Source: Promethearchaeota archaeon (GTDB lineage Archaea > Asgardarchaeota > Lokiarchaeia > Sigyniarchaeales > SOKP01). Taken from it: 64,000 nucleotides of DNA. The position numbers were made by a program, and so were the translations under genes. Under the pieces are notes generated by a model, which saw only the letters and a program-made list of their open reading frames with translations, had not been told where the DNA came from and made no database searches. Location of the stretch: positions 96,001 to 160,000 of the forward strand of contig JAEOUA010000007.1 in NCBI GenBank assembly GCA_016839555.1, given 5' to 3'. This document shows positions 1 through 64,000 of this stretch, piece after piece. Numbering within the stretch: the first letter of the stretch is position 1; each line of letters begins with the position of its first letter.

Positions 1-867
1 ATTCCTTATAATCTATTATCACCTGTTTCTATACCAGATTGTTATTATATAGATCTTGTAAATGAAATGAAAAAACAGGAATTTTTAGAGAGTATTCAAA
101 ATTCATATAAAGAAGCTTCAATGAAATATGATTATATTATTATAGAGGGAGCTCCTAGTATGAAAAAATTTATTCGCGTAGGAGTAGATGATATAAGTGT
201 TGCTCAAACACTTGGAATTAATGAGATTATTTATATAGAAACTGAATCTTCGGATAAAAGTGTTGATAATCTCTTTTTTACTAAAAAATATTTAGATTAT
301 AGAGATATGCAGATCAAAGGCATTATTTTTAATAAAATTGATCAAGAATATTTCGCCCGAATTGAAGAATTGAAAGAAGAACATATCGAAAAATATGATA
401 TACCTATAATAGGAGTTATTGGAAAAAGTCTTGAATTAATGTCACCCAGAGTATCTGAAATTCAAGCTGCAATTGGTGGTAATTTAATGAATGAGTCAGC
501 CTCCTCTGCGCTCGGTGATCGAGTGGAAACTTATTTAATTGGCGCAATGGGTCCACAATCTGCTATTAAATATCTTCGACAGGTGAAAAATGCAGCTTTT
601 ATTACAGGGGGCGATAGATCGGATTTAGCAATGAATGCATTAAATGAAAGCGTAACATGCTTAATTTTAACGGGATATATAGAACCAGACACCTCTGTTT
701 TAACAAAAGCAACTGAAAAAAACATACCTGTTATATTAAGTCCTTCAGATACATATACCACCTTGAGAAACATTGAAAGAATACGACCAAGTATAGAACA
801 AGATGAAGTTCATTTAGTAAAAGACTTAATTAAGGATAGAATTAATTGGAAATTATTACTTAAATAA
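1..867 (+). CDS. DRTGG-domain / BioD-like phosphotransacetylase N-terminal family protein, 5'-truncated by the window edge
   Basis: Frame is open from base 1 to the ATG at 67; IIIEG motif, GIIFNK and ITGGDRSD (DRTGG) motifs. Confidence 0.8.
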   Translation: MPYNLLSPVSIPDCYYIDLVNEMKKQEFLESIQNSYKEASMKYDYIIIEGAPSMKKFIRVGVDDISVAQTLGINEIIYIETESSDKSVDNLFFTKKYLDYRDMQIKGIIFNKIDQEYFARIEELKEEHIEKYDIPIIGVIGKSLELMSPRVSEIQAAIGGNLMNESASSALGDRVETYLIGAMGPQSAIKYLRQVKNAAFITGGDRSDLAMNALNESVTCLILTGYIEPDTSVLTKATEKNIPVILSPSDTYTTLRNIERIRPSIEQDEVHLVKDLIKDRINWKLLLK

Positions 868-1012
868 TTTTTTTTAACCTTTTCAGATATAGAGGCTTAG
901 TATTCTCTGCTATTTATTTATTAATATTTAATTCACTGAAAAATAATATGTTGTAAAATATTAAACAACTATATTTGAAGTATAAGGCAGATATGGCGAG
1001 AAACAGAATTTT

Positions 1013-1543
1013 TTAATATTCTTTTATTAGGGTATCTACCAGTATTTGAGAAAACTCATTAAAAGCCAGTTCAACATTTTTTCCTGTCTTAGCACTCGTC
1101 TCAATATATGTACTATTATGAGTGCTTGCATATTCTTCGGCTTGGTTTTTATCTACCACTCTACCGATTTGCTCTAGTAAATCTGCTTTATTTCCAATTA
1201 ATATAAATGGAATATCTCCCGCATAGCCTCTTACTTCGTTTAACCATCCCTCAATAGCTTCATACGTTTCCATCCTTGTTAAATCAAACACTAATGCGGC
1301 CCCGCTCGCACCTCTATAAAACGCAGTGCGCATCGCCTCAAAACGTTTTTGTCCTCCGATATCCCAAATCATAAGTCTTACTTTTCCGTTTCCTCTAACA
1401 TTAACTAGCTTAGATAAAAAATTAACTCCTATTGTCAATTTATAATTTTCTGAGAAACGTTCATATACAAGTCTCTCTAAAAGACTGGTTTTTCCGACGG
1501 CGGCGGGCCCGAGGATGAGGATTTTAAAGAGATAGTTTTCCAT
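1013..1543 (-). CDS. Rab-like small GTPase (176 aa)
   Basis: G1 GPAAVGKTS, G2/RabF1-like TIGVNF, G3 WDIGGQ, RabF4-like FYRGA, G4 NKAD, G5 ETSAK; no C-terminal Cys. Confidence 0.93.
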   Translation of the reverse strand: MENYLFKILILGPAAVGKTSLLERLVYERFSENYKLTIGVNFLSKLVNVRGNGKVRLMIWDIGGQKRFEAMRTAFYRGASGAALVFDLTRMETYEAIEGWLNEVRGYAGDIPFILIGNKADLLEQIGRVVDKNQAEEYASTHNSTYIETSAKTGKNVELAFNEFSQILVDTLIKEY

Positions 1544-1790
1544 GATTATGATTCTCTGATAGTAAATTCAGTGAATTATTAACTACATAAATTTATTAAA
1601 TTTAAAATTATGCTAATAAAATTATTAATAAGGGTCCAAAATGTGTGAATAAAAAAATAAAAAGATTTTTATCAAATTAGATTTACTTATTCATTCAAAA
1701 AGAGAGAAAATAAAGAAAATTTAAACTAAAAAAGTTTTAAGAAATTATTTTTCTTACTTAATTTATTTTCTCTTTGAATAAAGAATTTTT

Positions 1791-2321
1791 TCACTTTTGT
1801 TTTATGATGGTATCAACTAGCATTTGAGAAAATTTTTGAAAAGCCTCATCAACATTTTCTCCTGTTTTCGCACTGGTCTCAATATAAGTACTATTATGTG
1901 TTCTGGCAAATTCTTGTGCTTCCTTTTTCTCTACTACTCTTACAAAATGTATTAATAAATCTGCTTTATTTCCAATTAATATAAAGGGAATATTTCCAGC
2001 ATAATGTCTTACTTCATTTAGCCACTTTTCAATCGCATTATATGTTTCCAACTTTGTTAAGTCAAAAACTATTACAGCGCCGGCCGCACCTTTATAAAAT
2101 TCAGTGCGCAAACTCTCAAAGCGTTCTTGTCCTCCAATATCCCATATTGATAATCTTATTATTCCGTTTTCGCTAAGATCGACAATCTTAGATAAAAAAC
2201 TAACTCCTATTGTCAATTTATAATTTTCTGAGAAACGATTATATATAAATCTCTCTAAAATACTGGTTTTTCCGACGGCGGCGGGCCCTACAATGAGTAT
2301 TTTAAATAAATAGTCTTCCAT
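1791..2321 (-). CDS. Rab-like small GTPase, tandem paralog of 1013..1543 (176 aa from the ATG at 2321)
   Basis: Same G1-G5 motifs; ATG at 2321 (MEDYLFK) gives exactly the length of the neighbour (MENYLFK), so it is preferred over the 2348 start. Confidence 0.92.
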   Translation of the reverse strand: MEDYLFKILIVGPAAVGKTSILERFIYNRFSENYKLTIGVSFLSKIVDLSENGIIRLSIWDIGGQERFESLRTEFYKGAAGAVIVFDLTKLETYNAIEKWLNEVRHYAGNIPFILIGNKADLLIHFVRVVEKKEAQEFARTHNSTYIETSAKTGENVDEAFQKFSQMLVDTIIKQK

Positions 2322-2453
2322 AATTACTATTATTTCTCTCCTTAACACAGTGAATTATTAAACTAATAAATTTAAAGAATTTAAAATTTTGCCAATAAAT
2401 TTATTAATAAAGGTCAAAACTAAATGAAGAAATTAAGCAAGAGATATCATACT

Positions 2454-3248
2454 TTATTTTCCCTTAAACCTCGGTTCTCTTTTTTCTTTAAAAGCTCTAA
2501 TCGCTTCTCGAAAATCCCGAGTTTTATAAAGTTCCATATTTCTTTGTTTCTCTAATTCATGAGTTCTCAGAATAATTTCCTGAAAGTTTTGGTGAATAAG
2601 TTTTTTTTTCAATTCAATCGAAAGAGGAGTCTTATTTTTAGAAAGTAAATTTTTAGCTTGCGCTCTTGCATATGTTAATAATTTTTCCTTGGGAAGTACT
2701 TTATTGATCAGTCCGAGTTTTTCAGCTTTTACCGCAGTTATTTTTTCACCAAAATAGAGTATTTCTTTTGCTCTTTGAAATCCTACATATAAAGGAAGGA
2801 TATAAGACATTGCAGATTGAGCTATTACCCCTCGTTTTACAAAATTAAATTGAATCCATGCATCTTCAGCCATATAGATTAAATCCGCCCCCATTAGAAC
2901 CATGGTGATGCCTGCGCCAATTGCATAACCATTTAAAGCTGCAATAATTGGCTTTGAAAAATTCCAAAATTTTACCTTAGGTTTCTTTCTTTGTGTAGAT
3001 AGTGATTGTTGACTAAAGAATTTTAAATCAAAATATCCTCCCGAGGAAAAGGCATTAGCTTTTTTTGCGCCTGTAATGATTAAAAGCCGTGCATTTTTAT
3101 CCATTTCCATATCGGAAAGCACTGTTCCAATTTCAAAAAAAGTACGTTGAGATAAGGCGTTTCTTCTCTCCGGTCTATTGAGAGTAATTATATAAATTCC
3201 ATCCTTCTCTTTTTCATAAATAATATCCTCAAACTCATTAAAAGTCAT
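2454..3248 (-). CDS. Crotonase-fold enoyl-CoA hydratase/isomerase family protein
   Basis: ITLNRPERRNAL, AFSSGG, KPIIAALNGYAIGAG, C-terminal FKEKREPRFKGK; paralog of 25237..26058. Confidence 0.88.
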   Translation of the reverse strand: MTFNEFEDIIYEKEKDGIYIITLNRPERRNALSQRTFFEIGTVLSDMEMDKNARLLIITGAKKANAFSSGGYFDLKFFSQQSLSTQRKKPKVKFWNFSKPIIAALNGYAIGAGITMVLMGADLIYMAEDAWIQFNFVKRGVIAQSAMSYILPLYVGFQRAKEILYFGEKITAVKAEKLGLINKVLPKEKLLTYARAQAKNLLSKNKTPLSIELKKKLIHQNFQEIILRTHELEKQRNMELYKTRDFREAIRAFKEKREPRFKGK

Positions 3249-3377
3249 TTTTGCGATCTTTTTATTTTTTTAATTGTTCTAATAGGATAATTCCCCATAT
3301 TTATCTTAAAAGAAATAAATAGATTTCCGCATATTTAGATAAAAGGAAATTTTGTGGGGACTCTGATATCAGCAATA

Positions 3378-5213
3378 TTAAATCGTCTCATCCTTTATTT
3401 CTTCTTCATATTGCTTTCTTTTTTCCTTTAAATAAGCAGGAACAGGTACATCCCACCATCCCCATGCTGGAGATCCTTCATATTTAGGAGTATTATTTAT
3501 AATTACTTCGATAACGGCAGGTCCATCTTGAGAAAATGCTTCATTTAATGCAGGTTTGATCTCATCTGCTTTTGATATACGTGTTGACCAACATCCAAAT
3601 CCTGCTGCAATATCGGCGAAATTAGGAGAATAATAATTCCCATTTTTATCTTTAAATTCAGTTGCATGTCCTCTTTCAATTCCATATACATTCCATTGAA
3701 GGTCCGTAATTGCAATCCAAGCAGCATTGTTTAATATCATAATTACAACGTTTAATCCAAGCTGTTTTGCTGTATGGAGTTCTGCCATCGTCATCATAAA
3801 ATCACCATCTCCCAATAAACCAATCACTTGCGTATTTGGTTTTCCTAATTTAGCACCAATAGAAGCGGGAAGTGTATACCCCATAGTACTAAACCCTCCT
3901 GCTGAAATGCAAGTATTTGGCTCATAAAATTCAATCTCTTGAATCATTTGGGCTTGCACATTACCCGAGCTCGTTATTATAATAGCATCTCTATCAAGGA
4001 AATCCCTTACTTCCTTTAAAACGCATGAGATCATAACTGGCTCCACAGTATCATCAGCATATTCTTTTAAAAAATTGTACCACTTTTCTCTTAAAGCTTG
4101 TATCTCCTTGTAATAATCTTTCTTTTTATAATCTACAGGCTCATAATTATTTCTGAGATAATTTAATAAATCTCGAAGTACTGCTTTAACATCTCCTATA
4201 ATTCCCACATCAACCGGGTAATTCTTTCCAATTTCATGAGGGTCAATATCAACTTGAATAAGACGGGTATCATCTTCTTCCGGCCCAAAATTCCATGCCT
4301 CACCCTTTTTATAAGAACAGGTTGATTCATCAGCAAATCGAGTTCCTAAAGCGAATACGACATCAGAAGTTTTACTAAGTTCAATACCAATTTCCGTTCC
4401 TTTAGAACCCGTAGCCCATCCGAAGAGCGGATGATCATTAGGAAATGCATCTTTTGCCATCATTGAAGCTAAAACAGCACTTCCCGTAAATTCAGCAAGT
4501 TCTTTTACTTCTTTATATGCTTTTGAAGCGACCAGCCCCCCTCCTAACCATAATACGGGTCTTTTTGCTTTCATAAACAGGTCTGTTGCTTTTTTTATTT
4601 GATTCATGTCACCCCGAATTCTACCTTGGGGATGATGTTTTTCTACGACTGGGACTTGTTTGAAAGTTGGGGCACATTGAATATCCATAGGAAGATCAAT
4701 ATGAACTGGGCCAGGTCGCCCTTCTTGCATAATATTGCATGCTCTCTGAATTGTTCGAGGAACTTGATCCACTTGAGCTACTTCAAATGAACGTTTTACG
4801 AGAGGTCTTAATGCATTAGGGAGATCACTATCCCTTCGTCGTTCAATTTCTTGTAAAACACCTACCCCACGCATATGAACATGAGTATCACCCGTTATAA
4901 GTAAGACGGGCATTGAATCTACATACGCATCTGCTAATCCAATACAAGTATTTAATGCTCCCGGACCAATGCTGGTAAATACTGCTAACGGTTGACCTGT
5001 GACACGATAATAACCTACTGCCATATGAACTCCTGCTTGTTCCTGTTTTGGTTGAATTACTTGAATTTTATCTTTACGTCGATAAAGAGCATCAGTAAAA
5101 CCTAAATTTCCATGTCCTGGTATTCCAAAGATATAAGGCATTCCTTGGGCAATCAAATAATCTACAATAACCTCGGAGCCGGTTTTAAAATTCTCTTCTT
5201 TGTTAAGGCTCAT
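3378..5213 (-). CDS. Thiamine-pyrophosphate enzyme, acetolactate synthase/IolD-like
   Basis: FGIPGHGN, QEQAGVHMAVGY, TSIGPGALN, GRPGPVHIDLP and TPP motif GDGDF...NN. Confidence 0.85.
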   Translation of the reverse strand: MSLNKEENFKTGSEVIVDYLIAQGMPYIFGIPGHGNLGFTDALYRRKDKIQVIQPKQEQAGVHMAVGYYRVTGQPLAVFTSIGPGALNTCIGLADAYVDSMPVLLITGDTHVHMRGVGVLQEIERRRDSDLPNALRPLVKRSFEVAQVDQVPRTIQRACNIMQEGRPGPVHIDLPMDIQCAPTFKQVPVVEKHHPQGRIRGDMNQIKKATDLFMKAKRPVLWLGGGLVASKAYKEVKELAEFTGSAVLASMMAKDAFPNDHPLFGWATGSKGTEIGIELSKTSDVVFALGTRFADESTCSYKKGEAWNFGPEEDDTRLIQVDIDPHEIGKNYPVDVGIIGDVKAVLRDLLNYLRNNYEPVDYKKKDYYKEIQALREKWYNFLKEYADDTVEPVMISCVLKEVRDFLDRDAIIITSSGNVQAQMIQEIEFYEPNTCISAGGFSTMGYTLPASIGAKLGKPNTQVIGLLGDGDFMMTMAELHTAKQLGLNVVIMILNNAAWIAITDLQWNVYGIERGHATEFKDKNGNYYSPNFADIAAGFGCWSTRISKADEIKPALNEAFSQDGPAVIEVIINNTPKYEGSPAWGWWDVPVPAYLKEKRKQYEEEIKDETI

Positions 5214-5400
5214 ATTTTAGAAAATGTTCATAACTTTTTTAAATGTTTGCTTTTCCAATTAAAACATTTCGAAGTTTATTTGGGTTAATAAATGCTAAAA
5301 ATTACTATATTATTTTACTTTTTTTTAATTCTGAAATGAAGTTTTTTAATAAGGATTAGTTTAAATTATTATAAAATCAAAAAAATAAAATTTAATATCC

Positions 5401-6513
5401 ATGAAGATTGGCATTCTTGGCACCGGACTGAGAAAACAAATATTAAATTTACATATATTAGCATATTTAGAAAGAAAAGATACAATAATCAGTGCTTTAT
5501 GCGATAACACAATAGAGGGAGCAAAATCTAAAATAAATCAATTTAATTTTAGAGATTCAATAAATTTTTATACCGATTATAAGCAAATGATTGACAATGA
5601 AAACTTAGATATAATTGAAGTTCTCTCACCCCCTAATTTACACGCAGAATCAATCATATATGCCGCAAAGAACAATATCAATGCAATATTGGTCGAGAGC
5701 CCGATAGCAACATCATTAAAAGAAGCAGATAAAATAATTGAGATATGCAAAAATAATGAGGTCTTTTTATCCATTTATGAAAATTCTCTTTTTGCACCCC
5801 ATATTAAAGAAGCAAAAAATTTGATTGAAAACGATTATATCGGCGATATTGCCTCCCTTAGGATAAAAGTTGCAATTGGAATTGAAAAGGACGATAAGGA
5901 AAACGTTTTCAGGAAGTGGGAGGTACATGGACAAAATATAGACGAAATTGCGGTAAATCCAAATTCTTCCTTATTCGAGGCCGGATTTCATGCGTTTTCA
6001 TTGGCAAGATGGCTTTTTAATGAAGAGATCAAAAAAGTATTTGCATGGAAGGGAAATTATAACAATATGGAAGCCCCCATTTTTGTCAACTGGAAATGTA
6101 AAGAAAAAGAAGAGCATATTGTACCCAAATATGGTAATATGGAACTCACATTAATACCTAAGATAAAAATTCCTTCAAATTATTATCCAATGGATGAATT
6201 TATTGAAATAATTGGAAGTCGTGGATTAATGAAAATCAATCAATGTTGCTCAATTGGTAATAAAATGACAGAGGCACCTGTTTTCTCTCCCCTTGTTATA
6301 GTAAGGGATGGAAAGGTTGAAACCCAAAATGAGTTCCAAAAAGATTGGAAATATAGCTTCATAAATGCTACCAATTATTTTATAGAAGCCTTTAAGAATA
6401 ATAAAAAACCAGTTTTGTCTGGGAAAGACGCAAAAAAAATTTTAAACTTTTATCTGGCAGCAATTAAATCCGCTCAAATTAAAAAAGATGTTTATATAGA
6501 GGAAATAAATTAG
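5401..6513 (+). CDS. Gfo/Idh/MocA oxidoreductase-like protein with degenerate motifs
   Basis: N-terminal Rossmann fold, YTDYKQM...LDIIEVLSPPNLH; EKP motif reads ESP; paralog of 6531..7790. Confidence 0.8.
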   Translation: MKIGILGTGLRKQILNLHILAYLERKDTIISALCDNTIEGAKSKINQFNFRDSINFYTDYKQMIDNENLDIIEVLSPPNLHAESIIYAAKNNINAILVESPIATSLKEADKIIEICKNNEVFLSIYENSLFAPHIKEAKNLIENDYIGDIASLRIKVAIGIEKDDKENVFRKWEVHGQNIDEIAVNPNSSLFEAGFHAFSLARWLFNEEIKKVFAWKGNYNNMEAPIFVNWKCKEKEEHIVPKYGNMELTLIPKIKIPSNYYPMDEFIEIIGSRGLMKINQCCSIGNKMTEAPVFSPLVIVRDGKVETQNEFQKDWKYSFINATNYFIEAFKNNKKPVLSGKDAKKILNFYLAAIKSAQIKKDVYIEEIN

Positions 6514-6530
6514 AATTAACCCATAAGAGA

Positions 6531-7790
6531 TTAGATTTCGTATTCATACTTAAAATCTTTGTGTTCTAATCCTTGTTCTATACCTTTTTTCAAGTCTTTC
6601 CTTTTTCTCCTATTATATTTTGACAATCCCCTACTTAATTCTGCTGGAGGAGGTTCTACTAAGCACACACCTTTATTTTCAGAATCGGCACTAAACTCAT
6701 CCCACTTCACGATCCTCTCTTCTTGTTGCGAAATATAAGGCATTTTTCCAAATATTACTAAATTTTTTCCTTGCTCTCCAGTACATACGGGCGTCCCCTT
6801 CCCTGTTTTAACGATCTCAATGAAATGTTCCGTGGAATTAATAAAGGAGTATCTCCAATCTCGTGGTAAATCCTCACCATATATTTTCACTTCACCATTA
6901 GAATATACAACGATAGGAGGATATTGAGGGGTTTTAGATAAAAAGTTTCCTCCCGAAGTACATTGATTTATCCACATGATACCCCTTGTTCCTGAAATTT
7001 CTATAAATTCATCAATTGCATAATAACTAGAAGGATAATATAAATTAGAGGCGTAGGTAAACTCCATAGAGCCGAACTTAGGGGGATCTTGTGGATTATT
7101 TTGAGGATATTCCCATATAATATTGGCTGGAGCATCTATAACTCCTGTGAAATAATTAATCCATCCATGTAATGATTCAACTCGATCTTGATCCATAAGC
7201 CATAATGCTAATGATAATTTATGCTGCCCATCATCAAATACTTCTGGACCACCACCACATTTCTCTACAGTTATTCGCCATTGGTAAGCTTTAACTGCTA
7301 ATGGCATACTAGGACCCGCAGTTAAAATATTTATAATTCTAAAAGTTAATTGTTCACCAATAATACCTTGGTTTAATAGTTCCTTTGCTCTTAAATAAAC
7401 TGGGTAAAAGCGGAAATTTTCATATATTTTAAGCCGAACATTCTCTTGGTTACATACTTGAATAATTCTATCGCAATCAGCAATGGTATGCGCCATGGGT
7501 TTCTGTAAAGAGATATTGGGAACACCTGCTTTTGCACAATACTCTGTCATGGGAGCATGAAGATGATGAGGAGTTAAGATTTCTACAATATCAAGCTCTT
7601 CTCTATCAACCATTTCTTTATAATCTTTATAATATTTAAGAGACCGTAACCCCCATTGTTCCAATCTCTTTGCAGCACATTTCACATCCACATCTGAAAC
7701 TGCTGTGAGTTTAGTATCTTGGGAGTGAATGTATCCCAAAACATTTAAATTGGAGATAATTCCACAACCTATAATTCCTACATTAAGCAT
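6531..7790 (-). CDS. Gfo/Idh/MocA NAD(P)-dependent oxidoreductase
   Basis: GIIGCGIIS, LDIVEILTPHHLH, QKPMA, ENFRFYP, GGGPEVFDDGQH. Confidence 0.87.
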   Translation of the reverse strand: MLNVGIIGCGIISNLNVLGYIHSQDTKLTAVSDVDVKCAAKRLEQWGLRSLKYYKDYKEMVDREELDIVEILTPHHLHAPMTEYCAKAGVPNISLQKPMAHTIADCDRIIQVCNQENVRLKIYENFRFYPVYLRAKELLNQGIIGEQLTFRIINILTAGPSMPLAVKAYQWRITVEKCGGGPEVFDDGQHKLSLALWLMDQDRVESLHGWINYFTGVIDAPANIIWEYPQNNPQDPPKFGSMEFTYASNLYYPSSYYAIDEFIEISGTRGIMWINQCTSGGNFLSKTPQYPPIVVYSNGEVKIYGEDLPRDWRYSFINSTEHFIEIVKTGKGTPVCTGEQGKNLVIFGKMPYISQQEERIVKWDEFSADSENKGVCLVEPPPAELSRGLSKYNRRKRKDLKKGIEQGLEHKDFKYEYEI

Positions 7791-7939
7791 TTTTTATCAT
7801 TACTCCTTAAAGAATTTAAAAATTTCAGAATTAATTATTTTTATTATTATTTAACCTTCTTAATATCTTAAAAGAGTTTTTATTTATGAAAAAATTATTC
7901 TTTTTATGTTTTATTCCATATATCAGAGGTTAGATTTAA

Positions 7940-9379
7940 TTGAATGATTTATCATCGGAAATTGATGATATTTTCCATTCTAAATCCATGGCTATATTTG
8001 GAGTGAGTAGGAAAGGTGGTTTAGGAAATGTATTATTACAAGCATTTATTGATCAAGAATTTCCTAATATATTTATCGTCAATCCTACTATAACGGAATC
8101 TAATCTTGAAATACTGGGAATACCTGTTTTTTCAGATTTAGAATCTATTGGAAAGCCTGTAGATCTGGCTATATGTTCCACTCATCCTAAATATGTTAAA
8201 GACATAATAATTGAATGTGGTCAATATGGAGTTAAAGCGGTAGTAATTTTTTCAGCTGGATTTGGAGAAAAAAATGAAAAAGGTAAAAAGGCTGAAGAGG
8301 AATTATTAAAAATCGCTCAGAAATATAAAATGAGATTAATTGGACCTAATTGTATGGGATTGTATTGTCCCAAGACAGGATTATCGTTCTTTCCAGCATT
8401 GCCAACAGAATCAGGTTCATTAGGATTCATTAGCCAAAGTGGGTCAATTGCCAATATTTTAGGTTTTAGTTGCATGGTGAAAGGAATTCATTTTTCAAAA
8501 TCTATAAGTTACGGCAATGCTATAGATTTAGGATTCAATGATTTTTTAGAATATCTGGGTTATGATCCTGACACAAAACTCATAGCATGTTATATAGAGG
8601 GTGTTAAGGATGGCAGAAGATTTATTAAATTGGTTAAAAAAATAAGGAAACCTATAATCATTTGGAAGGCTGGAATCACGCCTGCAGGGGAACAAGCAGC
8701 TCAATCACATACTGGTTCACTATGTGGAGATAACAAACTATGGGATATAGTATTTGATCAATATGGAGTGATCAGGGTCTATAATTTGGAAGAAATGATG
8801 AGTATGATCCAAGCATTCATTAATCCTATCCCAGTAAAAAATCATCGAGTTGCTATTATTTCAGGACCAGGAGGCCCCGCTGTTTCTTCCGCTGATGCTT
8901 GTGAGATGAATAATCTAATATTGGCAGAACTGACTGATGAATCAAAAAAGAAACTCCAAAATTTTATTCCTGAATTCGGATCAAGCACGTCAAATCCAAT
9001 AGATTTAAGTCTTCAAGCAACCTTTGACCCAATATTGGAAAAAAACGCGTATGAAATCGTTGGAAGGGATCCTAATGTTGATATGATGCTTATTTATTTA
9101 ACGATGTTAACTCCTCGATATAAAGATTTAATAAAGTTACAAGAAGAAATTTCTAAACCAATAGCTATCGCAACTGCGATAGATGTGAATATTTCATCAG
9201 ATCCTTTCAGTAATTATATTAAACGATCATTCATACATATAAGGGCAAAAAAAGTTCCTAACATAATAAAGAAAATGAATCAAAAAGGGATTTCAATACA
9301 TCCAAACGAACATATTGCCGCTAAGGCGTTATATAATATTTTTCAGTATTATAATAAATCTAGTAAATCGAATTTTTAA
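7940..9379 (+). CDS. Acyl-CoA synthetase (NDP-forming) alpha-type CoA-binding protein
   Basis: CoA-binding domain, RLIGPNCMG, SQSG, phospho-His motif AAQSHTGSL, NPIDL; no ATP-grasp domain; TTG start with GAGG upstream. Confidence 0.85.
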   Translation: MNDLSSEIDDIFHSKSMAIFGVSRKGGLGNVLLQAFIDQEFPNIFIVNPTITESNLEILGIPVFSDLESIGKPVDLAICSTHPKYVKDIIIECGQYGVKAVVIFSAGFGEKNEKGKKAEEELLKIAQKYKMRLIGPNCMGLYCPKTGLSFFPALPTESGSLGFISQSGSIANILGFSCMVKGIHFSKSISYGNAIDLGFNDFLEYLGYDPDTKLIACYIEGVKDGRRFIKLVKKIRKPIIIWKAGITPAGEQAAQSHTGSLCGDNKLWDIVFDQYGVIRVYNLEEMMSMIQAFINPIPVKNHRVAIISGPGGPAVSSADACEMNNLILAELTDESKKKLQNFIPEFGSSTSNPIDLSLQATFDPILEKNAYEIVGRDPNVDMMLIYLTMLTPRYKDLIKLQEEISKPIAIATAIDVNISSDPFSNYIKRSFIHIRAKKVPNIIKKMNQKGISIHPNEHIAAKALYNIFQYYNKSSKSNF

Positions 9380-9561
9380 AAAATATTTGAAAATTTATTA
9401 CAATCCTAATTCACATTTAGCACATTATAATAATTTAGCTTAATCTTTTTTTATGAACTATTAATACAATATACATAAACAGAGAGTAATTATTATTTAT
9501 AATTTAATAAAAAAAGATTAAAATAAAAAATCAAAATCTAATATAACAAGAAAAAATAAAT

Positions 9562-10137
9562 GTGAATGTGAACTTCTTGGATTATTTACCTGAAAATAGA
9601 AAAAATGAAGAATTTGGTGATTCAAATTGGGACTTTATAGAAGTTTCAAATGTTAACGACAAAATTATTAAAGTACTATTAGATAAATTGAGTTTAGGCG
9701 TTTCTGAAGATTTCTTCATTTCTTTCGAAAGTTTAATCAAGATTGGTAAAAAAGCTAAGAGTCAAATTCTCTCCTTTATTCAAACACAAAACCCTAATTC
9801 ATTCATTCGAGACTTATTGTATTTAATTCTTCAATATATAAATGAAGGAGATATTGATACGCCTCTTATTTTTCACTTGTATCATCCTGATTTTGTTATT
9901 CGAGCAAAAAGTATAAAGGAGATAATGGATATGGAAAAAGATAATTATTTCAAATATATAATCCCCTTAATTGATGATCCGGATGATTCAGTTCGCTTTC
10001 AGGTACTGAAATATTTTATTTCCCAAGAGTTAATACCAAATCCTATAATTAAAAATCAATTAAGGAAACGTCTTAACAAGGAGTTAAATCCTATAATAAT
10101 CAATAAGATTAAGGAAATTCTTAATAAAACTTCTTAA
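9562..10137 (+). CDS. HEAT-repeat-like helical protein
   Basis: LYHPDFVIRAKSI and LIDDPDDSVRFQVL HEAT-like motifs. Confidence 0.65.
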   Translation: MNVNFLDYLPENRKNEEFGDSNWDFIEVSNVNDKIIKVLLDKLSLGVSEDFFISFESLIKIGKKAKSQILSFIQTQNPNSFIRDLLYLILQYINEGDIDTPLIFHLYHPDFVIRAKSIKEIMDMEKDNYFKYIIPLIDDPDDSVRFQVLKYFISQELIPNPIIKNQLRKRLNKELNPIIINKIKEILNKTS

Positions 10138-10192
10138 TTTCCTATAATACATTAATATTTTTAATCATTGAACATAATTCTTAATTTAAATA

Positions 10193-11005
10193 ATGAGATC
10201 CTTAGCATTAAATCAATTAACATGCAAAAAAAAAGATATTATTAAATTTATCAAAATTTCTAATGATTTTGAAGGAATAGAATTAAGTTTTGAGCAATTA
10301 GATAGCTCACTTTCAGAAGAACTCTCATTAAAAGATATATTTGAATACTTAAGTGTTTATGATCTCAGATTAATAAATCTTTTTCAATTAGAAGACTTTT
10401 CACTTTGTTCCGATACTAAATTCAAAACAGTAATTATTCCCACTTTGAAAAAAATGATGGATTATTGTTATAAGCTGGAATGCAATATGCTTAGTGTTGT
10501 TCCATCATTTGAATCGAGGGATATCCCTCAGTGGAGAATTTTAAGAAGAACAATAGAAAAATTACAAAAAATTGTTAAAATAGCTTATAAAGAAAATATA
10601 CGCATTGGATTTGAAGTTATAAATCTTCCAAAAAATTCTATTCCCAGTCTTGAAGAAGCTAAAAAAGTTCTTACACCTTTAAAATCACAAGAAAACCTCG
10701 GTTATATTGTAGATACCTTTTATTTAGGTGAAAGCGAGGAGAATTTCGAAAATATAATTGAAATCATGGATTATATATATTTAATACGATTAGCGGATTT
10801 AATAAAGAAAAATAAAGAAAAAATAGAATCTACAAAAGAAGAGCAAAGATTACTTCCGGGAACAGGGAGCTTTAATTTTGAAAAATTTTTCCCTGTGACA
10901 AAAAGGTATTATAAAAATTATTTTTCTCTTAAATTATCAGAATGCCAGAAAAGTTTATATAATAAATTTTATAGAATAATTAACTATTTTAATTGGATAA
11001 TATAA
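10193..11005 (+). CDS. Xylose-isomerase-like TIM barrel (sugar-phosphate isomerase/AP endonuclease 2 family), metal site degenerate
   Basis: FEGIEL, IGFEVI, NLGYIVDTF, RLLPGTGSFNF; expected His/Glu metal ligands replaced. Confidence 0.7.
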   Translation: MRSLALNQLTCKKKDIIKFIKISNDFEGIELSFEQLDSSLSEELSLKDIFEYLSVYDLRLINLFQLEDFSLCSDTKFKTVIIPTLKKMMDYCYKLECNMLSVVPSFESRDIPQWRILRRTIEKLQKIVKIAYKENIRIGFEVINLPKNSIPSLEEAKKVLTPLKSQENLGYIVDTFYLGESEENFENIIEIMDYIYLIRLADLIKKNKEKIESTKEEQRLLPGTGSFNFEKFFPVTKRYYKNYFSLKLSECQKSLYNKFYRIINYFNWII

Positions 11006-11061
11006 TTATTTCTAAATCTTGAATTACTAAAATTAATTTAAATTAATAATTTCTTCACTAT

Positions 11062-11877
11062 ATGAATGTTGTACTCTTTTATTTCTCAGCAACCGAGAAC
11101 ACAGCTAAAATTGCTCATATTATTAAGAACAAATTAGTTAAATTAAACTCGGAAGTAAAAGAGTATAATATTACCAGTAAAAATGATAGAGAAAAAGAAA
11201 TAGATTTAAAAAGTTATGATGCAGCATTATTCGGTTTTCCAATTTACGCTTTGCGAATTCCTGAGCCTGCGCGTGAATGGCTCCCACACATAAATGGGAG
11301 GGGTAAAAAATGCGGTATGTTTTTTACTTATGGGGGAGTAACAAGAGGAATAGCGCATTATGAAACTAAAGAGATTTTAGAAAGACAAAACTTCAAAGTT
11401 ATAGCAAGTGCAGACTTTCCTATGAGCCATACTTACAATCTAGGAGGATGGAAACTAAATCTCAATAGACCAAATGAAAGAGATATTAAAATTGCAGAGA
11501 AATTTGCTGAAATTTTATATAATCGCTTTTCTGCTAACAGAGATTTTTTATTTACCATTCCAAAACCAGATTTTGATAAAACAAAGTTGAAAACTTCTAA
11601 ACACCTAGTTAAACATGGAGTGCCTCCCCCCATATTTCAAAAGGAGAACTGCAACCTATGTCAGATTTGCGAGGACCTGTGCCCCACGGGCGCAATAGAC
11701 ATCTATAATGGGGTGATAGATAAGAACTTATGTCTTCATTGTTTCCGTTGTATTATAAATTGCCCTGAAGGAGCCTTAAAAGCGCCTGATCTAAATCAAC
11801 AATTTCAAGTTTTTAAAGAGATGAATAAACTTACTGTGGAGATTATAAATAATAAAAAAAGCAAAATTTTAATCTGA
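11062..11877 (+). CDS. Flavodoxin-ferredoxin fusion (EFR1-like)
   Basis: YFSATENT flavodoxin loop, GFPIY; two CxxCxxCxxxCP motifs. Confidence 0.85.
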   Translation: MNVVLFYFSATENTAKIAHIIKNKLVKLNSEVKEYNITSKNDREKEIDLKSYDAALFGFPIYALRIPEPAREWLPHINGRGKKCGMFFTYGGVTRGIAHYETKEILERQNFKVIASADFPMSHTYNLGGWKLNLNRPNERDIKIAEKFAEILYNRFSANRDFLFTIPKPDFDKTKLKTSKHLVKHGVPPPIFQKENCNLCQICEDLCPTGAIDIYNGVIDKNLCLHCFRCIINCPEGALKAPDLNQQFQVFKEMNKLTVEIINNKKSKILI

Positions 11878-12153
11878 AATTATTTTAATATTTGTTATTT
11901 AAAAAGTCTCATCTCAAAAATAAGTAAACTTATTAGAATCCTGGCTTCAATAAGTATATAATAATTATAAATATTAATAAAGAATAACAGATCAAATCTT
12001 CATAAATCTTTTCTCTTTTGAAAAAATATAATATTATTATTTCTTTTAGATCATTAACGAAGTTTTTATGAAAAATTATGAAAGATAATTGAAATTATAA
12101 GCCTATAAAATAGAATTATTAAAATAAATAGATAAAGAGCTATAAAATCGAAT

Positions 12154-12696
12154 ATGTATGATTATGATTATACCTTTAAACTTCTTTTGTTAGGGGACGC
12201 TTCTGTTGGCAAGACCTCGTTCACAAAGCAGTATTGCTATAATGTATTTAATCCCTCAGAACGTTTGACCATTGGTGTAGATTTTCATGTGAAGACAGTA
12301 GAGCTTGAATATAATGGTGAAACTAAACTTATTAAACTCCAGATTTGGGATATTGGAGGTGAGGAACGCTTCCGATTTCTTCTTCCTACCTATTGTTTAG
12401 GCGCTAATGGAGCATTTTTGTTATATGATATTACCAGACCCACAACTCTTGAAAATATTACTGAATGGACGACTATTGTACGAAAAAAAGGAGGAGCTAT
12501 TCCTATTATATTAGTTGAAGCTAAAATTGACTTAGATGACCTTAGAAAAATTCCAAAGGAACATGGAAAACAAATCGTAGAACAAAACAAACTTGCGGGA
12601 ATCATTGAAATTTCCGCAAAACAAGACATTAATGTGGACAAGGCTTTTCAGCTTTTAACACAATTAACCTTAGAAAAAATAGAAGAATCTAAATAG
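12154..12696 (+). CDS. Rab-like small GTPase with atypical G3/G4
   Basis: GDASVGKTS, TIGVDF, KLQIWDIGGEERF, LLYDIT, G4 EAKID, G5 EISAK. Confidence 0.9.
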   Translation: MYDYDYTFKLLLLGDASVGKTSFTKQYCYNVFNPSERLTIGVDFHVKTVELEYNGETKLIKLQIWDIGGEERFRFLLPTYCLGANGAFLLYDITRPTTLENITEWTTIVRKKGGAIPIILVEAKIDLDDLRKIPKEHGKQIVEQNKLAGIIEISAKQDINVDKAFQLLTQLTLEKIEESK

Positions 12697-12704
12697 GTGA
12701 GTTA

Positions 12705-13670
12705 ATGGGAGAGGAACAGTATCTAATATTAAACCAACTTTTTGATTCAGTGGGGATAATAGAAAAAGGTATTGAAAAAATATATCATTATTTATTGATA
12801 AATAAACGAATAGATAATCTGAAAGAGGTATGTAATCAATTTAATCTCACTTTAAAACGCGGTTATAAAATTAATTCCGTTTTATCCGAATTAGAGCTAG
12901 TTCAAATCTATGATCGACCTATGAAAATTATCTTACGAACTCCTATTATTCCAATTTGGCAAAAAATTGTTAATAATCAGATTGAACAATTAAAAATAAA
13001 CTTAAATGAAAAAATAGATTATTGTGACAGCTCCTTTGAAAACTTCATTGACACATACGACCTTAAAAAAGAAGAAGTAGAACAAGAACCCATTGAATTT
13101 ATCAATCACAGTATCGATAATATAGAATATATCTATTATCCTTTTTTAGCCCAGGAAAAAGTAAAAATATCTCATGGCATTAGATATGAAAATATTCTAA
13201 TTACAAAATTGAGAAATGAGACGATTGATACGATTAATAAGCAATATAGAGAAAAAATTATCAAGGGAATTAAAAATATCGCACCAAATATTAAAAATTT
13301 ATCCATAAAAGTAATATTTAACCAAGATCTCGTACAATCACTTTTAAATAGCAGAGAATTTGAAATAATGGCTAATATTCTAAATGTAATTGATTTCGAA
13401 TTTTATAAATTTAATGTTGTTATTACAAAGGAGAACTTTAGCAATTTTAGTTTAGTAGACAATGAATTAATACAACCAAGCTTTGATCCTTCTAATAAAT
13501 TGCTAGGAGCATATATTTCAAGAAATAAAGATATCTATCAAGTATTTATGGAAAAATTCCAAGAGATGTTTGAAAAAGGAACTCCAATTAACCAATTCCT
13601 TAAAAAAAGTGAGGATTTATCCATACAATCGCTCTCTGATTTCCAAAATTTCGTTTTATGCTTATTATAA
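12705..13670 (+). CDS. Putative TrmB-like winged-helix transcription regulator
   Basis: N-terminal KIYHYLL...LKEVCNQFNLTLKRGYKINSVLSELELVQ then a coiled coil and C-terminal domain; GGTGA RBS, 8-bp gap after the GTPase. Confidence 0.55.
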   Translation: MGEEQYLILNQLFDSVGIIEKGIEKIYHYLLINKRIDNLKEVCNQFNLTLKRGYKINSVLSELELVQIYDRPMKIILRTPIIPIWQKIVNNQIEQLKINLNEKIDYCDSSFENFIDTYDLKKEEVEQEPIEFINHSIDNIEYIYYPFLAQEKVKISHGIRYENILITKLRNETIDTINKQYREKIIKGIKNIAPNIKNLSIKVIFNQDLVQSLLNSREFEIMANILNVIDFEFYKFNVVITKENFSNFSLVDNELIQPSFDPSNKLLGAYISRNKDIYQVFMEKFQEMFEKGTPINQFLKKSEDLSIQSLSDFQNFVLCLL

Positions 13671-13838
13671 CCATGGATTATATGATTTTTTTATTCTTGT
13701 ACATGAATTCTAATTAATTCTAAGTATGCTTTAATATTCTAATTATAAAGTTAAAAAGAAAAAAATTAGAAAAATAATCAAGAATTTTGCCTTGAATAAT
13801 GAAAAGTTTGAAAATTAAAACATATTAGAATTTTACTT

Positions 13839-15242
13839 TTAAAAGATTGATTTAAGGTCACTAATCAATTTCTCTTGGAAACGATTATGAACCATTTCAT
13901 ATTTCATAATTCCTTGAATTCTTCCTATTCTCATTTTCAATCCAGGAGTGAGTTTAGTTTTATTTAAATAAACTGCAATATATGGCTTTTTTTCATTCAT
14001 GGCAAGATGGATTTCATCTTGAGCATTATCAGATTCCATAACAAAGGGAGAGATGAATGAAAGGAATACTTTACATCCTAACAATTTTTCAGCAATTGTA
14101 TCACACCAATCAGTGGAAAGAGGTATTCCTTCATCATACCATATTCTAAATCCATTTTTATATAATGCATCAAGAATAGGATAGACTTCTGCTTTATCCT
14201 TATGAGCATAACTTACAAAAATATAAGGATTTTCACCCATATATGCCGTGAATGGAGGTTCTATTGCAATTTCAGAGGTCGTTTCTTTTATTTCCCGCTT
14301 TAAGTATATTTCAAGTGAATCTTTATCATGTGGTAGATCTTCAAATGGAGAAAATTTTCTCAATATTTTTTCAACTAAATCAGAACGTTTCATAATTTTT
14401 GTAATGACATCATAAGAATCTAAAATTATCATAGTAGGTTTTCCGGTTTTTTTTTTAATCTTTATACGTTTTAATATTAAATCAACAACCTTTTTGCACA
14501 CCCATGATTCAAAATCCTCTTCTTCTTGGGAAATATCTTTTGTACTTTTTCCAGCATAATCACCACTCCAATCCAAAGTTACAAGATCATTATGGATATA
14601 AAATTTATAATCATCCTCAAACATAATAGAGGGTTCTTCTTTAAATAACCTTTGAGTTGCGAGCAAATTCAATCGTTTTTCGATAGTTGTAATAAAATCT
14701 TCATCAACTTTAAAGGGTAATTCTTCAGGCTCGATTATTTTTTTGCTGATTAACATTAAATATATTGCCATTTGATGAAGACATAATCCGCCTCGAATAC
14801 CAATTTTACAATTACAATCGCGTTCTACAGAATCTTTATTGAGTTGTAGCGAGGCTTTATGTGAACCATATTTTCCTGAAAACCAAATATTATATCCTTT
14901 TCCTTCCGCGATTATAGTAGTATTTTGTATTTTTTCCGTTTTATGTTCCCCGCTTATAAGAGAAAGTCCATCGGAAACCACCTTCTCAACAAGGTCTGGT
15001 TCGAATTGAGCTCTCATCTCATTTTTTTTTGCTTCAGATAAGGAGGAATCTACAAATTCTACCAAATCTAACTTTTTCAAAGTAGTATATCCTTTTAAGA
15101 GATCATTTTTTGGACCATTGATCACAAATTTCTCATTATATTGGTCAATTAATTCTTTTATTTTTGCTACAGTTAGAGTGAGTAAAAATGTTTTAAATGT
15201 GAGAGGTTCTAAATTTTTCCTAAATTCTCTTTTTCTTGCCAT
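13839..15242 (-). CDS. SWIM zinc-finger + C-terminal TIR domain protein
   Basis: SWIM CNC-x8-CLH (DCNCKIGIRGGLCLHQMA); TIR_2-like IFVSYAHKD...IWYDEGI...ESDNAQDEIHLA. Confidence 0.8.
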   Translation of the reverse strand: MARKREFRKNLEPLTFKTFLLTLTVAKIKELIDQYNEKFVINGPKNDLLKGYTTLKKLDLVEFVDSSLSEAKKNEMRAQFEPDLVEKVVSDGLSLISGEHKTEKIQNTTIIAEGKGYNIWFSGKYGSHKASLQLNKDSVERDCNCKIGIRGGLCLHQMAIYLMLISKKIIEPEELPFKVDEDFITTIEKRLNLLATQRLFKEEPSIMFEDDYKFYIHNDLVTLDWSGDYAGKSTKDISQEEEDFESWVCKKVVDLILKRIKIKKKTGKPTMIILDSYDVITKIMKRSDLVEKILRKFSPFEDLPHDKDSLEIYLKREIKETTSEIAIEPPFTAYMGENPYIFVSYAHKDKAEVYPILDALYKNGFRIWYDEGIPLSTDWCDTIAEKLLGCKVFLSFISPFVMESDNAQDEIHLAMNEKKPYIAVYLNKTKLTPGLKMRIGRIQGIMKYEMVHNRFQEKLISDLKSIF

Positions 15243-15463
15243 TTTTAATTAGTTTATGTATAAAATTTCATTGTATATCTAATAAACTGATGGTTCTATA
15301 AATTAATCCTCAAGATTTAAATTTGTGTTTTCAAGCATAGAGATGAAACGCATATATACTCAAAATTCATAATTAACACGAATTATATTTAAAAAGTGCA
15401 AATTTTCTTTGCATTTTATTTTCTTAAATATTTTTAAAAAAAGATATAAATAAAAAAATAAAC

Positions 15464-17017
15464 TTATTTTTTGATTTTCTGTTTAAATTTCATGGCTTTC
15501 TGATATCTTTTTAACAACTCTCTTGGTGTGACGGGATTTTCAGAACGTTCAAATATTGTGGCTTTACTCGTAATACCGAAAAGGTATTTTGCAACTTTTT
15601 TTAAGTCCTTCATAGGATATCTACCCATCATGGCAATTGTTTCCATCTGAGGTGAACCCCCACCATGTAACCCTGCTACTTGCAGTATACCTCCTATATC
15701 TGAGCAGCCAAGAGTTTCGATACCTTTAACAATTTTAAGAGCTTTTATAGGATCAATTTTAGGATTTCTTTGCATGTATTTTAATGCTAATTCCCCTACT
15801 TCTGAGTTGGTAAATGTTTCCAAATACGGTAAAGTGGCCATAATCCCGCCGGTAATGTCAGCTAATATCTTATACTCCTCGTAAATATTCTCTCCCGCCA
15901 ATCTCCGCCCTGCATTAGTTAAAACCTCATCGGGAATTTGAGTTCCTGAAGGAGATTTTTCAGAATGTAAGGCACTGGATTCTCCTGCGGCAAATACTAA
16001 TTCTGCAGTGCCAATCAAATGGCTTATTTTCGTGGAAACATGTTTTGCATTCTCTACATTATTATATTCAGCTGCCATTGAACACGCACTCGCTAAAATT
16101 TCGCTTATGGCGGGCTTGCATCCCGTGTAAGAGTGTCTATGATAATGTGCAAATAAAAGCGCTAAAAATCCACCGTATGCCGTAGCATCTGGGGTTTCTT
16201 TTCCATTCAAAAAGACGCGGTCTTTGGGGATAAATACATCATCAAAAATAATAAAAGTTTCCACATCGCCCAGTTCAGTAGTAGGACATCTAAATTCTTC
16301 CGGAAGATCTTGCACTCCATGAACCCATGCTGGTCGCGATAATAATTTTACGCCATCCCAATCAGCAGGTATCGCAAACGAGACTGCCCAGTCACTATCT
16401 TCGGGAGTTAAAAATCTACAAGGTACAGATACTATTTCATCCACATAGGTAGTATTAGTAATACATTGCTTTGCTCCTCTTACAACTATTCCATCATCCC
16501 TATTTTCTATTATCTTTACATATGCACCAGGATTTTCTTGTTCATGTGGTCTCTTTGAACGATCTCCCTTCGCATCCGTAGAGGCGCATGACGCAGCAAG
16601 ATCTCTTTCTTGGAAATCAATCATATATTTTTTAAATCGGTCATAATAATTAGTTCCCAGCGCTTCGTCGCATTCATAAGTAACCACAGAAAGTGCATTC
16701 AAGGCATCAATGCCCATGCATCGCTGAATGCAACCGCCTACTCGATGGCATAATACACGCGTCATCCGCTGCTTCTTAAATAAGTCTTCTTTGGATTGAT
16801 GAATATGAGTAAATCGGTTAATCTTCTTTCCAGTAAAATGACTAATTGCTGTGCAGAGATCTTCATAACGGGGGTCTACTGCACATGAATATGTTTCTTT
16901 GATGATATTAATGCCTCCTTGAATTCTCCAATCATCTCGCCCCACTTTCTCGTCGCCTATGTACACATTAGGCTTCATTTTATAAAGAGCTTCTTTATAT
17001 TCCTCAACCGTTCTCAT
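15464..17017 (-). CDS. abfD: 4-hydroxybutyryl-CoA dehydratase / vinylacetyl-CoA isomerase (AbfD/HpaB family)
   Basis: GCIQRCMG and HYHRHSYTGCK carry the [4Fe-4S] Cys/His ligands; TDAKGDRS; HGGGSP. Confidence 0.8.
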   Translation of the reverse strand: MRTVEEYKEALYKMKPNVYIGDEKVGRDDWRIQGGINIIKETYSCAVDPRYEDLCTAISHFTGKKINRFTHIHQSKEDLFKKQRMTRVLCHRVGGCIQRCMGIDALNALSVVTYECDEALGTNYYDRFKKYMIDFQERDLAASCASTDAKGDRSKRPHEQENPGAYVKIIENRDDGIVVRGAKQCITNTTYVDEIVSVPCRFLTPEDSDWAVSFAIPADWDGVKLLSRPAWVHGVQDLPEEFRCPTTELGDVETFIIFDDVFIPKDRVFLNGKETPDATAYGGFLALLFAHYHRHSYTGCKPAISEILASACSMAAEYNNVENAKHVSTKISHLIGTAELVFAAGESSALHSEKSPSGTQIPDEVLTNAGRRLAGENIYEEYKILADITGGIMATLPYLETFTNSEVGELALKYMQRNPKIDPIKALKIVKGIETLGCSDIGGILQVAGLHGGGSPQMETIAMMGRYPMKDLKKVAKYLFGITSKATIFERSENPVTPRELLKRYQKAMKFKQKIKK

Positions 17018-17223
17018 TTTCTTGTCATTTTTGTTTTAAATTTTATTTATTATTAAATTTATGTAATCCTTTCATCCTTTTATATAATTTTATTATCTAA
17101 TGAAAATAGATCATTAAAAAAATCAGAAAGGTTTAAAACTGAATATCTTTAAATCTCTGAAATTTTATGCATTAAAAATAGAAAAAATAAATAAAAAAAA
17201 GAGAAGTTAATTATTTTAAGAAA

Positions 17224-17643
17224 TTAATCATAGCGTTCGGTGGTCATGAGTAGCCAGATAAAACCTGCTAAACCAAGCAAGGCGGCAGCGATATCTATAA
17301 GCCAGACCCACCATGCTAAATATGCTGCGCTTAGAACCATACTGGATATGGAGCTCACCGCCATCACCGTCAAAACGACCATTGCTTGCCCAAGTGCCCA
17401 TTCTTGCTCCCTAAACATGCCAATTCCAGATATTAGAGCCCATATTCCTAATAATATTGCGATGAAGGGGGATCCTCCTAAAGCAGTAGATGCTGCGGCT
17501 ATCACAGCGGGATCAAGGGCGGTACCAATAACACCAAATACATATAAGAATTGCACCACAGCCATAGTAATAAAGAGCAGCCCAATAATTATCAATAGGA
17601 TATTCAAAAATTCACTAGAATCCTTTTTTTTCTCTTCACTCAT
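17224..17643 (-). CDS. Small integral membrane protein (~4 TM)
   Basis: 139 aa with four hydrophobic segments; AGGT RBS-like sequence upstream. Confidence 0.7.
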   Translation of the reverse strand: MSEEKKKDSSEFLNILLIIIGLLFITMAVVQFLYVFGVIGTALDPAVIAAASTALGGSPFIAILLGIWALISGIGMFREQEWALGQAMVVLTVMAVSSISSMVLSAAYLAWWVWLIDIAAALLGLAGFIWLLMTTERYD

Positions 17644-18139
17644 TTTTTTTAAACCTATTTTTTGTTTTAAAAAGTAATTAATTCTAAAATATCAATTTAT
17701 ACATTTAAACTTTTTTCATTAAAATTGAATAACTTATCCTAAACTAAAGAAAAATTCTATATCTGATCATAGAATCAATAAGATTTTTGAAAAAATTATT
17801 GAAATTTTTTTTAAAAGAAAAATGAACATAGAGAAATTATATATTAAAAAAAAAATTCAAAACTAAGGATTTTAACAATTCTTACTAAACATTATTCAAT
17901 TCTATTAGAAAAATATATAAGCAGAGGTTTGTTTTTAAGTATTTGTTCAATAAAAAGGGTAATGCATGAACATTATTCAAGTATAATAACATTTATAAAA
18001 TCTTTTTCATAATTCTATATATATTATTAAAATTTTTTTATTGATAAAAACAAAGGCCTCTTTTTCATCTTTTTTATGCTAAAATAATAAAATTTTTCAT
18101 TCATTATTATTACATGAATATAATGTGAAGTGATTTAAA

Positions 18140-19468
18140 ATGGACAATCGTATATACATTTTAGATACGACTAATAGGGATGGAGTTCAAACTTCAAGAT
18201 TAGGCTTAGCTAAGTTAGAAAAAACCGTAATCAATATTCTTTTAAATCAAATGGGTGTTTATCAATCTGAATTTGGATTTCCTGCCACCCTTCATGAGAC
18301 GAATTATATTAATGCAAATCTGGAATTAGCGAGGATGGGAGTATTACAACCCATAATTTTAGAGGGCTGGGTGAGGGCACTTGCTTCTGATGTAGAAAAA
18401 GCTGTCGAGCTGACCAGGGTTAAACATTTGAATTTATCCATTTCCACTTCCCGACAAATGATTCAAGGGAAATTTGGAGGAAAATATGATGAGGATGATA
18501 TTATTGAGATCATGACAGAAGCAGTCACTCGAGCAAAAGATTTGGGAATAAAAACAGTGGGAGTTAATGCCGAGGATGCCAGCAGAACCTCAATGGATTA
18601 TTTACTTAAATTTGGGAATGCAGCGCGGAAGGTAGGAGCGGATCGTCTCCGATATTGCGATACCCTTGGATATGAACGGGCCTTTCGTATTCATTTTCGC
18701 TGTAAAGATTTAACAAGAGCGCTTGAAATGCCTATTGAGCTTCATACACATAATGATTTGGGTATGGCTGTATCGACCGCAATTGAGGGTGCGAAGGGAG
18801 TAATCGAGGAAGGGCAAGATGCATTTATTAACACCACCATTAATTCGATGGGAGAAAGAGCTGGTAATTGTGATTTAGTAACTACTCTTTTAGCTCTTAG
18901 ACATGCAGCAGATTTTGATGAATTAGGACTCCTTGATCCTGATATTGATCTCAGTAAATCATGGCAAATAGCAAAATATGCCGAACATTGTTTCGGAATT
19001 CAAATCCCAGTTAATCAAGTGGGTGTGGGAGAAAATATGTTTGCTCATGAATCGGGTATTCATGCCGATGGAGCATTAAAGGACCGTCGGAATTATGAAC
19101 TCTATGACTTTAAGGAATTAGGACGTGGAGAGAAAATCCTTGTGGAGACTGGGCGGAAAATAACAACAGGAGAGTACAGTGGTATAAGCGCCATGAAGCA
19201 TGTGTATGAAAATTTCAATCTAAGCTTTAAAAATGATGAAGAAGCAAGACAAATCCTCGAACTTTGTCGATTTGCGAATGTTGAAAAACAAAGGCCCCTT
19301 ACCAAGGAAGAATTCATCTTCATTGCTGAATATCCCAAAATTGCGGAGACATTATTAACAATTGCTCCACCTCCTATTACAATTTATCGTCCCTACATTG
19401 AACGTCAAAAAGAAAAAGAAGAAAAGCTATTAAAGCAAGTGGATTATAAGGATAAACATATTTCTTAA
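18140..19468 (+). CDS. DRE-TIM metallolyase (homocitrate synthase / Re-citrate synthase family)
   Basis: DTTNRDGVQ, AEDASR, YCDTLG, HTHNDLGMA, GERAGN, FAHESGIHADG; no LeuA regulatory domain. Confidence 0.85.
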   Translation: MDNRIYILDTTNRDGVQTSRLGLAKLEKTVINILLNQMGVYQSEFGFPATLHETNYINANLELARMGVLQPIILEGWVRALASDVEKAVELTRVKHLNLSISTSRQMIQGKFGGKYDEDDIIEIMTEAVTRAKDLGIKTVGVNAEDASRTSMDYLLKFGNAARKVGADRLRYCDTLGYERAFRIHFRCKDLTRALEMPIELHTHNDLGMAVSTAIEGAKGVIEEGQDAFINTTINSMGERAGNCDLVTTLLALRHAADFDELGLLDPDIDLSKSWQIAKYAEHCFGIQIPVNQVGVGENMFAHESGIHADGALKDRRNYELYDFKELGRGEKILVETGRKITTGEYSGISAMKHVYENFNLSFKNDEEARQILELCRFANVEKQRPLTKEEFIFIAEYPKIAETLLTIAPPPITIYRPYIERQKEKEEKLLKQVDYKDKHIS

Positions 19469-19696
19469 TTTCATTGATAAGCAGAAGAAAAAGCTAATAA
19501 TATAATTCTTCTGTTTTTCAATTCCTTATTTTAGATCTTATTTAAATTAGAATTATTGTTTTTAATACCAATTGCACTAATTTTTGTTAAAAATCAATAA
19601 TTCTAAAAAGAAAAATATTTAAATTTCAAATTAACTAATAGATATTTAATTGAAATTCATAACTATTAAAAAAAAATTAAATATATGTGATTAAAA

Positions 19697-21421
19697 ATGG
19701 AATTAGAAAAATCTCCATACACCTCAAAACTTTGGGAAAAAAATTATGATGATCATATAGAACCCGATATGGAAATCAAGGAAAAATCCTTAGCTGATAC
19801 ACTGAGAGATTCTGTAAAAAATTATCCTGATTCTCTTTGCTATGAATTTATGGGGGCTACCGCAACCTACAAAGAATTTGAGAAAAATGTGATTTCTTTT
19901 GCAAACTTTCTTATAAAAAATGGTATGAAAAAAGGAGATACAATAGCGATCAACTTACCTAATTCTCCGCAATTCTTAGTTGCTCTATATGGTGCCTTCT
20001 ATGCGGGATGCGTGGTATCTGGGGTTAATTTCCTCCTTACAGCAAACGAATTAATATACCAACTTTCAGATGCTAATGCTAAAGCAATCTTAACAATGGA
20101 CTCTTTTTATGAAGAGAATGTTCGTAAAGCTTTACTTAGCGGAAAAACAAAAATAGAGATTGTGATTACTACTAATATTTCCGATATGATGGAGTTAAGT
20201 CCAATCAAAAAAGTCTTAGGAAAACTTTTAAAAAAAATACCTACTGGCGAAGTAGAGCCGATTGAAGGTTTAAAATATTTTGAATTTACAGAGATATTGG
20301 AACAATATCCAAATGATAAAGATCCTAAAGTTAAACTCGACCCTAAAAAAGATTTGGCCTTTTTGCAATATACGGGAGGGACTACTGGACCTCCAAAAGG
20401 AGCAATGCTTACTCATTATAATGAGTGGGCTAATATCAATCAAGTGACGGAATGGTGGAAAATTGATGTAGGATATGGTAAAGATATTTTTATTTCAGGC
20501 TTTCCTTTTTTCCATTTAGCGGGAATGTTTATGAACTTAGGAGCAATTGCCTACGCAGGAATGCAATTATTAATTGCTAATCCGAGAGATACCAATCATA
20601 TGGTTAAATTAATTAAAAAATGGAAACCAGACATAATGGTAAATGTCCCCACTCTCTATTTGATGCTGATTGATAATCCAAAATTTAAAGAACTGGATTT
20701 AAGCTCTATTAGAGTATATATCTCTGGAGCAGCACCTTTTCCGCCAGAAAGCATAAAGAAATTCGAGGATATCGTGGGAAAACATAAGCTTCTTGAAGTG
20801 TATGGTATGACAGAGGGCTCTCCCATAGTTACAATGAACTCCTACATAGGAGAAAGAATATTAGGAACTGTTGGGCTTCCTGTATCAAACACGCTTATAA
20901 AAGTTGTTAATGTAGAAAATAAAGAAAAAGCAGTTCCTCTTGGTGAGCCAGGGGAAATTGCCATTAAGGGTCCTCAGATTTTTCAAGGATATTGGAATAA
21001 GCCTAATGAAACGGAAAATGCCCTAAGAGAGGGGTGGTTTTTCTCCGGTGATGTGGGCATTATGGATGATGAAGGATATTTAAAAATTGTAGACCGAACT
21101 AAAGACATGATTATTGTCTCTGGATATAAAGTGTTTAGTGTAGAAGTTGATAATAAAATGGCTAAGCATCCTGCGGTGGACTTGGCATCGGCAATTGGAA
21201 TTCCAGACCCCGACCGACCAGGAAGCGAGAAAGTTAAACTTTATATAAAATTAAAGCAAGGATATAAACCTAGTGAAGAAATCAAAAAAGATATAATGAA
21301 ATTTGCTCAAGAAAATTTAGCTAAATATAAAGTTCCTGAGTCAATTGTTCTGGTTGAGGAAATTCCGTTGACCACAGTGGGGAAAATAGATAAAAAAGCA
21401 TTAAGAGCGCAGGAAGAATAA
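19697..21421 (+). CDS. Long-chain fatty-acid--CoA ligase
   Basis: LQYTGGTTGPPKG, YGMTE, SGDVG, DRTKDMIIVSG, GKIDKKAL. Confidence 0.9.
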   Translation: MELEKSPYTSKLWEKNYDDHIEPDMEIKEKSLADTLRDSVKNYPDSLCYEFMGATATYKEFEKNVISFANFLIKNGMKKGDTIAINLPNSPQFLVALYGAFYAGCVVSGVNFLLTANELIYQLSDANAKAILTMDSFYEENVRKALLSGKTKIEIVITTNISDMMELSPIKKVLGKLLKKIPTGEVEPIEGLKYFEFTEILEQYPNDKDPKVKLDPKKDLAFLQYTGGTTGPPKGAMLTHYNEWANINQVTEWWKIDVGYGKDIFISGFPFFHLAGMFMNLGAIAYAGMQLLIANPRDTNHMVKLIKKWKPDIMVNVPTLYLMLIDNPKFKELDLSSIRVYISGAAPFPPESIKKFEDIVGKHKLLEVYGMTEGSPIVTMNSYIGERILGTVGLPVSNTLIKVVNVENKEKAVPLGEPGEIAIKGPQIFQGYWNKPNETENALREGWFFSGDVGIMDDEGYLKIVDRTKDMIIVSGYKVFSVEVDNKMAKHPAVDLASAIGIPDPDRPGSEKVKLYIKLKQGYKPSEEIKKDIMKFAQENLAKYKVPESIVLVEEIPLTTVGKIDKKALRAQEE

Positions 21422-21547
21422 TTTTTAATCCTTTTTCTTTTATTTATTAAAATTAGAAATTTAATTTTTATATTTTCTTAACCTTTTTTTTATTATTATT
21501 CTTTTTTTTATTATTATTATTATTTAATTTATAAAGTGGTTGATTAA

Positions 21548-22831
21548 ATGGTTGGAAAACAAGGAAAGGTAGGATGTATTAATGATAAAATTCTAAAGCA
21601 AATGAGCTTGAAAAAACGTTATAATTTCTTGAATATTAACTTAATGAATGTTCTTAGGCCAGAGAATTTTAATTTTTTAAAGGAAACGCAAAAATTTTAT
21701 ATAAAGTTTGAGAAGGAGCATAATATAACACATACCGAGGATTTTTATCAATGGATTCCCGAAATTGGTAAACAAGGGTTAGTTTCAAGAGTAAACAATT
21801 TTGCTGAAATAGGAGTAAATTATCCAGAATATGGTATGACAGCAGAATTTATGAGAATATTAGCTACGGATTTTTTTGATCCACAACTTACCATGGGAAT
21901 GGGTGCTACTGTATTAGCTATAAATCCATTGCTACTTCATCATCAGAATGTAGATATTCGATTAAAAGTCATGAAAGAATTAGTAGTTGGGGAAAAAATA
22001 GGTTGTATATGTATCACAGAACCAGAAAGAGGATCTGATGCAGTGCATATGCTCACTACATGTGAACAGCAAGCAGATGGTAGTTTTCTTATAAATGGGC
22101 AAAAAATTTTTCAAACTAATGGAAGTAAAGCAGATTGGGCAGTAGTTTATGCGGTATCAGAAAAAAATAATGGAAACACAATGGGGCAATTCTTAGTGGA
22201 TACTTCTTGGGATGGCTGGCATTCAGAAAGAGTCAATATACCATGGACACCCCGAATATATATTGGAAAAGAGACTTTTACTGATTTACACGTTCCCAAA
22301 GAATATGTATTAGGAAATCCTGGGCAAGGAAAGGAACATCTTTTTGAAGGATTAAATTTAGAAAGATTGGGAATAGTATTTTTAAATTTAGCGGAAGCTT
22401 GGAACGCTTTATCTCATGCGGTGATATATCTTAATTTAAGAGAGCAATTCGATGAACCAGTGTTAAAATATCAGGGTGTTGGGTTTCCATTAACAAATCT
22501 GTGGGCAAAAACTATGAATTTAACGCTTGCAGCATTGCATATCAGTCAAATTGTAGATAGAGAAATGGGAGAACATAAAGGTACTCTTCCGAAGCAACTT
22601 AACTTAGCCTTGGGAGTAAATGCTTCTCAATTAAAATCTCAGAGTGCTAAATTATCAGAGCGGGTATGCTATGAATGTGCTAATCTAATGGGTGGTGCTG
22701 GGGCTTGCGATAATACATTAATGGAAGATTTATTAGGCATCTCTCGGATACAGGAAATGGGAGGAGGTACCAGACAAATACAGCAATATATAATGTCTTT
22801 TTCTCTACGGAAAATATTTAAGATGTTGTAA
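21548..22831 (+). CDS. Acyl-CoA dehydrogenase family protein
   Basis: CITEPERGSD, INGQKIFQTN, REQFDEP, GGGTRQIQ. Confidence 0.88.
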   Translation: MVGKQGKVGCINDKILKQMSLKKRYNFLNINLMNVLRPENFNFLKETQKFYIKFEKEHNITHTEDFYQWIPEIGKQGLVSRVNNFAEIGVNYPEYGMTAEFMRILATDFFDPQLTMGMGATVLAINPLLLHHQNVDIRLKVMKELVVGEKIGCICITEPERGSDAVHMLTTCEQQADGSFLINGQKIFQTNGSKADWAVVYAVSEKNNGNTMGQFLVDTSWDGWHSERVNIPWTPRIYIGKETFTDLHVPKEYVLGNPGQGKEHLFEGLNLERLGIVFLNLAEAWNALSHAVIYLNLREQFDEPVLKYQGVGFPLTNLWAKTMNLTLAALHISQIVDREMGEHKGTLPKQLNLALGVNASQLKSQSAKLSERVCYECANLMGGAGACDNTLMEDLLGISRIQEMGGGTRQIQQYIMSFSLRKIFKML

Positions 22832-23103
22832 ACACACTGTTTTAGAACACAGCTTAATAATAAATAAAAGCTTTTTTTTTTAACTTTTAAATCTTATAAT
22901 AAAAGATACCATATTCCATCTTCATAGGATTAATCAATAAAAAAAAATAGCTTAATTTAGATTAATTAGTTAATCCTTTTATTATATTATTATTACAAAA
23001 TTTTAATTTAAAATAGCTGAATGTTATTAAATTAAATATACTAATTAAAAAAAGTCTGATCTATTCAAAACAATCAATAAGCTAAGTAAGGATGATATTA
23101 AAA

Positions 23104-23126
23104 AAGTAAGATTTATATTCTTACTT
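23104..23126 (+). promoter_or_regulatory. Inverted-repeat operator enclosing a TATA box upstream of the TA operon
   Basis: AAGTAAGA-TTTATAT-TCTTACTT, perfect 8-bp arms; an extra AAGTAAG half-site at 23084-23090. Confidence 0.6.
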
Positions 23127-23148
23127 ATCATAAATAATATGAAAAATA

Positions 23149-23388
23149 ATGGAAATTAAAACTAGCAAACTCTCTACTAAAGGTCAAATAACTATTCCTA
23201 AAGAATTTAGGGATAAACTACATCTTCGCGCTGGAGATGAATTAATAATCTATTTTAAAGATGGTGAAATTATAATTAAACCTAAACCAACTCACTTAGG
23301 TATGCTACGAGGATTACTAAGAGAAGATATTAATCTAGAAAAAGCAGAGGAGTTTATTCAATCTGAAAGAAAAAAGTGGAGAGTTTGA
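23149..23388 (+). CDS. AbrB/MazE/SpoVT-family antitoxin (VapB-type)
   Basis: SKLSTKGQITIPKEFRDKLHLRAGDEL; 1-bp gap before a PIN gene. Confidence 0.88.
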   Translation: MEIKTSKLSTKGQITIPKEFRDKLHLRAGDELIIYFKDGEIIIKPKPTHLGMLRGLLREDINLEKAEEFIQSERKKWRV

Positions 23389-23389
23389 A

Positions 23390-23794
23390 GTGGAATCTTA
23401 TATCGTTGATACAGTTGCCTTTTTAGCTTACTTGGCAGATAAACTCCCTTCTAACGCAGATATTCTTTTCAAAAAAGCAGAAAAACAAAAAGTAAAATTT
23501 TACTTACCTTCAATTGTTTTTGGTGAAACTCTTTATACAATTTATAAAGGAAAAGATATTTTTGGAAAAAATATACCTATAGAAAAAATAGATTTAATTT
23601 TTCAAATATTAAAAAATGAAGAAACATTAGAATTAGTAAATTTAAATTTAGAAGCATGGCGGATTTTTCATACATTAGAAGTGCCAGAACTGCATGATCG
23701 AATGGTTGTTGCAACTCATCATTATTTCAATACTAAAGCAATTATAACAAATGACCCCGAAATTTCTAAAATAGCGGATTCTATCTGGGAATAA
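23390..23794 (+). CDS. vapC: PIN-domain toxin (VapC-type ribonuclease)
   Basis: YIVDT, conserved E in VFGET, ELHDRMVVAT, IITND acidic residues. Confidence 0.85.
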   Translation: MESYIVDTVAFLAYLADKLPSNADILFKKAEKQKVKFYLPSIVFGETLYTIYKGKDIFGKNIPIEKIDLIFQILKNEETLELVNLNLEAWRIFHTLEVPELHDRMVVATHHYFNTKAIITNDPEISKIADSIWE

Positions 23795-23851
23795 TATAAA
23801 TTAGAAAAAATAAAATCTTACAAGTTAAAAAAAGATCTAAAATCTTTATTT

Positions 23852-24703
23852 TTAAGATTTTAAAAAGTCAATAATATGTTTATTGATAATCGATGGAAAT
23901 TCTAATACAGACTGATGTCCGGCATTCTCAATTACAACCATTTTACTGTTTGGAAGGAGTTCATGTATTTTTTCATTCATCGTCAAAGGACAACTTTTAT
24001 CTTTTTCAGCAGCTATTACAAGTACTTCAATTTGTACAGTAGGCAATTTTTCATATACATTATGAGTTGCGAGGGCTTCTGCTTGATGGATAATATCCTT
24101 CTTAGTAGGTCCATATTCTGTCTTTTCCTTTACAAGGTCTTTAACTGACCATATTCCATGGAATTTTTTATCGGGATTTTCCACCATTTCCTTATAAAAT
24201 TTTCTCGTATAGCTTCCTTTAGCACCCTTAAGGAAATTGTTCAAAGGGTCTTTTTTCCGAAGTTCTAAATTATTGACCGCATTTTCACGATACATTTTTA
24301 CTCCTTGTTCATTTGGAATTCCAGGAGGGGTCATTCCTGGAATGGTATTAATTAATATTGCTTTTTTAACTTTTTCTGGAAAATAAATTAAGAAGTTCTG
24401 GACAATCATCCCTCCCAAAGAATGACCTATAATATGTGTTTTCTTGATTCCTAAAACATCCAATAAACCGGCAATATCGGAAGCGTATATTTTCATTGAA
24501 TAATTCCCCTCCGGTCTATCACTTTTACCCGCCCCTCGATTGTCTAATCGAATAACTTTAAAATATTTTGATAATTCGCCTACTTGAGCACGCCAATGTT
24601 CCTTTCTGTCACTAAACCCATGAACTAATACGACGGGCTCCCCTTCTCCATGTATATCATAGCAAAGTTTTATTCCATTTACTTCAGCAAATAAATCTGT
24701 CAT
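23852..24703 (-). CDS. Alpha/beta hydrolase
   Basis: LVHGF, DNRGAGKS, nucleophile elbow GHSLGG, AGH. Confidence 0.9.
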   Translation of the reverse strand: MTDLFAEVNGIKLCYDIHGEGEPVVLVHGFSDRKEHWRAQVGELSKYFKVIRLDNRGAGKSDRPEGNYSMKIYASDIAGLLDVLGIKKTHIIGHSLGGMIVQNFLIYFPEKVKKAILINTIPGMTPPGIPNEQGVKMYRENAVNNLELRKKDPLNNFLKGAKGSYTRKFYKEMVENPDKKFHGIWSVKDLVKEKTEYGPTKKDIIHQAEALATHNVYEKLPTVQIEVLVIAAEKDKSCPLTMNEKIHELLPNSKMVVIENAGHQSVLEFPSIINKHIIDFLKS

Positions 24704-24765
24704 ATAATCTTCATTTTATTTAATAATATATAAAAATTTGTATAAAATCATTATTTATACTTATT

Positions 24766-25110
24766 ATGATTAAAAAAAGCTATAAAGATGTGAAAAAAGA
24801 AAGAGTCACAAAAGCAAATTCAACGAAAACATCTGTGAGATGGTTAATCACTGAAGAGGATGGACCCACTCATTTCGCTACAAGGCGGTTTGAAATAGAA
24901 CCTGGTGGACAAATTGGTATTCATAATCATGATGAAGAGCATCATATCTATGTATTAGATGGACAAGCAGAATTTATTAATGGAATAGGAAACTCGATCA
25001 TTGCTATAAAAGATGACATAATTTACATACCTCCAAATGAAGATCACGGGATAAGAAACAATAATGATGAGCCTTTTATATTCATTTGCATAATTCCATA
25101 CTTAAAATAA
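24766..25110 (+). CDS. Cupin domain protein
   Basis: HNHDEEH...YVLDG and IYIPPNEDHG cupin motifs. Confidence 0.88.
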   Translation: MIKKSYKDVKKERVTKANSTKTSVRWLITEEDGPTHFATRRFEIEPGGQIGIHNHDEEHHIYVLDGQAEFINGIGNSIIAIKDDIIYIPPNEDHGIRNNNDEPFIFICIIPYLK

Positions 25111-25236
25111 AAATAAAATTATTATTTTTTAAATTTCTCTGAAAATAATAGAAATAATTAAAAAGATAATCATTTAATAGAATATTATAATTGAAAAAAT
25201 CATCAAATAAAGAAACAATAGAAAGAAGGTAATATA

Positions 25237-26058
25237 ATGAATATTTCTGAGATTAAAGATATTAAATATAAGAAAGAGGAAAATGGGGTATGTACTCTTA
25301 CTATTGATGTACCTAAGAGAAAGAACGCAATGTCATTTGTCACTTTTTTAGAAATAGAAACTGTATTAGAGGATATGCAGAAAGATGATAATGCAAAAGT
25401 ATTAATTATTACGGGAGCAAAAGAAGCAAATGCTTTCTCTAGTGGAGGATATTTCAATATGAATATTTATCCCTCTCTGCCTCCTGAAATTTTGAAAGAA
25501 ATTGATCTTACCGATATTGCAATTAAGCGATTATGTCTGAAATTCTGGAAATTCTCAAAACCCGTAATTGCAGCTATAAATGGTTTAGCTGTTGGTGCAG
25601 GATTTACAATGCCACTTTCCTGTGCAGACCTAATCTATATGGCAGAAGATGCATATATTGGCTTTTATTTCATTCGAAGAGGAGTGATGGCAGAATTTGC
25701 TTCTGATTTTCTCCTTCCATTTTATCTTGGATTTCAAAAAGCAAAAGAGTTATTGTATTTTGGAAAAAAGATATCTGCAGAGCAGGCTTTAGAATTAGGC
25801 TTAATTAATGAGGTGGTAAAACCCGAGGCATTAATGGATTATGTTAGAGAAAAGGCAATGCAATTAATTCCACCGAAAGCGCCAAGTTTATCAATAAAAT
25901 ACATAAAAAAAACCATGCATGATTATTTTAGTGATATTCTTTCAAGAACACTAGATTTGGAAAATGAAGGTTTAAGGAAGCTTCTGACCACTCATGATTT
26001 TCGTGAATCCTTAAAGTCTTTAGTGACAAAAAAAGAGCCTCAGTTTAAAGGAAAATAA
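25237..26058 (+). CDS. Crotonase-fold enoyl-CoA hydratase/isomerase family protein
   Basis: AFSSGG, KPVIAAINGLAVGAG, ISAEQALELGLIN. Confidence 0.88.
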   Translation: MNISEIKDIKYKKEENGVCTLTIDVPKRKNAMSFVTFLEIETVLEDMQKDDNAKVLIITGAKEANAFSSGGYFNMNIYPSLPPEILKEIDLTDIAIKRLCLKFWKFSKPVIAAINGLAVGAGFTMPLSCADLIYMAEDAYIGFYFIRRGVMAEFASDFLLPFYLGFQKAKELLYFGKKISAEQALELGLINEVVKPEALMDYVREKAMQLIPPKAPSLSIKYIKKTMHDYFSDILSRTLDLENEGLRKLLTTHDFRESLKSLVTKKEPQFKGK

Positions 26059-26171
26059 GAAATCAACCTATTATTAAATAATCATAATAATCTTTATTTT
26101 TAATAGATTCATATATTTGAATTATAATTCTTTTTTCGATAGATGTATCATATAGTATTTAGAAAAAACCT

Positions 26172-27854
26172 ATGAATGAGAAAGCAAAATTCATATTTTG
26201 TACGGGCGGTGTAATGTCAGGCATAGGAAAAGGAGTAGCCACCGCAAGTATAGGTAAAATCCTACAATTTAGAGGATTTAATATTTCTGTTGTTAAAATC
26301 GACCCTTATTTAAATGTAGATCCTGGAACTCTTAACCCTTTAGAGCATGGGGAATGTTTTATTACGGAGGATGTATGGGATTTCAGACCCGTTCCTGATT
26401 CAGATGAAAGAGTTTATAGAATAAGTGAAATTGACCAAGATTTCGGAACTTATGAGAGATTTCTGGGCATCACCATTCACCCTTCAAATAATATTACTTC
26501 CGGTCAGATATATTTATCAACCATTCTAAGAGAACGAAAAGGGCGGTTTCTTGGAAGAACCGTTCAGTTAATACCACATGTTACGGATATGATTAAAAGT
26601 CGATTATCTGAAATTGCTCAAAAGGAAGACTTGGATGTTCTTTTAGTAGAATGCGGAGGTACAGTAGGTGATTTAGAGTCAAGTATATTTTTAGAAAGCT
26701 TTCGACAACTGCGATTAGAATTGCCAAAAAATAAAACCGCATTTGTTCACGTCACCCTTGTTCCATATTCCAAAGCAGTTGGTCAACAAAAATCGAAACC
26801 GACTCAACATTCAGTTAAAATGCTGCAAAGCGCTGGACTCCAGCCAGATATTATTATTGGAAGGAGTGAAAAGCCATTAGAAGAAGATATCAGAAATAAA
26901 ATCTCCTTATTTTCAAATGTTCCAAAAGAAGCAGTTATTTCAAATCCAGATTTAGAAAATATATATGAGTTACCTTTATTATTTGAAGAACAAAATCTGG
27001 GGGATCTATTATGCGAAATATTAGATCTAAAAGCAAAATTAGTGTCTTATAGTGAAATTACCAATTTTTCTGAATGGAAAAAGACTGTCAAATTATTTAA
27101 TGAAGCAGTTAAGCCAGTTAAAATTGGGATGCCTGGGAAATATTTCAATATTACAGATTCCTATATCTCGATAAATGATGCATTAGAACATGCCGCGGTC
27201 CATCAAGGTTATAAAACAGACCTTAAAATGATTAATATTGATGAAACTACTAATATAAGCGAAGAATTAAAAGATTGCGATGGGATTCTACTTACACCCG
27301 GATTTGGAGAGAGAGCAGTAGAGGGTATGATTAGTGCTGCTGAATACGCGATGGAAAATAAAATACCTTTCCTTGGTATTTGCTTTGGGGCTCAATTGTT
27401 TTGGATTGCTTTTTGTAGAAAATATTTAGGATTAGAGGCAGCAAACTCTACAGAAATCAACAAAGATACTCCTTATCCAGTCGTGGATTTATTAGAAAGT
27501 CAAAAACATGTGACTGAAAAAGGAGGCACAATGAGATTAGGCGGATTAGATGTATATTTACGAGAAAATACAAAATTATTTGAGGCTTATGGAGAAAAAA
27601 TCATTAGGGAACGATTTCGTCATAGATATCATATCAATTCTAACTATATTAACGAAGAAGCCAGGGAAAAAGGAATGATTGTTTCCAGTACTGATGAGAC
27701 AGGAAAAATTATCAATAGTATTGAGCTTAATCGTCCCGATCACTGGATGGTAGGCACGCAATTTCATCCAGAATTTAAATCTGCTCCTTTTAAACCTTCT
27801 CCGGTATATTCAGCGTTCATTAAAGAAGCAATAAAATATAAAAATAATAAATAA
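26172..27854 (+). CDS. pyrG: CTP synthase
   Basis: GGVMSGIGKG, KIDPYLNVDPGT, GGTVGD, KPTQHSV, GICFG, ERFRHRY, QFHPEF. Confidence 0.96.
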   Translation: MNEKAKFIFCTGGVMSGIGKGVATASIGKILQFRGFNISVVKIDPYLNVDPGTLNPLEHGECFITEDVWDFRPVPDSDERVYRISEIDQDFGTYERFLGITIHPSNNITSGQIYLSTILRERKGRFLGRTVQLIPHVTDMIKSRLSEIAQKEDLDVLLVECGGTVGDLESSIFLESFRQLRLELPKNKTAFVHVTLVPYSKAVGQQKSKPTQHSVKMLQSAGLQPDIIIGRSEKPLEEDIRNKISLFSNVPKEAVISNPDLENIYELPLLFEEQNLGDLLCEILDLKAKLVSYSEITNFSEWKKTVKLFNEAVKPVKIGMPGKYFNITDSYISINDALEHAAVHQGYKTDLKMINIDETTNISEELKDCDGILLTPGFGERAVEGMISAAEYAMENKIPFLGICFGAQLFWIAFCRKYLGLEAANSTEINKDTPYPVVDLLESQKHVTEKGGTMRLGGLDVYLRENTKLFEAYGEKIIRERFRHRYHINSNYINEEAREKGMIVSSTDETGKIINSIELNRPDHWMVGTQFHPEFKSAPFKPSPVYSAFIKEAIKYKNNK

Positions 27855-27980
27855 AAAGAATTCTTCTTCTAAAAATCGTGAAAAAGACTTTTTATAAAAC
27901 TATTAAACTAATAATCCTTGAGAAAGTCTTTAGTAGAATTATAACATGATAGAAGGCTTTAATCAATACTTTAGTGATAA

Positions 27981-28949
27981 ATGATGATTCCATTAAATGT
28001 AAAAAAGCAAATTATAAGTGAATTCGCTAAAAATAAAAAATTAACACTTGCTCAAAAAGAAAGATTACTTTTTTTAATCGCTATGACCCGAGTATCTTAT
28101 GAAATTGGGGAGCACTTTTCTAAATATATTAAAAAAAACCGCGTGGATATTCAAGCTTTTTTACATAATTTAGATTCTGAAAGTAAAAATGAAGTAAAAA
28201 TTATATTAAAAGATCTTGAATATATGAATACTTTTACAGTAATAGACACAATAAAAAGAATTTTTAACAGAGTGGATGAAATCATGGAGCATATAAACGA
28301 TATAGAAGTCATTAAAAAAAAATATGTCTTATCAATGGATTTTTATCAAGAATCCGTTTTTAAATTTAAACATGGATTAAAATTTTTACCACATGATCGT
28401 ATAAGATCTTTAGAGGATAAAGACTTTCTCGATTGTGGAGCTTTTGTTGGTGAGTCAGCTTTGATGTTTGAAAGGGATTATCACCCAAAGAAAATTTATT
28501 CCTTTGAACCACTGCTAGATAATTATACTTTGCTCCTAGATACTATAAAAATAAATAATTTAAATAAAGTTATTCCTATTAATAAGGGTGTAGGGAAAAA
28601 GAGTGGTACTGCGTATATCTGTGCTCAAGGCTCTGCTTCATATATATCTGATAAAAATGGGGATGTTAAAATAGAACTTATATCAATTGATGAATTTACA
28701 ATTGAAAGGAATCTTTCTGTTGGATTAATAAAATTAGATGTTGAAGGCTATGAATTTGCCGCATTAGAAGGAGCAAAAAAGACAATAGAAAAATTTAAGC
28801 CAGTATTATTAATTGGTATATATCATAATCCAGAGGAATTTTTTGGTACCATACGATATATTCAATCCATACTGTCAAGTTATAGGTTTAGAATTAAGCA
28901 CTTGGTTGATCTTGTACCGCTAAATGAGACCTATCTCATCGCTTGGTAA
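27981..28949 (+). CDS. FkbM-family SAM-dependent methyltransferase
   Basis: FLDCGAFVGES, IYSFEP, IKLDVEGYE, KPVLLIGIYH. Confidence 0.88.
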   Translation: MMIPLNVKKQIISEFAKNKKLTLAQKERLLFLIAMTRVSYEIGEHFSKYIKKNRVDIQAFLHNLDSESKNEVKIILKDLEYMNTFTVIDTIKRIFNRVDEIMEHINDIEVIKKKYVLSMDFYQESVFKFKHGLKFLPHDRIRSLEDKDFLDCGAFVGESALMFERDYHPKKIYSFEPLLDNYTLLLDTIKINNLNKVIPINKGVGKKSGTAYICAQGSASYISDKNGDVKIELISIDEFTIERNLSVGLIKLDVEGYEFAALEGAKKTIEKFKPVLLIGIYHNPEEFFGTIRYIQSILSSYRFRIKHLVDLVPLNETYLIAW

Positions 28950-28986
28950 AATTTATCGTATAAGCTTAATAATCACCAAAATTAAT

Positions 28987-29913
28987 TTATTGCTTTAATA
29001 TTACGCCTTTTTTATTCAAATTTTTCAATAAACCTTCTGTTTTTGATATTTCATCGATCATTAATGGATTTCCTTTTATCCAGAGTGCCTTTAATTTTGA
29101 TAAACTAAGTAAAGCTTCTGGAAGACTTGATAAGTGATTGTTATATAATCTTAACTCCTTAAGTGATGATAAATTTGCTATACTTTCTGGAATTTTCTTC
29201 AACTGGTTATTCCCAACCCATAATTTTTCAAGAGTTCTCAAGTTTCCAATCAATTTTGGAATTCTGGTTAGATTATTATCGTCTAAAACAAGTTTTTCAA
29301 GTGAAGAAAGGTTTCCAATCGATTCAGGAATACTGGTTAACTGATTTTCATGTAAATACAATATTTTGAGTGATGATAGGTTTCCAATGGTTTTTGGAAG
29401 AGTTTTCAGTTGATTACGCTCTAAACCAAGAGTTTTTAGTGAGGAAAGGGTTCCAATCGATTCTGGGAGATCGGTTAGTTTATTATTACTCAAACAGAAA
29501 TATTTAAGCGATTTAAGATTAGATATTGACTCTGGAAGCCTTTCTAAATAGTTATCACTTAAAAATAATGCTTGGAGTGATTCTAACTTTATTATGAATT
29601 CTGGAAAAGTCTTTAATTGATTTTCATTTAAATATAGTTTTTCAAGTGATGTAAGATTTTGGATTGATTTCGGGATAATTAATTCTCTGTGTTTATAAAT
29701 CCCAATTCCAGAAATTCGATTTTTTTTCACCGTAAATCCCATTTTAGTATACCATCTAAGTTTGTCAACTTTTCTAAATTCAGAATTTACAAGAGTTTCA
29801 AATTCTTGCAAGATATTAGCTTCGAATTGAGGTATTTTAGCGCTTCTAAAGGAAACAATTTGTTGCAATTCTGATTTCTTCTTTCTCTTTTTCAAATTTT
29901 TGAAATTATTCAT
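28987..29913 (-). CDS. Leucine-rich repeat protein (~9 repeats of 23 aa)
   Basis: Repeated LPESIGNLSSLKxLxLxxNQL units after a non-repetitive N-cap. Confidence 0.9.
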   Translation of the reverse strand: MNNFKNLKKRKKKSELQQIVSFRSAKIPQFEANILQEFETLVNSEFRKVDKLRWYTKMGFTVKKNRISGIGIYKHRELIIPKSIQNLTSLEKLYLNENQLKTFPEFIIKLESLQALFLSDNYLERLPESISNLKSLKYFCLSNNKLTDLPESIGTLSSLKTLGLERNQLKTLPKTIGNLSSLKILYLHENQLTSIPESIGNLSSLEKLVLDDNNLTRIPKLIGNLRTLEKLWVGNNQLKKIPESIANLSSLKELRLYNNHLSSLPEALLSLSKLKALWIKGNPLMIDEISKTEGLLKNLNKKGVILKQ

Positions 29914-30114
29914 ATCCCTTTCTCACTTGAAAGCTATATTCCATAATAAATTGAAAGCTTAATTGAATTGTCATTTCTATAATTGAACTGTTTCTTTGAA
30001 AATCAAGTATTTATAAATTTTTAAATTTTTATATTTGTTAAGTTTATTATATTAAATAAGAAAGCATTTTCAATGCCATCAATATCATTTCTAAAATAAG
30101 AAAAAAATTTACTA

Positions 30115-31380
30115 ATGCGAGAAATTAGGTATAATTTAGACTCCGCAATTGAACTTGCAGAAGAATTTACAACTCATAAAATTAATGAACATAACCTAAT
30201 TATTTTACCAAATAGACCAACTTGGATGGTTTTATCTGACAGAGAATTTACAATTTTCAATAAATTAATAAAAAGCAATACTCTTAGAAGCGTTTTAGAT
30301 ACATATTCCGAAAAAGAAGTTTATTCTGTTCTTTTAAAAATTGAGCAAGCGCATTTCTATAAAGATGATATATCAGCTGAAATAGATTTTCTTCCCCCTG
30401 AACTTGTGCTTAATTTAACTAATCAATGTAATTTAAGATGTGTTCATTGCTATTCTAATTCAGGGAAGAAGGAACAAGATGAACTGACAACTCAACAATG
30501 GCTAGATATTATAGACCAATATTCTACATTTGTATCTAATGGTTCGGTCACTTTAACTGGTGGAGAACCTACCCTTTTTCCAGATTTATTAACAATTTTA
30601 AAGAAATTAAAATCTAAAAATCATGAGACTGTTTTATTTTCAAATGGAACAACAAATGGAGGAAAATTTGGATGGGATAAATTATGTGAATATCTTGATT
30701 ATGTACAATTTAGTTTTGATGGATTTACCCCAGAAATTCATGATAGAATACGCGGTCCAGGTGCCTTCAATAAAGTTTTAGGAGCTTTGAAAATAGTTTA
30801 TAAATTAGATAAACCTCTTCGAATTGGAATAAGTCTAATGCCACAAAACATAGATTCAATTGTCTTAAATTTAAAAAAATTCTTAATAAAATATGATCCG
30901 GACAAAAAAATTGGGTTGATCCTTACACCAACTGTAACATTGGGAAGAAATAAAGGGGAGTATTCCATTACATTTAGAGAAGTATTTTCAAAGGTAAGAG
31001 ATGTATTAACTGAGATTTGGAATGTAGGATGGAAAATACCAAAGATTTTCAAAAAAAATGTTCGCAGAACACGATGTGGAATTGGAACCTCAATTTCAAT
31101 AACATCAACTGGAGGACTTAAACCTTGTGTCTTTTCTAAACCTACAGGACATATATTAGAAGATAAATTAATTGATTGGCATTATTGTATGCTAGAAAAG
31201 TATTCAAAAGTAAGTGTTGATAATTATGAGCAATGTAAAAACTGCGATTTAAAATATATTTGCTCTGGGGGATGTGTATTATTTTTTGAACATAGAAAGA
31301 GATGTTCTACAGATTTAGAAGAAAATAAGAAAATAAAAAAATATTTTTACGAGAGACTTATCCACGAAACCTTTATATAA
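30115..31380 (+). CDS. Radical SAM/SPASM peptide maturase with N-terminal RRE/PqqD-like domain
   Basis: CNLRCVHC, TGGEPTL, SFDG...HDRIRG; SPASM CGIG...GGLKPC and CKNCDLKYICSGGC...C; ~90-aa N-terminal beta-then-helical extension. Confidence 0.88.
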   Translation: MREIRYNLDSAIELAEEFTTHKINEHNLIILPNRPTWMVLSDREFTIFNKLIKSNTLRSVLDTYSEKEVYSVLLKIEQAHFYKDDISAEIDFLPPELVLNLTNQCNLRCVHCYSNSGKKEQDELTTQQWLDIIDQYSTFVSNGSVTLTGGEPTLFPDLLTILKKLKSKNHETVLFSNGTTNGGKFGWDKLCEYLDYVQFSFDGFTPEIHDRIRGPGAFNKVLGALKIVYKLDKPLRIGISLMPQNIDSIVLNLKKFLIKYDPDKKIGLILTPTVTLGRNKGEYSITFREVFSKVRDVLTEIWNVGWKIPKIFKKNVRRTRCGIGTSISITSTGGLKPCVFSKPTGHILEDKLIDWHYCMLEKYSKVSVDNYEQCKNCDLKYICSGGCVLFFEHRKRCSTDLEENKKIKKYFYERLIHETFI

Positions 31381-31462
31381 GCCAAATCTTTTTTTAAAAC
31401 ATCAAAATAATTCTTCAATCTTTAATATTATTTAAATTTTTAGTATAAAAAGGGGTGATTTT

Positions 31463-31609
31463 ATGGTAAAATATAAAAAAACTGACACAGATTTTGTTAT
31501 TAAAGTTCCAGAAGATAATGAAATGAGTCAAAAAGAAGCCTTTAATGGAGTAAATATTGGTATGTGTTATATTAAAGTCCATAACCTATGTTCTGAAACC
31601 AAAGTATAG
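31463..31609 (+). CDS. Unannotated 48-aa peptide, candidate RiPP precursor: MVKYKKTDTDFVIKVPEDNEMSQKEAFNGVNIGMCYIKVHNLCSETKV
   Basis: Hand translation; strong AGGGGTGAT RBS at 31451-31459; 82-bp gap after the rSAM gene, same strand; charged leader-like N-half, two Cys in the C-terminal part. Confidence 0.72.
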   Translation: MVKYKKTDTDFVIKVPEDNEMSQKEAFNGVNIGMCYIKVHNLCSETKV

Positions 31610-31721
31610 AGTTTAATTCAACTACCAAAATAAATTTTAGAGAGTGTTATTGAATAATAATCTCAGAATTTTTTATTGATTAATTTTAATATTAATTAGA
31701 AATTTAAAATCTAAGCGTGAT

Positions 31722-33182
31722 TTATTTTTCAATTTTATGCATTATTTCTTTTATTTTTGCCTTTTCAGTAGTATCGGAGATTTTTTGAAGATGCTTCCTT
31801 AAAAATCTTCTAAATTTTCTTAATATTGAAGGATTATCTTCACTTAAATTAATTTTCTCATTAGGGTCACTCTTTAAGTCGAATATGTATTCTTTATTTG
31901 ATTGCTCATCAAAAATATATTTCCAATTATTTTTTCTTATTGAAATCAATTTAAATCCATCATTTTCATTTATTCTTATTTCACCATTTTTTTGATATCC
32001 TTCAGAGATGATAAAATCGTCTCTATTAATTGATTTTCCTTTAAGTAATGGTAAGAGGCTTTTACCTTGAAAAAATTTGGGAATTTCTAAATCAAAATAA
32101 TCTAATATCGTGGGAGCAATATCAATTAATTGTACTTGTTCCTCAACATATTTCACATTCTCTTTTTTACCCAACTCAATGATGATAAGAGGAATCTTTA
32201 GAATTTCATCGAAAATATTTCCAGTATGATGTAATAATTCATGCTCATAAAATGCTTCTCCATGATCTGAGGTAATTATAATCAAGCAGTTTTTTTTAAA
32301 AAGAGAATAAATTGTTTTAAAAATTTTTAATAAATATTTATCTACAAAATTTATTTCTCCATCATATAAATCAATCAAATTATTCAGGATTTCTTTATTT
32401 ATATGATATCTCCTAAAATTCATAAGAAATTTAGTATTTAATAACTCTTTTTCTCTTAAATTAATATTTTCTCTTCTAAATCTTAATAGGTTTCTTTTTG
32501 GTGGATTATAAGGATTATGTACATCCATGAAATGAGCACATAAAAACATATTTTTATTATATTTTTTTAAAAAATTAATAACTTTTCTTGAAATCAAAGG
32601 TGCATTATATTCAAGTGTTATGTATGGAATTAATATTTCAATTAATTTGTACATTCTAAATACTATCCAATTTCTTATTGTATCAAAACCTATTAAACAT
32701 TTTTTAATTTTTTCTAAAATTTTTTGATAATTTATAATTTTTTTTATATTTGAAAAAGCTGATATTTTAAGAGATTCATTTTTATTGAGTTTTTTTCGAG
32801 TTTGTGAAAATTTACTTAATTGTCCTTCAAAAAAAATATCAAAACCCCGATCATAATTGTAATGCTTTCCTAAAAAGGGGTTATCATGTATGAAATAAGT
32901 TAAAATATTATTTTTCTTTAAAATTTCTTGAAATGTCTTTTTTTGAGTAGGTAAAGGGGCATAACCTCCCCTTAAAAAAGGGAATATTGAAGAAAAAATG
33001 GCTGAAAATGAAGATGGTGAATCTATTCCGTTTGTATATGCATTTAAAAAAATTGTACCTTGGTTGATAAAAGATTCTAAATTTGGAGCCGTATTTCTAT
33101 AATATCCATAGCATTTTAAGCTGTCTCTTCTTAAAGCATCAATTGTAATAAGAATTACTCTTTTATTTGTTAATTTATTCAT
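31722..33182 (-). CDS. Sulfatase-like (alkaline phosphatase superfamily) hydrolase/transferase
   Basis: LITIDALRRD, HFMDVHNPY, YDGEI, TSDHGE, DIAPTILD, DLKSDPNE; no (C/S)xPxR formylglycine motif (DSPSSF instead). Confidence 0.85.
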   Translation of the reverse strand: MNKLTNKRVILITIDALRRDSLKCYGYYRNTAPNLESFINQGTIFLNAYTNGIDSPSSFSAIFSSIFPFLRGGYAPLPTQKKTFQEILKKNNILTYFIHDNPFLGKHYNYDRGFDIFFEGQLSKFSQTRKKLNKNESLKISAFSNIKKIINYQKILEKIKKCLIGFDTIRNWIVFRMYKLIEILIPYITLEYNAPLISRKVINFLKKYNKNMFLCAHFMDVHNPYNPPKRNLLRFRRENINLREKELLNTKFLMNFRRYHINKEILNNLIDLYDGEINFVDKYLLKIFKTIYSLFKKNCLIIITSDHGEAFYEHELLHHTGNIFDEILKIPLIIIELGKKENVKYVEEQVQLIDIAPTILDYFDLEIPKFFQGKSLLPLLKGKSINRDDFIISEGYQKNGEIRINENDGFKLISIRKNNWKYIFDEQSNKEYIFDLKSDPNEKINLSEDNPSILRKFRRFLRKHLQKISDTTEKAKIKEIMHKIEK

Positions 33183-33402
33183 TGATTTATCAATTTATTT
33201 CAAGGAATTAAATAAATACCTAATTCATCTAATAATTAAAGACTTGATATACGAAAATAATTTTAAGAAAACATTAATTTAAACTTTTTTAAGAATTTTT
33301 GTTTTTAGAAAAAGAGTTTCTACTTAAATTTTATAAAAAATTACAAAAAAATTTTAGAAATCAATAATTACTTAATTAAATAGGTAAAATACGAAAGCAA
33401 CA

Positions 33403-34536
33403 ATGGAATATAAGAATGAAAAACCCGCTATACTAATGCTAAAAGATGGCCGATATTTTAAGGGTATCGGGTTCGGTGCAACTAAAATTGTTACAGGAGA
33501 ATTAGTATTTACAACAATAACTGGCGCAGGATATAATGAAACGCTCACAGATCCCTCCTATCAAGGTCAAATTGTTATTATGACTCATCCTTTAGTGGGA
33601 AACTATGGTGTACCTTCATGGGAGAAAGATGAATATGGGTTAATAAAATATTTTGAATCTGAATCTATTAAAGTAAGTGGATTTGTTGTAAATGAATGTT
33701 GTAAGCATCCCCATCATTATAAAAGCGTAAAAAATTTGGATCAATTTCTCACAGAAGAAGATATTCCAGGAATTGAATGGATGGATACGCGTGCTATCAC
33801 GAAAATCTTACGAGAAGAAGGAGTGCAAGTCGGATTATTAGCTGTTTTTAATCCTGGAAAAAAACCTAATATTGAAGAATTAAGAGAAATGGTAAAAGAG
33901 GCAGAAGATCCAAATCTAAGAAAATTAGCTGGTGAAGTCTCTGTTAAAAAAATTAAAAAATATTCACCAGTCAACCCTCGAGGAAGAGTGGTAATTTTAG
34001 ATTTAGGTGTGAAATATAGTATTATACGAAATTTATTAAAAAGAAATATAGAAGTAATTCTCGTACCATATGACTATACTTATGAGCAAATAATGAAATA
34101 TAGTCCTAATGGAGTAATTATATCAAATGGTCCGGGAGATCCCAAATTATATTATAATGCCATAGAAGTAAGTACAAGGTTGATGGAGGATGATATACCA
34201 ACCTTCGGAATATGTTTAGGAAACCAAATAATAGGCTTAGCTGCGGGGGGAACTTCCTATAAATTAAAATACGGGCATCGGGGCGGGAACAAAACCGTTA
34301 TAAATCCAGAAACAAGACGTTGCTATATTACCTCTCAAAATCATGGATATTGCGTAAAAGATTTTGAAGCAGGGGGTTTTATAGAATTTTTAAAAAACAT
34401 AGATGATGACTCAAATGAGGGAATTATTCATGAACGAAAACCAATTTTTGCGGTTCAATTTCATCCTGAAGCCTCGCCAGGTCCTCTAGATTCTATATAT
34501 TTATTTGATAAATTTATTGAATTGATGGAGATCTGA
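33403..34536 (+). CDS. carA: Carbamoyl-phosphate synthase small (glutaminase) subunit, intact triad
   Basis: TDPSY, SNGPGDP, GICLGNQ (Cys), SQNHGY, QFHPEA (His, Glu). Confidence 0.96.
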   Translation: MEYKNEKPAILMLKDGRYFKGIGFGATKIVTGELVFTTITGAGYNETLTDPSYQGQIVIMTHPLVGNYGVPSWEKDEYGLIKYFESESIKVSGFVVNECCKHPHHYKSVKNLDQFLTEEDIPGIEWMDTRAITKILREEGVQVGLLAVFNPGKKPNIEELREMVKEAEDPNLRKLAGEVSVKKIKKYSPVNPRGRVVILDLGVKYSIIRNLLKRNIEVILVPYDYTYEQIMKYSPNGVIISNGPGDPKLYYNAIEVSTRLMEDDIPTFGICLGNQIIGLAAGGTSYKLKYGHRGGNKTVINPETRRCYITSQNHGYCVKDFEAGGFIEFLKNIDDDSNEGIIHERKPIFAVQFHPEASPGPLDSIYLFDKFIELMEI

Positions 34537-34540
34537 TATC

Positions 34541-37500
34541 ATGCCTTTTGATAAATCCATTAAAAAAGCCTTAGTTTTAGGGAGTGGAGGTATTCGAATT
34601 GGCCAAGCAGGTGAATTTGACTACTCGGGTTCCCAAGTTTTAAAAGCCTTAAAAGAAGAGGGAATAGAAACTATCCTTATTAACCCAAATATTGCAACAA
34701 TTCAAACAGATCCTCAATTATCTGATAGAGTATATTTATTACCTATTAATGTTAAATATGTAGAAAAAGTTATCAAAAAGGAACGTCCTGACGGAATTCT
34801 TCTCTCATTTGGAGGACAAACAGCTCTTAATGTTGGAGTAGAACTCCAAGAATTAGGAATATTGGAAAAATATAATGTCCGTGTTTTAGGAACTCCTATT
34901 GAGGCAATCGAGGCGACAGAAGATAGGGATTTATTTGTAAAAGCAATGAATAAATCTAATGCCCCCGTGTGTAAAAGTAAGGCCGTCAATTCATATAATG
35001 AAGCAATTAAAACAGTGGAGGAATTTGGTTTTCCTTTAATGATAAGGGTAGCCTATACTTTAGGAGGAAGAGGTTCTGGTATTGTTTCTGATATCAAAGA
35101 ATTTGAAAAAATGGCAAGAAGAGGATTGGCACAATCCAGAATAAATCAAATACTTATTGAGGAGAGTGTATGGGGCTGGAAAGAAATTGAATATGAAGTT
35201 GTCCGTGATGCAGCAGATAATTGTTTTATAAATTGCAATATGGAGAATTTTGATCCTGTAGGTGTGCACACCGGGGAATCAATTGTCGTAGCCCCTTCTC
35301 AGACTCTTACTAATGAAGAATATCAAATGCTCCGTTCCGCGTCAATACGAATTATTAGAAATTTAGGGATTATTGGAGAATGTAATATTCAATATGCCCT
35401 TCATCCAAAAAGTAATGAATTTAGAGTAATTGAAGTAAATGCCCGTCTTTCAAGATCTTCCGCTTTAGCTTCAAAAGCGACGGGATATCCTTTAGCTTAT
35501 ATAGCTGCGAAATTAGCAATTGGATATCAACTTCCGGAATTGAAAAATAAAATTACAGGTAAAACGACCGCGTGTTTTGAACCCGCGTTAGATTATCTTG
35601 TCTTGAAAATTCCGCGCTGGGATATGACCAAATTTCAAAGAGTTGACCGTCATATCGGCAGTCAAATGAAGTCAGTCGGCGAAGTGATGGCTATTGGACG
35701 CACCTTCGAGGAAGTATTACAGAAGGCTGTCCGAATGCTCGATATTGGTATGAAAGGAATGGTTTCGAATGATTTAGAGCCAATTGAAGACCTTAATGAA
35801 TTAAAATATAACCTAAGAAATCCCACCGATTTACGAGTTTTTCGCTTGATTGAGGCTATTAAGAGAGGATTAGATCTCGATGAGATTTATAACCTTTCAA
35901 GAGTCGATAAATGGTTCCTCTATAAATTGCAAAATATTATTAATATTGAACGCCAGATTGAATCTTTAGATCTTTTAAAGTCTTCTGACTCTCAAAAAAA
36001 ATATATACTTAAAAGAGCAAAACGTTTTGGCTTTTCGGATGGACAAATCGCTAAAATTATGGGAATAGATACCATTCAAATACGTAATTTGCGCAGACGC
36101 TTCAACATTACTCCTTGCGTAAAACGAATTGATACCTTGGCAGCGGAATGGCCTGCTATCACTAATTATTTGTATCTTACTTATGCAGGTTTGGAGCATG
36201 ATATTGACTATGAACAAGAGGCTAGAAAGAATTTGCAAAAAATCATCGTGCTTGGAAGTGGTACATATCGAATTGGGGCGAGTGTTGAATTTGATTGGGG
36301 TTCTGTAAATTGCCTATGGGGTTTAAAAAAGCAAGATGTTGATCAAGCTATTATTATTAATTATAACCCAGAGACGGTTAGTACCGATTATGATATCAGC
36401 GATAAACTTTATTTCGAAGAGCTTTCGGGTGAGAGGGTATTAGATATATGTGAGTTAGAAAATCCCTATGGTATTATTGTTTCAGTAGGAGGGCAAATCG
36501 CAAATAACCTTGCCGCCAAATTCTCTAAGTATAGTGAGTTTTTTAGGAAAGTTGGTATTAATATCTTAGGGACTCACGGCTCTCGTATTGATATGGCGGA
36601 AGATCGTAGTAAATTTAGTAATTTGTTAGACCAATTGAATATCGGACAACCCCAATGGAAAACTTTGACCAATAAAGCGGAAGCGATAGATTTTTCTAAA
36701 GATGTGGGTTATCCCGTTCTCGTGCGCCCTTCCTATGTATTGAGCGGAGCTGCTATGAGAGTCTGTTATGATCAAAAGACATTGCAAGACACTTTAGATC
36801 TCGCCGCTTCCGTATCGAGTGAGTATCCCGTGGTAATTACCAAATTCTTTACTGATGCCCGTGAAGTAGAATGCGATGGAGTGTGCGATGGAGAAGAGGT
36901 GCTTATTGGAGCAATTGTGGAGCATATAGAAAATGCTGGAATTCATTCTGGAGATGCTACAATGGCAATCCCTCCTCAAACCATCTCAAATGAGGTGATT
37001 GAGATAATCAAAAAATACACAAAACAGATCGCTTTAGCACTTAAAATAAAAGGTCCTTTCAATGTTCAATATTTAGTAAAGAATGGGGGCGTCTATGTTA
37101 TCGAATGTAATCTCCGTTCAAGCCGCAGCATGCCTTATGTATCTAAAACCCGCGGCATTAACTTAATGCGAATCGCGGCAGAAATCTTCATGGGAAAGAA
37201 AATCCCCAAGCGATTATTAGATTTATCCTATGGGGATTATATCTCAGTAAAAGCTCCCATGTTTTCCTTCATGCGATTAGATAAAGCCGACCCAATTCTT
37301 GGCGTCGAGATGAATTCAACGGGGGAATGTGCGAGTTTTGGCGATACTTTTCCGGAAGCATTAGTAAAAGCAATTGAATCAACTGGTAGAAATATTCCGA
37401 TTTACGGGGGGAACGTCCTAATTTCAGTAGGCGGAGAGGAATTAAAGAAAAAAATTATCCCCTTAGCACAGAAATTAAGAAATATGGGCTTTACCATTTT

Positions 37501-37852
37501 TGCTACGGAGGATACTGCGTTAGCAATGAAAAAAAACGGGATATTCGCCGTCAAGCTGTATAAAATCTATGAATACGGAAAGGAGCCGAACATTGTGAGT
37601 TGCCTAGAAAATGCTGCTATAGACCTCGTTATAAATATCCCACTTCCAACAACCGTGGAAGAAAAATTCAGGCAAATTATGGAGGATGAGTATGTAATCA
37701 GGCGGAAGGCAGTTGATTTTAATATTCCTGTGATTACGAACTTTGAGTTGGGAGCCGCACTAGTAGACGCTATAGAAGAATTGCGCCATAAAGAAATCTC
37801 TATTAAATCTTTAAATGAATACCATAAAACCCTAAAAGAAGTTTATTGGTAG
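34541..37852 (+). CDS. carB: Carbamoyl-phosphate synthase large subunit (copy 1)
   Basis: IGQAGEFDYSG, EVNARLSRSSALASKATGYP, NPETVSTDYD, RPSYVLSG, two ATP-grasp halves plus MGS domain. Confidence 0.96.
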   Translation: MPFDKSIKKALVLGSGGIRIGQAGEFDYSGSQVLKALKEEGIETILINPNIATIQTDPQLSDRVYLLPINVKYVEKVIKKERPDGILLSFGGQTALNVGVELQELGILEKYNVRVLGTPIEAIEATEDRDLFVKAMNKSNAPVCKSKAVNSYNEAIKTVEEFGFPLMIRVAYTLGGRGSGIVSDIKEFEKMARRGLAQSRINQILIEESVWGWKEIEYEVVRDAADNCFINCNMENFDPVGVHTGESIVVAPSQTLTNEEYQMLRSASIRIIRNLGIIGECNIQYALHPKSNEFRVIEVNARLSRSSALASKATGYPLAYIAAKLAIGYQLPELKNKITGKTTACFEPALDYLVLKIPRWDMTKFQRVDRHIGSQMKSVGEVMAIGRTFEEVLQKAVRMLDIGMKGMVSNDLEPIEDLNELKYNLRNPTDLRVFRLIEAIKRGLDLDEIYNLSRVDKWFLYKLQNIINIERQIESLDLLKSSDSQKKYILKRAKRFGFSDGQIAKIMGIDTIQIRNLRRRFNITPCVKRIDTLAAEWPAITNYLYLTYAGLEHDIDYEQEARKNLQKIIVLGSGTYRIGASVEFDWGSVNCLWGLKKQDVDQAIIINYNPETVSTDYDISDKLYFEELSGERVLDICELENPYGIIVSVGGQIANNLAAKFSKYSEFFRKVGINILGTHGSRIDMAEDRSKFSNLLDQLNIGQPQWKTLTNKAEAIDFSKDVGYPVLVRPSYVLSGAAMRVCYDQKTLQDTLDLAASVSSEYPVVITKFFTDAREVECDGVCDGEEVLIGAIVEHIENAGIHSGDATMAIPPQTISNEVIEIIKKYTKQIALALKIKGPFNVQYLVKNGGVYVIECNLRSSRSMPYVSKTRGINLMRIAAEIFMGKKIPKRLLDLSYGDYISVKAPMFSFMRLDKADPILGVEMNSTGECASFGDTFPEALVKAIESTGRNIPIYGGNVLISVGGEELKKKIIPLAQKLRNMGFTIFATEDTALAMKKNGIFAVKLYKIYEYGKEPNIVSCLENAAIDLVINIPLPTTVEEKFRQIMEDEYVIRRKAVDFNIPVITNFELGAALVDAIEELRHKEISIKSLNEYHKTLKEVYW

Positions 37853-37928
37853 ATCTAATTTATACTCAAATTATTAGAAAATTTTGGACCACTATTCTTT
37901 TAAATATTTGTATTTAGTTTTTTAATAT

Positions 37929-38087
37929 ATGGCAATATCAACTAATAATAGGTATAGAAGTTGCGTTGACTGCGACCATTATAATGAGGAGAGGCAATAT
38001 TGTGAATACTTTAAGAGAAAGCTCTCTCCACACTGTTATTGTTTAGTAGACGGAAATATGGTTTATTTCCTTAAAAACAATAACTAA
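37929..38087 (+). CDS. Unannotated 52-aa Cys-rich protein: MAISTNNRYRSCVDCDHYNEERQYCEYFKRKLSPHCYCLVDGNMVYFLKNNN
   Basis: Hand translation; CxxC-x9-C-x10-CxC; TTTTAAATA box at 37898-37906 (leaderless spacing); T-tract right after the stop; more GC-rich than the flanks. Confidence 0.62.
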   Translation: MAISTNNRYRSCVDCDHYNEERQYCEYFKRKLSPHCYCLVDGNMVYFLKNNN

Positions 38088-38252
38088 TCGTTTTTTTTCT
38101 CTCTTATTCTCGATCTTTTTATTCTATTTAATTAAAACATTTTTTATTTTACTGATATTATTTTTGAGAAGATAATTATATTAATTAAATTAGTAAAATT
38201 AGATATACAAAATATATTAAATAGTAAACAAAGCCGTATAAATGTAAATACA

Positions 38253-39392
38253 ATGATTTATAAAACTGAAAAACCAGCTATTTTGATGTTAGATAGTGGG
38301 CTATATTTTAAGGGAATTGGTTTTGGCGCCGTTAAAAAAGTATCTGGTGAAATCATATTTAATACAATACCAGGTTCGGGTTATGTTGAATTATTAACTA
38401 ATCCCACAAATAAAGGAAAAATTATAGTATGTACATACCCCTCCATCGGTAACTACGGGGTTCCCGCAAAATTGAGAGATGAATATGGGATATTAAAACA
38501 GTTTGAATCAGACTCAATTCATATAAATGGACTCGTAATCAGCGAATATTGTGATACACCGAGTCATTATGAAAGTATCAAAACCTTAGAGGAATGGCTT
38601 ATAGAGGAGGATATTCCTGCTATACAATGGGTAGATACGAGAAGGTTAACCCAATATCTCGTTCAAAATAAAACCTCTATGGGGATTTTACAAGTTTTTG
38701 ATCAAAATAGCAAACCAAATATTCAAGCTTTACGAGAAGAAGCAAAAAAATTAAAGAATTTAAATAAAAGAAATTTAGTAGAAGTGGTTTCCACCAAAAA
38801 AGTGAAAACTTATTCTTGTGAAAATAGTAAGGCAACAGTTCTCATTATTGATTTAGGAGTGAAAAACGGTATTTTAAGGGTTCTTCTCAAAAAAAAGATG
38901 GATATCGTTATAGTTCCCCATAATTTTTACTATAATAATATAATGGAGTTAAGGCCTGATGGAATTTTGATTTCAAATGGACCAGGGAATCCGAAAATAT
39001 ATTCTGAAATCGTGAACTTAATCGAAAAACTTCTAAATACAGAAACTCCAATGATGGGAATAGGATTGGGTCATATTTTAATTGGATTAGCGGCAGGTGC
39101 AGAAGTCTATAAGATGAAAGCCCCTCATAGAGGGGGAAGAACAACTGTGAAAAACTCAACAAATCAATGTTATATAACTTACCAAAATCATGGCTATTGT
39201 TTAAAAAGTTTAAAAGAAAATGGTTTTTCAGAATACTTTCATGATAAGGATGATGGATCGAATGAAGGGCTGATTCATAAAAATAAATCAATTTTTTCAG
39301 TTTTATTTAATCCAGAAGGATCCCCTGGGCCATTAGATGTGAGGGATATCATATTTGATAAATTTATAGAATCAATCAAGGTGAAGAAATAA
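38253..39392 (+). CDS. carA: Carbamoyl-phosphate synthase small subunit homolog, glutaminase-inactive
   Basis: Full-length CarA paralog, but nucleophile GICLG reads GIGLG and QFHPE reads LFNPE; stop overlaps the carB2 ATG (TAATG). Confidence 0.9.
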   Translation: MIYKTEKPAILMLDSGLYFKGIGFGAVKKVSGEIIFNTIPGSGYVELLTNPTNKGKIIVCTYPSIGNYGVPAKLRDEYGILKQFESDSIHINGLVISEYCDTPSHYESIKTLEEWLIEEDIPAIQWVDTRRLTQYLVQNKTSMGILQVFDQNSKPNIQALREEAKKLKNLNKRNLVEVVSTKKVKTYSCENSKATVLIIDLGVKNGILRVLLKKKMDIVIVPHNFYYNNIMELRPDGILISNGPGNPKIYSEIVNLIEKLLNTETPMMGIGLGHILIGLAAGAEVYKMKAPHRGGRTTVKNSTNQCYITYQNHGYCLKSLKENGFSEYFHDKDDGSNEGLIHKNKSIFSVLFNPEGSPGPLDVRDIIFDKFIESIKVKK

Positions 39393-42300
39393 TGCCCTTG
39401 GATAAATCAATCAAGAAAGTTCTCGTTTTAGGCTCTGGGGCAGTCAGAATCGGACAAGCAGGAGAATTTGACTATTCTGGTTCTCAAGTACTTAAAGCAT
39501 TAAATGAGGAGGGTATTGAAACAATTCTCGTGAATCCTAATATTGCCACAATCCAAACAGATCCTCAAATGTCTGATAAAGTTTACTTGGTTCCAATAAA
39601 TGTTAAATATGTTGAGGAAATTATTGAAAAAGAACGACCGGATGGAATCTGTCTTTCTTTTGGTGGGCAAACAGGATTAAATGTGGGAGTAGAATTAAAA
39701 GAAGCGGGAATTTTAGATAAATATAATGTGAGAGTTTTTGGAACACCAATTAAAGCTATTGAAGCTACTGAAGATCGTGATTTATTTGTAAAAGCGATGA
39801 ATGAAGCTAATTGCCCCGTATGTAAAAGCAAAGCGGTAACAAGTTATAAGGAGGCAAAACAAGTAGTTGAAAAATTTGGATTTCCTCTTATGCTGAGAGT
39901 GGCTTATGTTCTTGGAGGGAGAGGCTCTGGAATAATCCACAATATGAAGGAATTTGAACGAAAAGCAAAAGTTGGCTTGGCTCAATCAAGAATTAATCAA
40001 ATTTTAATTGAGGAATCAGTATGGGGCTGGAAAGAAATAGAATTTGAAATTCTTAGGGATGCGGATGATAATTGCTTTATTAATTGCTCTATGGAAAACG
40101 TTGATCCCTGTGGAATTCACACTGGAGATTCAATTGTAGTCGCTCCCGCTCAAACTCTAACTGATGAAGAATTACAAATGCTTCGTTCAGCATCAATTAG
40201 AGCTACTAAAGCTGTCGGAGTCTGTGGAGAGTGTAATATTCAATGGGCTTTAGATCCTTTCTCTAAAAAATATAGAGCAATTGAGATAAATGCAAGATTA
40301 TCTCGATCTTCCGCATTAGCTTCTAAAGCCACTGGCTATCCATTAGCGTATATTGCTGCGAAAATTGCAGTGGGATATACTTTACCAGAGCTTATAAATC
40401 AAATAACCTTAAAAACCACCGCAAATTTTGAACCCGCCACAGATTATATGGTCTTAAAGTATCCTCGATGGGATTTAACAAAATTTGAAAAGGTTGATAG
40501 ACATATTGGTCCTCAAATGAAAGGCGTAGGGGAATGTATGAGTATTGGAAGGTGCTTTGAAGAGGTATGTCAGAAAGCATTACGCATGTTAGATATTAAT
40601 CTGAAAGGATTTGTTGCAAATGATCTTGAACCGATTGAAGATATAAATGAATTGAAATATGAATTAAGAAATCCCACAGATTTAAGATTCTTAAGAATTA
40701 GTGAAGCAATAAAACGAGGGATTTCTATTGAAGAAATTTATGAACGGTCCAGAATTGATAAATGGTTTCTTCATAAATTAGAAAATATCATTAAAATTGA
40801 GAAGGAATTAGAAAACCTAGACTTTTTACAATCTTCTGATGAAGATAAAGAATATTTATTAACAAGGGCAAAAAGATTTGGTTTTTCTGATGGACAAATT
40901 GGTAAAATCATGGGATTGACTACTCCCGTAATACGAAGATTGCGAAAACGATTAAGAATTGTTCCCTATGTAAAACAAATTGATACATTGGCAGGTCAAA
41001 TTGAACCTGAACGTCATTATTTATACCTTACTTATTGGGGGGATAAACATGATATTGATTTTGAGAAAGAAGAGCAAGAAAATCAAAAAAAAGTGATTGT
41101 CTTAGGTTCAGGAACGTATCGAATAGGCTCCTCTGTTGAATTTGATTGGGGTTGTGTTAATTGTTTGTGGGGTTTACAAGAGCTTGGTGTTGATAAAGCG
41201 ATAATTATTAATTATAATCCTGAGACGGTAAGTACAGATTATGATATTTCTGATCGTCTTTATTTTGAGGAACTTTCAGGGGAACGGGTGCTAGATATCT
41301 GCGAATTAGAAAAACCATATGGAATTGTGCTAAACGCAGGGGGTCAAATCGCCCAAAATCTTGCCGCAAAGTTTGCAAAATATTCAGAGTTTTATCGAAA
41401 AACCAATATAAGGATATTGGGAACGCATGGCTCTCGTATCGATATGGCAGAGGATCGCGTGAAATTCAGTGCCCTCCTTGATGATCTACATATTAATCAA
41501 CCCGAATGGGCAATGCTTACCACTACAGAGGAAGCTATTGAGTTTGCCGAAAAAGTAGGATATCCAGTATTAGTGAGACCTTCTTATGTATTAAGTGGTG
41601 CTGCAATGCGAGTATCTTATGATAAAAAAACCTTAAAAGATACACTTGACTTAGCTGCGGCAGTATCTCGAGAATATCCAGTAATTATAACAAAATTTTT
41701 TACAGATTCAAGAGAGGTGGAATGCGACGGGATTTGCGATGGGGAGAATGTATTGATTGGAGCTATAGTGGAGCACATTGAAAATGCCGGTGTTCATTCT
41801 GGGGACGCCACCATGACAATCCCTCCACAGACTATTTCTAAAAAAATAATAAAACAAATAGAAGAATATACACGAGAAATTGCTTTAGCTTTGAAAATAT
41901 TAGGGCCATTTAATATTCAATATTTAGTAAAGGATGGGGAAGTTTCTGTGATTGAATGTAATTTAAGATCCAGCCGTAGCATGCCGTATGTATCTAAAAC
42001 ACGCGGAATAAATTTAATGAAATTAGCAGCAGAAGTTATAATGGGAAATAAAATACCAAAAAAATTAATAGACCTTCCCTATGGTAATTTTGTGGGAGTA
42101 AAAGCTCCCATGTTTTCATTTATGCGATTGGATAATGCAGATCCCATTTTAGGAGTGGAGATGAACTCTACTGGTGAAGTGGGGGTACTCGGAGATGATT
42201 TCGCAGATGCTTTAATGAAGGCACTTGAAGCTGCCGAAAATAATATACCTATTAAAAATGGAAATGTATTAATTTCAGTGGGAGGAGAGGAGCTTAAGAA

Positions 42301-42703
42301 GAAAATAATCCCTTTAGCAAAAAAATTGAAAAATATGGGATTTACGATCTTTGCGACGGAGGATACTGCTCTGGCTCTTAAAAAGAATGGAATTGATACT
42401 GTAAGATTATATAAAGTACATGAAGTTGGAAAAGAGCCAAATATTATGAAATGTTTACGAAAAGGAGAAATAGATTTAGTAATTAACATCCCCTTACCAA
42501 CGACGGTCAAAGAGAAATTTAGGCAAATAATGGAGGATGAATATAAAATTAGACGCCATGCGGTCGATTTTAATATTCCTGTTATCATTAATTTACAACT
42601 TGCCAAATCATTAATTAACGCCATTGAAAAAATGCGTCAAAAACAATTCTCAATTAAGGCTTTAAATGATTACCATAAATCATTAGAAGAAGTGTATTGG
42701 TAA
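39392..42703 (+). CDS. carB: Carbamoyl-phosphate synthase large subunit (copy 2)
   Basis: Same motifs and same 1103-aa length as copy 1. Confidence 0.96.
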   Translation: MPLDKSIKKVLVLGSGAVRIGQAGEFDYSGSQVLKALNEEGIETILVNPNIATIQTDPQMSDKVYLVPINVKYVEEIIEKERPDGICLSFGGQTGLNVGVELKEAGILDKYNVRVFGTPIKAIEATEDRDLFVKAMNEANCPVCKSKAVTSYKEAKQVVEKFGFPLMLRVAYVLGGRGSGIIHNMKEFERKAKVGLAQSRINQILIEESVWGWKEIEFEILRDADDNCFINCSMENVDPCGIHTGDSIVVAPAQTLTDEELQMLRSASIRATKAVGVCGECNIQWALDPFSKKYRAIEINARLSRSSALASKATGYPLAYIAAKIAVGYTLPELINQITLKTTANFEPATDYMVLKYPRWDLTKFEKVDRHIGPQMKGVGECMSIGRCFEEVCQKALRMLDINLKGFVANDLEPIEDINELKYELRNPTDLRFLRISEAIKRGISIEEIYERSRIDKWFLHKLENIIKIEKELENLDFLQSSDEDKEYLLTRAKRFGFSDGQIGKIMGLTTPVIRRLRKRLRIVPYVKQIDTLAGQIEPERHYLYLTYWGDKHDIDFEKEEQENQKKVIVLGSGTYRIGSSVEFDWGCVNCLWGLQELGVDKAIIINYNPETVSTDYDISDRLYFEELSGERVLDICELEKPYGIVLNAGGQIAQNLAAKFAKYSEFYRKTNIRILGTHGSRIDMAEDRVKFSALLDDLHINQPEWAMLTTTEEAIEFAEKVGYPVLVRPSYVLSGAAMRVSYDKKTLKDTLDLAAAVSREYPVIITKFFTDSREVECDGICDGENVLIGAIVEHIENAGVHSGDATMTIPPQTISKKIIKQIEEYTREIALALKILGPFNIQYLVKDGEVSVIECNLRSSRSMPYVSKTRGINLMKLAAEVIMGNKIPKKLIDLPYGNFVGVKAPMFSFMRLDNADPILGVEMNSTGEVGVLGDDFADALMKALEAAENNIPIKNGNVLISVGGEELKKKIIPLAKKLKNMGFTIFATEDTALALKKNGIDTVRLYKVHEVGKEPNIMKCLRKGEIDLVINIPLPTTVKEKFRQIMEDEYKIRRHAVDFNIPVIINLQLAKSLINAIEKMRQKQFSIKALNDYHKSLEEVYW

Positions 42704-42843
42704 AGATAATCATAGATAAAAAGACCTATTGTATAAAAAAATAATCTTTTTCTCTCGATATTTTACACAAAATTATCTAATACCATGTATTTCTTTTAAA
42801 ATTTCTTAAAAAAAATTTAAAAAGGGAAAAAGAAAATTAATTT

Positions 42844-43611
42844 TTAAAAAAGAAATATTTTAATCATTAGAAACAAACTCAAACAAATAATAAAGATACC
42901 AGCTAATGTTTTCATGGATTTTTCTTTTTTAATTTTTTTGGTAGCTAATGCTCCTATGAAAGATGCTGGAACAGCTCCAATTATTAAAAGTAGAGGTAAT
43001 AGGGGATCAAAAAATCCATGAAACAAGATATAGAAAATTAAACTCGTAATACAGATAGGTGCTTCACAAGCTAAAGCCGTTGCTATTGAACTCTTTGTAT
43101 CTCTGCCAGAAACTACTTGTCCTGCCGTCACAAGTGGACCAAACCCACCACCCGAAATTGCTTTATTAAAAGAACTTATTAATCCTATTGCTACTATTTT
43201 ATTCCAAGAAAAACTATATTCCTTTTTTCTAAGCATTAAAGCACCAATAAATAGAACAAGAAATGCAATATAAATTTCAATAATTAGTTTGTTCAGACTA
43301 AATGCTAAAATGACCGAAATAAAAGCTGCAAAGGATCCTAAAATTGAAATAAGTCCACACACTTTCCAATTCATCTCACTATTTTTAGTAAAACTAGTAT
43401 TTTCAAATAGATGATGCGCAAAAGCTCCAGAAAGACCGGTAAAGATCTCTGATAAAAGTATTGAAGGCACAATGTAAAATAGATCTAGACCCAAAATTAA
43501 AAAAAGTGGAGTTAAAATTGTTCCATACCCTCCTCCCAGCGAAGTATCAATAAATTCTAAACCAAAAGCTAAAATTATTATTAGTATTCCTAAAATTATA
43601 TTTATCTCCAT
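42844..43611 (-). CDS. TauE/SafE (TSUP) sulfite-exporter family membrane protein
   Basis: DTSLGGGYGTILTP and NKAISGGGFGP duplicated Gly motifs, ~8 TM. Confidence 0.85.
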   Translation of the reverse strand: MEINIILGILIIILAFGLEFIDTSLGGGYGTILTPLFLILGLDLFYIVPSILLSEIFTGLSGAFAHHLFENTSFTKNSEMNWKVCGLISILGSFAAFISVILAFSLNKLIIEIYIAFLVLFIGALMLRKKEYSFSWNKIVAIGLISSFNKAISGGGFGPLVTAGQVVSGRDTKSSIATALACEAPICITSLIFYILFHGFFDPLLPLLLIIGAVPASFIGALATKKIKKEKSMKTLAGIFIICLSLFLMIKIFLF

Positions 43612-43962
43612 TTTTCTCAGATGATTTTTTAAGTTTTATTTTATAGTAATTAAGTATCATTAAATCTAATTAAATATAACTATGCTACATTAATATTAAA
43701 AGTTTTCTTTAAATTGAATTCTGATAAAATTTTTTTTATTAATCAATTTTCCATATTGAATTCCTATAGAACAATCAAAAGCTTATTTTTCCCTCTCATT
43801 TATATAATAGATAATTTAATCATATGTTGATTGAAATTAACAACGTATTTTTTAAAATAACATCATTGAGAAGAAATAATTCACTGGATATTTAATATGG
43901 TAAAATATTAATGAAATATGCAAATATAAAATTTTTAAAAATAACTTGTAAAATTAATTAAG

Positions 43963-44763
43963 TTAATAAATGATATTGATAAGACTAAAAATCGAGAGAG
44001 TAATAGCATAGAGCGGGATTATTACTCTCCAAATTTTGTTAGGTATAACTCTTACTAGATATGGAGAGATTAACGCTCCAAAAAATGCTCCCGTAAAGAT
44101 CGAAGGAAGAAGGATAAGATCTATTGTTACACCAGACCAACTTATCAAGAAAAAACTGAATACGCCCATTATAGAAACAAGTCCTTCAGCAAAAGCCACA
44201 ATTGCTCTGGCACTTTTTTCATAAACCCCTGAAAAGATTTGTCCTAGGGTTATAATAGGACCATAACCCCCTCCACTTATTCCCTTATTAAAACCAGCAA
44301 TAGCAGAAAATAATAATAAAAGTCTTGGTTTAACTTTGGATTCTGACTCATTCCTATTCTCATATCCATTTTTTAACCTAACTATTCCTACTCCTCCCAT
44401 AATAAGTACAAGAACCGAAACATAAATCTCAATAATCAATTCTGGAAATTTAATCGCAAAATATGCAATTATAATAGAAATAATAATAGCTATACATCCT
44501 ATTAAAGCAAATAAAAATGCGTATTTAGTTGCATCACTAAAGGGTTTAAATGTAAAATTAATATTTTCAAATTCATGGTCAAAATAAGCAGTTATTAAAC
44601 CAGTTATTGTTTGAGAAATAAGTAATGAAGGAACTATTTGTAGTGAATTGTAACCAAATAAAAACAGTAATGGAGCTAATCCTGTTCCAAAACCCATCCC
44701 AGTTGCTGAGTCCATAGCCGCAAGAAAAAAGGAAATCAAAATTACAATAATAATTAAATCCAT
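43963..44763 (-). CDS. TauE/SafE (TSUP) sulfite-exporter family membrane protein
   Basis: DSATGMGFGTGLAP and NKGISGGGYGP motifs. Confidence 0.85.
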   Translation of the reverse strand: MDLIIIVILISFFLAAMDSATGMGFGTGLAPLLFLFGYNSLQIVPSLLISQTITGLITAYFDHEFENINFTFKPFSDATKYAFLFALIGCIAIIISIIIAYFAIKFPELIIEIYVSVLVLIMGGVGIVRLKNGYENRNESESKVKPRLLLLFSAIAGFNKGISGGGYGPIITLGQIFSGVYEKSARAIVAFAEGLVSIMGVFSFFLISWSGVTIDLILLPSIFTGAFFGALISPYLVRVIPNKIWRVIIPLYAITLSIFSLINIIY

Positions 44764-44772
44764 ATAAAAGGC

Positions 44773-44928
44773 CTATATAAAGAAATAGAATAATACCATT
44801 ATAAGAAAATATACTAAAATAGCCAATAAAATTTTATGCCAAGTTCGCTTTTTGATCTTCATTCTTTCCTTTAAACTTTTTTGATCCAATGTTTTTGCTT
44901 CATTTCCAATATTAAGGGAATTTGACAT
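44773..44928 (-). CDS. Unannotated 51-aa single-TM protein: MSNSLNIGNEAKTLDQKSLKERMKIKKRTWHKILLAILVYFLIMVLFYFFI
   Basis: Hand translation; GAGAG upstream; stop 9 bp before the TSUP ATG; basic patch then a C-terminal hydrophobic helix. Confidence 0.6.
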   Translation of the reverse strand: MSNSLNIGNEAKTLDQKSLKERMKIKKRTWHKILLAILVYFLIMVLFYFFI

Positions 44929-45125
44929 AGATTTACTCTCTTTTCTTTAATTCATTTGATTGTATTTAGTTATTATATATAATTATATTTAATTAAAAAC
45001 TATTATCATTTTAAAACTCTTCGATTCTATGAGTAAAATAATAATAGAACTGACTTATTTGAAAATTTTGTTAAATTGAATTTATAAGAGTATTAAGAAG
45101 TAAAATATTAAATATTTAAAAATTT

Positions 45126-46781
45126 TTATTGTTTAAAATTTATTTTCTTTAAGACGGGATATCTTCTTCCGATTCCGAATGCACTAGAACTTACTTTAAT
45201 CGATTGAACTAATTGTCTTCTCTTAAATTCCGCTTTTAAATAAAGATTTTCTACTTTGTCAATTGTTTCAGAACTAATTCCATATTTTTTAAGTTCTGTA
45301 AAATTGGTCCCAATTCCATAATTTATTATATTCTGAAGAATTTTGTCTAAAATAGAATAAGGTGGTAAAGAATCGCTGTCTTTTTGATTTTCTCTCAGCT
45401 CTGCTGTTGGGGCTCTTGTTATAATTCCATTCGGTATTATTTCTTCATTTCGATTAATCCATTCACATATATCATATATTTGCACTTTTAAAAGATCTCC
45501 TGGAATATTTTTTCCTCCACATGTATCGCCATATAATGTACAATATCCAACAGCTATTTCTGACTTATTTCCAGTAGAAACCAGGAGCCAATTATATTTA
45601 TTTGAATAATACATCAATATATTAGCTCGGATTCTTGCCTGCAAATTCTCATCAGCAATATCAAATGAGATTTCTCCTAGCTTATTTTTAAGTGAATCTT
45701 CAAAACTATTGAAAACTTCATCAATAGGATGGATGATATATCGAGATCCAATATTCTCACATAATTTACGTGCTAGATCTATACTTTCTTGAGAAGTATA
45801 TCTTGTTGGCATCATGATATTGGTAACCTTATCTGGTCCAAGTGCTTTAGCACAAACATAAGATGTAAACGCGGAGTCAATACCACCGCTCAAACCTAAA
45901 ACAACTCCATCGAATATATTAATTTTATGAAAATAATCGTATAAATTAAGTGAAAGTGCTTCTATTACCTCTTCTCTCCAATCTTTAGATTTTTCTATCT
46001 CTTTAATATGCTCTTTTTTATCAATATGGAGAGTAATAGATGGAAAATCCTCTTCAAATGCTTTAGCTTTGTAAAAAAGTTGACCAAATTGATTAATAAT
46101 AAAACTTTGTCCGTCATAGACAATCTCATCTAATCCCCCAACCATATTGACATATATTATTGGAATTTGGAATCTTTTTGCTTTCTCGCAAATTATTTTT
46201 TTTCTTATCTCAAATTTATCAATATGATAAGGAGATGCATTGATAACTATTAATAATTCTGCCCCATTTTGAACCAAATTATCCGCAACTTTAATATCAT
46301 AATGTTCATCCCATATATCTTCGCAAATCAAGATTCCAACTTGGACACCTTTAATCTCAATCGGTTTAAATTGTTCATCAAAAGAGAAATATCTGCGTTC
46401 ATCAAATACATCGTAATTAGGTAATAATCGCTTATTTTCAATATATTTGATTTTTTTATTTTCAATTACAAGAGCAGAATTGTAGAATCTCTGAATTTTT
46501 TCCTTTAATTCTTCAGGTTCAGTAAATGTGCCGAGAATTATTGTAGATTCTGTATCTAATTCTGTAATCTCATCAATATATTCCTTATTCTTTTCGCAAA
46601 TCATAGGGTCAAGGATATGATCCATTAATGGATAACCCACTAGAGACATCTCAGGAAATATTATCATATCAGCTTTTTTGTTGGATTTAATGATCTGAAC
46701 AATTTTTTCTGCATTGTATTTTATATCTCCTACAATTGGATTAATCTGTCCGATTAAAACCGTTAATTGTCTGTTTTCCAT
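45126..46781 (-). CDS. nadE: Glutamine-dependent NAD+ synthetase (nitrilase + synthetase domains)
   Basis: Nitrilase triad FPEM / NKRLLPNY / ICEDIW; GLSGGIDS, ENLQARIR, TGNKSE, PTAELR. Confidence 0.94.
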   Translation of the reverse strand: MENRQLTVLIGQINPIVGDIKYNAEKIVQIIKSNKKADMIIFPEMSLVGYPLMDHILDPMICEKNKEYIDEITELDTESTIILGTFTEPEELKEKIQRFYNSALVIENKKIKYIENKRLLPNYDVFDERRYFSFDEQFKPIEIKGVQVGILICEDIWDEHYDIKVADNLVQNGAELLIVINASPYHIDKFEIRKKIICEKAKRFQIPIIYVNMVGGLDEIVYDGQSFIINQFGQLFYKAKAFEEDFPSITLHIDKKEHIKEIEKSKDWREEVIEALSLNLYDYFHKINIFDGVVLGLSGGIDSAFTSYVCAKALGPDKVTNIMMPTRYTSQESIDLARKLCENIGSRYIIHPIDEVFNSFEDSLKNKLGEISFDIADENLQARIRANILMYYSNKYNWLLVSTGNKSEIAVGYCTLYGDTCGGKNIPGDLLKVQIYDICEWINRNEEIIPNGIITRAPTAELRENQKDSDSLPPYSILDKILQNIINYGIGTNFTELKKYGISSETIDKVENLYLKAEFKRRQLVQSIKVSSSAFGIGRRYPVLKKINFKQ

Positions 46782-47040
46782 ATTTATATTAACACTTCCA
46801 CTTAATTAAAAAAATTCATTTATAGCTTATTTATTCTATTATAAAATTTTCATACAAGTTCATATTAATTCATAATTTATGAGGCCTTATTAATATTGCT
46901 TCATAATCCTTATCCGAATTCTATTAAAGAATAATTAAATTTCTCAATGACCTTTATATAATTAATTATATTCTTTTAATCAAACAATAAATATATAAAT
47001 TTTAAAATAAAAATATAATAAAATAATATTGTGTTAATAA

Positions 47041-48276
47041 ATGGCTGAAGCTGATATTGCTTTTGTTTTGATATGCACTGGTTTGGTCTTTATAATGACA
47101 CCTGGATTAGCCTTCTTTTATGGCGGATTATTAAGGAAAAAAAATATTATTAATATGATGGCAATGTGCTTTGTTTCCATTGCGATCGTTTCTATCTTAT
47201 GGTTTTTCTTAGGTTATAGTTTAGCATTTGGTCCTGATATTGGAGGTTTTATTGGCGGATTCGATTATATAGGATTAATCGGAGTAGATTTTCAATCGGA
47301 ATTCGATTTTTCATTAATATTAGGAGATATCTACAGATATTTCTTTCTTGCTCCAACAATTCCTGACATGTTATTTATGGTATTTCAGTTAATGTTTGCT
47401 ATTATTACTGTTGCAATAATTGCAAGTCCATTTTCAGAAAGAGTAAACTTTGGTGCTTTTTGCATTTTTATCTCTATTTGGTTAATCATCGTGTATTCTC
47501 CAATTGCTCACTGGGTGTGGGGAGAAGGAGGATGGTTAAATGTTATGGGCGCACTTGATTTTGCTGGAGGTACAGTTGTTCACATAAATGTGGGATTTGC
47601 CGCATTAGCAGTAGCAATGGTAATAGGACCACGTGCAGGATATCAAAAAGAATCACATGGACCATCCAATATACCTTATGTATTATTAGGAATGGGATTA
47701 TTATGGATCGGGTGGTTTGGTTTCAACGGAGGTAGTGCTTTAGCTGCAAATGGTGATGCTGTTTTAGCAGTATTTAACACGCATATCGCTGCAAGTTCTG
47801 GGGGCATAATTTGGATGTTGATTGAATATTCAAGAACAAAAAAATTCAGTACTTTGGGTCTCGCTTCAGGAGTGCTTGCGGGCTTAGTTGCCATAACACC
47901 AGCAGCTGGATTTGTACAACCATGGGCGGCACTTCTTATAGGAACTATTTCAGGAGTATTTTGCTTTTTCGCACTTTCCCTACGTTCACGCTCGAAAATT
48001 GATGAATCATTAGATGCTATCTCTATTCATGGAACAGGAGGTATCTGGGGTGCAATTGCTACAGGAATATTCGCAAGTATAGGTTCATCTGGATTACTTT
48101 TAGGAAATTTAGTACAATTCTTTATCCAAATACTCGGTGTTGTAGTAACCATAGGATTTTCATTTGGTATAACTTATGCTTTAGCATGGGTTCTTAATAA
48201 AACAATTGGATTTAGAGTACCTATTGAATTGGAATATGTAGGTCTTGATATGTCGCAGCATGGAGAAATAGCATGA
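47041..48276 (+). CDS. amt: Ammonium transporter
   Basis: MTPGLAFFYGG, FQLMFA, DFAGGTVVH, LWIGWFGFNGGS, twin His (VVH, SIHG). Confidence 0.96.
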   Translation: MAEADIAFVLICTGLVFIMTPGLAFFYGGLLRKKNIINMMAMCFVSIAIVSILWFFLGYSLAFGPDIGGFIGGFDYIGLIGVDFQSEFDFSLILGDIYRYFFLAPTIPDMLFMVFQLMFAIITVAIIASPFSERVNFGAFCIFISIWLIIVYSPIAHWVWGEGGWLNVMGALDFAGGTVVHINVGFAALAVAMVIGPRAGYQKESHGPSNIPYVLLGMGLLWIGWFGFNGGSALAANGDAVLAVFNTHIAASSGGIIWMLIEYSRTKKFSTLGLASGVLAGLVAITPAAGFVQPWAALLIGTISGVFCFFALSLRSRSKIDESLDAISIHGTGGIWGAIATGIFASIGSSGLLLGNLVQFFIQILGVVVTIGFSFGITYALAWVLNKTIGFRVPIELEYVGLDMSQHGEIA

Positions 48277-48281
48277 GGTGA

Positions 48282-48629
48282 ATGAGAATGAAAAAAATTG
48301 AATGTTTTATTAGGGCAGAAAAGCTTGAAATAGTGAAAAAAGCTTTATTCGAGAAAGGAATAAAAGGTATGAGTATTTATGAAGTACGTGGTCATGGTCA
48401 TCAAAGAGGCATGTTGTTAACAGGAAGAGCAGGACAATATTGTGTTGAATGGATCGGAAAACTAAAAATGGAAATTGCTATTAGTGATAAAGTGAATCTT
48501 GATGAAATTATTGATGTTATCATTGAAAATGCTAGAACGGGCAATCCAGGCGATGGAAAAATTTTCATTATTCCTATAGAAGATGCAATCAGAATTAGAA
48601 CCAACCAAAGAGGAGAAGAAATACTTTAA
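48282..48629 (+). CDS. glnK: PII nitrogen regulatory protein
   Basis: MKKIECFIR, EVRGHGHQRG T-loop, ARTGNPGDGKIF, RIRT; directly downstream of amt. Confidence 0.92.
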   Translation: MRMKKIECFIRAEKLEIVKKALFEKGIKGMSIYEVRGHGHQRGMLLTGRAGQYCVEWIGKLKMEIAISDKVNLDEIIDVIIENARTGNPGDGKIFIIPIEDAIRIRTNQRGEEIL

Positions 48630-48776
48630 ATACAAAATCTTAATTTTTAACTATTTTTTTTAAAAATCTAAAAAATTACTTTTTTTAAAATGCTGATATT
48701 ATTTTTAAAAAGATAAATTTAAATTATTTTTCTTTTACTCTTTTTATAAAATTTATTATTGTGTAAGTGAATTCAT

Positions 48777-49151
48777 ATCAAAAAAACAATTTTCATATTT
48801 GAAAATAATCCAAAAATTCTGAAATTAATTAAGGTAGTCCTGGGTAAGAATCCCGAATACGAGATTAAAACGGAAGAGAGAGGAGATCTTGTCCTCTAAA
48901 AGATAAAACAACAATATCCAATGGTCATAATCTTGGAAATTCAATTAACAGAATAGAGTGGGATTGAACTATGTCGAGAATTACGAATGCTTAATAATTG
49001 TTAAGACATCCTTATAATTGCTTTTATGGCCTTTGCAATGAAAGGGAATATGAAAAAAATATTAGCGATGGGATTCAACGGTTATATATCTAAACCATTA
49101 AACATAAATGTATTAAAAAATTGTGTCCATTCTTATATGAAAGAGATGTGA
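48777..49151 (+). pseudogene. DivK/CheY-like single-domain response regulator pseudogene
   Basis: One frame reads KTIFIFENNPKILKLIKVVL...VL*KIKQQYPMVIILEIQLTE*SGIELCRELR...C*DILIIAFMAFAMKGNMKKILAMGFNGYISKPLN; stops at 48897, 48954, 49002; no intact start. Confidence 0.82.
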
Positions 49152-49157
49152 TAAAGT

Positions 49158-50945
49158 ATGAATATCTTTGCAATGTTTTCTTTAAGTGGTGCTATAATTA
49201 CATTTACTCTAGGTCTTTTTATTTATGCTAAAGACTCGAATAAATTATTGAATAGAATTTTTATGTTATTTTGCATTAGTGTTTCTATTCTTAGTTTTTC
49301 TGAATTTGGAATGAGACAAGCTGAAAGTTATGACACCGCAAAGTTTTGGTTTGTCCTAACTGGAATATTCCCTTTATGTGCGTTTTTATTTTTCTATTTT
49401 ACATTGATCTTCTATAAAAAGGATATTTTCAAAAATAAAAAATGGCTTTTTCCAATACTTCTCCCTCTTACTTCAATCATAATTTTTCTAAATTTTACTA
49501 TAACTATTTTTTATAGTAATCCCATAAAAACAAATTGGGGATTTGATTATTCTTTCACTCAAGATGTATTTTTATTTTATCTAACTATTTTAGACTTCTC
49601 TTTCTCAATTGGGCTAATAATTTTTTCAATACTTCTCTATGTCAAGATTTATATCAGTTCAGACGATAAAATAAAGAAAAATCAAGCAAAATTGATATCA
49701 TTTGGGGTAACTATAGCCATTTTAACATTTATTATAATTAGGTTAATAATTCCTATAATAATTCAAACAGATAATATTCCAGATTTGACAATGATGAGTT
49801 TTATTTTTACTTGTATACTTATAAGATATGCAATGTGGAGATATGAATTATTTTCTTTAGACTTAACAACTGCCTCTGAAAGAATTTTTTCTACCATTTC
49901 AGACTGCTTAATTTTAACCAATTCTCAAACCATAATTTTATCGGTCAATCAAGAAGTATTAAAATTACTTGATTATAGAGAAGATGAGATAAAGCAAAGA
50001 CCATTAGCTATTTTACTAGCTTCAGAGCGAGACCAGAAATTATATCAATACCAATACCAGTTGCTCACTGACAAGGAAAATGGAGGGTTCTTAACCGACA
50101 TCGAAGTGGATTTTAAAACTAAAACCAATAATAAAATTAAAGTATCTTTAACCGCCTCTAAAATAATTAATAAAAAAGGAGATTTGCGAGGAATAATACA
50201 TATCGGGAGGAATATTACAAAAACGAGAAAGATACAACAACAACTTGACGAAGCCATTCAAAAATCTCAGTTTAAAACGAAATTTATGGCATCAATGTCC
50301 CACGAGTTAAGAACTCCTTTAAATGCCATTATAGGGTTTGTCGATCTTCTCCTGGAGGATTATTGTGGATCTTTAAATAAATGCCAAAACGACTTTCTTT
50401 CCGATGTCAAACTATCTTCGAAAGATTTACTGGAATTAATCAACAGCCTTCTTGATCTTTCTAAAATCGAAGCGGGTGAATTAGAACTCGAAATTCATAG
50501 CATTAACATAGAAACATTACTGAATCATATTGAAACCATTCTCAAACCATTATGCAGAAAAAAAAACTTAAAATTTAACATTGAGAACTTAACTACTTCA
50601 GAATTCATTAATGCTGATTTAGTGCGGTTAAAGGAAATCTTGTTCAATTTATTAAATAACGCATTAAAATTTACTCAAAAAGGAAGTGTGACCTTGCGAA
50701 TTAAAGAATTATCCAAATGGTTTGAATTTAATGTGATCGATACAGGTATTGGTATTGATGAGAGCGAATATGGTAATATATTTGAAGAATTCAAGAAAAT
50801 CAACAATCCAGAAATTCGAGATTCGCAAGGCATGGGTTTAGGATTAGCCATAACGCAACATTTGGTTAGACTTCACGGAGGGCAAATTTCCTTTTTCAGC
50901 GAAGTTGGAAAGGGGAGCACTTTTGTTTTCACAATACCTAAATAA
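49158..50945 (+). CDS. Membrane (7TM-like) PAS sensor histidine kinase
   Basis: N-terminal TM helices, PAS, SMSHELRTPLN H-box, NLLNNALKFT, DTGIGI, GMGLGLAI. Confidence 0.92.
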   Translation: MNIFAMFSLSGAIITFTLGLFIYAKDSNKLLNRIFMLFCISVSILSFSEFGMRQAESYDTAKFWFVLTGIFPLCAFLFFYFTLIFYKKDIFKNKKWLFPILLPLTSIIIFLNFTITIFYSNPIKTNWGFDYSFTQDVFLFYLTILDFSFSIGLIIFSILLYVKIYISSDDKIKKNQAKLISFGVTIAILTFIIIRLIIPIIIQTDNIPDLTMMSFIFTCILIRYAMWRYELFSLDLTTASERIFSTISDCLILTNSQTIILSVNQEVLKLLDYREDEIKQRPLAILLASERDQKLYQYQYQLLTDKENGGFLTDIEVDFKTKTNNKIKVSLTASKIINKKGDLRGIIHIGRNITKTRKIQQQLDEAIQKSQFKTKFMASMSHELRTPLNAIIGFVDLLLEDYCGSLNKCQNDFLSDVKLSSKDLLELINSLLDLSKIEAGELELEIHSINIETLLNHIETILKPLCRKKNLKFNIENLTTSEFINADLVRLKEILFNLLNNALKFTQKGSVTLRIKELSKWFEFNVIDTGIGIDESEYGNIFEEFKKINNPEIRDSQGMGLGLAITQHLVRLHGGQISFFSEVGKGSTFVFTIPK

Positions 50946-51201
50946 AAATAACTAACAAAAATCAATATAACAACTCATTTTCCTTATATAATCAAAAATT
51001 TTCTATAATTAATAGAGATAATGAACTTGACGCAATTCGGGAAAATCATTAATAAAATAATAACTATTATTTTTTCATAGTAAAAAATTAATACGAGATA
51101 TAAAAAAATACGGATTTTTCCATAAGTTCATTAGTAAGTAATATAGATGTTTAATAAAAATTAAAAATAGTCATAATATTTAGAATAAAAAAAAGCAATT
51201 A

Positions 51202-51432
51202 TTATGAAATGTTATTTAAATAAATAGTTAATTTAGCAAAACTTTCTTTTATTTCTGCTTTAAAGCCCATCCCATTTAATACCTCGAGTAAAAATTCTTT
51301 TATAAACTTTTTTGATATATCTGAACCCAATAATAATGTATATCTTGTAGTAGATTCTTTCAGAATTTTAAAAAAATTACAAGTTTCTAATCGTTTCACC
51401 ACAGCGTCAATACTTTTTTCAGTTTCACTAAA
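51202..51432 (-). pseudogene. Probable 3' remnant of a truncated gene
   Basis: Protein-like frame FSETEKSIDAVVKRLETCNFFK...LTIYLNNIS is bounded upstream by TAA (51433-51435), 16 bp from the divergent Lrp ATG. Confidence 0.4.
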
Positions 51433-51448
51433 TTATTTTAAACATATT

Positions 51449-51910
51449 ATGGAGTTAGAAAAATTAGATCTAGAAATTCTAAAAATCTTGAGTAAGGATG
51501 GGAGAAGATCTTTAAGGAGGTTAGCAGAAGAATTAGATAAATCTCCCACCACTATTAAAAAGCATTTGGATGATTTATAAAAAGAAGGTTTTATAAAGAA
51601 TTATGGGGTATCATTAAATTATGACAAATTGGGTTATAAGGAGATTGCATTAATAGAACTTACAATTGATAAAGGAATGATGATCGAGGTGGAGGAAATA
51701 ATCTCTCAAGATCCACATATTTTTGGTGTGTTTGATATAACAGGGGAATATGATGCTGCCATATTAGCTAGATTTAAGACAAAAGAAGATTTGAGCCAAT
51801 TAATAAAAAAAATTAATACTAATGAATTTGTTTTACAAACAAATACTCAAATTATCCTTAATGTGATAAAAGATGGATTGGATTTTTGTAAATTAATACA
51901 AAATGAATAG
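51449..51910 (+). pseudogene. Lrp/AsnC transcription regulator interrupted by one in-frame TAA
   Basis: MELEKLDLEILKILSKDGRRSLRRLAEELDKSPTTIKKHLDDL*KEGFIKNY...KLGY...DITGEYD; TAA at 51578-51580, same frame on both sides. Confidence 0.85.
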
Positions 51911-52027
51911 GAAAAATGAGTTTTAATATTAAAAAATAGTGATTAAATAGATTTTTAATGATAGTTTAAAAAAAAATTGATGGTTATTCAAAAATTAAAC
52001 ATATTCTAAGAAAAATTCATGTGAGTT

Positions 52028-52825
52028 TTAGATGAGTTCTCCACAATAATTCCCTCCAAATGGTCTTTTTGATATGGGTTTGATTACTTTAAAGGGTTTT
52101 TGATCAATAATTTCCCTAGGTATATTAAAAATATTGCAGAATTCATCTAAGTATGGTCTTATTTGCCTTAAATCCTCTTTAGTTACACCAAATATTTTTG
52201 CTCCAATTCCCAATTTTTCTTTTAATTTTTCATTTGTCCGAAGTAAAATCCACCCTCTATGCATTCCAGTACCAAGTTCGCCCCCACAGATCGGTTGATT
52301 ACTTTCTATTACGCTTCCATCGGAGAGGGTTTTTAAACCTAACACAATAATTATCCCTCCAGCCATATATTCTCCTAGAAAATCTTTCGCAGTTCCTCCT
52401 ATGATTAAGATTGGATGTTTATGTTCGTATTCTTTGATATGGATACCTACTCGATAACCAACATCATTTTTAATAAAAATTTTTCCTCCCCTCGCAGATA
52501 ATCCAATTACATCTCCACAATCTCCGTGAATAATCAAATTTCCATCATTCATTGTATTTCCTGCTTGATCTTCACAATTTCCATTAACGATTATGGTTGG
52601 CCCATCCATAAAGATTCCTAGATCATTTCCAGGTAAACCGTTGATAATTATTTCTATATCTCCTTGTAAAGATGCTCCAATAAACCGTTGTCCACAAACA
52701 TTATTGAGGATAATTTTGTCTTTTCCCTTATCTAATGCTTTATGAATTTGTTCATTTAGATTTTTATAACCTAAAGGTTTTCCATTAGGTATTGCATCTA
52801 TTTCTATTACATTATTATTTGACAT
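52028..52825 (-). CDS. gltB3: Glutamate synthase GXGXG beta-helix subunit (GltB3)
   Basis: GQRFIG, GLPGNDLG, GNTMNDG, FLGEYMAGG, GTGMHRG. Confidence 0.88.
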   Translation of the reverse strand: MSNNNVIEIDAIPNGKPLGYKNLNEQIHKALDKGKDKIILNNVCGQRFIGASLQGDIEIIINGLPGNDLGIFMDGPTIIVNGNCEDQAGNTMNDGNLIIHGDCGDVIGLSARGGKIFIKNDVGYRVGIHIKEYEHKHPILIIGGTAKDFLGEYMAGGIIIVLGLKTLSDGSVIESNQPICGGELGTGMHRGWILLRTNEKLKEKLGIGAKIFGVTKEDLRQIRPYLDEFCNIFNIPREIIDQKPFKVIKPISKRPFGGNYCGELI

Positions 52826-52851
52826 AATTATTTCCTCTCCTTTTTTTCTTA

Positions 52852-54375
52852 TTATTCTCCAGCGTGTTTAACGCCTAATATATCTGCTATTCTTGGATTT
52901 GGCCCGATATATCTGAGTCTGTCTCTATTAGAGCGCAATGATTCTACGGAGTCTATGCCCATTGCCCCTAGAACTTCTTTCAATTCCTCATTCCAGCTAT
53001 GAAAAAGATTAATAATCCTGTTTCGAGCCATATCTATATCCAATCGTCTAACGAGATACTCTTGTTGAGTTGCAATACCCCATGAACAAAGTCCTCGAAA
53101 GCATTGTTGACAGACGCGACATCCCATAGCTATTAACACAGGCATACCTACCATACAAACATCAGCTCCTAATGCAATGGCTTTAATTAAGTCTGCTGAA
53201 TATCTGATTGAACCCCCTGCCACAAGTGTAATTTGATCTCGCAGATTTTCCTGACGTAAACGCTCATCCACAGCAGCGATTGCTAATTCTATAGGAATGC
53301 CCGCATGATCTCTTATAATTCGAGGGGCAGCACCGGTACCCCCTCTAAAACCATCGAGCGTAATAAAATCCGCACCGCCTCTGACTATTCCCACAGCAAT
53401 AGGGGCAGAATTATGAACAGCCGCTATTTTTACTCCTATAGGGACTTTATATCGTGTTGCCTCTTTTAATGCTGCTATTAATTGGGCTAAATCTTCTATT
53501 GAATAGATATCATGATGAGGATAAGGACTTAATGCATCAGAACCTTTAGGAATCATACGAGTTTGAGAAATTAAACTGTTAACTTTCTCACCTGGAAGAT
53601 GTCCCCCATGACCAGGTTTCGCTCCTTGTCCGATTTTAATTTCTATTCCAGCTGCATTTTTAAGATAATTGATATCTACGCCAAATCTCCCCGAAGCTAT
53701 TTCAGTAATAATATTAGGACCGTATTCATAAAAATCTTGATGTAGTCCACCTTCACCTGAACCCGCTAATATGTTTAACTCTTTAACTGCTTGATAAATC
53801 GCCATAACAGCATTATAACTTATTGAGCCAAGACTCATATGGCCAACCATTATAGGCATAGCAATCTCGAAATTAGGTGAAAAATCTGTTTTGAGTGAAA
53901 TTTCATCTGGGTCATCTAAATTATAGCAAAATTCTAGCTTTTCTGGTTTCCGTCCAAAAAAAATTTTTGTTTCAATAGTCTCTCTTAATGGATCAATGGC
54001 AGGATTAGTAACTTGGCAAGCATCGAGCAACAAATCGTCAAAAATAACTGGAATTGGACGATCATTTCCAGTAGCAGAAAGTAACACCCCACCATCTCCT
54101 GCTTGCCTCCAAATTATATTTCGAATTCTTCTCGTGTAATTACCATGAGGAGGTAAATAAGAATCATTTCTTACAATTCTTATGGCTTTATCAGGGCACA
54201 TTGCTACACATCGATTACACGCAACACATTTTGAATCATCTGAAACTATTCTTTCACCATTAAAAGAAAGTGCACCATAGCTGCAGTGCGTTGTGCAACG
54301 CTTGCATTTTTTACAAGATTCTTGGTCTATTTTAACTTTGAAGTAAGATGGTATTTTGTGAGCTAATGAAGACAT
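52852..54375 (-). CDS. gltB2: Glutamate synthase FMN-binding subunit with N-terminal 2x[4Fe-4S] ferredoxin (GltB2)
   Basis: MSLGSIS, SGEGG, ASGRFGV, EIKIGQGAKPGHGGHLPGEKV, PHHDIYSIEDL, GCRVCQQCFRGLCSWGIATQ. Confidence 0.93.
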   Translation of the reverse strand: MSSLAHKIPSYFKVKIDQESCKKCKRCTTHCSYGALSFNGERIVSDDSKCVACNRCVAMCPDKAIRIVRNDSYLPPHGNYTRRIRNIIWRQAGDGGVLLSATGNDRPIPVIFDDLLLDACQVTNPAIDPLRETIETKIFFGRKPEKLEFCYNLDDPDEISLKTDFSPNFEIAMPIMVGHMSLGSISYNAVMAIYQAVKELNILAGSGEGGLHQDFYEYGPNIITEIASGRFGVDINYLKNAAGIEIKIGQGAKPGHGGHLPGEKVNSLISQTRMIPKGSDALSPYPHHDIYSIEDLAQLIAALKEATRYKVPIGVKIAAVHNSAPIAVGIVRGGADFITLDGFRGGTGAAPRIIRDHAGIPIELAIAAVDERLRQENLRDQITLVAGGSIRYSADLIKAIALGADVCMVGMPVLIAMGCRVCQQCFRGLCSWGIATQQEYLVRRLDIDMARNRIINLFHSWNEELKEVLGAMGIDSVESLRSNRDRLRYIGPNPRIADILGVKHAGE

Positions 54376-55574
54376 TATGAATTACCTCCCATAATAGTTA
54401 ATTTAATTTTTTCAAATGGTTGTTTGAGTCCATCATTAATTAATCCCTCGCCCACTCTTGCAATAATAGCTGTCCCACTTTTAGGATGCCAAATCTCTTT
54501 AAAATTAAATCCGTTGCTGGAATCTAAGATAAGGCGTCTAAAGGAGGCTTCTTCACTGCTCAGAAATATAGTATTTTCATCATCTGATAATCCTGCCACG
54601 AGAGGGCGGAGTTTTTTTCTATCAGAAAGACCAATTAGAGTAGGAATTGGATCCGTCATCCCAACTACAATAGAGAAGGGACCATTTAACATAGTAGATC
54701 GATAAGTTGCTCTTAAATTTTTTAGAATATATTGATATTTTTTATCCATTTGGTTAATCTCTTTAAATAATGGAGGTGCTAATGCAATAGTCGTGATTGA
54801 AAGAGGTATTTTATGTTTTCTTACTAATAAATCGAAAAGATAAGCAATAACCTCAGTGTCAGTTTTTAAGGTACATTTATATCCAAATGATTCTAAGTAT
54901 CGCATATTAGTACCATAAGATGTAATTTCCCCATTATGAACTACACTTGTTCCTAAAAGATTGAATGGGTGTGCGCCACCCCACCATCCAGGTGTATTTG
55001 TCGGAAATCTACTATGTGCTAGCCACATATAAGCTTTATAATCTTTAATATTATAAAAGTCTGCAATTTCATAAGACCATCCATTTCCTTTAAAGACCCC
55101 CATATTTTTACCAGATGACATAATATAAGCCCCTTCGAAGTTGGAATTAATATCCATGACCAATTGGACGACTTCTTCATCAGGCGAAACACTTTTCATC
55201 TCTTTTGGTTCATAGAATACTCGCCAAGTGATAGGTGGAAAATCAATATGTCCGGGAACTTTCGTTGGGATGGCTTCAGAATGAATAATATAACCCATTT
55301 TTTCTAGATGGTTTATAACATGTTCCTTGCATTTTTCATGGTCAAATAAAAAATGAAGAGCATAATAATCTTTATATTTTGGATAAATTCCATAGCCTGC
55401 AAAACCAGCACCTAATCCGTTTTCTCTTTCACTTAAAATACAAAGCATATCAAATACTTTTTGTCCACTTTCTCTTTCACTGTTTAAATTTAAAAAGCCA
55501 GAAATTCCACATCCGTCAAAAACTCTTTCATTTCGAAAAAGCTCTGGTAAAGAAGTATAATTTTTCCAAATCAT
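54375..55574 (-). CDS. gltB1: Glutamate synthase class II glutamine amidotransferase subunit (GltB1)
   Basis: DGCGISG (Ntn Cys after a short propeptide), HSRFPTNT, AHPF, HNGEI, DTEV, GPFS, DRKKLRP. Confidence 0.9.
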   Translation of the reverse strand: MIWKNYTSLPELFRNERVFDGCGISGFLNLNSERESGQKVFDMLCILSERENGLGAGFAGYGIYPKYKDYYALHFLFDHEKCKEHVINHLEKMGYIIHSEAIPTKVPGHIDFPPITWRVFYEPKEMKSVSPDEEVVQLVMDINSNFEGAYIMSSGKNMGVFKGNGWSYEIADFYNIKDYKAYMWLAHSRFPTNTPGWWGGAHPFNLLGTSVVHNGEITSYGTNMRYLESFGYKCTLKTDTEVIAYLFDLLVRKHKIPLSITTIALAPPLFKEINQMDKKYQYILKNLRATYRSTMLNGPFSIVVGMTDPIPTLIGLSDRKKLRPLVAGLSDDENTIFLSSEEASFRRLILDSSNGFNFKEIWHPKSGTAIIARVGEGLINDGLKQPFEKIKLTIMGGNS

Positions 55575-55594
55575 TTTCTTGTTGTTTTCTCAAT

Positions 55595-56926
55595 TTATTT
55601 ATTATTTTTTACTTTATTAATTAAAACTTTCAAATCTTCAAGCTCTGGTTTAACCGTTTCTAAACCAACTCGTTGGCGAGCGACTTTCGAAAACATAGTA
55701 ACAATCCCTTCTTTTTCAAAAGTGGTTAGTTCATCTTTAAACCCATCAGCAATAAATCCTCTTTCTTTAGCTAAATTACGTAAAATGGTAAACAACTCAA
55801 CTAATCCAATCTTCATAGGACAAAGTTCATAACAAACATAACAATCAAGGCATAACCAAATCGATGGATCTTCAATTACTTTATCAATCTTTCCGTTTAG
55901 AATCTTTTTAACTATTTTTTGTGGATTGAATTCTTGCGGCAAATATTTTGCTACTGGACAGTCATTATTACACGCACCACAAGAATAGCAGGTTTTTAAA
56001 AATTCCAAGTTGAAATATTTCTCTATTTCTTTATTTTTTTGATGGATATCATCGATTTTTTCAAATATACCATTAACTTGAGTTCGATGATACTTCTTTA
56101 TCATATTTTTTATATCTAAGCCTAATGCTATACATAATAATTCCGAATAATAAAGCACGGGAATGTCAAAATCATAATCTAACTTTTTTAATTCTTTCTG
56201 GAGATGATCAAATTGAATAAAACATTGAGGACATCCTACAACAATTACATCAACATTTTCTTTTTTCATACTTTCTAGTTTAGTCAAGACCATTTCTAAC
56301 CCAGAATCAGGATTTCCGGCTCTTGCAAGACTGCCTCCGCAACAATCCATTTTATGAATATAGTCCACGCTTTTTGCTCCAAGATCTTCAATTAATTTAT
56401 CAAACATATGTGGTTCCATAGGATCATCCATTTGTATTTTATTGCTGGGTCGAAGGAAGTGGCATCCATAATGCACTGCAACCCGTAGTCCATTTAATTG
56501 ATATTTAATTTTTTCTTTTATAACATCACTACCCAATTTATGAAAAAATTCAATTAAATGATACACATCTGAAGCACCCTCAACGTGTAAATCAATATTT
56601 TTTAAATATTTATTCATCTTATTCCTGAAATGACTATCGACCTTTATTTCACTCCGGATTCCTTTTAAAGTCTCAAAACATCCATTACATGGAGTTAGTA
56701 TATCTTTTTTGTCTTTTTCAGCTATGCCAAGGTTCCTAGATGCGGTTATATTATAAATTAATTGATTTGAATTTTTAATTCCGTTTGGTTCCGGACAACA
56801 TGAAAATCTATTACTTTCTGTATATTGGATATTGAATGATTCTAAAGCTTTTTTAACGGATATCTCTATAAACGGTAAACGATATGAAATCATACATCCA
56901 GGAAATAAGATTATATTATCTCTAAT
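55595..56926 (-). CDS. hdrBC: Heterodisulfide reductase HdrB-HdrC fusion protein, probable ATT start
   Basis: Two CCG domains (FPGC...SCCP...PCNGC; HYGCH...CCGG...CPQC) and HdrC-like CYSCGACNNDCP / WLCLDCYVCYELCP; the first Cys (IILFPGC) lies upstream of the ATG at 56893; GAGG 10 nt before ATT at 56926. Confidence 0.85.
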   Translation of the reverse strand: MRDNIILFPGCMISYRLPFIEISVKKALESFNIQYTESNRFSCCPEPNGIKNSNQLIYNITASRNLGIAEKDKKDILTPCNGCFETLKGIRSEIKVDSHFRNKMNKYLKNIDLHVEGASDVYHLIEFFHKLGSDVIKEKIKYQLNGLRVAVHYGCHFLRPSNKIQMDDPMEPHMFDKLIEDLGAKSVDYIHKMDCCGGSLARAGNPDSGLEMVLTKLESMKKENVDVIVVGCPQCFIQFDHLQKELKKLDYDFDIPVLYYSELLCIALGLDIKNMIKKYHRTQVNGIFEKIDDIHQKNKEIEKYFNLEFLKTCYSCGACNNDCPVAKYLPQEFNPQKIVKKILNGKIDKVIEDPSIWLCLDCYVCYELCPMKIGLVELFTILRNLAKERGFIADGFKDELTTFEKEGIVTMFSKVARQRVGLETVKPELEDLKVLINKVKNNK

Positions 56927-57472
56927 TGTTTTGAATCCTCGCTTTGGAAAATATATATATTCTTTAACTATATTATATTTAACTTAAATAACTATATTAT
57001 CTCACATAATATAAAGTTTTCTATTAGATAAAAAAAAAATTTATTTTTACAAAATTATTCTCATATAACATGCGTATATGCAAAGTTATATTGGTTATAT
57101 TATGTATTTTGTAAAAAAATAAGAATATAGAATTAGAATATTTAATTTTTTTCTAATATATTGTTTCATTAATATTTTTTAATATTTTATTCATTTATTG
57201 TTGATCACTTTATTAAAATTCTATTTTTTGCTTTAATTTATTAATAGGTTCTAAATATTTAGATCTGAAAATGTAAAATAAAAATTTTAACTCTCATTCG
57301 AATAAATATTTAATTATTTTGCTATGTTTAAAGATTTTAATAATTTTGTAAATAATTTTATGTTTTCTTCATTATATAGAGTCCCAATTAATTTTAATAT
57401 TGATAAAATTAGCTTTATTTTACAGTATTTCTAAAGATCTTTCTTGTTTTCAATAAAAAAATTGTTGCTATT

Positions 57473-59320
57473 TCAACTGCTTTCTGGAATTAATATAATG
57501 AAATTACTCCCTTTCGAAGAGTCTCCTTTAACATTGTTTTCTACCCAAATATCTCCATTATAGATTTCTAAAATTTTTTTCACTAAGGATAGTCCCAATC
57601 CCATCCTCTTACCTCTATATTTTTTTCTATAATCCCTTTTAAAAATTTTAACTTTCATATCATTCGGTATCCCTCTCCCATTGTCGATAAATTCTATTTT
57701 GTAATAATTAATACTCTTTTTATGTTCTCTTGAAATCTTAATTATAATTTCGATATTTGGATTGACATTATGTTGTATAGCATTGTTTAAGATATTTTCA
57801 AACACCTCTCTTAAGAGATTATCAGCTTGAACAAAAATTTTACCAAAAGGATTTCTAATTTTTATAGAAATTTCTTTATCGGGAAAACTATTTAAAATTA
57901 GTTTTCGTATTTTTTTCAAAACTGCTAAAACCTCTGTTGGGTGAAGATCTTTTATTTTTTTGTCTAATTTTGATAATATTTGAATATTAGATATTAAATT
58001 TACCCCTCTTTTAACTTGTTCATCAATGATTTTCAACATTTTTTTAATATTCTTTCTATTTTCTTTATCTTTTAAATATATCATAGATAAATCATTAGAA
58101 TTCATTATTACTTGGAGAATATTGTTTATGTCATGAGCGAATAAATCCTTATATAATTCAGCTTGATTAAATGCTTCCCGATATTTTTTTTCAGATTTTT
58201 TTAGTTTCTGTTCTGCCTCCTTACGTAAAGTTATCTCACGACTAATTCCAATTGTTTTTATAAAAGTATTGTTTTCATCATGTATACCTCTACCATTATA
58301 TTCCAACCATTTGTATGATCCGTCTCTACATTTAAATCTCACTTCATTTTTCAAAAATTCTTTTTGTTTTACTTTTTCAAAATCATGAAGAACTTTATTT
58401 ATATCTTCAGGATGGACATATTTAAAAGCCACAGTTCCGATTAGCTCTTCGGGAGCGTACCCTAAAACTTTTTTATAAGCTTCATTACAATATAAAAACC
58501 TTCCTTCGTGATCATTTATAGAAATTAAATCATTTATGTTTTTAGAAATTAATTGATATAATTCTTTGGAAATTTCTGATTCCTGTAACATCTCTTTATA
58601 TTCGGTAAGCTCCCGAACGAAAACGGCAATTATTGGCTGGTTCTGTAACTTAATTTTGACTAAAGTAGTTTCAGCAGGAAATGTGCTTCCATCTTTTCGC
58701 TTGTGCATTCCGATTACTTTAGTATGCTCACCGAATGCTAATTTCTCCCAATATCTTTTTTTATGCTCCATAGGAATAACTTCAAGAGCTACATCTGCGG
58801 CATTCAATTGTAAAAACTCTTCTCTTGTGTACCCTGATCTTTTTAATGTTATATCATTTACCATTATAAAATTTCCTTTCAAATCAAGGGCTGCAATAGC
58901 AATACCAGATTTTTCTAACATGATTCTAAAAACTTCTTCAGATTCCTTTAATTCTTGTTCTGCCTTTTTCTTTTCTGTTATATCTTCGGTAATAACCATA
59001 ATTAAATCAGATAATATAGGCTGATAAGTAACATAGAGGATTTTTTCAAGACCCGTGGTTTTAAAAGTATAATTCATTTCTCGGAAGATTTTTACTTTCT
59101 CATTAATACAGTGATTTAAATCTCTTAAAATTTCGGGCTGATTTTTATGGAATATTGAAGCTTTAATACCTAAAATATCTCGGACTTTTCTGTTGGTTAT
59201 ATCTTCAGCAGCTTTATTATAATCTAAAAGAATTAACTCCTTTTCAATGTTTTTCCATATATAAACTGGATATGGAAATAATTTGACTATTGTTTCTAAT
59301 TTCTCTTTTGAAATGTTCAT
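57473..59320 (-). CDS. Cytoplasmic multi-PAS sensor histidine kinase
   Basis: Three PAS/PAC-like units (EDITEKK, RKDGSTFP, VHPED...DGSYKWL), AHDINN H-box, ENILNNAIQH, DNGRGI, GLGLSLV. Confidence 0.9.
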   Translation of the reverse strand: MNISKEKLETIVKLFPYPVYIWKNIEKELILLDYNKAAEDITNRKVRDILGIKASIFHKNQPEILRDLNHCINEKVKIFREMNYTFKTTGLEKILYVTYQPILSDLIMVITEDITEKKKAEQELKESEEVFRIMLEKSGIAIAALDLKGNFIMVNDITLKRSGYTREEFLQLNAADVALEVIPMEHKKRYWEKLAFGEHTKVIGMHKRKDGSTFPAETTLVKIKLQNQPIIAVFVRELTEYKEMLQESEISKELYQLISKNINDLISINDHEGRFLYCNEAYKKVLGYAPEELIGTVAFKYVHPEDINKVLHDFEKVKQKEFLKNEVRFKCRDGSYKWLEYNGRGIHDENNTFIKTIGISREITLRKEAEQKLKKSEKKYREAFNQAELYKDLFAHDINNILQVIMNSNDLSMIYLKDKENRKNIKKMLKIIDEQVKRGVNLISNIQILSKLDKKIKDLHPTEVLAVLKKIRKLILNSFPDKEISIKIRNPFGKIFVQADNLLREVFENILNNAIQHNVNPNIEIIIKISREHKKSINYYKIEFIDNGRGIPNDMKVKIFKRDYRKKYRGKRMGLGLSLVKKILEIYNGDIWVENNVKGDSSKGSNFIILIPESS

Positions 59321-59601
59321 AACTTTTTGAGTATCCTTTAAAGCTGATAAAAACTTTCTCTTATTTCTTTAAGGAAAATAAATGATGATACTAATATTTT
59401 TTAGTATAAAATATCACTTCTTTTATTTAAATATTCATACTATTTTTTATTTAAATGCTATATAACCTTACATTAGGAGAAGTAATTATTAATAATTAGT
59501 TTTAAATTTTGGATTATATTGAAAAAGTTAAAGAAATTGCATAATTATAATATATCAATCTTGATTTCACAAATATATAAAAAATTAGGAGTATAGCAAA
59601 A

Positions 59602-60477
59602 TTAACTTGATGGTCTTTTGCTCCGAATTTCAGTTTTAGGAATATCTTTAAATTTTTGAATTGTTTTTTCTAATTTTACCTTTTGCTCTTCTAATAAATT
59701 TTTATCTTTTGCTAATTTATCTCTTTCTCGTTTGATTATATTTTTTTCATCTTCAATTCTACGATTTTCTTTTTCTAATTGTCTCTTTTCATCTGCCACA
59801 TTTGATTTTTCTCGTGAAATATCTTTAATAATTCTGTCTTTTTTATCCTCTAAATCCTTTATATCAATTGTTAATTGATCTCTCTCATCTTTTAGATTAT
59901 TTATTTTTCTTTGCCAATCTCTTGCTTCATTTTTTAATTTAGAATTATCTCCTCTTAATTTTTTGATTTTATCTTCTTCTTTCTTTCGAGTTTTTTCAAG
60001 ATCTTTTCTTGCATTTTTAAGGTCGTCTTTTAATTGTGCTAGTTTATCTTTTTCATCTTTTAAATCTTTGAATTCATCATCTAATTGTTCTTTCTTTTTT
60101 CTTAACATATCTTTAGTATTTTGAATTTTATCTTTTTCTTTTTCTAGATTCATTTTTTGATTTTCAATGTTATTCTGCATATCTTGTATATTATCTTTTA
60201 TATCATCCTGCTTTTTTAGCATGTTTTTCATATCTAATTCTATAGATTTTCTCTTATTTTCGAGATCTTCAATATTGGTGTTGTATTTCTGAATTTTTTC
60301 GATAGTGTTCTCCCACTCTTCACGTTCTTTTTTAAGCTTATTTCTTTCCTTTTTAAGTTTTTGAAGAAGTTTTTTACTGGGAAGAGCTCTCTCCTTCTCG
60401 ATTGGAGTTTTTTCTTTTATTTGATATTTATTTGGTGTTTTTTCTTGCATACTTTTCTTCACTATATTCTTATACAA
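59602..60477 (-). CDS. Long coiled-coil protein
   Basis: ~230 aa of K/E/D/L heptad repeats; start is TTG 60477 or ATG 60450; divergent from the Ubl gene. Confidence 0.75.
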   Translation of the reverse strand: MYKNIVKKSMQEKTPNKYQIKEKTPIEKERALPSKKLLQKLKKERNKLKKEREEWENTIEKIQKYNTNIEDLENKRKSIELDMKNMLKKQDDIKDNIQDMQNNIENQKMNLEKEKDKIQNTKDMLRKKKEQLDDEFKDLKDEKDKLAQLKDDLKNARKDLEKTRKKEEDKIKKLRGDNSKLKNEARDWQRKINNLKDERDQLTIDIKDLEDKKDRIIKDISREKSNVADEKRQLEKENRRIEDEKNIIKRERDKLAKDKNLLEEQKVKLEKTIQKFKDIPKTEIRSKRPSS

Positions 60478-60598
60478 AATAATAGAATTTATTTCTTTAG
60501 CAAATTCATGTTTAAAAAAAAACTCATTTATATAGTTTAATTTGTATGTGTGTATTAATAAAAATAGTACTCAATTAAAAATAAGAGGTTTATATAAA

Positions 60599-60967
60599 AT
60601 GAGTTTTGATGAGGAATTTGATGAGGAATTTGACGAAGATCTTGGTGGTCCCTCGGAAAAGGCTCCAAGTAAGAAATTTAAATCGAAAACCCCAGAAATA
60701 AAAGGACCTTCCGGTGGAAAAAAGATTTCCCTCTATTTTACCTCTACAGTAGGTCCAGGAGAAAAGAAACAAAAACTTATGGTTGACAATGCTAATCTTG
60801 TTGATGCAATTAAGGAGACAGTGGGAAATATTTTCGGATTAGACCCTAATGACTTTCATTTATCTTCTGGTGGAGTTACTATGGAAGAATCAAGCCCCTT
60901 GAGCGATTACAATGTAGATGATGGAGATGAAGTATTACTCATTCCTAGCTCAACAGCAGGTAAATAA
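60599..60967 (+). CDS. Ubiquitin-like (beta-grasp) protein with acidic N-terminal extension, ending STAG-K
   Basis: ATG 60599 with GAGGT RBS; PLSDYNV resembles ubiquitin TLSDYNI; GDEVLLIP strand; directly upstream of E1/E2/JAB. Confidence 0.85.
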   Translation: MSFDEEFDEEFDEDLGGPSEKAPSKKFKSKTPEIKGPSGGKKISLYFTSTVGPGEKKQKLMVDNANLVDAIKETVGNIFGLDPNDFHLSSGGVTMEESSPLSDYNVDDGDEVLLIPSSTAGK

Positions 60968-61077
60968 ATAATTTATTGGTATTTGGTAATTATTTATTTT
61001 TCAATTATGGAATTTTTTTATTTTTTTAATTTTTTTAAATTATTAACCAAGCAATAATTATATAAAGATTTGATTTT

Positions 61078-62304
61078 ATGATAAAAGAATCTGATTTTTT
61101 TAGTGAAATGTTAACCTCAGAAGAACGAGAGCTATATGATAGACAATTCCGTTTAGAAGGGTGGTCTCAAAAGGTCGTTAAGAATTCTCGAGTGTTAATT
61201 ATAGGTATTGGGGGTTTAGGGTGTGAGATAGCTAAAAATCTTGCAATGCTTGGAGTTGGTCATTTAGACTTAGTTGATTTAGATGTTATTGAGTATTCTA
61301 ATTTAAATAGGCAATTATTATTTGCTGGAGCTAAATTGGGTCAGCCGAAAGCCATAGTTGCCGCTGAAAAATTAAAAGAAATAAATCCCAAAATAACTAT
61401 AAAAGCATATCACTCTTCTTTAGAAAGATTAGATCCAATTATTTATAAAAAAGCGGATGTCGTTATTGGCGGACTAGATTCGATGAACGCTCGACTTAAC
61501 CTAAATGCCCATTGTATACGATTTGGAAAACCACTTGTTGATGGAGGTGTAGCTGGATATCATGGACATATGTATACTGTATTTCCATATGTGAATGCAT
61601 GCTATGAATGTAATCCATTGCCTGTAGGTGAAATTGATGACATGGCAGCATGTACGGTGGTCGGCATACCTCGTAAACGTATACATTGTGTATTTAAAGG
61701 TGATATGGCATTTAAAGAAAAATTTGAGCGAGATCCCAATCCGAAGGATATTAATGATATAAAATTTATTCAAAAAGAAGCAAATATATTAGCTGAGAAG
61801 TATGATTTTCTCCCTAAATTCACCAAATCCGATATTTTACAGATTATAGATAGGCATGATCCGGGCATTATCACAATAAATGCCTTAATATCGGCGATGG
61901 AGTCCCATGAGGCTGTAAAAATAATACATTGGATAAACGGACATAAAGCTTTGGGGAGACCAGTGACATCATATGTAGTTTTTAATGCTATGACTATGAA
62001 ATTTTACCATATTGAAAAAAAAAGAAATCCCGAATGTCCTCAATGCGGAAATAATGTAAAAAGAGTAAAAATACAAATAAGAAAGACTTCTCCATGTGAA
62101 AATATTATAAAACTTTTACTAAATAATGGATTTGAATTAGATCCCGATTACGAGCCAATTTTAACCACAATGGATTTTAATAATATCAAAGTAGTGGATT
62201 TGGATAAAACACCGATTGAAAATGATCTTAGGAATTTTGACCTTATAACGGCTGTTGGCTTTAAGAATTTCGGCGAGATTTTTATTACATTAAATTTAGC
62301 ATGA
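61078..62304 (+). CDS. Ubl-activating enzyme E1 (Uba2/Uba3-like)
   Basis: YDRQ, GIGGLGCE, DLDVIEYSNLNRQ, ACYEC, catalytic ACTVVGIPR...HC, NPECPQC, ~80-aa C-terminal domain (UFD-like). Confidence 0.9.
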   Translation: MIKESDFFSEMLTSEERELYDRQFRLEGWSQKVVKNSRVLIIGIGGLGCEIAKNLAMLGVGHLDLVDLDVIEYSNLNRQLLFAGAKLGQPKAIVAAEKLKEINPKITIKAYHSSLERLDPIIYKKADVVIGGLDSMNARLNLNAHCIRFGKPLVDGGVAGYHGHMYTVFPYVNACYECNPLPVGEIDDMAACTVVGIPRKRIHCVFKGDMAFKEKFERDPNPKDINDIKFIQKEANILAEKYDFLPKFTKSDILQIIDRHDPGIITINALISAMESHEAVKIIHWINGHKALGRPVTSYVVFNAMTMKFYHIEKKRNPECPQCGNNVKRVKIQIRKTSPCENIIKLLLNNGFELDPDYEPILTTMDFNNIKVVDLDKTPIENDLRNFDLITAVGFKNFGEIFITLNLA

Positions 62305-62403
62305 TTATTCTCTTATAATTTTATTCAAAAAAGTATTTAATAAAAATATATTAGATAGAATTATTACTTAATTTATAAAAATGATATAAAAAGAAGTGAA
62401 ATT

Positions 62404-62931
62404 ATGAGTTTAAGAAGCACGAGGATATCTCAAGATTTTGCGGCATTAAAAAAAATGATAAAAAACGGAACTATAGTCCAATTAAAACCTTGGGATAAAA
62501 AAAACAAGAGTATAGACCATCTTAAGGTTACCATTGAAGGACCAAAAGGAACTGCATATGAGGGGGGATTATTTAGGTTGGAAGTAAAATATCCTCCGCA
62601 ATATCCTAAAGTTCCTCCTTTTCTAAGATTATATACCCCTATTTGGCATCCAAATTTCTGGCCGAAACCCCATGAATATAAAGGGCAGAGAAATATTTGT
62701 TTAGCGTTGATTGATCCCTCATTAATTGGCAAAAAAGGGGGTTGGTCTCCTTCAAAAACTATTGTTACTGTGATCAATGCTATTATTGCGATGTTAAATA
62801 CTCGCGGAAAATATTTTAATCCCACAGATGTTTATAATAAAAAAGCTGCTTTAGAATCTATGAATAAGCGGGATTATTTTGAGAAAAAGGTTAAACATCT
62901 TGTAAAAAAATATGCGAATAAAAAGTGGTGA
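62404..62931 (+). CDS. Ubl-conjugating enzyme E2 (UBC fold)
   Basis: GPKGTAYEGGLF, YPPQYPKVPP, IWHPN...ICL, WSPSKTI. Confidence 0.92.
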   Translation: MSLRSTRISQDFAALKKMIKNGTIVQLKPWDKKNKSIDHLKVTIEGPKGTAYEGGLFRLEVKYPPQYPKVPPFLRLYTPIWHPNFWPKPHEYKGQRNICLALIDPSLIGKKGGWSPSKTIVTVINAIIAMLNTRGKYFNPTDVYNKKAALESMNKRDYFEKKVKHLVKKYANKKW

Positions 62932-62943
62932 GGAGAAAGGTAG

Positions 62944-63750
62944 ATGGATGAGAATCTAAAAAGAGATTCAATTAAAGAAACATTAAAAAAAAAAGTAAGA
63001 GAGCAATTAAAAGAAGAGCTCAAGAAAGAACTAAAACAAGAGCTTTTGGATGAAATTTATCAAGAATTAATGCAAGAAGAGATCGAATTCAAACAAGAAA
63101 TAACCTCAACCTTTAAAAATAAAATTGATAAAGGGAAATCTATTCAAAAAGCAGAAATGATAAAAGCACCCCAAAAAGTACAACAGATTCAAATTTCTAT
63201 AAAAGCAGTATTAAAAATGACAACCCATGCCTTAAAATATGCAAATAAAAATATACCACGAGAAAACTGGGTGGAGGTCATCGGATTGTTGGCAGGTAAA
63301 GAAAAAGATAACATTCTCCATATTAAGAATGCATATCCAATTGGGCATGGCAATGCAATTCATGTACAAATGGATGAGCGGAGAAATAAAAGAACTGGGC
63401 ATATTAAAGCATATGAAGAGAGTAGAAAAAGAAATTTATTTATTTGTGGATGGTATCATTCTCATCCCTCTTATGGGTGTTTTATGTCAGACGAAGATAT
63501 ATATACCCAAACCGAATATCAGAAACATTGGGAAAAAGCTGTAGCCATAGTGGTTGATCCTTATGAAATAGACGGGACTTCCTATGGATTCCAGGTATTT
63601 CGATGTGATTTAAAAACTCAAAAATGGTATTCCTTACCCTTTGAAATGGAAGAATCCTTAAATGTAAGCTTATTGCCCAAAATTTTAGATTTTGTAAATC
63701 CTATTGTTGATGGAGAAGCATTATTCTTAGAATATGATGAGGAATCATAA
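62944..63750 (+). CDS. JAB1/MPN+ metalloprotease (Rpn11/CSN5-like) with N-terminal coiled coil
   Basis: ISIKAVLKMTTH, EVIGLLAG, GWYHSHPSYGCFMSDED JAMM motif, AVAIVVDP. Confidence 0.92.
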   Translation: MDENLKRDSIKETLKKKVREQLKEELKKELKQELLDEIYQELMQEEIEFKQEITSTFKNKIDKGKSIQKAEMIKAPQKVQQIQISIKAVLKMTTHALKYANKNIPRENWVEVIGLLAGKEKDNILHIKNAYPIGHGNAIHVQMDERRNKRTGHIKAYEESRKRNLFICGWYHSHPSYGCFMSDEDIYTQTEYQKHWEKAVAIVVDPYEIDGTSYGFQVFRCDLKTQKWYSLPFEMEESLNVSLLPKILDFVNPIVDGEALFLEYDEES

Positions 63751-63823
63751 GGAATAATTAAGGTCTATAATTTCACATAATAAAGGGTAATTAAGTGAGG
63801 TATCAGAGTATTGGTGATTTTCA

Positions 63824-64000
63824 ATTAAAAAAAGTTATTTTATTCCTTTAATCATAAGTTTCATCATTGGATTTATTCATGGAGTATTAATAGAGCCATC
63901 TTTTAATCTCTTTATTTCCTGGATTTTAATTGGGTTTTGGGTTATCTTTTCTATGAAAAGTATAGCTAAAATTAGAAAATATCGGCAATTTAATTCCCCT
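63824..64000 (+). CDS. Possible membrane protein running off the window end
   Basis: Open frame IKKSYFIPLIISFIIGFIHGVLIEPSFNLFISWILIGFWVIFSMKSIAKIRKYRQFNSP with two hydrophobic segments; GGTGAT at 63813-63818 precedes an ATT; start uncertain. Confidence 0.35.
   Translation, partial: MKKSYFIPLIISFIIGFIHGVLIEPSFNLFISWILIGFWVIFSMKSIAKIRKYRQFNSP

Follow-up and report, generated by a model that had tools for sequence, protein, structure and literature searches.

A radical SAM enzyme and a 48-residue peptide, encoded one after the other within the 64,000-nucleotide stretch of DNA analyzed here (the window), rather probably constitute a RiPP module of an Asgard (Loki-type) archaeon, that is, a credible two-gene route to a modified peptide. 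We expect, to much the same approximate degree, that the peptide is the substrate of the enzyme. That the product of the presumed modification would bear thioether links specifically is a more tentative proposal, which we put, again approximately, at less than even odds. A RiPP pathway in a Lokiarchaeon, as put forward in an earlier note on this DNA, is supported by the RRE fold of the enzyme and by a small ORF that is conserved together with an orthologue of the enzyme. The features of the locus are as follows (coordinates in the window, strand, and basis of the assignment).

27855..33402, no strand: low-GC accessory insert of ~5.5 kb between pyrG and carA (gap comparison with congeners, GC)
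30115..31380, + strand: radical SAM/SPASM peptide maturase gene (421-aa ORF)
30115..30399, + strand: RRE (PqqD-like winged helix), residues 1-95, structured from ~15 to 80 (AlphaFold models, fold searches)
30427..30450, + strand: CX3CX2C motif (C105, C109, C112) for the SAM-binding 4Fe-4S cluster (conserved without exception in an alignment of 26 homologues)
31045..31377, + strand: SPASM domain, residues 311-421 (Cys motif from sequence, fold alignment)
31451..31459, + strand: Shine-Dalgarno sequence AGGGGTGAT, 3 nt ahead of the peptide ATG (anti-SD match)
31463..31609, + strand: candidate precursor peptide gene, 48 aa (sole flanking intergenic ORF; homologue P0037)
31463..31552, + strand: leader-like half, residues 1-30, charged, with a conserved T-x-F-V-I-x-V-P-E (comparison with P0037)
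31553..31606, + strand: core-like half, residues 31-48 (NIGMCYIKVHNLCSETKV), with Cys35 and Cys43 (comparison with P0037)
31722..33182, - strand: sulfatase-like gene (alkaline-phosphatase superfamily), convergent with the peptide gene (Pfam Sulfatase, 1.9e-32)

The radical SAM enzyme and its N-terminal domain

Members of the radical SAM superfamily bind a SAM-cleaving 4Fe-4S cluster through a CX3CX2C motif and adopt a partial TIM-barrel fold. The motif reported in the earlier note is indeed present, the Pfam Radical_SAM model (PF04055) scores 83.5 bits against a cutoff of 29.5 bits, and fold matches within the superfamily reach Z values of 20-26. The full set of SPASM cysteines, claimed as well, is also in place: the spacing C321-x11-G-x4-C338 and C374-x2-C377-x5-C383-x3-C387-x9-C397 reproduces the seven-Cys signature of the domain (Cx9-15Gx4C / Cx2Cx5Cx3C / C), which holds two auxiliary 4Fe-4S clusters, and the seven residues are invariant or nearly so among homologues, with no conserved eighth Cys just upstream. 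Pfam SPASM (PF13186) nevertheless yields 15.6 bits, under its 21.5-bit cutoff, so that the assignment rests on the Cys motif and on the fold, which matches those of the SPASM enzymes anSME, CteB, and SuiB at Z 24-26 through residue 421. The gene has no Shine-Dalgarno sequence upstream and is probably the first in its transcript.

The N-terminal extension of about 90 residues, which the earlier note had taken for an RRE, was modeled with AlphaFold at a pLDDT of ~90. The predicted fold comprises strands β19-23, β26-31, and β36-40 followed by helices α42-52, α57-63, and α66-79, i.e., the three antiparallel strands and then three helices of the winged helix-turn-helix by which RREs are recognized. 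When this domain alone was used in fold searches, nearly all top matches were RiPP leader-binding domains, including a lasso-peptide B1 protein (6jx3, Z 8.4), TbiB1 (5v1u, Z 7.7), the N terminus of TigE (Z 7.5), PqqD (5sxy, Z 5.8), the PbtF RRE, and the N terminus of CteB, in favor of that reading. By sequence, the domain falls outside Pfam PqqD (PF05402), with no match at E ≤ 0.1; this model is carried by some distant homologues of the enzyme (P0008, P0010, and P0024). Residues P35, W37, L40, E44, and F48 of the domain are kept in 13 relatives.

Among characterized enzymes, the closest are the sactipeptide/ranthipeptide maturases StsB(GggB), SkfB, and CteB, and the enzyme lies far below every curated cutoff. 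Its best NCBIfam match, StsB(GggB) (NF045574), reaches 128.3 bits (3.7e-37, residues 11-389) for a cutoff of 625 bits, and the same holds for SkfB (TIGR04403, 75.2 versus 300 bits), the PapB ranthipeptide maturase (NF047865, 70.9 versus 340 bits), and mycofactocin MftC (TIGR03962, 84.3 versus 265 bits). Because of these low scores, the chemistry of StsB, SkfB, or PapB is not transferable to it. StsB is also the best family in eight of the nine relatives scanned, most of which were found via the N-terminal domain alone. Sequence searches of the PDB return SkfB, PqqE, and CteB, and fold searches return SkfB, CteB, and SuiB.

Each of these relatives resembles the enzyme in part. StsB/GggB is likewise an RRE-rSAM-SPASM enzyme, its alignment takes in the N-terminal domain, and its precursor GggA is short with two Cys; however, the Streptococcus cluster has a protease and quorum-sensing regulators that this locus lacks, the precursor sequences are unrelated, and here the host is an archaeon and the enzyme gene precedes the precursor gene. 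In streptosactin, GggB joins each of the two core Cys to the residue at position +3, forming two unnested rings (PMC8172795). CteB from Clostridium thermocellum (5wgg/5why) aligns with the full model, RRE included (residues 15-420, Z 24-25, 373-383 residues), although at an identity of only 18-20% and with PapB/SCIFF-type family models scoring well under their cutoffs on our enzyme. CteB has a SPASM domain with seven Cys and no eighth, in which an auxiliary cluster leaves a site free for a Cys of the substrate, and its leader is bound as a strand between β3 and α3 of the RRE (PMC8326336). SkfB (6efn), RRE-bearing and thioether-forming, tops both the PDB sequence matches (2.3e-17, residues 87-354) and the Foldseek matches, but in place of the full SPASM motif of the enzyme described here it has a twitch domain, which holds one auxiliary cluster.

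The peptide gene and its second instance

The peptide gene follows the enzyme gene on the same strand. Apart from an overlapping antisense ORF of 55 aa, it is the only ORF of at least 20 aa in the flanking intergenic DNA. Our analysis confirms the 82-bp gap between the two genes, the position of the ORF, and the presence of Cys35 and Cys43 (C-x7-C), all given in the earlier note, and agrees with it that the ribosome-binding site is among the strongest in the window: its 6-nt GGTGAT match to the anti-SD is tied with those of the best 3 of 51 long ORFs, 28 of which have no match of at least 4 nt, and the two strands of the window together have only 20 copies of GGTGAT. The two other signals that it had proposed fared differently. 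The TATA-like sequence exists (TTTAAAT, 31431-31437), but not above chance, with 111 copies in the window versus 112.6 expected from shuffles, and a TATA box at this position would set the transcript start at about the ATG and leave the Shine-Dalgarno sequence out of the mRNA. The hairpin after the stop codon (-9.9 kcal/mol, z = -0.9) is equaled by 35 of 200 shuffles and is not a signal by this measure. Both being at chance level, these two arguments carry no weight.

A search of 5.8 billion clustered proteins returned exactly one homologue of the peptide, P0037, which is also 48 aa long and 73% identical. The 13 substitutions between them, mostly conservative, all fall in residues 1-30 (17/30 identical), whereas the C-terminal 18 residues, both Cys included, are identical (18/18). 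The probability that 13 of 13 substitutions would fall in the first 30 residues by chance is 6e-4, and that of any identical run of at least 18 residues is 0.009. This comparison bears out the proposed division of the peptide into a charged leader-like half and a core-like half. Within the enzyme, divergence between the two genomes is greatest in the RRE (74% identity versus 80-85% elsewhere), paralleling the diverged leader.

P0037 lies on a 36,141-bp contig, and an orthologue of the enzyme that is 80% identical, P0038, lies on an NCBI contig of the same length; we infer from these matching lengths that the two genes adjoin each other in the second genome. An orthologue of the sulfatase-like protein, P0051 (72% identical), is likewise on a 36,141-bp contig. 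The conserved small ORF beside a homologous enzyme gene that the earlier note had suggested looking for thus appears to exist, although co-occurrence amounts to two instances only. A third orthologue of the enzyme, P0003 (67% identical), is on a 2,113-bp contig with no peptide on record. Precursor genes are generally recognized as short ORFs by a maturase gene, made of leader and core and conserved with the maturase; adjacency and the leader/core pattern are present here, and co-occurrence extends to one further genome, with adjacency there deduced as above. Gene callers called the peptide ORF in both genomes.

Beyond these instances, both partners are very rare. Searches of 399 other Asgard species genomes, 134 of them from the host's family and 160 from its class, found no orthologue of the enzyme, and a scan of genome contigs with a generic rSAM/SPASM pattern (alignment A1) gave 80 distant loci and no orthologue. 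The peptide had no match better than E = 0.06 in 60 relatives and no paralogue in the host genome; metagenome contigs yielded nothing with the peptide alignment and distant rSAMs only with P0004. No obvious small precursor accompanies the distant RRE-rSAM of one ANME-1 locus (L031). The peptide itself matches nothing in NCBIfam and Pfam at E ≤ 0.1, in agreement with the earlier statement that the core fits no known precursor family, and a look-up in Atlas gave a best score of 0.81 and no lead. Mycofactocin, PQQ, and SCIFF precursors were considered and rejected on Cys count, C terminus, and missing family matches; SCIFF precursors (TIGR03973-type), the substrates of CteB, have six Cys in ~45 residues, whereas the peptide has two.

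Substrate, chemistry, and alternatives

In the pathway that we propose, the two genes would probably be transcribed together, and the peptide would be translated from its own strong Shine-Dalgarno sequence. The RRE would bind the charged, strand-prone leader at residues ~7-17, which contain the T-x-F-V-I-x-V-P-E motif, so that the invariant core at the C terminus would enter the radical SAM/SPASM active site, where 5'-deoxyadenosyl radical chemistry may install one or two intramolecular crosslinks. The likeliest outcome would be Cys-derived thioethers of the sactionine or ranthionine type, formed from Cys35 and Cys43, which may close two small unnested rings, as in streptosactin.

Several lines of evidence favor the pairing. 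The architecture is RRE plus rSAM plus SPASM, with an RRE fold predicted by modeling, and by analogy with its closest characterized relatives, StsB/GggB, SkfB (2e-17), and CteB, which are all leader-dependent peptide crosslinkers, a peptide substrate would be likely. The intergenic DNA on either side offers no candidate but the peptide gene, which follows the enzyme gene on its strand at a distance of 82 nt and is preceded by a rare strong Shine-Dalgarno sequence. The conservation and co-occurrence of peptide and enzyme, with an invariant core and a diverged leader, are consistent with a precursor and its maturase. Against the pairing stand the count of two instances, the third orthologue with no peptide on record, the missing PqqD match in Pfam, and the lack of a protease or exporter.

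The reading in which the enzyme is a peptide maturase and the 48-aa ORF merely a conserved neighboring small protein, its substrate lying elsewhere or being unknown, draws on some of the same points. The sulfatase-like gene co-occurs too, on a 36,141-bp contig, so that co-occurrence may stem from the recent sharing of an island and need not imply a functional link, and shared island synteny alone could suffice; P0003 has no companion peptide on record; and an enzyme gene ahead of its precursor gene is the less usual order. We nonetheless regard this reading as unlikely, given that the flanking DNA offers no other ORF apart from the antisense shadow, that the genome offers no paralogue of the peptide, that enzyme and peptide are both extremely rare and occur together, and that a leader followed by an invariant core is the pattern expected of a precursor. 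Far less probable still is that the ORF is no gene at all but a chance open frame in AT-rich intergenic DNA. Its shortness, the chance-level TATA-like box and hairpin, and the overlapping antisense ORF would be compatible with this; against it, in a second genome, where the rSAM is only 80% identical, the frame has kept its length and 73% of its residues, 18 of them in one unbroken run, the Shine-Dalgarno sequence is strong and correctly spaced, and the ORF was called as a gene in both genomes.

If enzyme and peptide are a true maturase-substrate pair, the type of modification has still to be weighed. Thioether formation is suggested by analogy, with a seven-Cys SPASM domain like that of CteB and a two-Cys core like that of streptosactin; the two Cys do not stand out by conservation, as no position of the core varies. 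Within the pairing claim is nested the less probable case of a C-C or C-O crosslink or an epimerization. The enzyme lies outside every curated thioether family (128 versus a 625-bit cutoff), strong fold matches extend to the Lys-Trp crosslinker SuiB and to the epimerase EpeE, and the core, every residue of which is invariant, holds aromatic-x-basic triplets. A three-residue cyclophane motif would fit Tyr36-Ile37-Lys38 or His40-x-Leu42. Thioethers appear the better choice in view of the best sequence matches, which are the Cys-thioether enzymes StsB, SkfB, and CteB, of the two invariant Cys in the core, and of the absence of any cyclophane-forming family among the 25 best NCBIfam matches.

The sulfatase-like gene, which lies 112 bp past the peptide stop and is kept alongside the pair, raises the question of whether the enzyme is instead anSME-like and makes formylglycine from a Cys or Ser in the product of that convergent gene. 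Structurally, the rSAM+SPASM core matches anSME best (4k36-4k39; Z 25.8, rmsd 3.2, 315 residues), and the JGI name of one homologue is "AslB". However, the neighbor has D-S-P-S-S-F at the site of the C/S-x-P-x-R substrate motif, and its Asgard family has NGP[DE][ST]P[ST][SA]F there; hundreds of members of this family, at ~50% identity, occur without the rSAM. The anSME alignment begins only at residue 93, indicating that anSME has no RRE, and anSME is absent from the PDB sequence matches at E ≤ 0.001. Moreover, eight Cys fully ligate both auxiliary clusters in anSME, versus seven here (PMC8326336). With the motif missing from the neighbor, an RRE present, and seven Cys only, we reject this reading as highly improbable, and a part for the sulfatase-like protein in the system is doubtful.

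The genomic island and its significance

The enzyme and peptide genes are on a small strain-specific island. Between pyrG and carA, the gap measures 5.5 kb here versus 0.3-1.3 kb in three congeners, which lack the insert, and the GC content of the insert is 23-30% versus 32-40% in the flanks. Its cargo consists of genes for an FkbM methyltransferase, an LRR protein, the rSAM, the peptide, and the sulfatase-like protein, and its ends are marked by neither a tRNA nor flanking direct repeats. According to PADLOC, the locus fits no known defense system, the only hit being a generic viperin match over the rSAM core (residues 99-228). As the earlier note had observed, no dedicated protease or exporter is found among the genes adjacent to the pair; the intracellular or cofactor-like product that it derived from this is a conjecture on which our results do not bear.

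Genome mining has predicted rSAM-type RiPP clusters in archaea, none with a characterized product (PMC12144867; PMC13635244). Such clusters have been predicted already across Asgard archaea, which makes the pair less novel (PMC12144867), and the locus is a credible addition to this kind. What it adds to those predictions is a specific precursor family with its enzyme clade, the conservation of the small ORF, and the strain-specific island. A bolder reading, which we think improbable, is that the product of the pair would be the first modified-peptide natural product to be defined in an Asgard archaeon. Its precursor would belong to a family without known relatives, and its crosslinks would be of an undescribed type or form rings of an undescribed topology, such as an aromatic-to-Lys link or a pair of small unnested rings with Lys38 and Thr46 as the closing residues. 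In this reading, with neither protease nor exporter at the locus, the product might serve within the cell, or as a signal, instead of being secreted as an antibiotic, and the module may be a bacterial import, the nearest look-alikes of the enzyme being bacterial (Campylobacter, Oscillospiraceae).

Knowledge of Asgard archaea comes mostly from metagenomes, so the product is most practically reached through heterologous expression. With its two genes, ~1.5 kb in all, and a candidate substrate defined down to an invariant core of 18 residues, the minimal system is open to synthesis and direct trial in E. coli. If the peptide is modified, the trial would yield a chemical structure, the first for any Asgard RiPP, and, should our reading be true, reveal a role for a rare, apparently mobile enzyme clade, distant kin of the streptosactin synthase; if not, the locus is one more predicted cluster among many.

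The enzyme and its N-terminal domain

The best-supported reading of the locus is a two-gene RiPP module, made up of a radical SAM enzyme (rSAM) and a 48-residue peptide. Both belong to the cargo of an island between pyrG and carA, together with FkbM methyltransferase, LRR protein and sulfatase-like genes.

Features of the pyrG-carA island
27855-33402: the island
27981-28949, + strand: FkbM-family methyltransferase; its N-terminal ~145 residues are an unassigned extension
28987-29913, - strand: LRR protein, 308 aa, almost all leucine-rich repeats (LRR_14, LRR_4, LRR_8)
30115-31380, + strand: rSAM, intact ORF of 421 aa
31463-31609, + strand: 48-aa peptide ORF with Cys35 and Cys43, 82 bp beyond the rSAM ORF
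31415-31582, - strand: 55-aa low-complexity ORF, antisense to the peptide gene
31722-33182, - strand: sulfatase-family protein without a formylglycine motif

Pfam recognizes Radical_SAM (83.5 bits) and Fer4_12 in the enzyme. Both cysteine signatures claimed in the earlier note are borne out, the CX3CX2C motif as C105/109/112 and the full SPASM set as seven cysteines (C321, C338, C374, C377, C383, C387, and C397), though the Pfam SPASM match is below threshold; across 26 homologues all of these cysteines are fully or almost fully conserved. Among NCBIfam models the StsB sactipeptide maturase family scores best (3.7e-37, residues 11-389), but its 128 bits fall far under the 625-bit cutoff, and rSAM is far under the cutoff of each remaining NCBIfam family too. 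Sequence matches in the PDB at E ≤ 0.001 are SkfB, PqqE, and CteB only.

In the full AlphaFold model (built on the 26 homologues, pLDDT 84.8), residues 19-79 fold into three strands plus three helices, and the barrel and SPASM domains come after them. SkfB, CteB, and SuiB rank at the top in Foldseek. With VIA-align, CteB aligns to residues 15-420 (Z 24-25) and anSME, the anaerobic sulfatase maturase, from residue 93 onward only (Z 25.8). We also modeled residues 1-95 alone (pLDDT 84.5) and searched for similar folds without Foldseek prefiltering. The majority of top matches are RiPP leader-binding domains: the lasso-peptide B1 protein 6jx3 (Z 8.4, 75 residues aligned, rmsd 2.8), TbiB1 (Z 7.7), the TigE N terminus (Z 7.5), and PqqD (Z 5.8), along with ThcOx, MccB, PbtF, MibB, the CteB N terminus, LynD, TbtB, NisB, and TglI. 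The Z values are modest given the small size of the domain, yet the match list is one-sided. The fold agrees with the published definition of the PqqD-like leader-binding domain, or RRE (PMC8326336), in line with what had been proposed for this extension; the Pfam PqqD model itself gives no match to it.

The small ORF and its counterpart in a second genome

The sequence AGGGGTGAT at 31451-31459 lies 3 nt ahead of the peptide ATG. When the 20 nt upstream of each ORF of at least 120 aa in the window were scored against the complement of the 16S rRNA 3' tail, a 6-nt match occurred in just 3 of 51, and the GGTGAT of the small ORF ties with the best of them, so the strong ribosome-binding site noted earlier stands. 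The same scoring finds no such motif upstream of rSAM, an arrangement that fits a gene located inside an archaeal operon. Most genes of the window are probably leaderless or independent of Shine-Dalgarno (SD) motifs, which would mark a minority, because 28 of the 51 ORFs have no match of at least 4 nt in that interval. The other two signals claimed for the small ORF did not hold up: TTTAAAT, the proposed TATA-like box, occurs 111 times in the window versus 112.6 expected, and a box at 31431-31437 would place the transcription start at about the peptide ATG, leaving the SD motif out of the transcript; the hairpin after the stop has z = -0.9.

The peptide query matched exactly two peptides in the protein database, the window's own and P0037 (NCBI), which is also 48 aa long and 73% identical. 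Close relatives of rSAM number three, at 80% (P0002), 67% (P0003), and already 32% (P0004) identity; the P0002 cluster includes the NCBI protein P0038. The best homologue of the sulfatase-like neighbor is P0051 (72%). P0037, P0038, and P0051 are each recorded on a single NCBI contig, and in all three cases its length is 36,141 bp, so they almost certainly share one and the same contig. A second genome therefore has the rSAM, peptide, and sulfatase-like genes together as well, all three diverged to a similar degree. The conserved small ORF anticipated beside rSAM homologues is thus found as co-occurrence with an rSAM orthologue in one further genome, where we infer adjacency and strand.

The two peptides differ at 13 positions, all of them within the leader-like half (residues 1-30) and mostly by conservative changes, and the core-like half (residues 31-48) is identical; the chance probabilities are 6e-4 for this partition and 0.009 for any identical run of at least 18. 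From this comparison we regard the small ORF as a gene subject to purifying selection, because noncoding DNA is not expected to keep a frame of the same length with 18 identical codons when the enzymes are only 80% identical. Within the enzyme, the RRE differs more between the two genomes than any other part does (74% identity versus 80-85% elsewhere), and a parallel with leader divergence is suggestive only. Because it is the + strand frame that has the conserved homologue, the antisense 55-aa ORF most likely represents a shadow frame; apart from it, the intergenic DNA on both sides of rSAM holds no further ORF of at least 20 aa.

Proposed substrate and chemistry

We consider it reasonably probable that the peptide is the substrate of rSAM. 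The RRE would bind the leader, in which the conserved T-x-F-V-I-x-V-P-E is a plausible strand for this contact, and the radical SAM and SPASM domains would then crosslink the invariant core. Thioethers from Cys35 and Cys43 are our leading, still tentative, candidate for the chemistry, because the three nearest characterized enzymes make Cys thioethers, because a SPASM domain with seven Cys would have an iron free to take a substrate thiolate, as CteB does (PMC8326336), and because GggB of streptosactin forms two Cys-to-(+3) rings in a core that, like this one, has two Cys (PMC8172795). Carried over to the peptide, such rings would involve Lys38 and Thr46. The case for thioethers is one of analogy and not of evidence, since rSAM fails every family cutoff, the entire core is invariant, and Tyr36-x-Lys38 would fit a cyclophane-forming enzyme too.

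A sulfatase gene adjoining an rSAM/SPASM gene suggests an anaerobic sulfatase maturase acting on that neighbor, but we regard this as very improbable. At the expected C/S-x-P-x-R site the neighbor has D-S-P-S-S-F, and 14 Asgard homologues share NGP[DE][ST]P[ST][SA]F there, a motif more suggestive of a Ser/Thr nucleophile than of formylglycine. Moreover, hundreds of members of the sulfatase-like family, at ~50% identity, are present without this rSAM. anSME lacks an RRE, and it uses eight Cys to ligate both auxiliary clusters (PMC8326336), against seven here. The motif suggests that this Asgard family, with one copy in the genome, may be a Ser/Thr-nucleophile hydrolase or transferase mislabeled as sulfatase in databases.

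Distribution and genomic setting

Ranthipeptide- and sactipeptide-type clusters have already been reported by genome mining across archaea, Asgard lineages included, and none has a characterized product (PMC12144867, PMC13635244); the rSAM/peptide locus therefore belongs to a known kind of system. It has a precursor family without known relatives (in Pfam, NCBIfam, or Atlas), as the earlier note had said of the core, and a distinct, rare enzyme clade. The compact two-gene form suits heterologous testing.

No rSAM orthologue was found in 399 other Asgard species genomes, 134 of its own family and 160 of its own class among them; the phylum-wide search scored just four candidates per genome. In 60 relatives nothing matched the peptide at an E-value under 0.06. 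Searching with only the N-terminal domain retrieved relatives that make up a small clade of 416- to 436-aa RRE-rSAM-SPASM proteins, with StsB the best family for 8 of 9 scanned; those with a named source are from Campylobacter and an Oscillospiraceae MAG. In Atlas the closest clusters are bacterial, and import of the module from bacteria is a possible lead.

Spacing between pyrG and carA is 5.5 kb here versus 0.3-1.3 kb in three congeners, and GC content is 23-30% in the island versus 32-40% in its flanks. The junction looks like a hotspot where variable genes collect, because in one congener (G002) a toxin-antitoxin-like HEPN and nucleotidyltransferase pair occupies this position. The ends of the island carry neither a tRNA nor flanking repeats. 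In G006 the junction holds small Cys-rich ORFs, among them a 59-aa zinc-ribbon-like one, and in G004 the gap is ~300 bp only. The FkbM methyltransferase gene is on the same strand as rSAM, with the LRR gene, divergent from rSAM, in between.

In a locus from the ANME-1 archaeon GoMg1 (QBUL01000188.1), the stretch 3147-6347 encodes a distant RRE-rSAM-SPASM protein of 475 aa and, ahead of its gene, two paralogues that are 340 and 225 aa long. Both paralogues contain two copies of a ~22-residue motif, E-D-E-T-Y-x-F-x-P-x-V-Y-K-K-P-x-F-A-P-E-x-F, and they could be multicore substrates of that enzyme.

What the first reader, a model, noticed from the sequence alone, without database searches (positions are those of the whole stretch)
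33403..42703. Two tandem carbamoyl-phosphate synthetases, the second with a glutaminase-dead small subunit (ammonia-only CPS)
Seen: carA1-carB1 and carA2-carB2 are adjacent. Both CarB are 1103 aa and closely similar, suggesting a local duplication. CarA2 is full length and translationally coupled to carB2, yet has lost the nucleophile (GICLGNQ to GIGLGHI), the catalytic His (QFHPE to LFNPE) and the TDPSY motif (TNPTN). Known: vertebrate mitochondrial CPS1 has a Cys-to-Ser dead glutaminase domain and uses free ammonia. Inference: a convergent glutamine-using / ammonia-using CPS pair, switched by nitrogen status or split between pyrimidine and arginine supply. Amt-GlnK and GOGAT lie nearby.
Basis: partly seen in the sequence, partly recalled or inferred. 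Interest (0 to 1): 0.75.

Follow-up and report, generated by a model that had tools for sequence, protein, structure and literature searches.

The report
Second CPS with dead glutaminase subunit
This Loki-type Asgard archaeon carries, next to its normal carbamoyl-phosphate synthetase, an old and well-conserved second copy whose small subunit can no longer split glutamine; it most likely uses free ammonia, as the animal urea-cycle enzyme does, and in some relatives it has replaced the normal enzyme.

Summary
carA1-carB1 (33403-37852) and carA2-carB2 (38253-42703) lie in tandem. CarA2 is full length and its stop overlaps the carB2 start. It has Gly for the nucleophile Cys, Asn for the catalytic His and Ile for the glutamine-binding Gln.

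This is not decay. All 105 CarA2-type protein clusters found carry Gly plus Asn, and all CarA1 types carry Cys plus His. CarA2 dN/dS is 0.11-0.15 and CarB2 is 0.04-0.05. CarA2 and CarB2 each form one clade that arose by one old duplication inside a Loki-type Asgard family.

Four species genomes have only the dead-glutaminase pair and still keep aspartate and ornithine carbamoyltransferases. In those genomes carA2 sits behind the carA1-type promoter. One CarA is an A1/A2 chimera, which points to unequal crossing-over. This replacement happened at least twice.

The best reading is an ammonia-dependent CPS, functionally convergent with vertebrate CPS1. No enzyme assay exists. A nitrogen-status switch is plausible (the two operons have different promoters) but untested. 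An arginine/pyrimidine split by allostery is not supported.

This scan noted the same thing before in at least six other Loki-type genomes and in gut bacteria. I found no paper that describes it.

The parts
33300..33402 (+). carA1 upstream region with the carA1-type promoter block (A-run followed by TTTTAGAAATC at 33346-33362)
   Evidence: The block is aligned by eye across 16 carA1 upstream regions of the family. GTTAATAA lies at -76 to -88 in 10 of them; the window's own copy is a diverged version. Exact position. Promoter function is inferred.
33403..34536 (+). carA1, canonical glutamine-hydrolysing CPS small subunit (377 aa)
   Evidence: TIGR01368 418 bits against a cut-off of 307. It keeps GICLGNQ, QFHPE and TDPSY.
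34541..37852 (+). carB1, CPS large subunit (1103 aa)
   Evidence: TIGR01369 1472 bits against a cut-off of 1027. It scores 1134 bits to human CPS1 and 919 to E. coli CarB.
37929..38087 (+). 52-aa Cys-rich ORF in the carB1-carA2 spacer (probably not part of the system)
   Evidence: Read; no Pfam hit. In relatives the same spacer is 100-240 bp in seven tandem loci and 1.3-1.7 kb, holding unrelated genes, in two; whether the ORF recurs there was not searched.
38165..38252 (+). carA2 upstream region with the carA2-type promoter block (GATAATTATAT ... AATTAG ... TAGATATA)
   Evidence: A block ATTGAnTGRTTATTATAT, then about 10 nt, then TTTAATTAGTTATAT, recurs before carA2 in most of the 13 two-CPS genomes compared. 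It is absent before carA1. Function is inferred.
38253..39392 (+). carA2, pseudo-glutaminase small subunit (379 aa): Gly271 for E. coli Cys269, Asn353 for His353, Ile275 for Gln273
   Evidence: TIGR01368 353 bits, still above the cut-off. AlphaFold2 pLDDT 91.8. TM-score 0.90 to E. coli CarA. dN/dS 0.11-0.15.
39392..42703 (+). carB2, CPS large subunit paralog (1103 aa); its start overlaps the carA2 stop
   Evidence: TIGR01369 1416 bits. It is 76% identical to CarB1. dN/dS 0.04-0.05. Within-clade conservation equals that of CarB1 in all four domains. 27 of 36 clade-fixed differences lie in residues 1-404.

Best explanation
CarA2-CarB2 is a working carbamoyl-phosphate synthetase that takes free ammonia instead of glutamine. 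CarB2 carries out the normal chemistry: bicarbonate plus ATP gives carboxyphosphate, ammonia converts it to carbamate, and a second ATP gives carbamoyl phosphate. CarA2 is a pseudo-enzyme. It has lost both glutamine hydrolysis and glutamine binding, but it is kept as the obligatory structural partner of CarB2. It may also serve as the entry funnel and first half of the ammonia tunnel. The pair arose by one duplication of carAB early in a Loki-type Asgard family and has been inherited vertically since. In this genome it works beside the glutamine-dependent CarA1-CarB1, under a different promoter. The likely benefit is that carbamoyl phosphate can be made without spending the extra ATP that glutamine synthetase costs when ammonium is plentiful, as it is in anoxic sediment. 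Shown here: the loss of the catalytic and binding residues, their fixation, purifying selection, vertical descent, sole-copy status in some genomes and the promoter difference. Inferred: ammonia as the substrate, the entry route, the ATP-saving rationale and regulation by nitrogen status.
For: 1. The active site is dismantled. Cys to Gly and His to Asn occur in all 105 CarA2-type clusters. The Gln273 equivalent is never Gln. Residues that are invariant in CarA1 and that I recall as glutamine-binding in E. coli (Ser of TDPSY, Gln273, Gly313, the Gln before FHPE) are variable in CarA2.
2. The protein is kept. dN/dS is 0.11-0.15 at dS 0.55-0.9. All 22 loci hold a CarA2-type gene; one is interrupted only by a scaffold gap. 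The fold is confident. The segment 341-360, which holds the Pro358-Gly359 tunnel residues, is as conserved as in CarA1.
3. CarB2 is fully constrained: dN/dS is 0.04-0.05 and its entropy equals that of CarB1 in every domain. The ammonia gate residues Cys232, Ala251 and Ala314 are present in both paralogs (residue list from PMC4655335).
4. Clade-fixed CarB1/CarB2 differences concentrate in the carboxyphosphate domain, which uses ammonia and contacts CarA: 27 of 36, binomial p = 3e-6.
5. CarA2 and CarB2 are single clades (SH-aLRT 100), and the CarB2 branching order largely mirrors that of CarB1.
6. Four species genomes have only the A2B2 pair yet keep ATCase and OTCase. The dN/dS values of point 2 include pairs within these genomes.
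7. In those genomes carA2 lies behind the carA1-type promoter at the same distance. One CarA is an A1/A2 chimera. The four genomes are not one clade on the CarB2 tree (AU p = 0.0003), so the replacement happened at least twice.
8. From my own knowledge, not retrieved: E. coli Cys269 and His353 mutants lose glutamine use but keep ammonia-dependent synthesis. Structures of such mutants are in the PDB (1c30 C269S; 1a9x, whose chain reads NPE). PMC4655335 states that E. coli variants with a blocked or perforated tunnel stay normally active with external ammonia.
Against: No enzyme assay exists and no expression data could be found. The four A2B2-only genomes also carry a carbamate kinase next to their OTCase. 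That kinase could in principle supply carbamoyl phosphate, so 'sole source' is not proven. I found no residue change that would by itself raise affinity for ammonia. The role of the invariant Gly and Asn is unexplained if the pocket is merely dead. Position 310 (E. coli Ala309, a tunnel-lining residue by my recollection) is a bulky Phe or Tyr in most CarA2, which might obstruct rather than open the old tunnel.
Confidence: 0.75

Rival explanations
1. The second pair is a decaying or non-functional duplicate: a pseudogene in slow motion.
For: CarA2 evolves about twice as fast as CarA1. Orthologs are 54-62% identical against 72-84% for CarA1, and site entropy is 1.7 times higher.
Against: Every CarA2-type locus holds an open frame; the one apparent break is a scaffold gap of N. 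dN/dS is 0.11-0.15 for CarA2 and 0.04-0.05 for CarB2. Gly and Asn are invariant in 105 clusters. The pair is the only CPS in four genomes.
Confidence: 0.02
2. CarB2 still receives enzyme-delivered nitrogen. The source would be CarA1 acting in trans, or another amidohydrolase that docks on CarA2-CarB2, so the enzyme is not a free-ammonia enzyme.
For: In this genome CarA1 is encoded 4 kb upstream. CarA2 is under selection for something more than folding, since Gly271 and Asn353 are invariant.
Against: A2B2-only genomes have no other CarA homolog at E <= 1e-30. Apart from the tandem carA1B1, no neighbouring gene is shared by more than four of the 19 carA2B2 loci compared. carA2 and carB2 are translationally coupled and have co-evolved: the fixed CarB2 changes sit in the domain that contacts CarA.
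Confidence: 0.08
3. The two enzymes are split by pathway (arginine against pyrimidine), as in Bacillus and Lactobacillus. The dead glutaminase would then be incidental to that split.
For: The genome has both ATCase and OTCase. The two operons have different conserved promoter blocks. In the family, genomes with both CPS pairs mostly lack carbamate kinase (1 of 11 has it), whereas single-CPS genomes mostly have it (11 of 13). This hints that carbamoyl-phosphate or arginine economy decides how many CPS pairs are kept.
Against: No clade-fixed difference lies in the allosteric domain, and the effector-site residues aligned to E. coli Thr974, Thr977 and Lys993 are the same in both paralogs. Neither operon is linked to arg or pyr genes in any locus inspected. 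Either pair can be the one that is lost (A1-only and A2-only genomes both exist), which argues for overlapping rather than dedicated roles. This rival is also compatible with ammonia use.
Confidence: 0.12
4. CarA2 is a ligand-sensing regulatory subunit. For example it would bind glutamine without hydrolysing it and so tune CarB2.
For: Pseudo-enzymes often become regulators. Gly271 and Asn353 are invariant.
Against: The pocket residues that bind glutamine in E. coli CarA differ freely among CarA2 orthologs (TDPSY loop, Gln273, Gly313 equivalents). A conserved ligand site is therefore unlikely.
Confidence: 0.03

Closest known systems
Vertebrate mitochondrial CPS I (human CPS1, EC 6.3.4.16; PDB 5DOT, 5DOU, 6UEL)
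   Same: It retains a full-length glutaminase-like module that is catalytically dead, and it uses free ammonia. The Gln273 equivalent is also lost. The gate residues Cys, Ala, Ala are kept. The predicted CarA2 fold matches the CPS1 N-terminal moiety with TM-score 0.89.
   Different: CPS1 is one fused polypeptide and needs N-acetylglutamate. It has Ser, not Gly, at the nucleophile and keeps the His. Gln318 blocks its old tunnel (PMC4655335), whereas CarA2 keeps Gly at that place (Gly295, nearly invariant). The Asgard enzyme is a two-subunit enzyme of independent origin: CarA1/CarB1 are even closer to CPS1 than CarA2/CarB2 are.
E. coli CarAB laboratory mutants at Cys269 and His353 of the small subunit (PDB 1c30 C269S; 1a9x, whose chain reads NPE at the triad)
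   Same: The same two positions are hit. By my recollection of the Lusty and Raushel work (not retrieved), such mutants lose glutamine-dependent synthesis and keep ammonia-dependent synthesis. The fold match has TM-score 0.90.
   Different: Those are single engineered changes in a glutamine enzyme. Here both changes, plus loss of the binding residues, are fixed in nature in more than 100 sequence clusters and are accompanied by fixed changes in the partner CarB2.
Bacteroides thetaiotaomicron orphan CarB2 beside a canonical CarAB in the high-affinity ammonium locus (PMC8121099)
   Same: A prokaryote holds a glutamine-dependent CPS plus a second one proposed to be ammonium-dependent and used when ammonium is high.
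   Different: The Bacteroides CarB2 has no small subunit at all. The Asgard enzyme keeps a conserved pseudo-glutaminase partner. Neither has been confirmed biochemically.
Arginine-specific and pyrimidine-specific CPS pairs of Bacillus subtilis and Lactobacillus plantarum (my own knowledge)
   Same: Two complete carA-carB type operons sit in one prokaryotic genome under separate control.
   Different: In those bacteria both small subunits are active glutaminases and the operons sit in arg and pyr clusters. Here one glutaminase is dead and there is no arg or pyr linkage.
Carbamate-kinase-type 'CPS' of Pyrococcus and Thermococcus (PMC6022934)
   Same: An archaeal, ammonia-dependent route to carbamoyl phosphate.
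   Different: That is an unrelated fold (amino-acid kinase), uses one ATP and is reversible. The present enzyme is a true ATP-grasp CPS.

Membership tests
CPS small subunit, CarA (NCBIfam TIGR01368 / PF00988 + PF00117) | Whole-protein score above the curated cut-off | tested here: met
   CarA2 scores 353.3 bits against a cut-off of 307.35; CarA1 scores 418.4.
CPS small subunit, CarA (NCBIfam TIGR01368 / PF00988 + PF00117) | Two-domain CarA fold (N-terminal CarB-binding domain plus class I amidotransferase domain) | tested here: met
   AlphaFold2 pLDDT 91.8 and pTM 0.92. Foldseek TM-score 0.90 to E. coli CarA over the full length.
Glutamine-hydrolysing CPS (EC 6.3.5.5), the name the databases give CarA2 | Cys-His-Glu catalytic triad of the class I amidotransferase | tested here: not met
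   Gly271 stands for Cys269 and Asn353 for His353; only the Glu is kept. This holds in 105 of 105 CarA2-type clusters.
Glutamine-hydrolysing CPS (EC 6.3.5.5), the name the databases give CarA2 | Conserved glutamine-binding residues (E. coli Ser47, Gln273, Gly313; residue list from my own knowledge) | tested here: not met
   These positions are invariant in CarA1 and variable in CarA2.
CPS large subunit, CarB (NCBIfam TIGR01369) | Whole-protein score above the cut-off, all four domains present | tested here: met
   CarB2 scores 1415.6 bits against a cut-off of 1027 and aligns over residues 4-1077. It is gap-free against CarB1.
CPS large subunit, CarB (NCBIfam TIGR01369) | Ammonia gate Cys232, Ala251, Ala314 (E. 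coli numbering; list from PMC4655335) | tested here: met
   INC(232)SMEN, VVA(251)PAQ and SKA(313)TG are present in CarB2 and CarB1 (gate residues).
Ammonia-dependent CPS I (EC 6.3.4.16) | Uses free ammonia, not glutamine | not testable with these tools
   Inferred from the dead site and from sole-copy genomes. No assay exists.
Ammonia-dependent CPS I (EC 6.3.4.16) | Small and large moieties fused in one polypeptide | tested here: not met
   They are two genes: a stop codon ends carA2 and overlaps the carB2 start.
Ammonia-dependent CPS I (EC 6.3.4.16) | N-acetylglutamate site in the C-terminal domain (human Thr1391, Thr1394, Trp1410; list from my own knowledge) | tested here: inconclusive
   The two Thr are aligned with Thr, and Trp1410 with Lys as in E. 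coli Lys993. CarB1 and CarB2 do not differ here. This looks nucleotide-type rather than NAG-type, but it was read from one alignment only.
Ammonia-dependent CPS I (EC 6.3.4.16) | Common descent with the vertebrate CPS I / CPS III lineage | tested here: not met
   CarA2 and CarB2 are nested inside one Asgard family. CarA1 and CarB1 score higher to human CPS1 than CarA2 and CarB2 do.

The most novel reading that the evidence does not exclude
The dead small subunit is not a mere scaffold. With the Cys side chain removed (invariant Gly), the His replaced by an invariant Asn and the glutamine-binding residues gone, the emptied pocket would serve as an open funnel. Ammonia from the solvent would pass through it into the ancestral tunnel, whose lining (Gly295, Asn312, Pro358, Gly359) stays conserved. 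That would be a different structural solution from CPS1, which blocks the old tunnel and uses a side entrance. The two operons would then form a nitrogen-status switch that saves one ATP per carbamoyl phosphate in energy-starved sediment archaea. Unequal crossing-over between the tandem carA genes has repeatedly turned the ammonia enzyme into the only, housekeeping CPS.
Probability: 0.3. Interest if true: 0.72.

Novelty: new variant of a known kind. Interest (0 to 1): 0.6.

Why it matters
Textbooks and a recent paper (PMC8121099) hold that prokaryotic ATP-grasp CPS enzymes are glutamine-dependent, and that ammonia-dependent carbamoyl-phosphate synthesis in archaea rests on carbamate-kinase-type enzymes.

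Here a two-subunit CPS with a fixed pseudo-glutaminase partner is conserved in more than 100 sequence clusters of Asgard archaea. In some species it is the only CPS. That would be a natural, independent repeat of the CPS II to CPS I transition that made the vertebrate urea cycle possible.

The system can be tested directly with two closely related enzymes from one genome. The natural A1/A2 chimera and the promoter captures amount to a ready-made evolutionary experiment.

It also matters for annotation. Public records name these proteins 'glutamine-hydrolyzing', which would mislead metabolic models of Asgard nitrogen and energy budgets.

Tried and rejected
- **Expression.** No RNA holder is listed for the stretch. 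DNA holders are marine-sediment and marsh metagenomes. I did not lay reads.
- **Broken carA2 in a relative.** The 204 + 90 aa fragments in L059 looked like a pseudogene but are a scaffold gap of N.
- **Conserved neighbours.** Clustering the flanking ORFs of 19 loci gave nothing shared beyond the tandem itself. A 300-360 aa ORF without a Pfam hit precedes carA2 only in the four A2-only genomes.
- **Shared regulator sites.** I looked for the carA1 and carA2 upstream blocks elsewhere in the window. The carA2 block gave chance-level hits. The second exact copy of the carA1 17-mer lies inside a histidine-kinase coding region and is a coincidence.
- **Classical arginine deiminase pathway as the reason for carbamate kinase.** arcA was not found in any of the 41 genomes searched.
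- **Residue lists for the E. coli ammonia tunnel.** The two Raushel/Holden papers I asked for are not held. Tunnel-lining lists other than the gate and Gly293 therefore rest on my memory and are marked as such.
- **Literature.** Five searches found no paper on a dead CarA in archaea.
- **CarA1 serving CarB2 in trans.** Rejected because the A2-only genomes lack any CarA1.

Full report
**What is there.** The window is contig 6, bases 96001-160000, of a 3.74-Mb MAG with about 30% G+C. Its relatives carry titles such as Promethearchaeota, Promethearchaeia and Lokiarchaeota archaeon, so this is a Loki-type Asgard archaeon from marine sediment or marsh. Four ORFs lie on the plus strand: carA1 33403-34536, carB1 34541-37852, carA2 38253-39392 and carB2 39392-42703. 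All four pass the curated NCBIfam thresholds for the CPS small and large subunits. The genome holds no further CarA. CarA1 and CarA2 are 51% identical; CarB1 and CarB2 are 76% identical without a gap. The carA2 stop overlaps the carB2 start (TAATG). carA1 and carB1 are four bases apart.

**The dead site.** I aligned CarA2 to E. coli CarA. It has Gly271 for the nucleophile Cys269, Ile275 for Gln273 and Asn353 for His353; Glu355 is kept. CarA1 keeps all of these. One PDB chain that aligns, 1a9x_B, itself reads NPE at the triad. Its entry is titled 'caught in the act of glutamine hydrolysis'. 1c30 is the C269S mutant. By my own recollection of that literature, such mutants lose glutamine use and keep ammonia-dependent synthesis. 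PMC4655335 states that E. coli variants with a blocked or perforated tunnel remain normally active with external ammonia.

**Fixed, not decaying.**
- A search of 41 related genomes found a CarA2-type gene in 10 genomes of at least seven genera of the window's family. It lies in tandem with carA1B1 in seven of them.
- A scan of one genome per GTDB species added more, all Asgard.
- In the 5.8-billion-protein collection, 105 of the 121 sequences examined (the 119 best hits plus the window's CarA1 and CarA2) are CarA2 types. Every one has Gly plus Asn. The other 16 are CarA1 types with Cys plus His. No mixed state exists, and the Gln273 equivalent is never Gln in CarA2.
- NG86 dN/dS for CarA2 is 0.11-0.15 where dS is 0.55-0.9. 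The values are 0.04-0.05 for CarB2 and 0.04-0.09 for CarA1.
- The only apparent break, in L059, is a scaffold gap.
- CarA2 folds with pLDDT 91.8 and superposes on E. coli CarA with TM-score 0.90 and on human CPS1 with 0.89.

**Where constraint is relaxed and where it is kept.** In 12 genomes that hold both paralogs, site entropy of CarA2 is 1.7 times that of CarA1. The excess is concentrated in residues 41-60 (the TDPSY loop), 121-140 and 261-300 (around the nucleophile elbow). Residues 341-360, which hold Pro358 and Gly359, are as conserved as in CarA1. CarA1-invariant positions that become variable in CarA2 include the Ser of TDPSY, Gln275, Gly314 and the Gln before FHPE. By my recollection of the E. 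coli structures, these form the glutamine pocket. This argues against a ligand-sensing pocket. Gly41, Gly295, Asn312, Pro358 and Gly359 stay invariant or nearly so. CPS1 blocks its old tunnel with Gln318 in place of E. coli Gly293; CarA2 keeps Gly there. Position 310 (E. coli Ala309) is Ser in CarA1 but Phe or Tyr in most CarA2. I cannot tell whether this fills the empty pocket or narrows the tunnel.

**The large subunit.** Within its clade, CarB2 is as conserved as CarB1 in all four domains, with entropy ratios of 0.8-1.2. Thirty-six positions are fixed differently in the two clades. Twenty-seven of them lie in residues 1-404, the carboxyphosphate domain that uses ammonia and contacts CarA (binomial p = 3e-6). 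None lies in the allosteric domain. The gate residues Cys232, Ala251 and Ala314 are unchanged. The effector-site residues aligned to E. coli Thr974, Thr977 and Lys993 are the same in both paralogs. There is thus no sign of divergent allosteric control, which weakens an arginine/pyrimidine split of the Bacillus kind.

**History.** CarA2 and CarB2 are each one clade (SH-aLRT 100). Both are nested in the family after one genus (the G013/G023 type) branched off, and the CarB2 branching order largely mirrors that of CarB1. This means one old duplication followed by vertical descent. Both paralog pairs score higher to human CPS1 than to E. coli CPS, and CarA1/CarB1 score higher than CarA2/CarB2: 296 and 1134 bits against 250 and 1042. 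The likeness to CPS1 is therefore a property of the lineage, and the dead site is convergent.

**Natural replacement experiments.**
- Four species genomes (those of L044, L046, L049 and L063) contain only the A2B2 pair: one CarA and one CarB each. They still have an aspartate carbamoyltransferase and an ornithine carbamoyltransferase.
- Their carA2 lies behind the block that otherwise precedes carA1. The block has GTTAATAA at -76 to -78 in three of the four (a variant, CATTAATAA, in L046), then an A-run, then ATTAGnTATCTTTATTTTAAG. The distance is the same as before carA1 in ten other genomes.
- carA2 of two-CPS genomes has a different conserved block: ATTGAnTGRTTATTATAT, about 10 nt, then TTTAATTAGTTATAT.
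- The CarA of L049 is a chimera. The first three of 22 diagnostic columns, as well as FTTITGAGY and TDPSY, are in the CarA1 state. The other 19 columns, including Gly and Asn, are in the CarA2 state. The other three proteins are CarA2-like at all 22 columns.
- On the CarB2 tree the four genomes are not one clade (AU p = 0.0003). One caution: I named the group after seeing the tree.
- The simplest account is unequal crossing-over between the tandem carA genes, at least twice and at different breakpoints. Each event deleted the glutamine enzyme and put the ammonia-type enzyme under the housekeeping promoter.

**Caveat and a side observation.** The four A2-only genomes also encode a carbamate kinase beside their OTCase, so A2B2 is not proven to be their only carbamoyl-phosphate source. 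Across the family, carbamate kinase is found in 1 of 11 genomes with both CPS pairs, 7 of 9 with A1B1 only and 4 of 4 with A2B2 only. Kin are not independent, and no arginine deiminase was found in any of them. The pattern may mean that carbamoyl-phosphate or arginine economy decides how many CPS pairs are kept. I could not resolve it.

**Context in this window.** Among the 18 relatives' loci compared, which hold up to 6 kb on each side, CTP synthase, a sulfatase and the NAD synthase recur at one to three; GOGAT lay outside the stretch compared. The genome has pyrB and argF and no carbamate kinase. The 52-aa Cys-rich ORF in the spacer has no Pfam hit. In relatives the same spacer is 100-240 bp or holds unrelated genes; I did not search them for this ORF.

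**Verdict.** Differential regulation is likely because the promoters differ, but its signal is unknown. The same feature was noted before by this scan in at least six other Loki-type genomes and, of independent origin, in gut Clostridia and Bacteroidales. My tests agree with those notes. They add the promoter capture, the chimera, the twofold replacement and the concentration of CarB2 changes in one domain. I found no publication on it. Public records call these proteins glutamine-hydrolysing.

Noticed in passing
L049:2176-3306 (genome G043): The only CarA of this genome is a natural chimera. About the first 55 residues are CarA1-like (FTTITGAGY, TDPSY). The rest is CarA2-like, including Gly and Asn at the catalytic positions. 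This indicates unequal crossing-over between tandem carA1 and carA2.
   Followed up: yes
Genomes G000-G024 and G041-G045: Carbamate kinase (arcC) is found in 1 of 11 genomes with both CPS pairs and in 11 of 13 genomes with a single CPS pair of either type. It sits next to an OTCase where checked. No arginine deiminase was found in any of the 41 genomes searched.
   Followed up: partly
window 33403-42703 against PDB 5DOT and 1BXR: Both Asgard CPS pairs score clearly higher to human CPS1 than to E. coli CPS (CarB1 1134 against 919 bits; CarA1 296 against 227). The C-terminal domain aligns to near the end of CPS1. The Asgard CPS is of the eukaryote-like type.
   Followed up: partly
window 37929-38087 (+): A 52-aa Cys-rich ORF (CxxC ... 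C ... CxC) lies in the 400-bp spacer between carB1 and carA2. It has no Pfam hit. Relatives' spacers are 100-240 bp or hold unrelated genes; they were not searched for this ORF.
   Followed up: partly
L044:4826-5905, L046:5013-5900, L049:1111-2028, L063:4971-5873: A 295-359 aa ORF without any Pfam hit lies directly upstream of carA2 in all four A2-only genomes and nowhere else among the loci compared.
   Followed up: partly
proteins P0015, P0040, P0053, P0054 and others: Public records name the CarA2-type proteins 'glutamine-hydrolyzing carbamoyl-phosphate synthase small subunit' although they lack the catalytic Cys and His. This is a systematic misannotation.
   Followed up: yes
window 26172-27854; L060:4408-5964; L047:172-1341: Other glutamine amidotransferase genes lie a gene or a few genes upstream of carA1 in several genomes: CTP synthase in the window, L048, L060 and L061, and GMP synthase in L047, L060 and L061. 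This is a loose nucleotide-biosynthesis neighbourhood.
   Followed up: no
window 30115-33182: A radical SAM gene and a sulfatase gene lie directly upstream of carA1. The sulfatase recurs downstream of carB2 in L048.
   Followed up: no

Follow-up and report, generated by a model that had tools for sequence, protein, structure and literature searches.

A fused HdrB-HdrC protein encoded with a split glutamate synthase in an Asgard archaeon: a candidate thiol-oxidizing electron-input subunit

The glutamate synthase operon and its closest described relatives

To our knowledge, biochemistry has not yet shown what donates electrons to the split "archaeal-type" glutamate synthase (GOGAT); the sole proposal, confined to methanogens, is F420 acting through FrhB-like subunits. 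A CCG subunit feeding electrons into biosynthesis is known from thiol:fumarate reductase (TfrAB) of Methanothermobacter, a flavoprotein reductase whose Fe-S/CCG subunit draws them from thiols. FrhB-type fourth subunits of glutamate synthase have been proposed in methanogens and ANME (PMC3087415, PMC9012536). The sHdr system works with lipoate-binding proteins (PMC6067878). In the literature, no paper was found that describes a glutamate synthase with an HdrBC-type subunit.

The sequence analyzed here is from Promethearchaeota archaeon (assembly GCA_016839555.1; GTDB lineage Archaea; Asgardarchaeota; Lokiarchaeia; Sigyniarchaeales; SOKP01), contig JAEOUA010000007.1, positions 96,001-160,000 of the forward strand. 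This whole stretch of 64,000 nt is called the window, and all coordinates are positions in it. The operon spans 52028-56926. The features are as follows.

51449..51910, plus strand: Lrp/AsnC-family regulator gene, convergent with the operon, assigned from its translation and coordinates
51911..52027, minus strand: region 3' of gltB3 with several oligo-T runs; likely operon terminator, judged from sequence only
52028..52825, minus strand: gltB3, C-terminal beta-helix subunit; Pfam GXGXG (PF01493), 8e-31
52852..54375, minus strand: gltB2, N-terminal 2x[4Fe-4S] ferredoxin domain and FMN/synthase domain; Pfam Glu_synthase (PF01645), 1.8e-127
54375..55574, minus strand: gltB1, class-II glutamine amidotransferase subunit; Pfam GATase_2, 5e-11
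55595..56926, minus strand: hdrBC, first gene of the operon, fused HdrB and HdrC; 443 aa from ATT at 56926 or 432 aa from ATG at 56893
56927..57472, minus strand: AT-rich stretch of 546 nt 5' of hdrBC; likely promoter region, judged from sequence only

The initial annotation described hdrBC, gltB1, gltB2 and gltB3 as co-oriented with tight junctions, and the ORF coordinates and junction sequences confirm this. All four genes are on the minus strand. There is a 20-nt gap between hdrBC and gltB1, a 1-nt overlap (TAATG) between gltB1 and gltB2, and a 26-nt gap containing GGAGAGG between gltB2 and gltB3. A ATATATATAT run lies ~25-35 nt ahead of the hdrBC ATT, in the AT-rich upstream region.

The genes gltB1, gltB2 and gltB3 are predicted to encode a split archaeal-type glutamate synthase, and the predicted activity fits the neighbors glnA, amtB-glnK, Lrp and nadE. 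The FMN/synthase domain is homologous to that of NAD(P)H-GOGAT (GltB-GltD) and ferredoxin-GOGAT (PDB 1EA0, 7MFM, 1OFD; 4e-57 between GltB2 and GltB/GltS large chains), and the amidotransferase and GXGXG parts are the same. In contrast to these enzymes, three polypeptides make up the core and GltD is absent. GltB2 also begins with a 2x[4Fe-4S] domain that they lack; the initial annotation had noted it, and Pfam detects it. The FMN domain of GltB2 contains a four-Cys motif, C419xxC422xxC425xxxxC430, invariant in the alignment. It aligns to the bacterial three-Cys motif, which corresponds to the [3Fe-4S] cysteines of B. subtilis GltA. In GltB1, the candidate Ntn nucleophile is Cys22 in FDGCGIS, which would require the removal of a 21-residue propeptide. 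The putative F420-dependent GOGAT (MTH193; PMC3087415, PMC9012536) likewise combines a three-piece GltB core with a fourth, electron-supplying gene, but there it is FrhB, whereas here it is HdrBC.

The genome is 92% complete, which sets the scope of the genome-wide negative results. It has a single Glu_synthase gene and a single glutamate synthase. The GltD-type domain Fer4_20 (PF14691) has no match in this 92%-complete genome, and the search for FrhB or HdrA in the window matched only the ferredoxin domain of GltB2 itself. The absence of GltD, FrhB and HdrA nearby, as stated earlier for this locus, is therefore borne out. Elsewhere in the genome there are eight FrhB homologues, none near the operon, and about ten HdrA homologues.

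The HdrBC protein

HdrBC consists of two CCG domains followed by a 4Fe-4S dicluster domain (Pfam). The HdrB part covers residues 1-295 and the HdrC part, with 2x[4Fe-4S], residues 300-430; the NCBIfam matches to HdrB and HdrC cover residues 3-280 (2e-72) and 300-428 (8e-23). Numbered in the 443-aa reading from ATT, the CCG motifs are C11-x31-CC43,44-x35-C80xxC83 and C155-x39-CC195,196-x35-C232xxC235, and those of the HdrC part are C313xxC316xxC319xxxC323P and C359xxC362xxC365xxxC369P. All ten CCG cysteines and all eight ferredoxin cysteines are present. They are conserved in the alignment across homologues of 38-83% identity, and C11 is found in every sequence reaching that position. The sole canonical start, the ATG at 56893, is downstream of C11, so an intact first CCG domain needs the ATT start at 56926. 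With this start, the alignment agrees with the earlier statement that both CCG domains and both HdrC [4Fe-4S] motifs are intact. The window encodes no other CCG protein, and among the more than 20 of the genome HdrBC alone is a B-then-C fusion.

The sequence search against PDB matched HdrB (8rvu_b, 2e-58) and HdrC (2e-18), and the HdrB part is ~37% identical to solved HdrB over its full length. The AF2 model (pLDDT 86.6) superposes in Foldseek on solved HdrB chains with TM 0.90 and on solved HdrC chains with TM ~0.58. LutA (TM 0.42-0.74, 17% identity) and EtfD are also among the fold matches. The scores are below the NCBIfam cut-offs: 243.9 bits against the equivalog cut-off of 345 for TIGR03288 (HdrB), 132.5 bits against 450 for NF041780 (HdrB), and 8e-23, below its cut-off of 160, for TIGR03290 (HdrC). 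HdrBC also resembles SdhE-type membrane anchors (4.8e-38) and LdhH.

The two CCG domains with ten cysteines, the two CxxCxxCxxxCP motifs, the full-length similarity and the fold are shared with HdrB and HdrC of methanogen HdrABC (PDB 5ODC, 7BKB, 8RVU). Unlike HdrABC, HdrBC is a single chain, falls below the equivalog cut-offs, is encoded in an operon without HdrA, and has a glutamate synthase as its gene partner; the direction proposed here is thiol oxidation, not disulfide reduction. The host differs as well: neither McrA nor ComA family members were found in the 92%-complete genome, so that CoM/CoB is unlikely as the thiol donor in this archaeon. TfrAB is the best functional analogy, as its CCG subunit feeds thiol electrons to a biosynthetic flavoprotein. 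The similarity to TfrB is weak (NF004898, 2e-15, 56 bits, cut-off 385), the acceptor would be 2-iminoglutarate instead of fumarate, and the order CCG-CCG-Fer4 differs from TfrB/HdrD-type fusions, in which the ferredoxin-like part is N-terminal.

Linkage and operon variants

Two sets were surveyed: 80 loci from GTDB species-representative genomes and 80 further metagenome loci. The synteny survey that the initial annotation had suggested upheld the linkage. Fused hdrBC is followed by co-oriented gltB1 in all 76 GTDB loci long enough to show it, from Asgard lineages, Bathyarchaeota, Methanoperedens, Methanosarcinaceae, Chloroflexi and "Deltaproteobacteria". In the metagenome set the pair is seen in 72 of 80 loci, the other eight being cut by contig ends. 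The pair is thus present in 148/148 informative loci from two domains of life, while the genes flanking the module vary from locus to locus. Chance is a very unlikely origin of this linkage.

Among 201 Asgard genomes, 18 have fused hdrBC. In 15 of them a GltB2 orthologue lies ~1.2 kb away, on one contig with it and on its strand, and in the remaining three the locus is broken at contig ends. GltB2 orthologues of at least 57% identity are found in 20 Asgard genomes, 18 of which have fused hdrBC. Two Asgard genomes have intact gltB1-3 without hdrBC, and one of these retains a 63-codon hdrBC remnant; GltB1-3 may work alone there, or the operon with the remnant may be decaying. The identities of HdrBC and of GltB1/GltB2 to the window proteins co-vary (Spearman 0.85-0.87, with kin not independent). 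The HdrB-domain tree is compatible with one GOGAT-linked clade, as the initial annotation had asked, but the monophyly is weakly supported (78).

A minority of the operons include a disulfide-reducing system. Some bacterial relatives have the order gltB1-B2-B3-lpd-lplA-lipA-lipoyl protein-hdrBC or gltB3-lpd-lipoyl protein-hdrBC-gltB1-B2, and Lpd or lipoyl genes recur in metagenome loci L115, L116, L118 and L166. A Hdr-like CCG enzyme linked to lipoate-binding proteins and dedicated lipoate ligases, as seen in bacterial relatives (L108, L111, L115, L116), is reminiscent of sHdr-LbpA (PMC6067878, PMC11094781). That system differs in having HdrA and sulfur transferases and in serving sulfur oxidation, whereas the partner of HdrBC is glutamate synthase, and no lipoyl gene is linked in the Asgard window. 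Some methanogen-like contigs show glnA-hdrC-hdrB-hdrA(mvhD)-hdrBC-gltB1-3 or gltB3-hdrC-hdrB-hdrA. No thiol carrier or disulfide reductase was found in cis in ~95% of the metagenome sample or in any of the 80 GTDB loci.

A paralogous Asgard operon consists of glnA, a Pyr_redox_2/Rubredoxin_C flavoprotein and gltB1-B2-B3, where the slot ahead of gltB1, that of hdrBC, is taken by this NAD(P)H-type flavoprotein. Distant Asgard clusters contain hdrA-mvhD, hdrC, hdrB, and FrhB-like, gltB3-like and gltB2-like genes.

Possible electron source and nitrogen context

HdrBC is probably the missing electron-input subunit of this glutamate synthase. The linkage, the disulfide-reducing systems of some operons and the flavoprotein in the same slot of the paralogous operon make a subunit oxidizing a thiol or dithiol the most likely reading. 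We give a probability of about 0.5 to the four genes encoding one enzyme, a split archaeal-type GOGAT with HdrBC as its dedicated thiol- or dithiol-oxidizing subunit. The initial annotation had proposed such a role. For the operon and the subunit role, synteny and the flavoprotein in the same slot give strong support; for the thiol donor, the evidence is circumstantial (Lpd, lipoyl protein, LplA and LipA, or hdrCBA, in relatives).

In this enzyme, GltB1 would be the glutaminase, GltB2 the ferredoxin-plus-FMN synthase and GltB3 the structural beta-helix, and HdrBC would take the place held elsewhere by GltD (NAD(P)H) or an FrhB-like protein (F420). The HdrB part would use its two CCG-domain clusters to oxidize a thiol pair or a protein-bound dithiol. 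From there, electrons would move to the pair of [4Fe-4S] clusters in the HdrC part, on to the two N-terminal [4Fe-4S] clusters of GltB2 and the four-Cys cluster of its FMN domain, and finally to FMN, which would reduce 2-iminoglutarate formed with glutamine-derived ammonia. To re-reduce the disulfide in cis, some bacteria may use Lpd with a lipoyl carrier, and some methanogen-like archaea HdrABC. This Asgard archaeon would re-reduce it in trans, and the candidate carriers include an orphan GcvH-like lipoyl protein. GcvH-family genes occur in 192 of the 201 Asgard genomes and thus do not follow the distribution of the operon. The physical association of HdrBC with GltB is an inference, as are the thiol donor and the direction in which electrons flow.

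HdrBC could also be a true subunit that performs no thiol chemistry, its clusters serving as an electron wire or a docking site for ferredoxin, a hydrogenase/dehydrogenase module or a quinone-like carrier, as is thought for LutA, SdhE and GlpC. CCG proteins of these types keep their cysteines without a known disulfide substrate, so that a CCG domain does not by itself establish thiol chemistry, and the ferredoxin-like domain of GltB2 could itself take electrons from free ferredoxin. The linkage data fit this explanation equally well, as do the matches to LutA, EtfD, SdhE-type anchors and LdhH and the lack of a thiol carrier in cis in most operons. The HdrB part is, however, much nearer to true HdrB than to LutA in sequence and fold, and without disulfide chemistry it is hard to see why genes for Lpd, a lipoyl carrier, LplA and LipA, or hdrCBA, were repeatedly inserted next to hdrBC. 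This explanation is unlikely. Quite unlikely is a connection to an HdrA-type bifurcating flavoprotein encoded elsewhere, where 2-iminoglutarate reduction would be the high-potential branch and H2, formate or F420H2 the source. The numerous HdrA homologues of the genome and the distant Asgard clusters with hdrA-mvhD are consistent with it. An hdrA gene lies no more than 7 kb away in nine of the 80 metagenome loci and one of the 80 GTDB loci, and in L124 hdrC-hdrB-hdrA(mvhD) lies directly ahead of fused hdrBC. Such an adjacent HdrA is accompanied by an unfused hdrB and hdrC and can be complete without the fused copy. Neither the window nor, within 7 kb, 150 of the 160 loci (~94%) showed any HdrA.

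The reverse direction, in which glutamate oxidation at GltB2 drives disulfide reduction at HdrBC, would suit an amino-acid-fermenting archaeon. HdrB is normally a disulfide reducer, and cultured Asgard archaea ferment amino acids. This is highly improbable, as the glutaminase subunit GltB1 is always kept, the recurrent neighbors are glnA, amtB-glnK and Lrp, and four separate glutamate dehydrogenase-family genes in the genome are available for catabolism. That hdrBC and gltB1-3 are unrelated neighbors whose adjacency has no function is hardly credible, given the pair kept in every informative locus while the flanks change, and the parallel rise and fall of identities, even with kin not independent.

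As the probable electron-input subunit, HdrBC points to an undescribed, probably thiol-driven route of ammonium assimilation. With slightly less than even odds, we suggest a further class of glutamate synthase, thiol/dithiol-dependent, in which an HdrB-type non-cubane cluster pair runs oxidatively for biosynthesis, and which is encoded by this four-gene module in anaerobic archaea and bacteria. HdrBC-type subunits range over Asgard archaea, Methanoperedens, Bathyarchaeota, Chloroflexi, and Firmicutes-like and Actinobacteria-like organisms. If the proposal is true, thiol/disulfide redox and nitrogen assimilation are linked in many anaerobes, and the roles of the HdrB active site extend past energy metabolism. 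The only glutamate synthase of this Asgard archaeon would then couple ammonium assimilation to its thiol/disulfide pool, through a lipoyl protein or another Asgard thiol; for Asgard archaea, it raises the question of which thiol serves.

The nitrogen genes near the operon in the window are two copies of carAB, nadE and amtB-glnK, and glnA is just past the window end. Across the surveyed loci, glnA recurs beside the operon in 19 + 15 loci and Lrp/AsnC in 16. The gene linkage, the domain integrity and this nitrogen-assimilation context of the HdrBC-GltB module are direct observations. The Lrp/AsnC gene of the window is broken by a single in-frame TAA at 51578-51580. In the 16 other loci its orthologues adjoin the operon, and all aligned orthologues listed have E at the TAA codon.

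The operon and its first gene

ORF calling gave four co-oriented ORFs on the minus strand at 52028-56926, with the following Pfam domains.

Genes of the glutamate synthase operon, in order of transcription
gene 1, hdrBC, minus strand: two CCG domains, then a 4Fe-4S dicluster domain
gene 2, gltB1, minus strand: class-II glutamine amidotransferase
gene 3, gltB2, minus strand: 2x[4Fe-4S] domain and glutamate synthase FMN domain (1.8e-127)
gene 4, gltB3, minus strand: GXGXG domain

The initial annotation had read these genes as one operon, and the junctions are as described there: hdrBC and gltB1 are 20 nt apart, gltB1 and gltB2 overlap at TAATG, and 26 nt containing GGAGAGG separate gltB2 from gltB3. 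Oligo-T runs are observed downstream of gltB3. The NCBIfam models for HdrB and HdrC cover residues 3-280 (2e-72) and 300-428 (8e-23) of HdrBC, respectively, both below the equivalog cut-offs. The HdrB part matches solved HdrB at 2e-58 and with a TM score of 0.90 (model pLDDT 86.6). The Fe-S motifs of HdrBC are intact when it is read from ATT at 56926, as previously noted; all ten CCG and eight ferredoxin cysteines are kept in an alignment of 17 homologues of 38-83% identity. GltB1 carries FDGC22GIS in its translation. In the GltB2 alignment, both N-terminal [4Fe-4S] motifs are retained, and C419xxC422xxC425xxxxC430, at the site of the three-Cys cluster motif of B. subtilis GltA, is invariant.

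The split genes were also considered as N-methylglutamate synthase (MgsABC). This reading was set aside, as the gene order is the GltB domain order. The Fe-S domains of GltB2 and the neighbors glnA, amtB-glnK and Lrp also disfavor it.

The start of hdrBC is unusual. No ATG, GTG or TTG precedes the first CCG cysteine (minus strand, 56893-56986), and the sole canonical start, ATG at 56893, lies downstream of this cysteine (FPGC), which is found in every full-length HdrBC homologue. The frame is open to TAA at 56984-56986, with only ATT (56926), ATA (56914), and ATC (56911) available. Four orthologues (L028, L029, L034, and L061) likewise have ATT or ATA alone in the start region; in some other relatives, ATG or TTG occupies that position. 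ATT at 56926 was kept from the initial annotation as the working start.

Linkage of fused hdrBC to glutamate synthase genes

Homologues with 72%, 59%, and 39% identity were all (3/3) found in hdrBC-gltB1-gltB2-gltB3 runs, with unrelated flanks. The full-length fusion is present in 18 of the 201 Asgard genomes sampled. In 15 of them it lies about 1.2 kb from a GltB2 orthologue on the same contig and strand, and the remaining three are broken at contig ends. A GltB2 orthologue with 57% identity or more occurs in 20 of the Asgard genomes, and 18 of these carry the fusion as well. The exceptions, G083 and G198, have intact gltB1-3 without full-length hdrBC. In G083, the last 63 codons of hdrBC survive as a remnant (46% identity; locus L017, 8163-8351) directly upstream of gltB1-3, which points to a recent deletion; hdrBC appears to have been lost recently there, in a genus most of whose members lack a glutamate synthase altogether.

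A GTDB scan with one genome per prokaryote species revealed 80 fusion loci, spanning Asgard lineages, Bathyarchaeota, Sigyn- and Freyarchaeia, Methanosarcinaceae, Chloroflexi, and 'Deltaproteobacteria'; about 30 are from Methanoperedens. The linkage suggested for survey in the initial annotation was found throughout: co-oriented gltB1 follows fused hdrBC in 76/76 loci with downstream room, and gltB2 and gltB3 are next wherever the contig continues. A further scan, in which metagenome contigs were searched with a bacterial alignment, yielded another 80 loci, with gltB1 alongside hdrBC in 72 and the other eight cut off. Identity to the window proteins is correlated among HdrBC, GltB1, and GltB2 (Spearman 0.85-0.87, among relatives that are not independent). 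The synteny and the correlated identities indicate that the fused HdrBC belongs specifically with this glutamate synthase. The HdrB-domain tree does not resolve its base; once two long-branch rows are dropped, the 26 fused rows group together with weak support (78), which is compatible with a single GOGAT-linked clade.

Three Asgard loci (L025 in G048, L026 in G007, and L027 in G139) contain an hdrA-mvhD fusion, hdrC, hdrB, and FrhB-like, gltB3-like, and gltB2-like genes, without gltB1. Their gltB2-like proteins are 33-37% identical to GltB2. They look like a distinct GltB-like oxidoreductase that is linked to Hdr and has no glutaminase.

Probable electron input and the possible donor

It is likely, from gene content and homology, that HdrBC serves as electron input to the glutamate synthase, and that the operon encodes a glutamate synthase with an input subunit of an undescribed, HdrBC type. 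No description of a link between HdrBC and glutamate synthase was found in the full-text literature covered, which lies outside subscription journals. The absence of a rival input module, claimed initially for the neighborhood, holds: the GltD-type Fer4_20 domain has no match in the genome assembly (3.74 Mb, 12 contigs, 92% complete), and none of its eight FrhB and about ten HdrA homologues is within the window. Other input-type modules fill, or are proposed for, the fourth-subunit slot, which also supports this role. A paralogous Asgard operon (G041, G020, and G058), whose GltB2 is 51% identical to that of the window, has a Pyr_redox_2/Rubredoxin_C flavoprotein exactly in the hdrBC slot, and FrhB-type fourth subunits are proposed for methanogens and ANME (PMC3087415, PMC9012536). 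The close homology of the HdrB part to real HdrB is further support. In the HdrABC work (5ODC), HdrC is reportedly the wire to HdrB; the ferredoxin-like domain of GltB2 would be the partner at the far end of this wire. A complex prediction for GltB2 and HdrBC with alignments, made without controls, scored 0.00 and was counted neither for nor against.

The paralogous operon is ordered glnA, flavoprotein, gltB1-B2-B3 and is found in one Asgard family (L019, which is G041 C4:703000-716000; L020; L021). In G041, the flavoprotein-type and hdrBC-type operons are 25 kb apart on the same contig.

With moderate confidence, on the basis of variants elsewhere, the donor to HdrBC would be a thiol or dithiol. 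In an Eubacteriales MAG the order is gltB1-gltB2-gltB3-lpd-lplA-lipA-lipoyl protein (77 aa)-hdrBC, a contig from a peat metagenome reads glnA ... gltB3-lpd-lipoyl protein-hdrBC-gltB1-gltB2, and four more loci of this type are in the metagenome scan. On some methanogen-like contigs a full hdrC-hdrB-hdrA(mvhD) set adjoins the module, as in L124 (amtB-glnK / glnA-hdrC-hdrB-hdrA-hdrBC-gltB1-3) and L129 (gltB3-hdrC-hdrB-hdrA). Both additions are disulfide-reducing systems and fit a thiol shuttle, in which HdrBC would oxidize the thiol and a reductase would regenerate it. These variants are a minority (lipoyl type about 5% and HdrA type about 11% of metagenome loci; none and one, respectively, among the 80 GTDB loci), and confidence is moderate for this reason. 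Redox potentials are about -0.29 V for dihydrolipoamide, about -0.14 V for CoM-S-S-CoB, and about -0.13 V for 2-oxoglutarate + NH4+/glutamate, with extra driving force from glutamine hydrolysis; thiol-driven glutamate formation is thus permitted. Thiol:fumarate reductase is a precedent for thiol-driven biosynthetic reduction.

The CCG clusters may instead be a non-thiol wire or a docking site, as there are CCG proteins, such as LutA, without a known disulfide substrate. HdrBC may also be coupled to an HdrA homologue from outside the window, but an adjacent HdrA always comes with its own HdrB and HdrC. Glutamate synthase running in reverse and chance adjacency of hdrBC and gltB1-3 are both unlikely, given the retained GltB1, the nitrogen context, and the synteny.

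If the donor to HdrBC is a thiol, CoM/CoB is unlikely in this organism, because neither McrA nor ComA was found in the genome; this verdict is for this genome, the Methanoperedens versions being a separate matter. When the GcvH-like, Lpd-like, and LplA proteins of this genome were run by tblastn against the 80 GTDB loci, neither a lipoyl nor an Lpd gene turned up, and the sole match was LplA-like, in L092. A single GcvH-like protein, with the lipoyl lysine (ESSKA), is encoded in the genome, as are one LplA and one Lpd-like flavoprotein; GcvT and an E2-type lipoyl domain were not found in it. Being without a canonical partner, the orphan GcvH-like protein is a candidate thiol carrier for HdrBC. 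GcvH-family genes are present in 192/201 Asgard genomes, whether or not the operon is, so their presence does not discriminate. The GcvH-like gene (C5:430117-430539; minus strand of L112, 6118-6540) is between an NAD kinase gene and an MptE-like gene.

Genome and nitrogen-assimilation neighborhood

A Pfam search of the genome revealed one Glu_synthase gene and 44 CCG-domain matches, corresponding to more than 20 CCG proteins. Five hdrC-hdrB pairs are separate genes, and hdrBC is the only B-then-C fusion. Several HdrA homologues have two to three in-frame TGA codons each (e.g., C7:12815-14737, C10:212945-214867, and C12:250124-252046), suggesting selenocysteine-containing HdrA.

The window includes a nitrogen-metabolism cluster at 33403-48629.

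33403-37852 and 38253-42703: two tandem carA-carB pairs
45126-46781, minus strand: glutamine-dependent NAD synthase (nadE)
47041-48629: amtB-glnK

The single glnA of the genome is about 1.2 kb past the window end. Together, these genes indicate a neighborhood about nitrogen assimilation. Four glutamate dehydrogenase-family genes are present in the genome.

An Lrp/AsnC regulator gene (51449-51910, plus strand) is convergent with the operon. Its HTH region is interrupted at codon 44 by a single in-frame TAA (51578-51580). Orthologues by the same operon elsewhere have Glu at this codon, and GAA to TAA would be one change. Pseudogenization, an error in the sequence, or read-through may account for the stop. 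A paralogue is near glnA (C6:162656-163153). Between the operon and glnA, genes for a ThiF-type E1, a UQ_con E2, and a JAB/MPN protease of a ubiquitin-like system are encoded at 61078-63750 on the plus strand.
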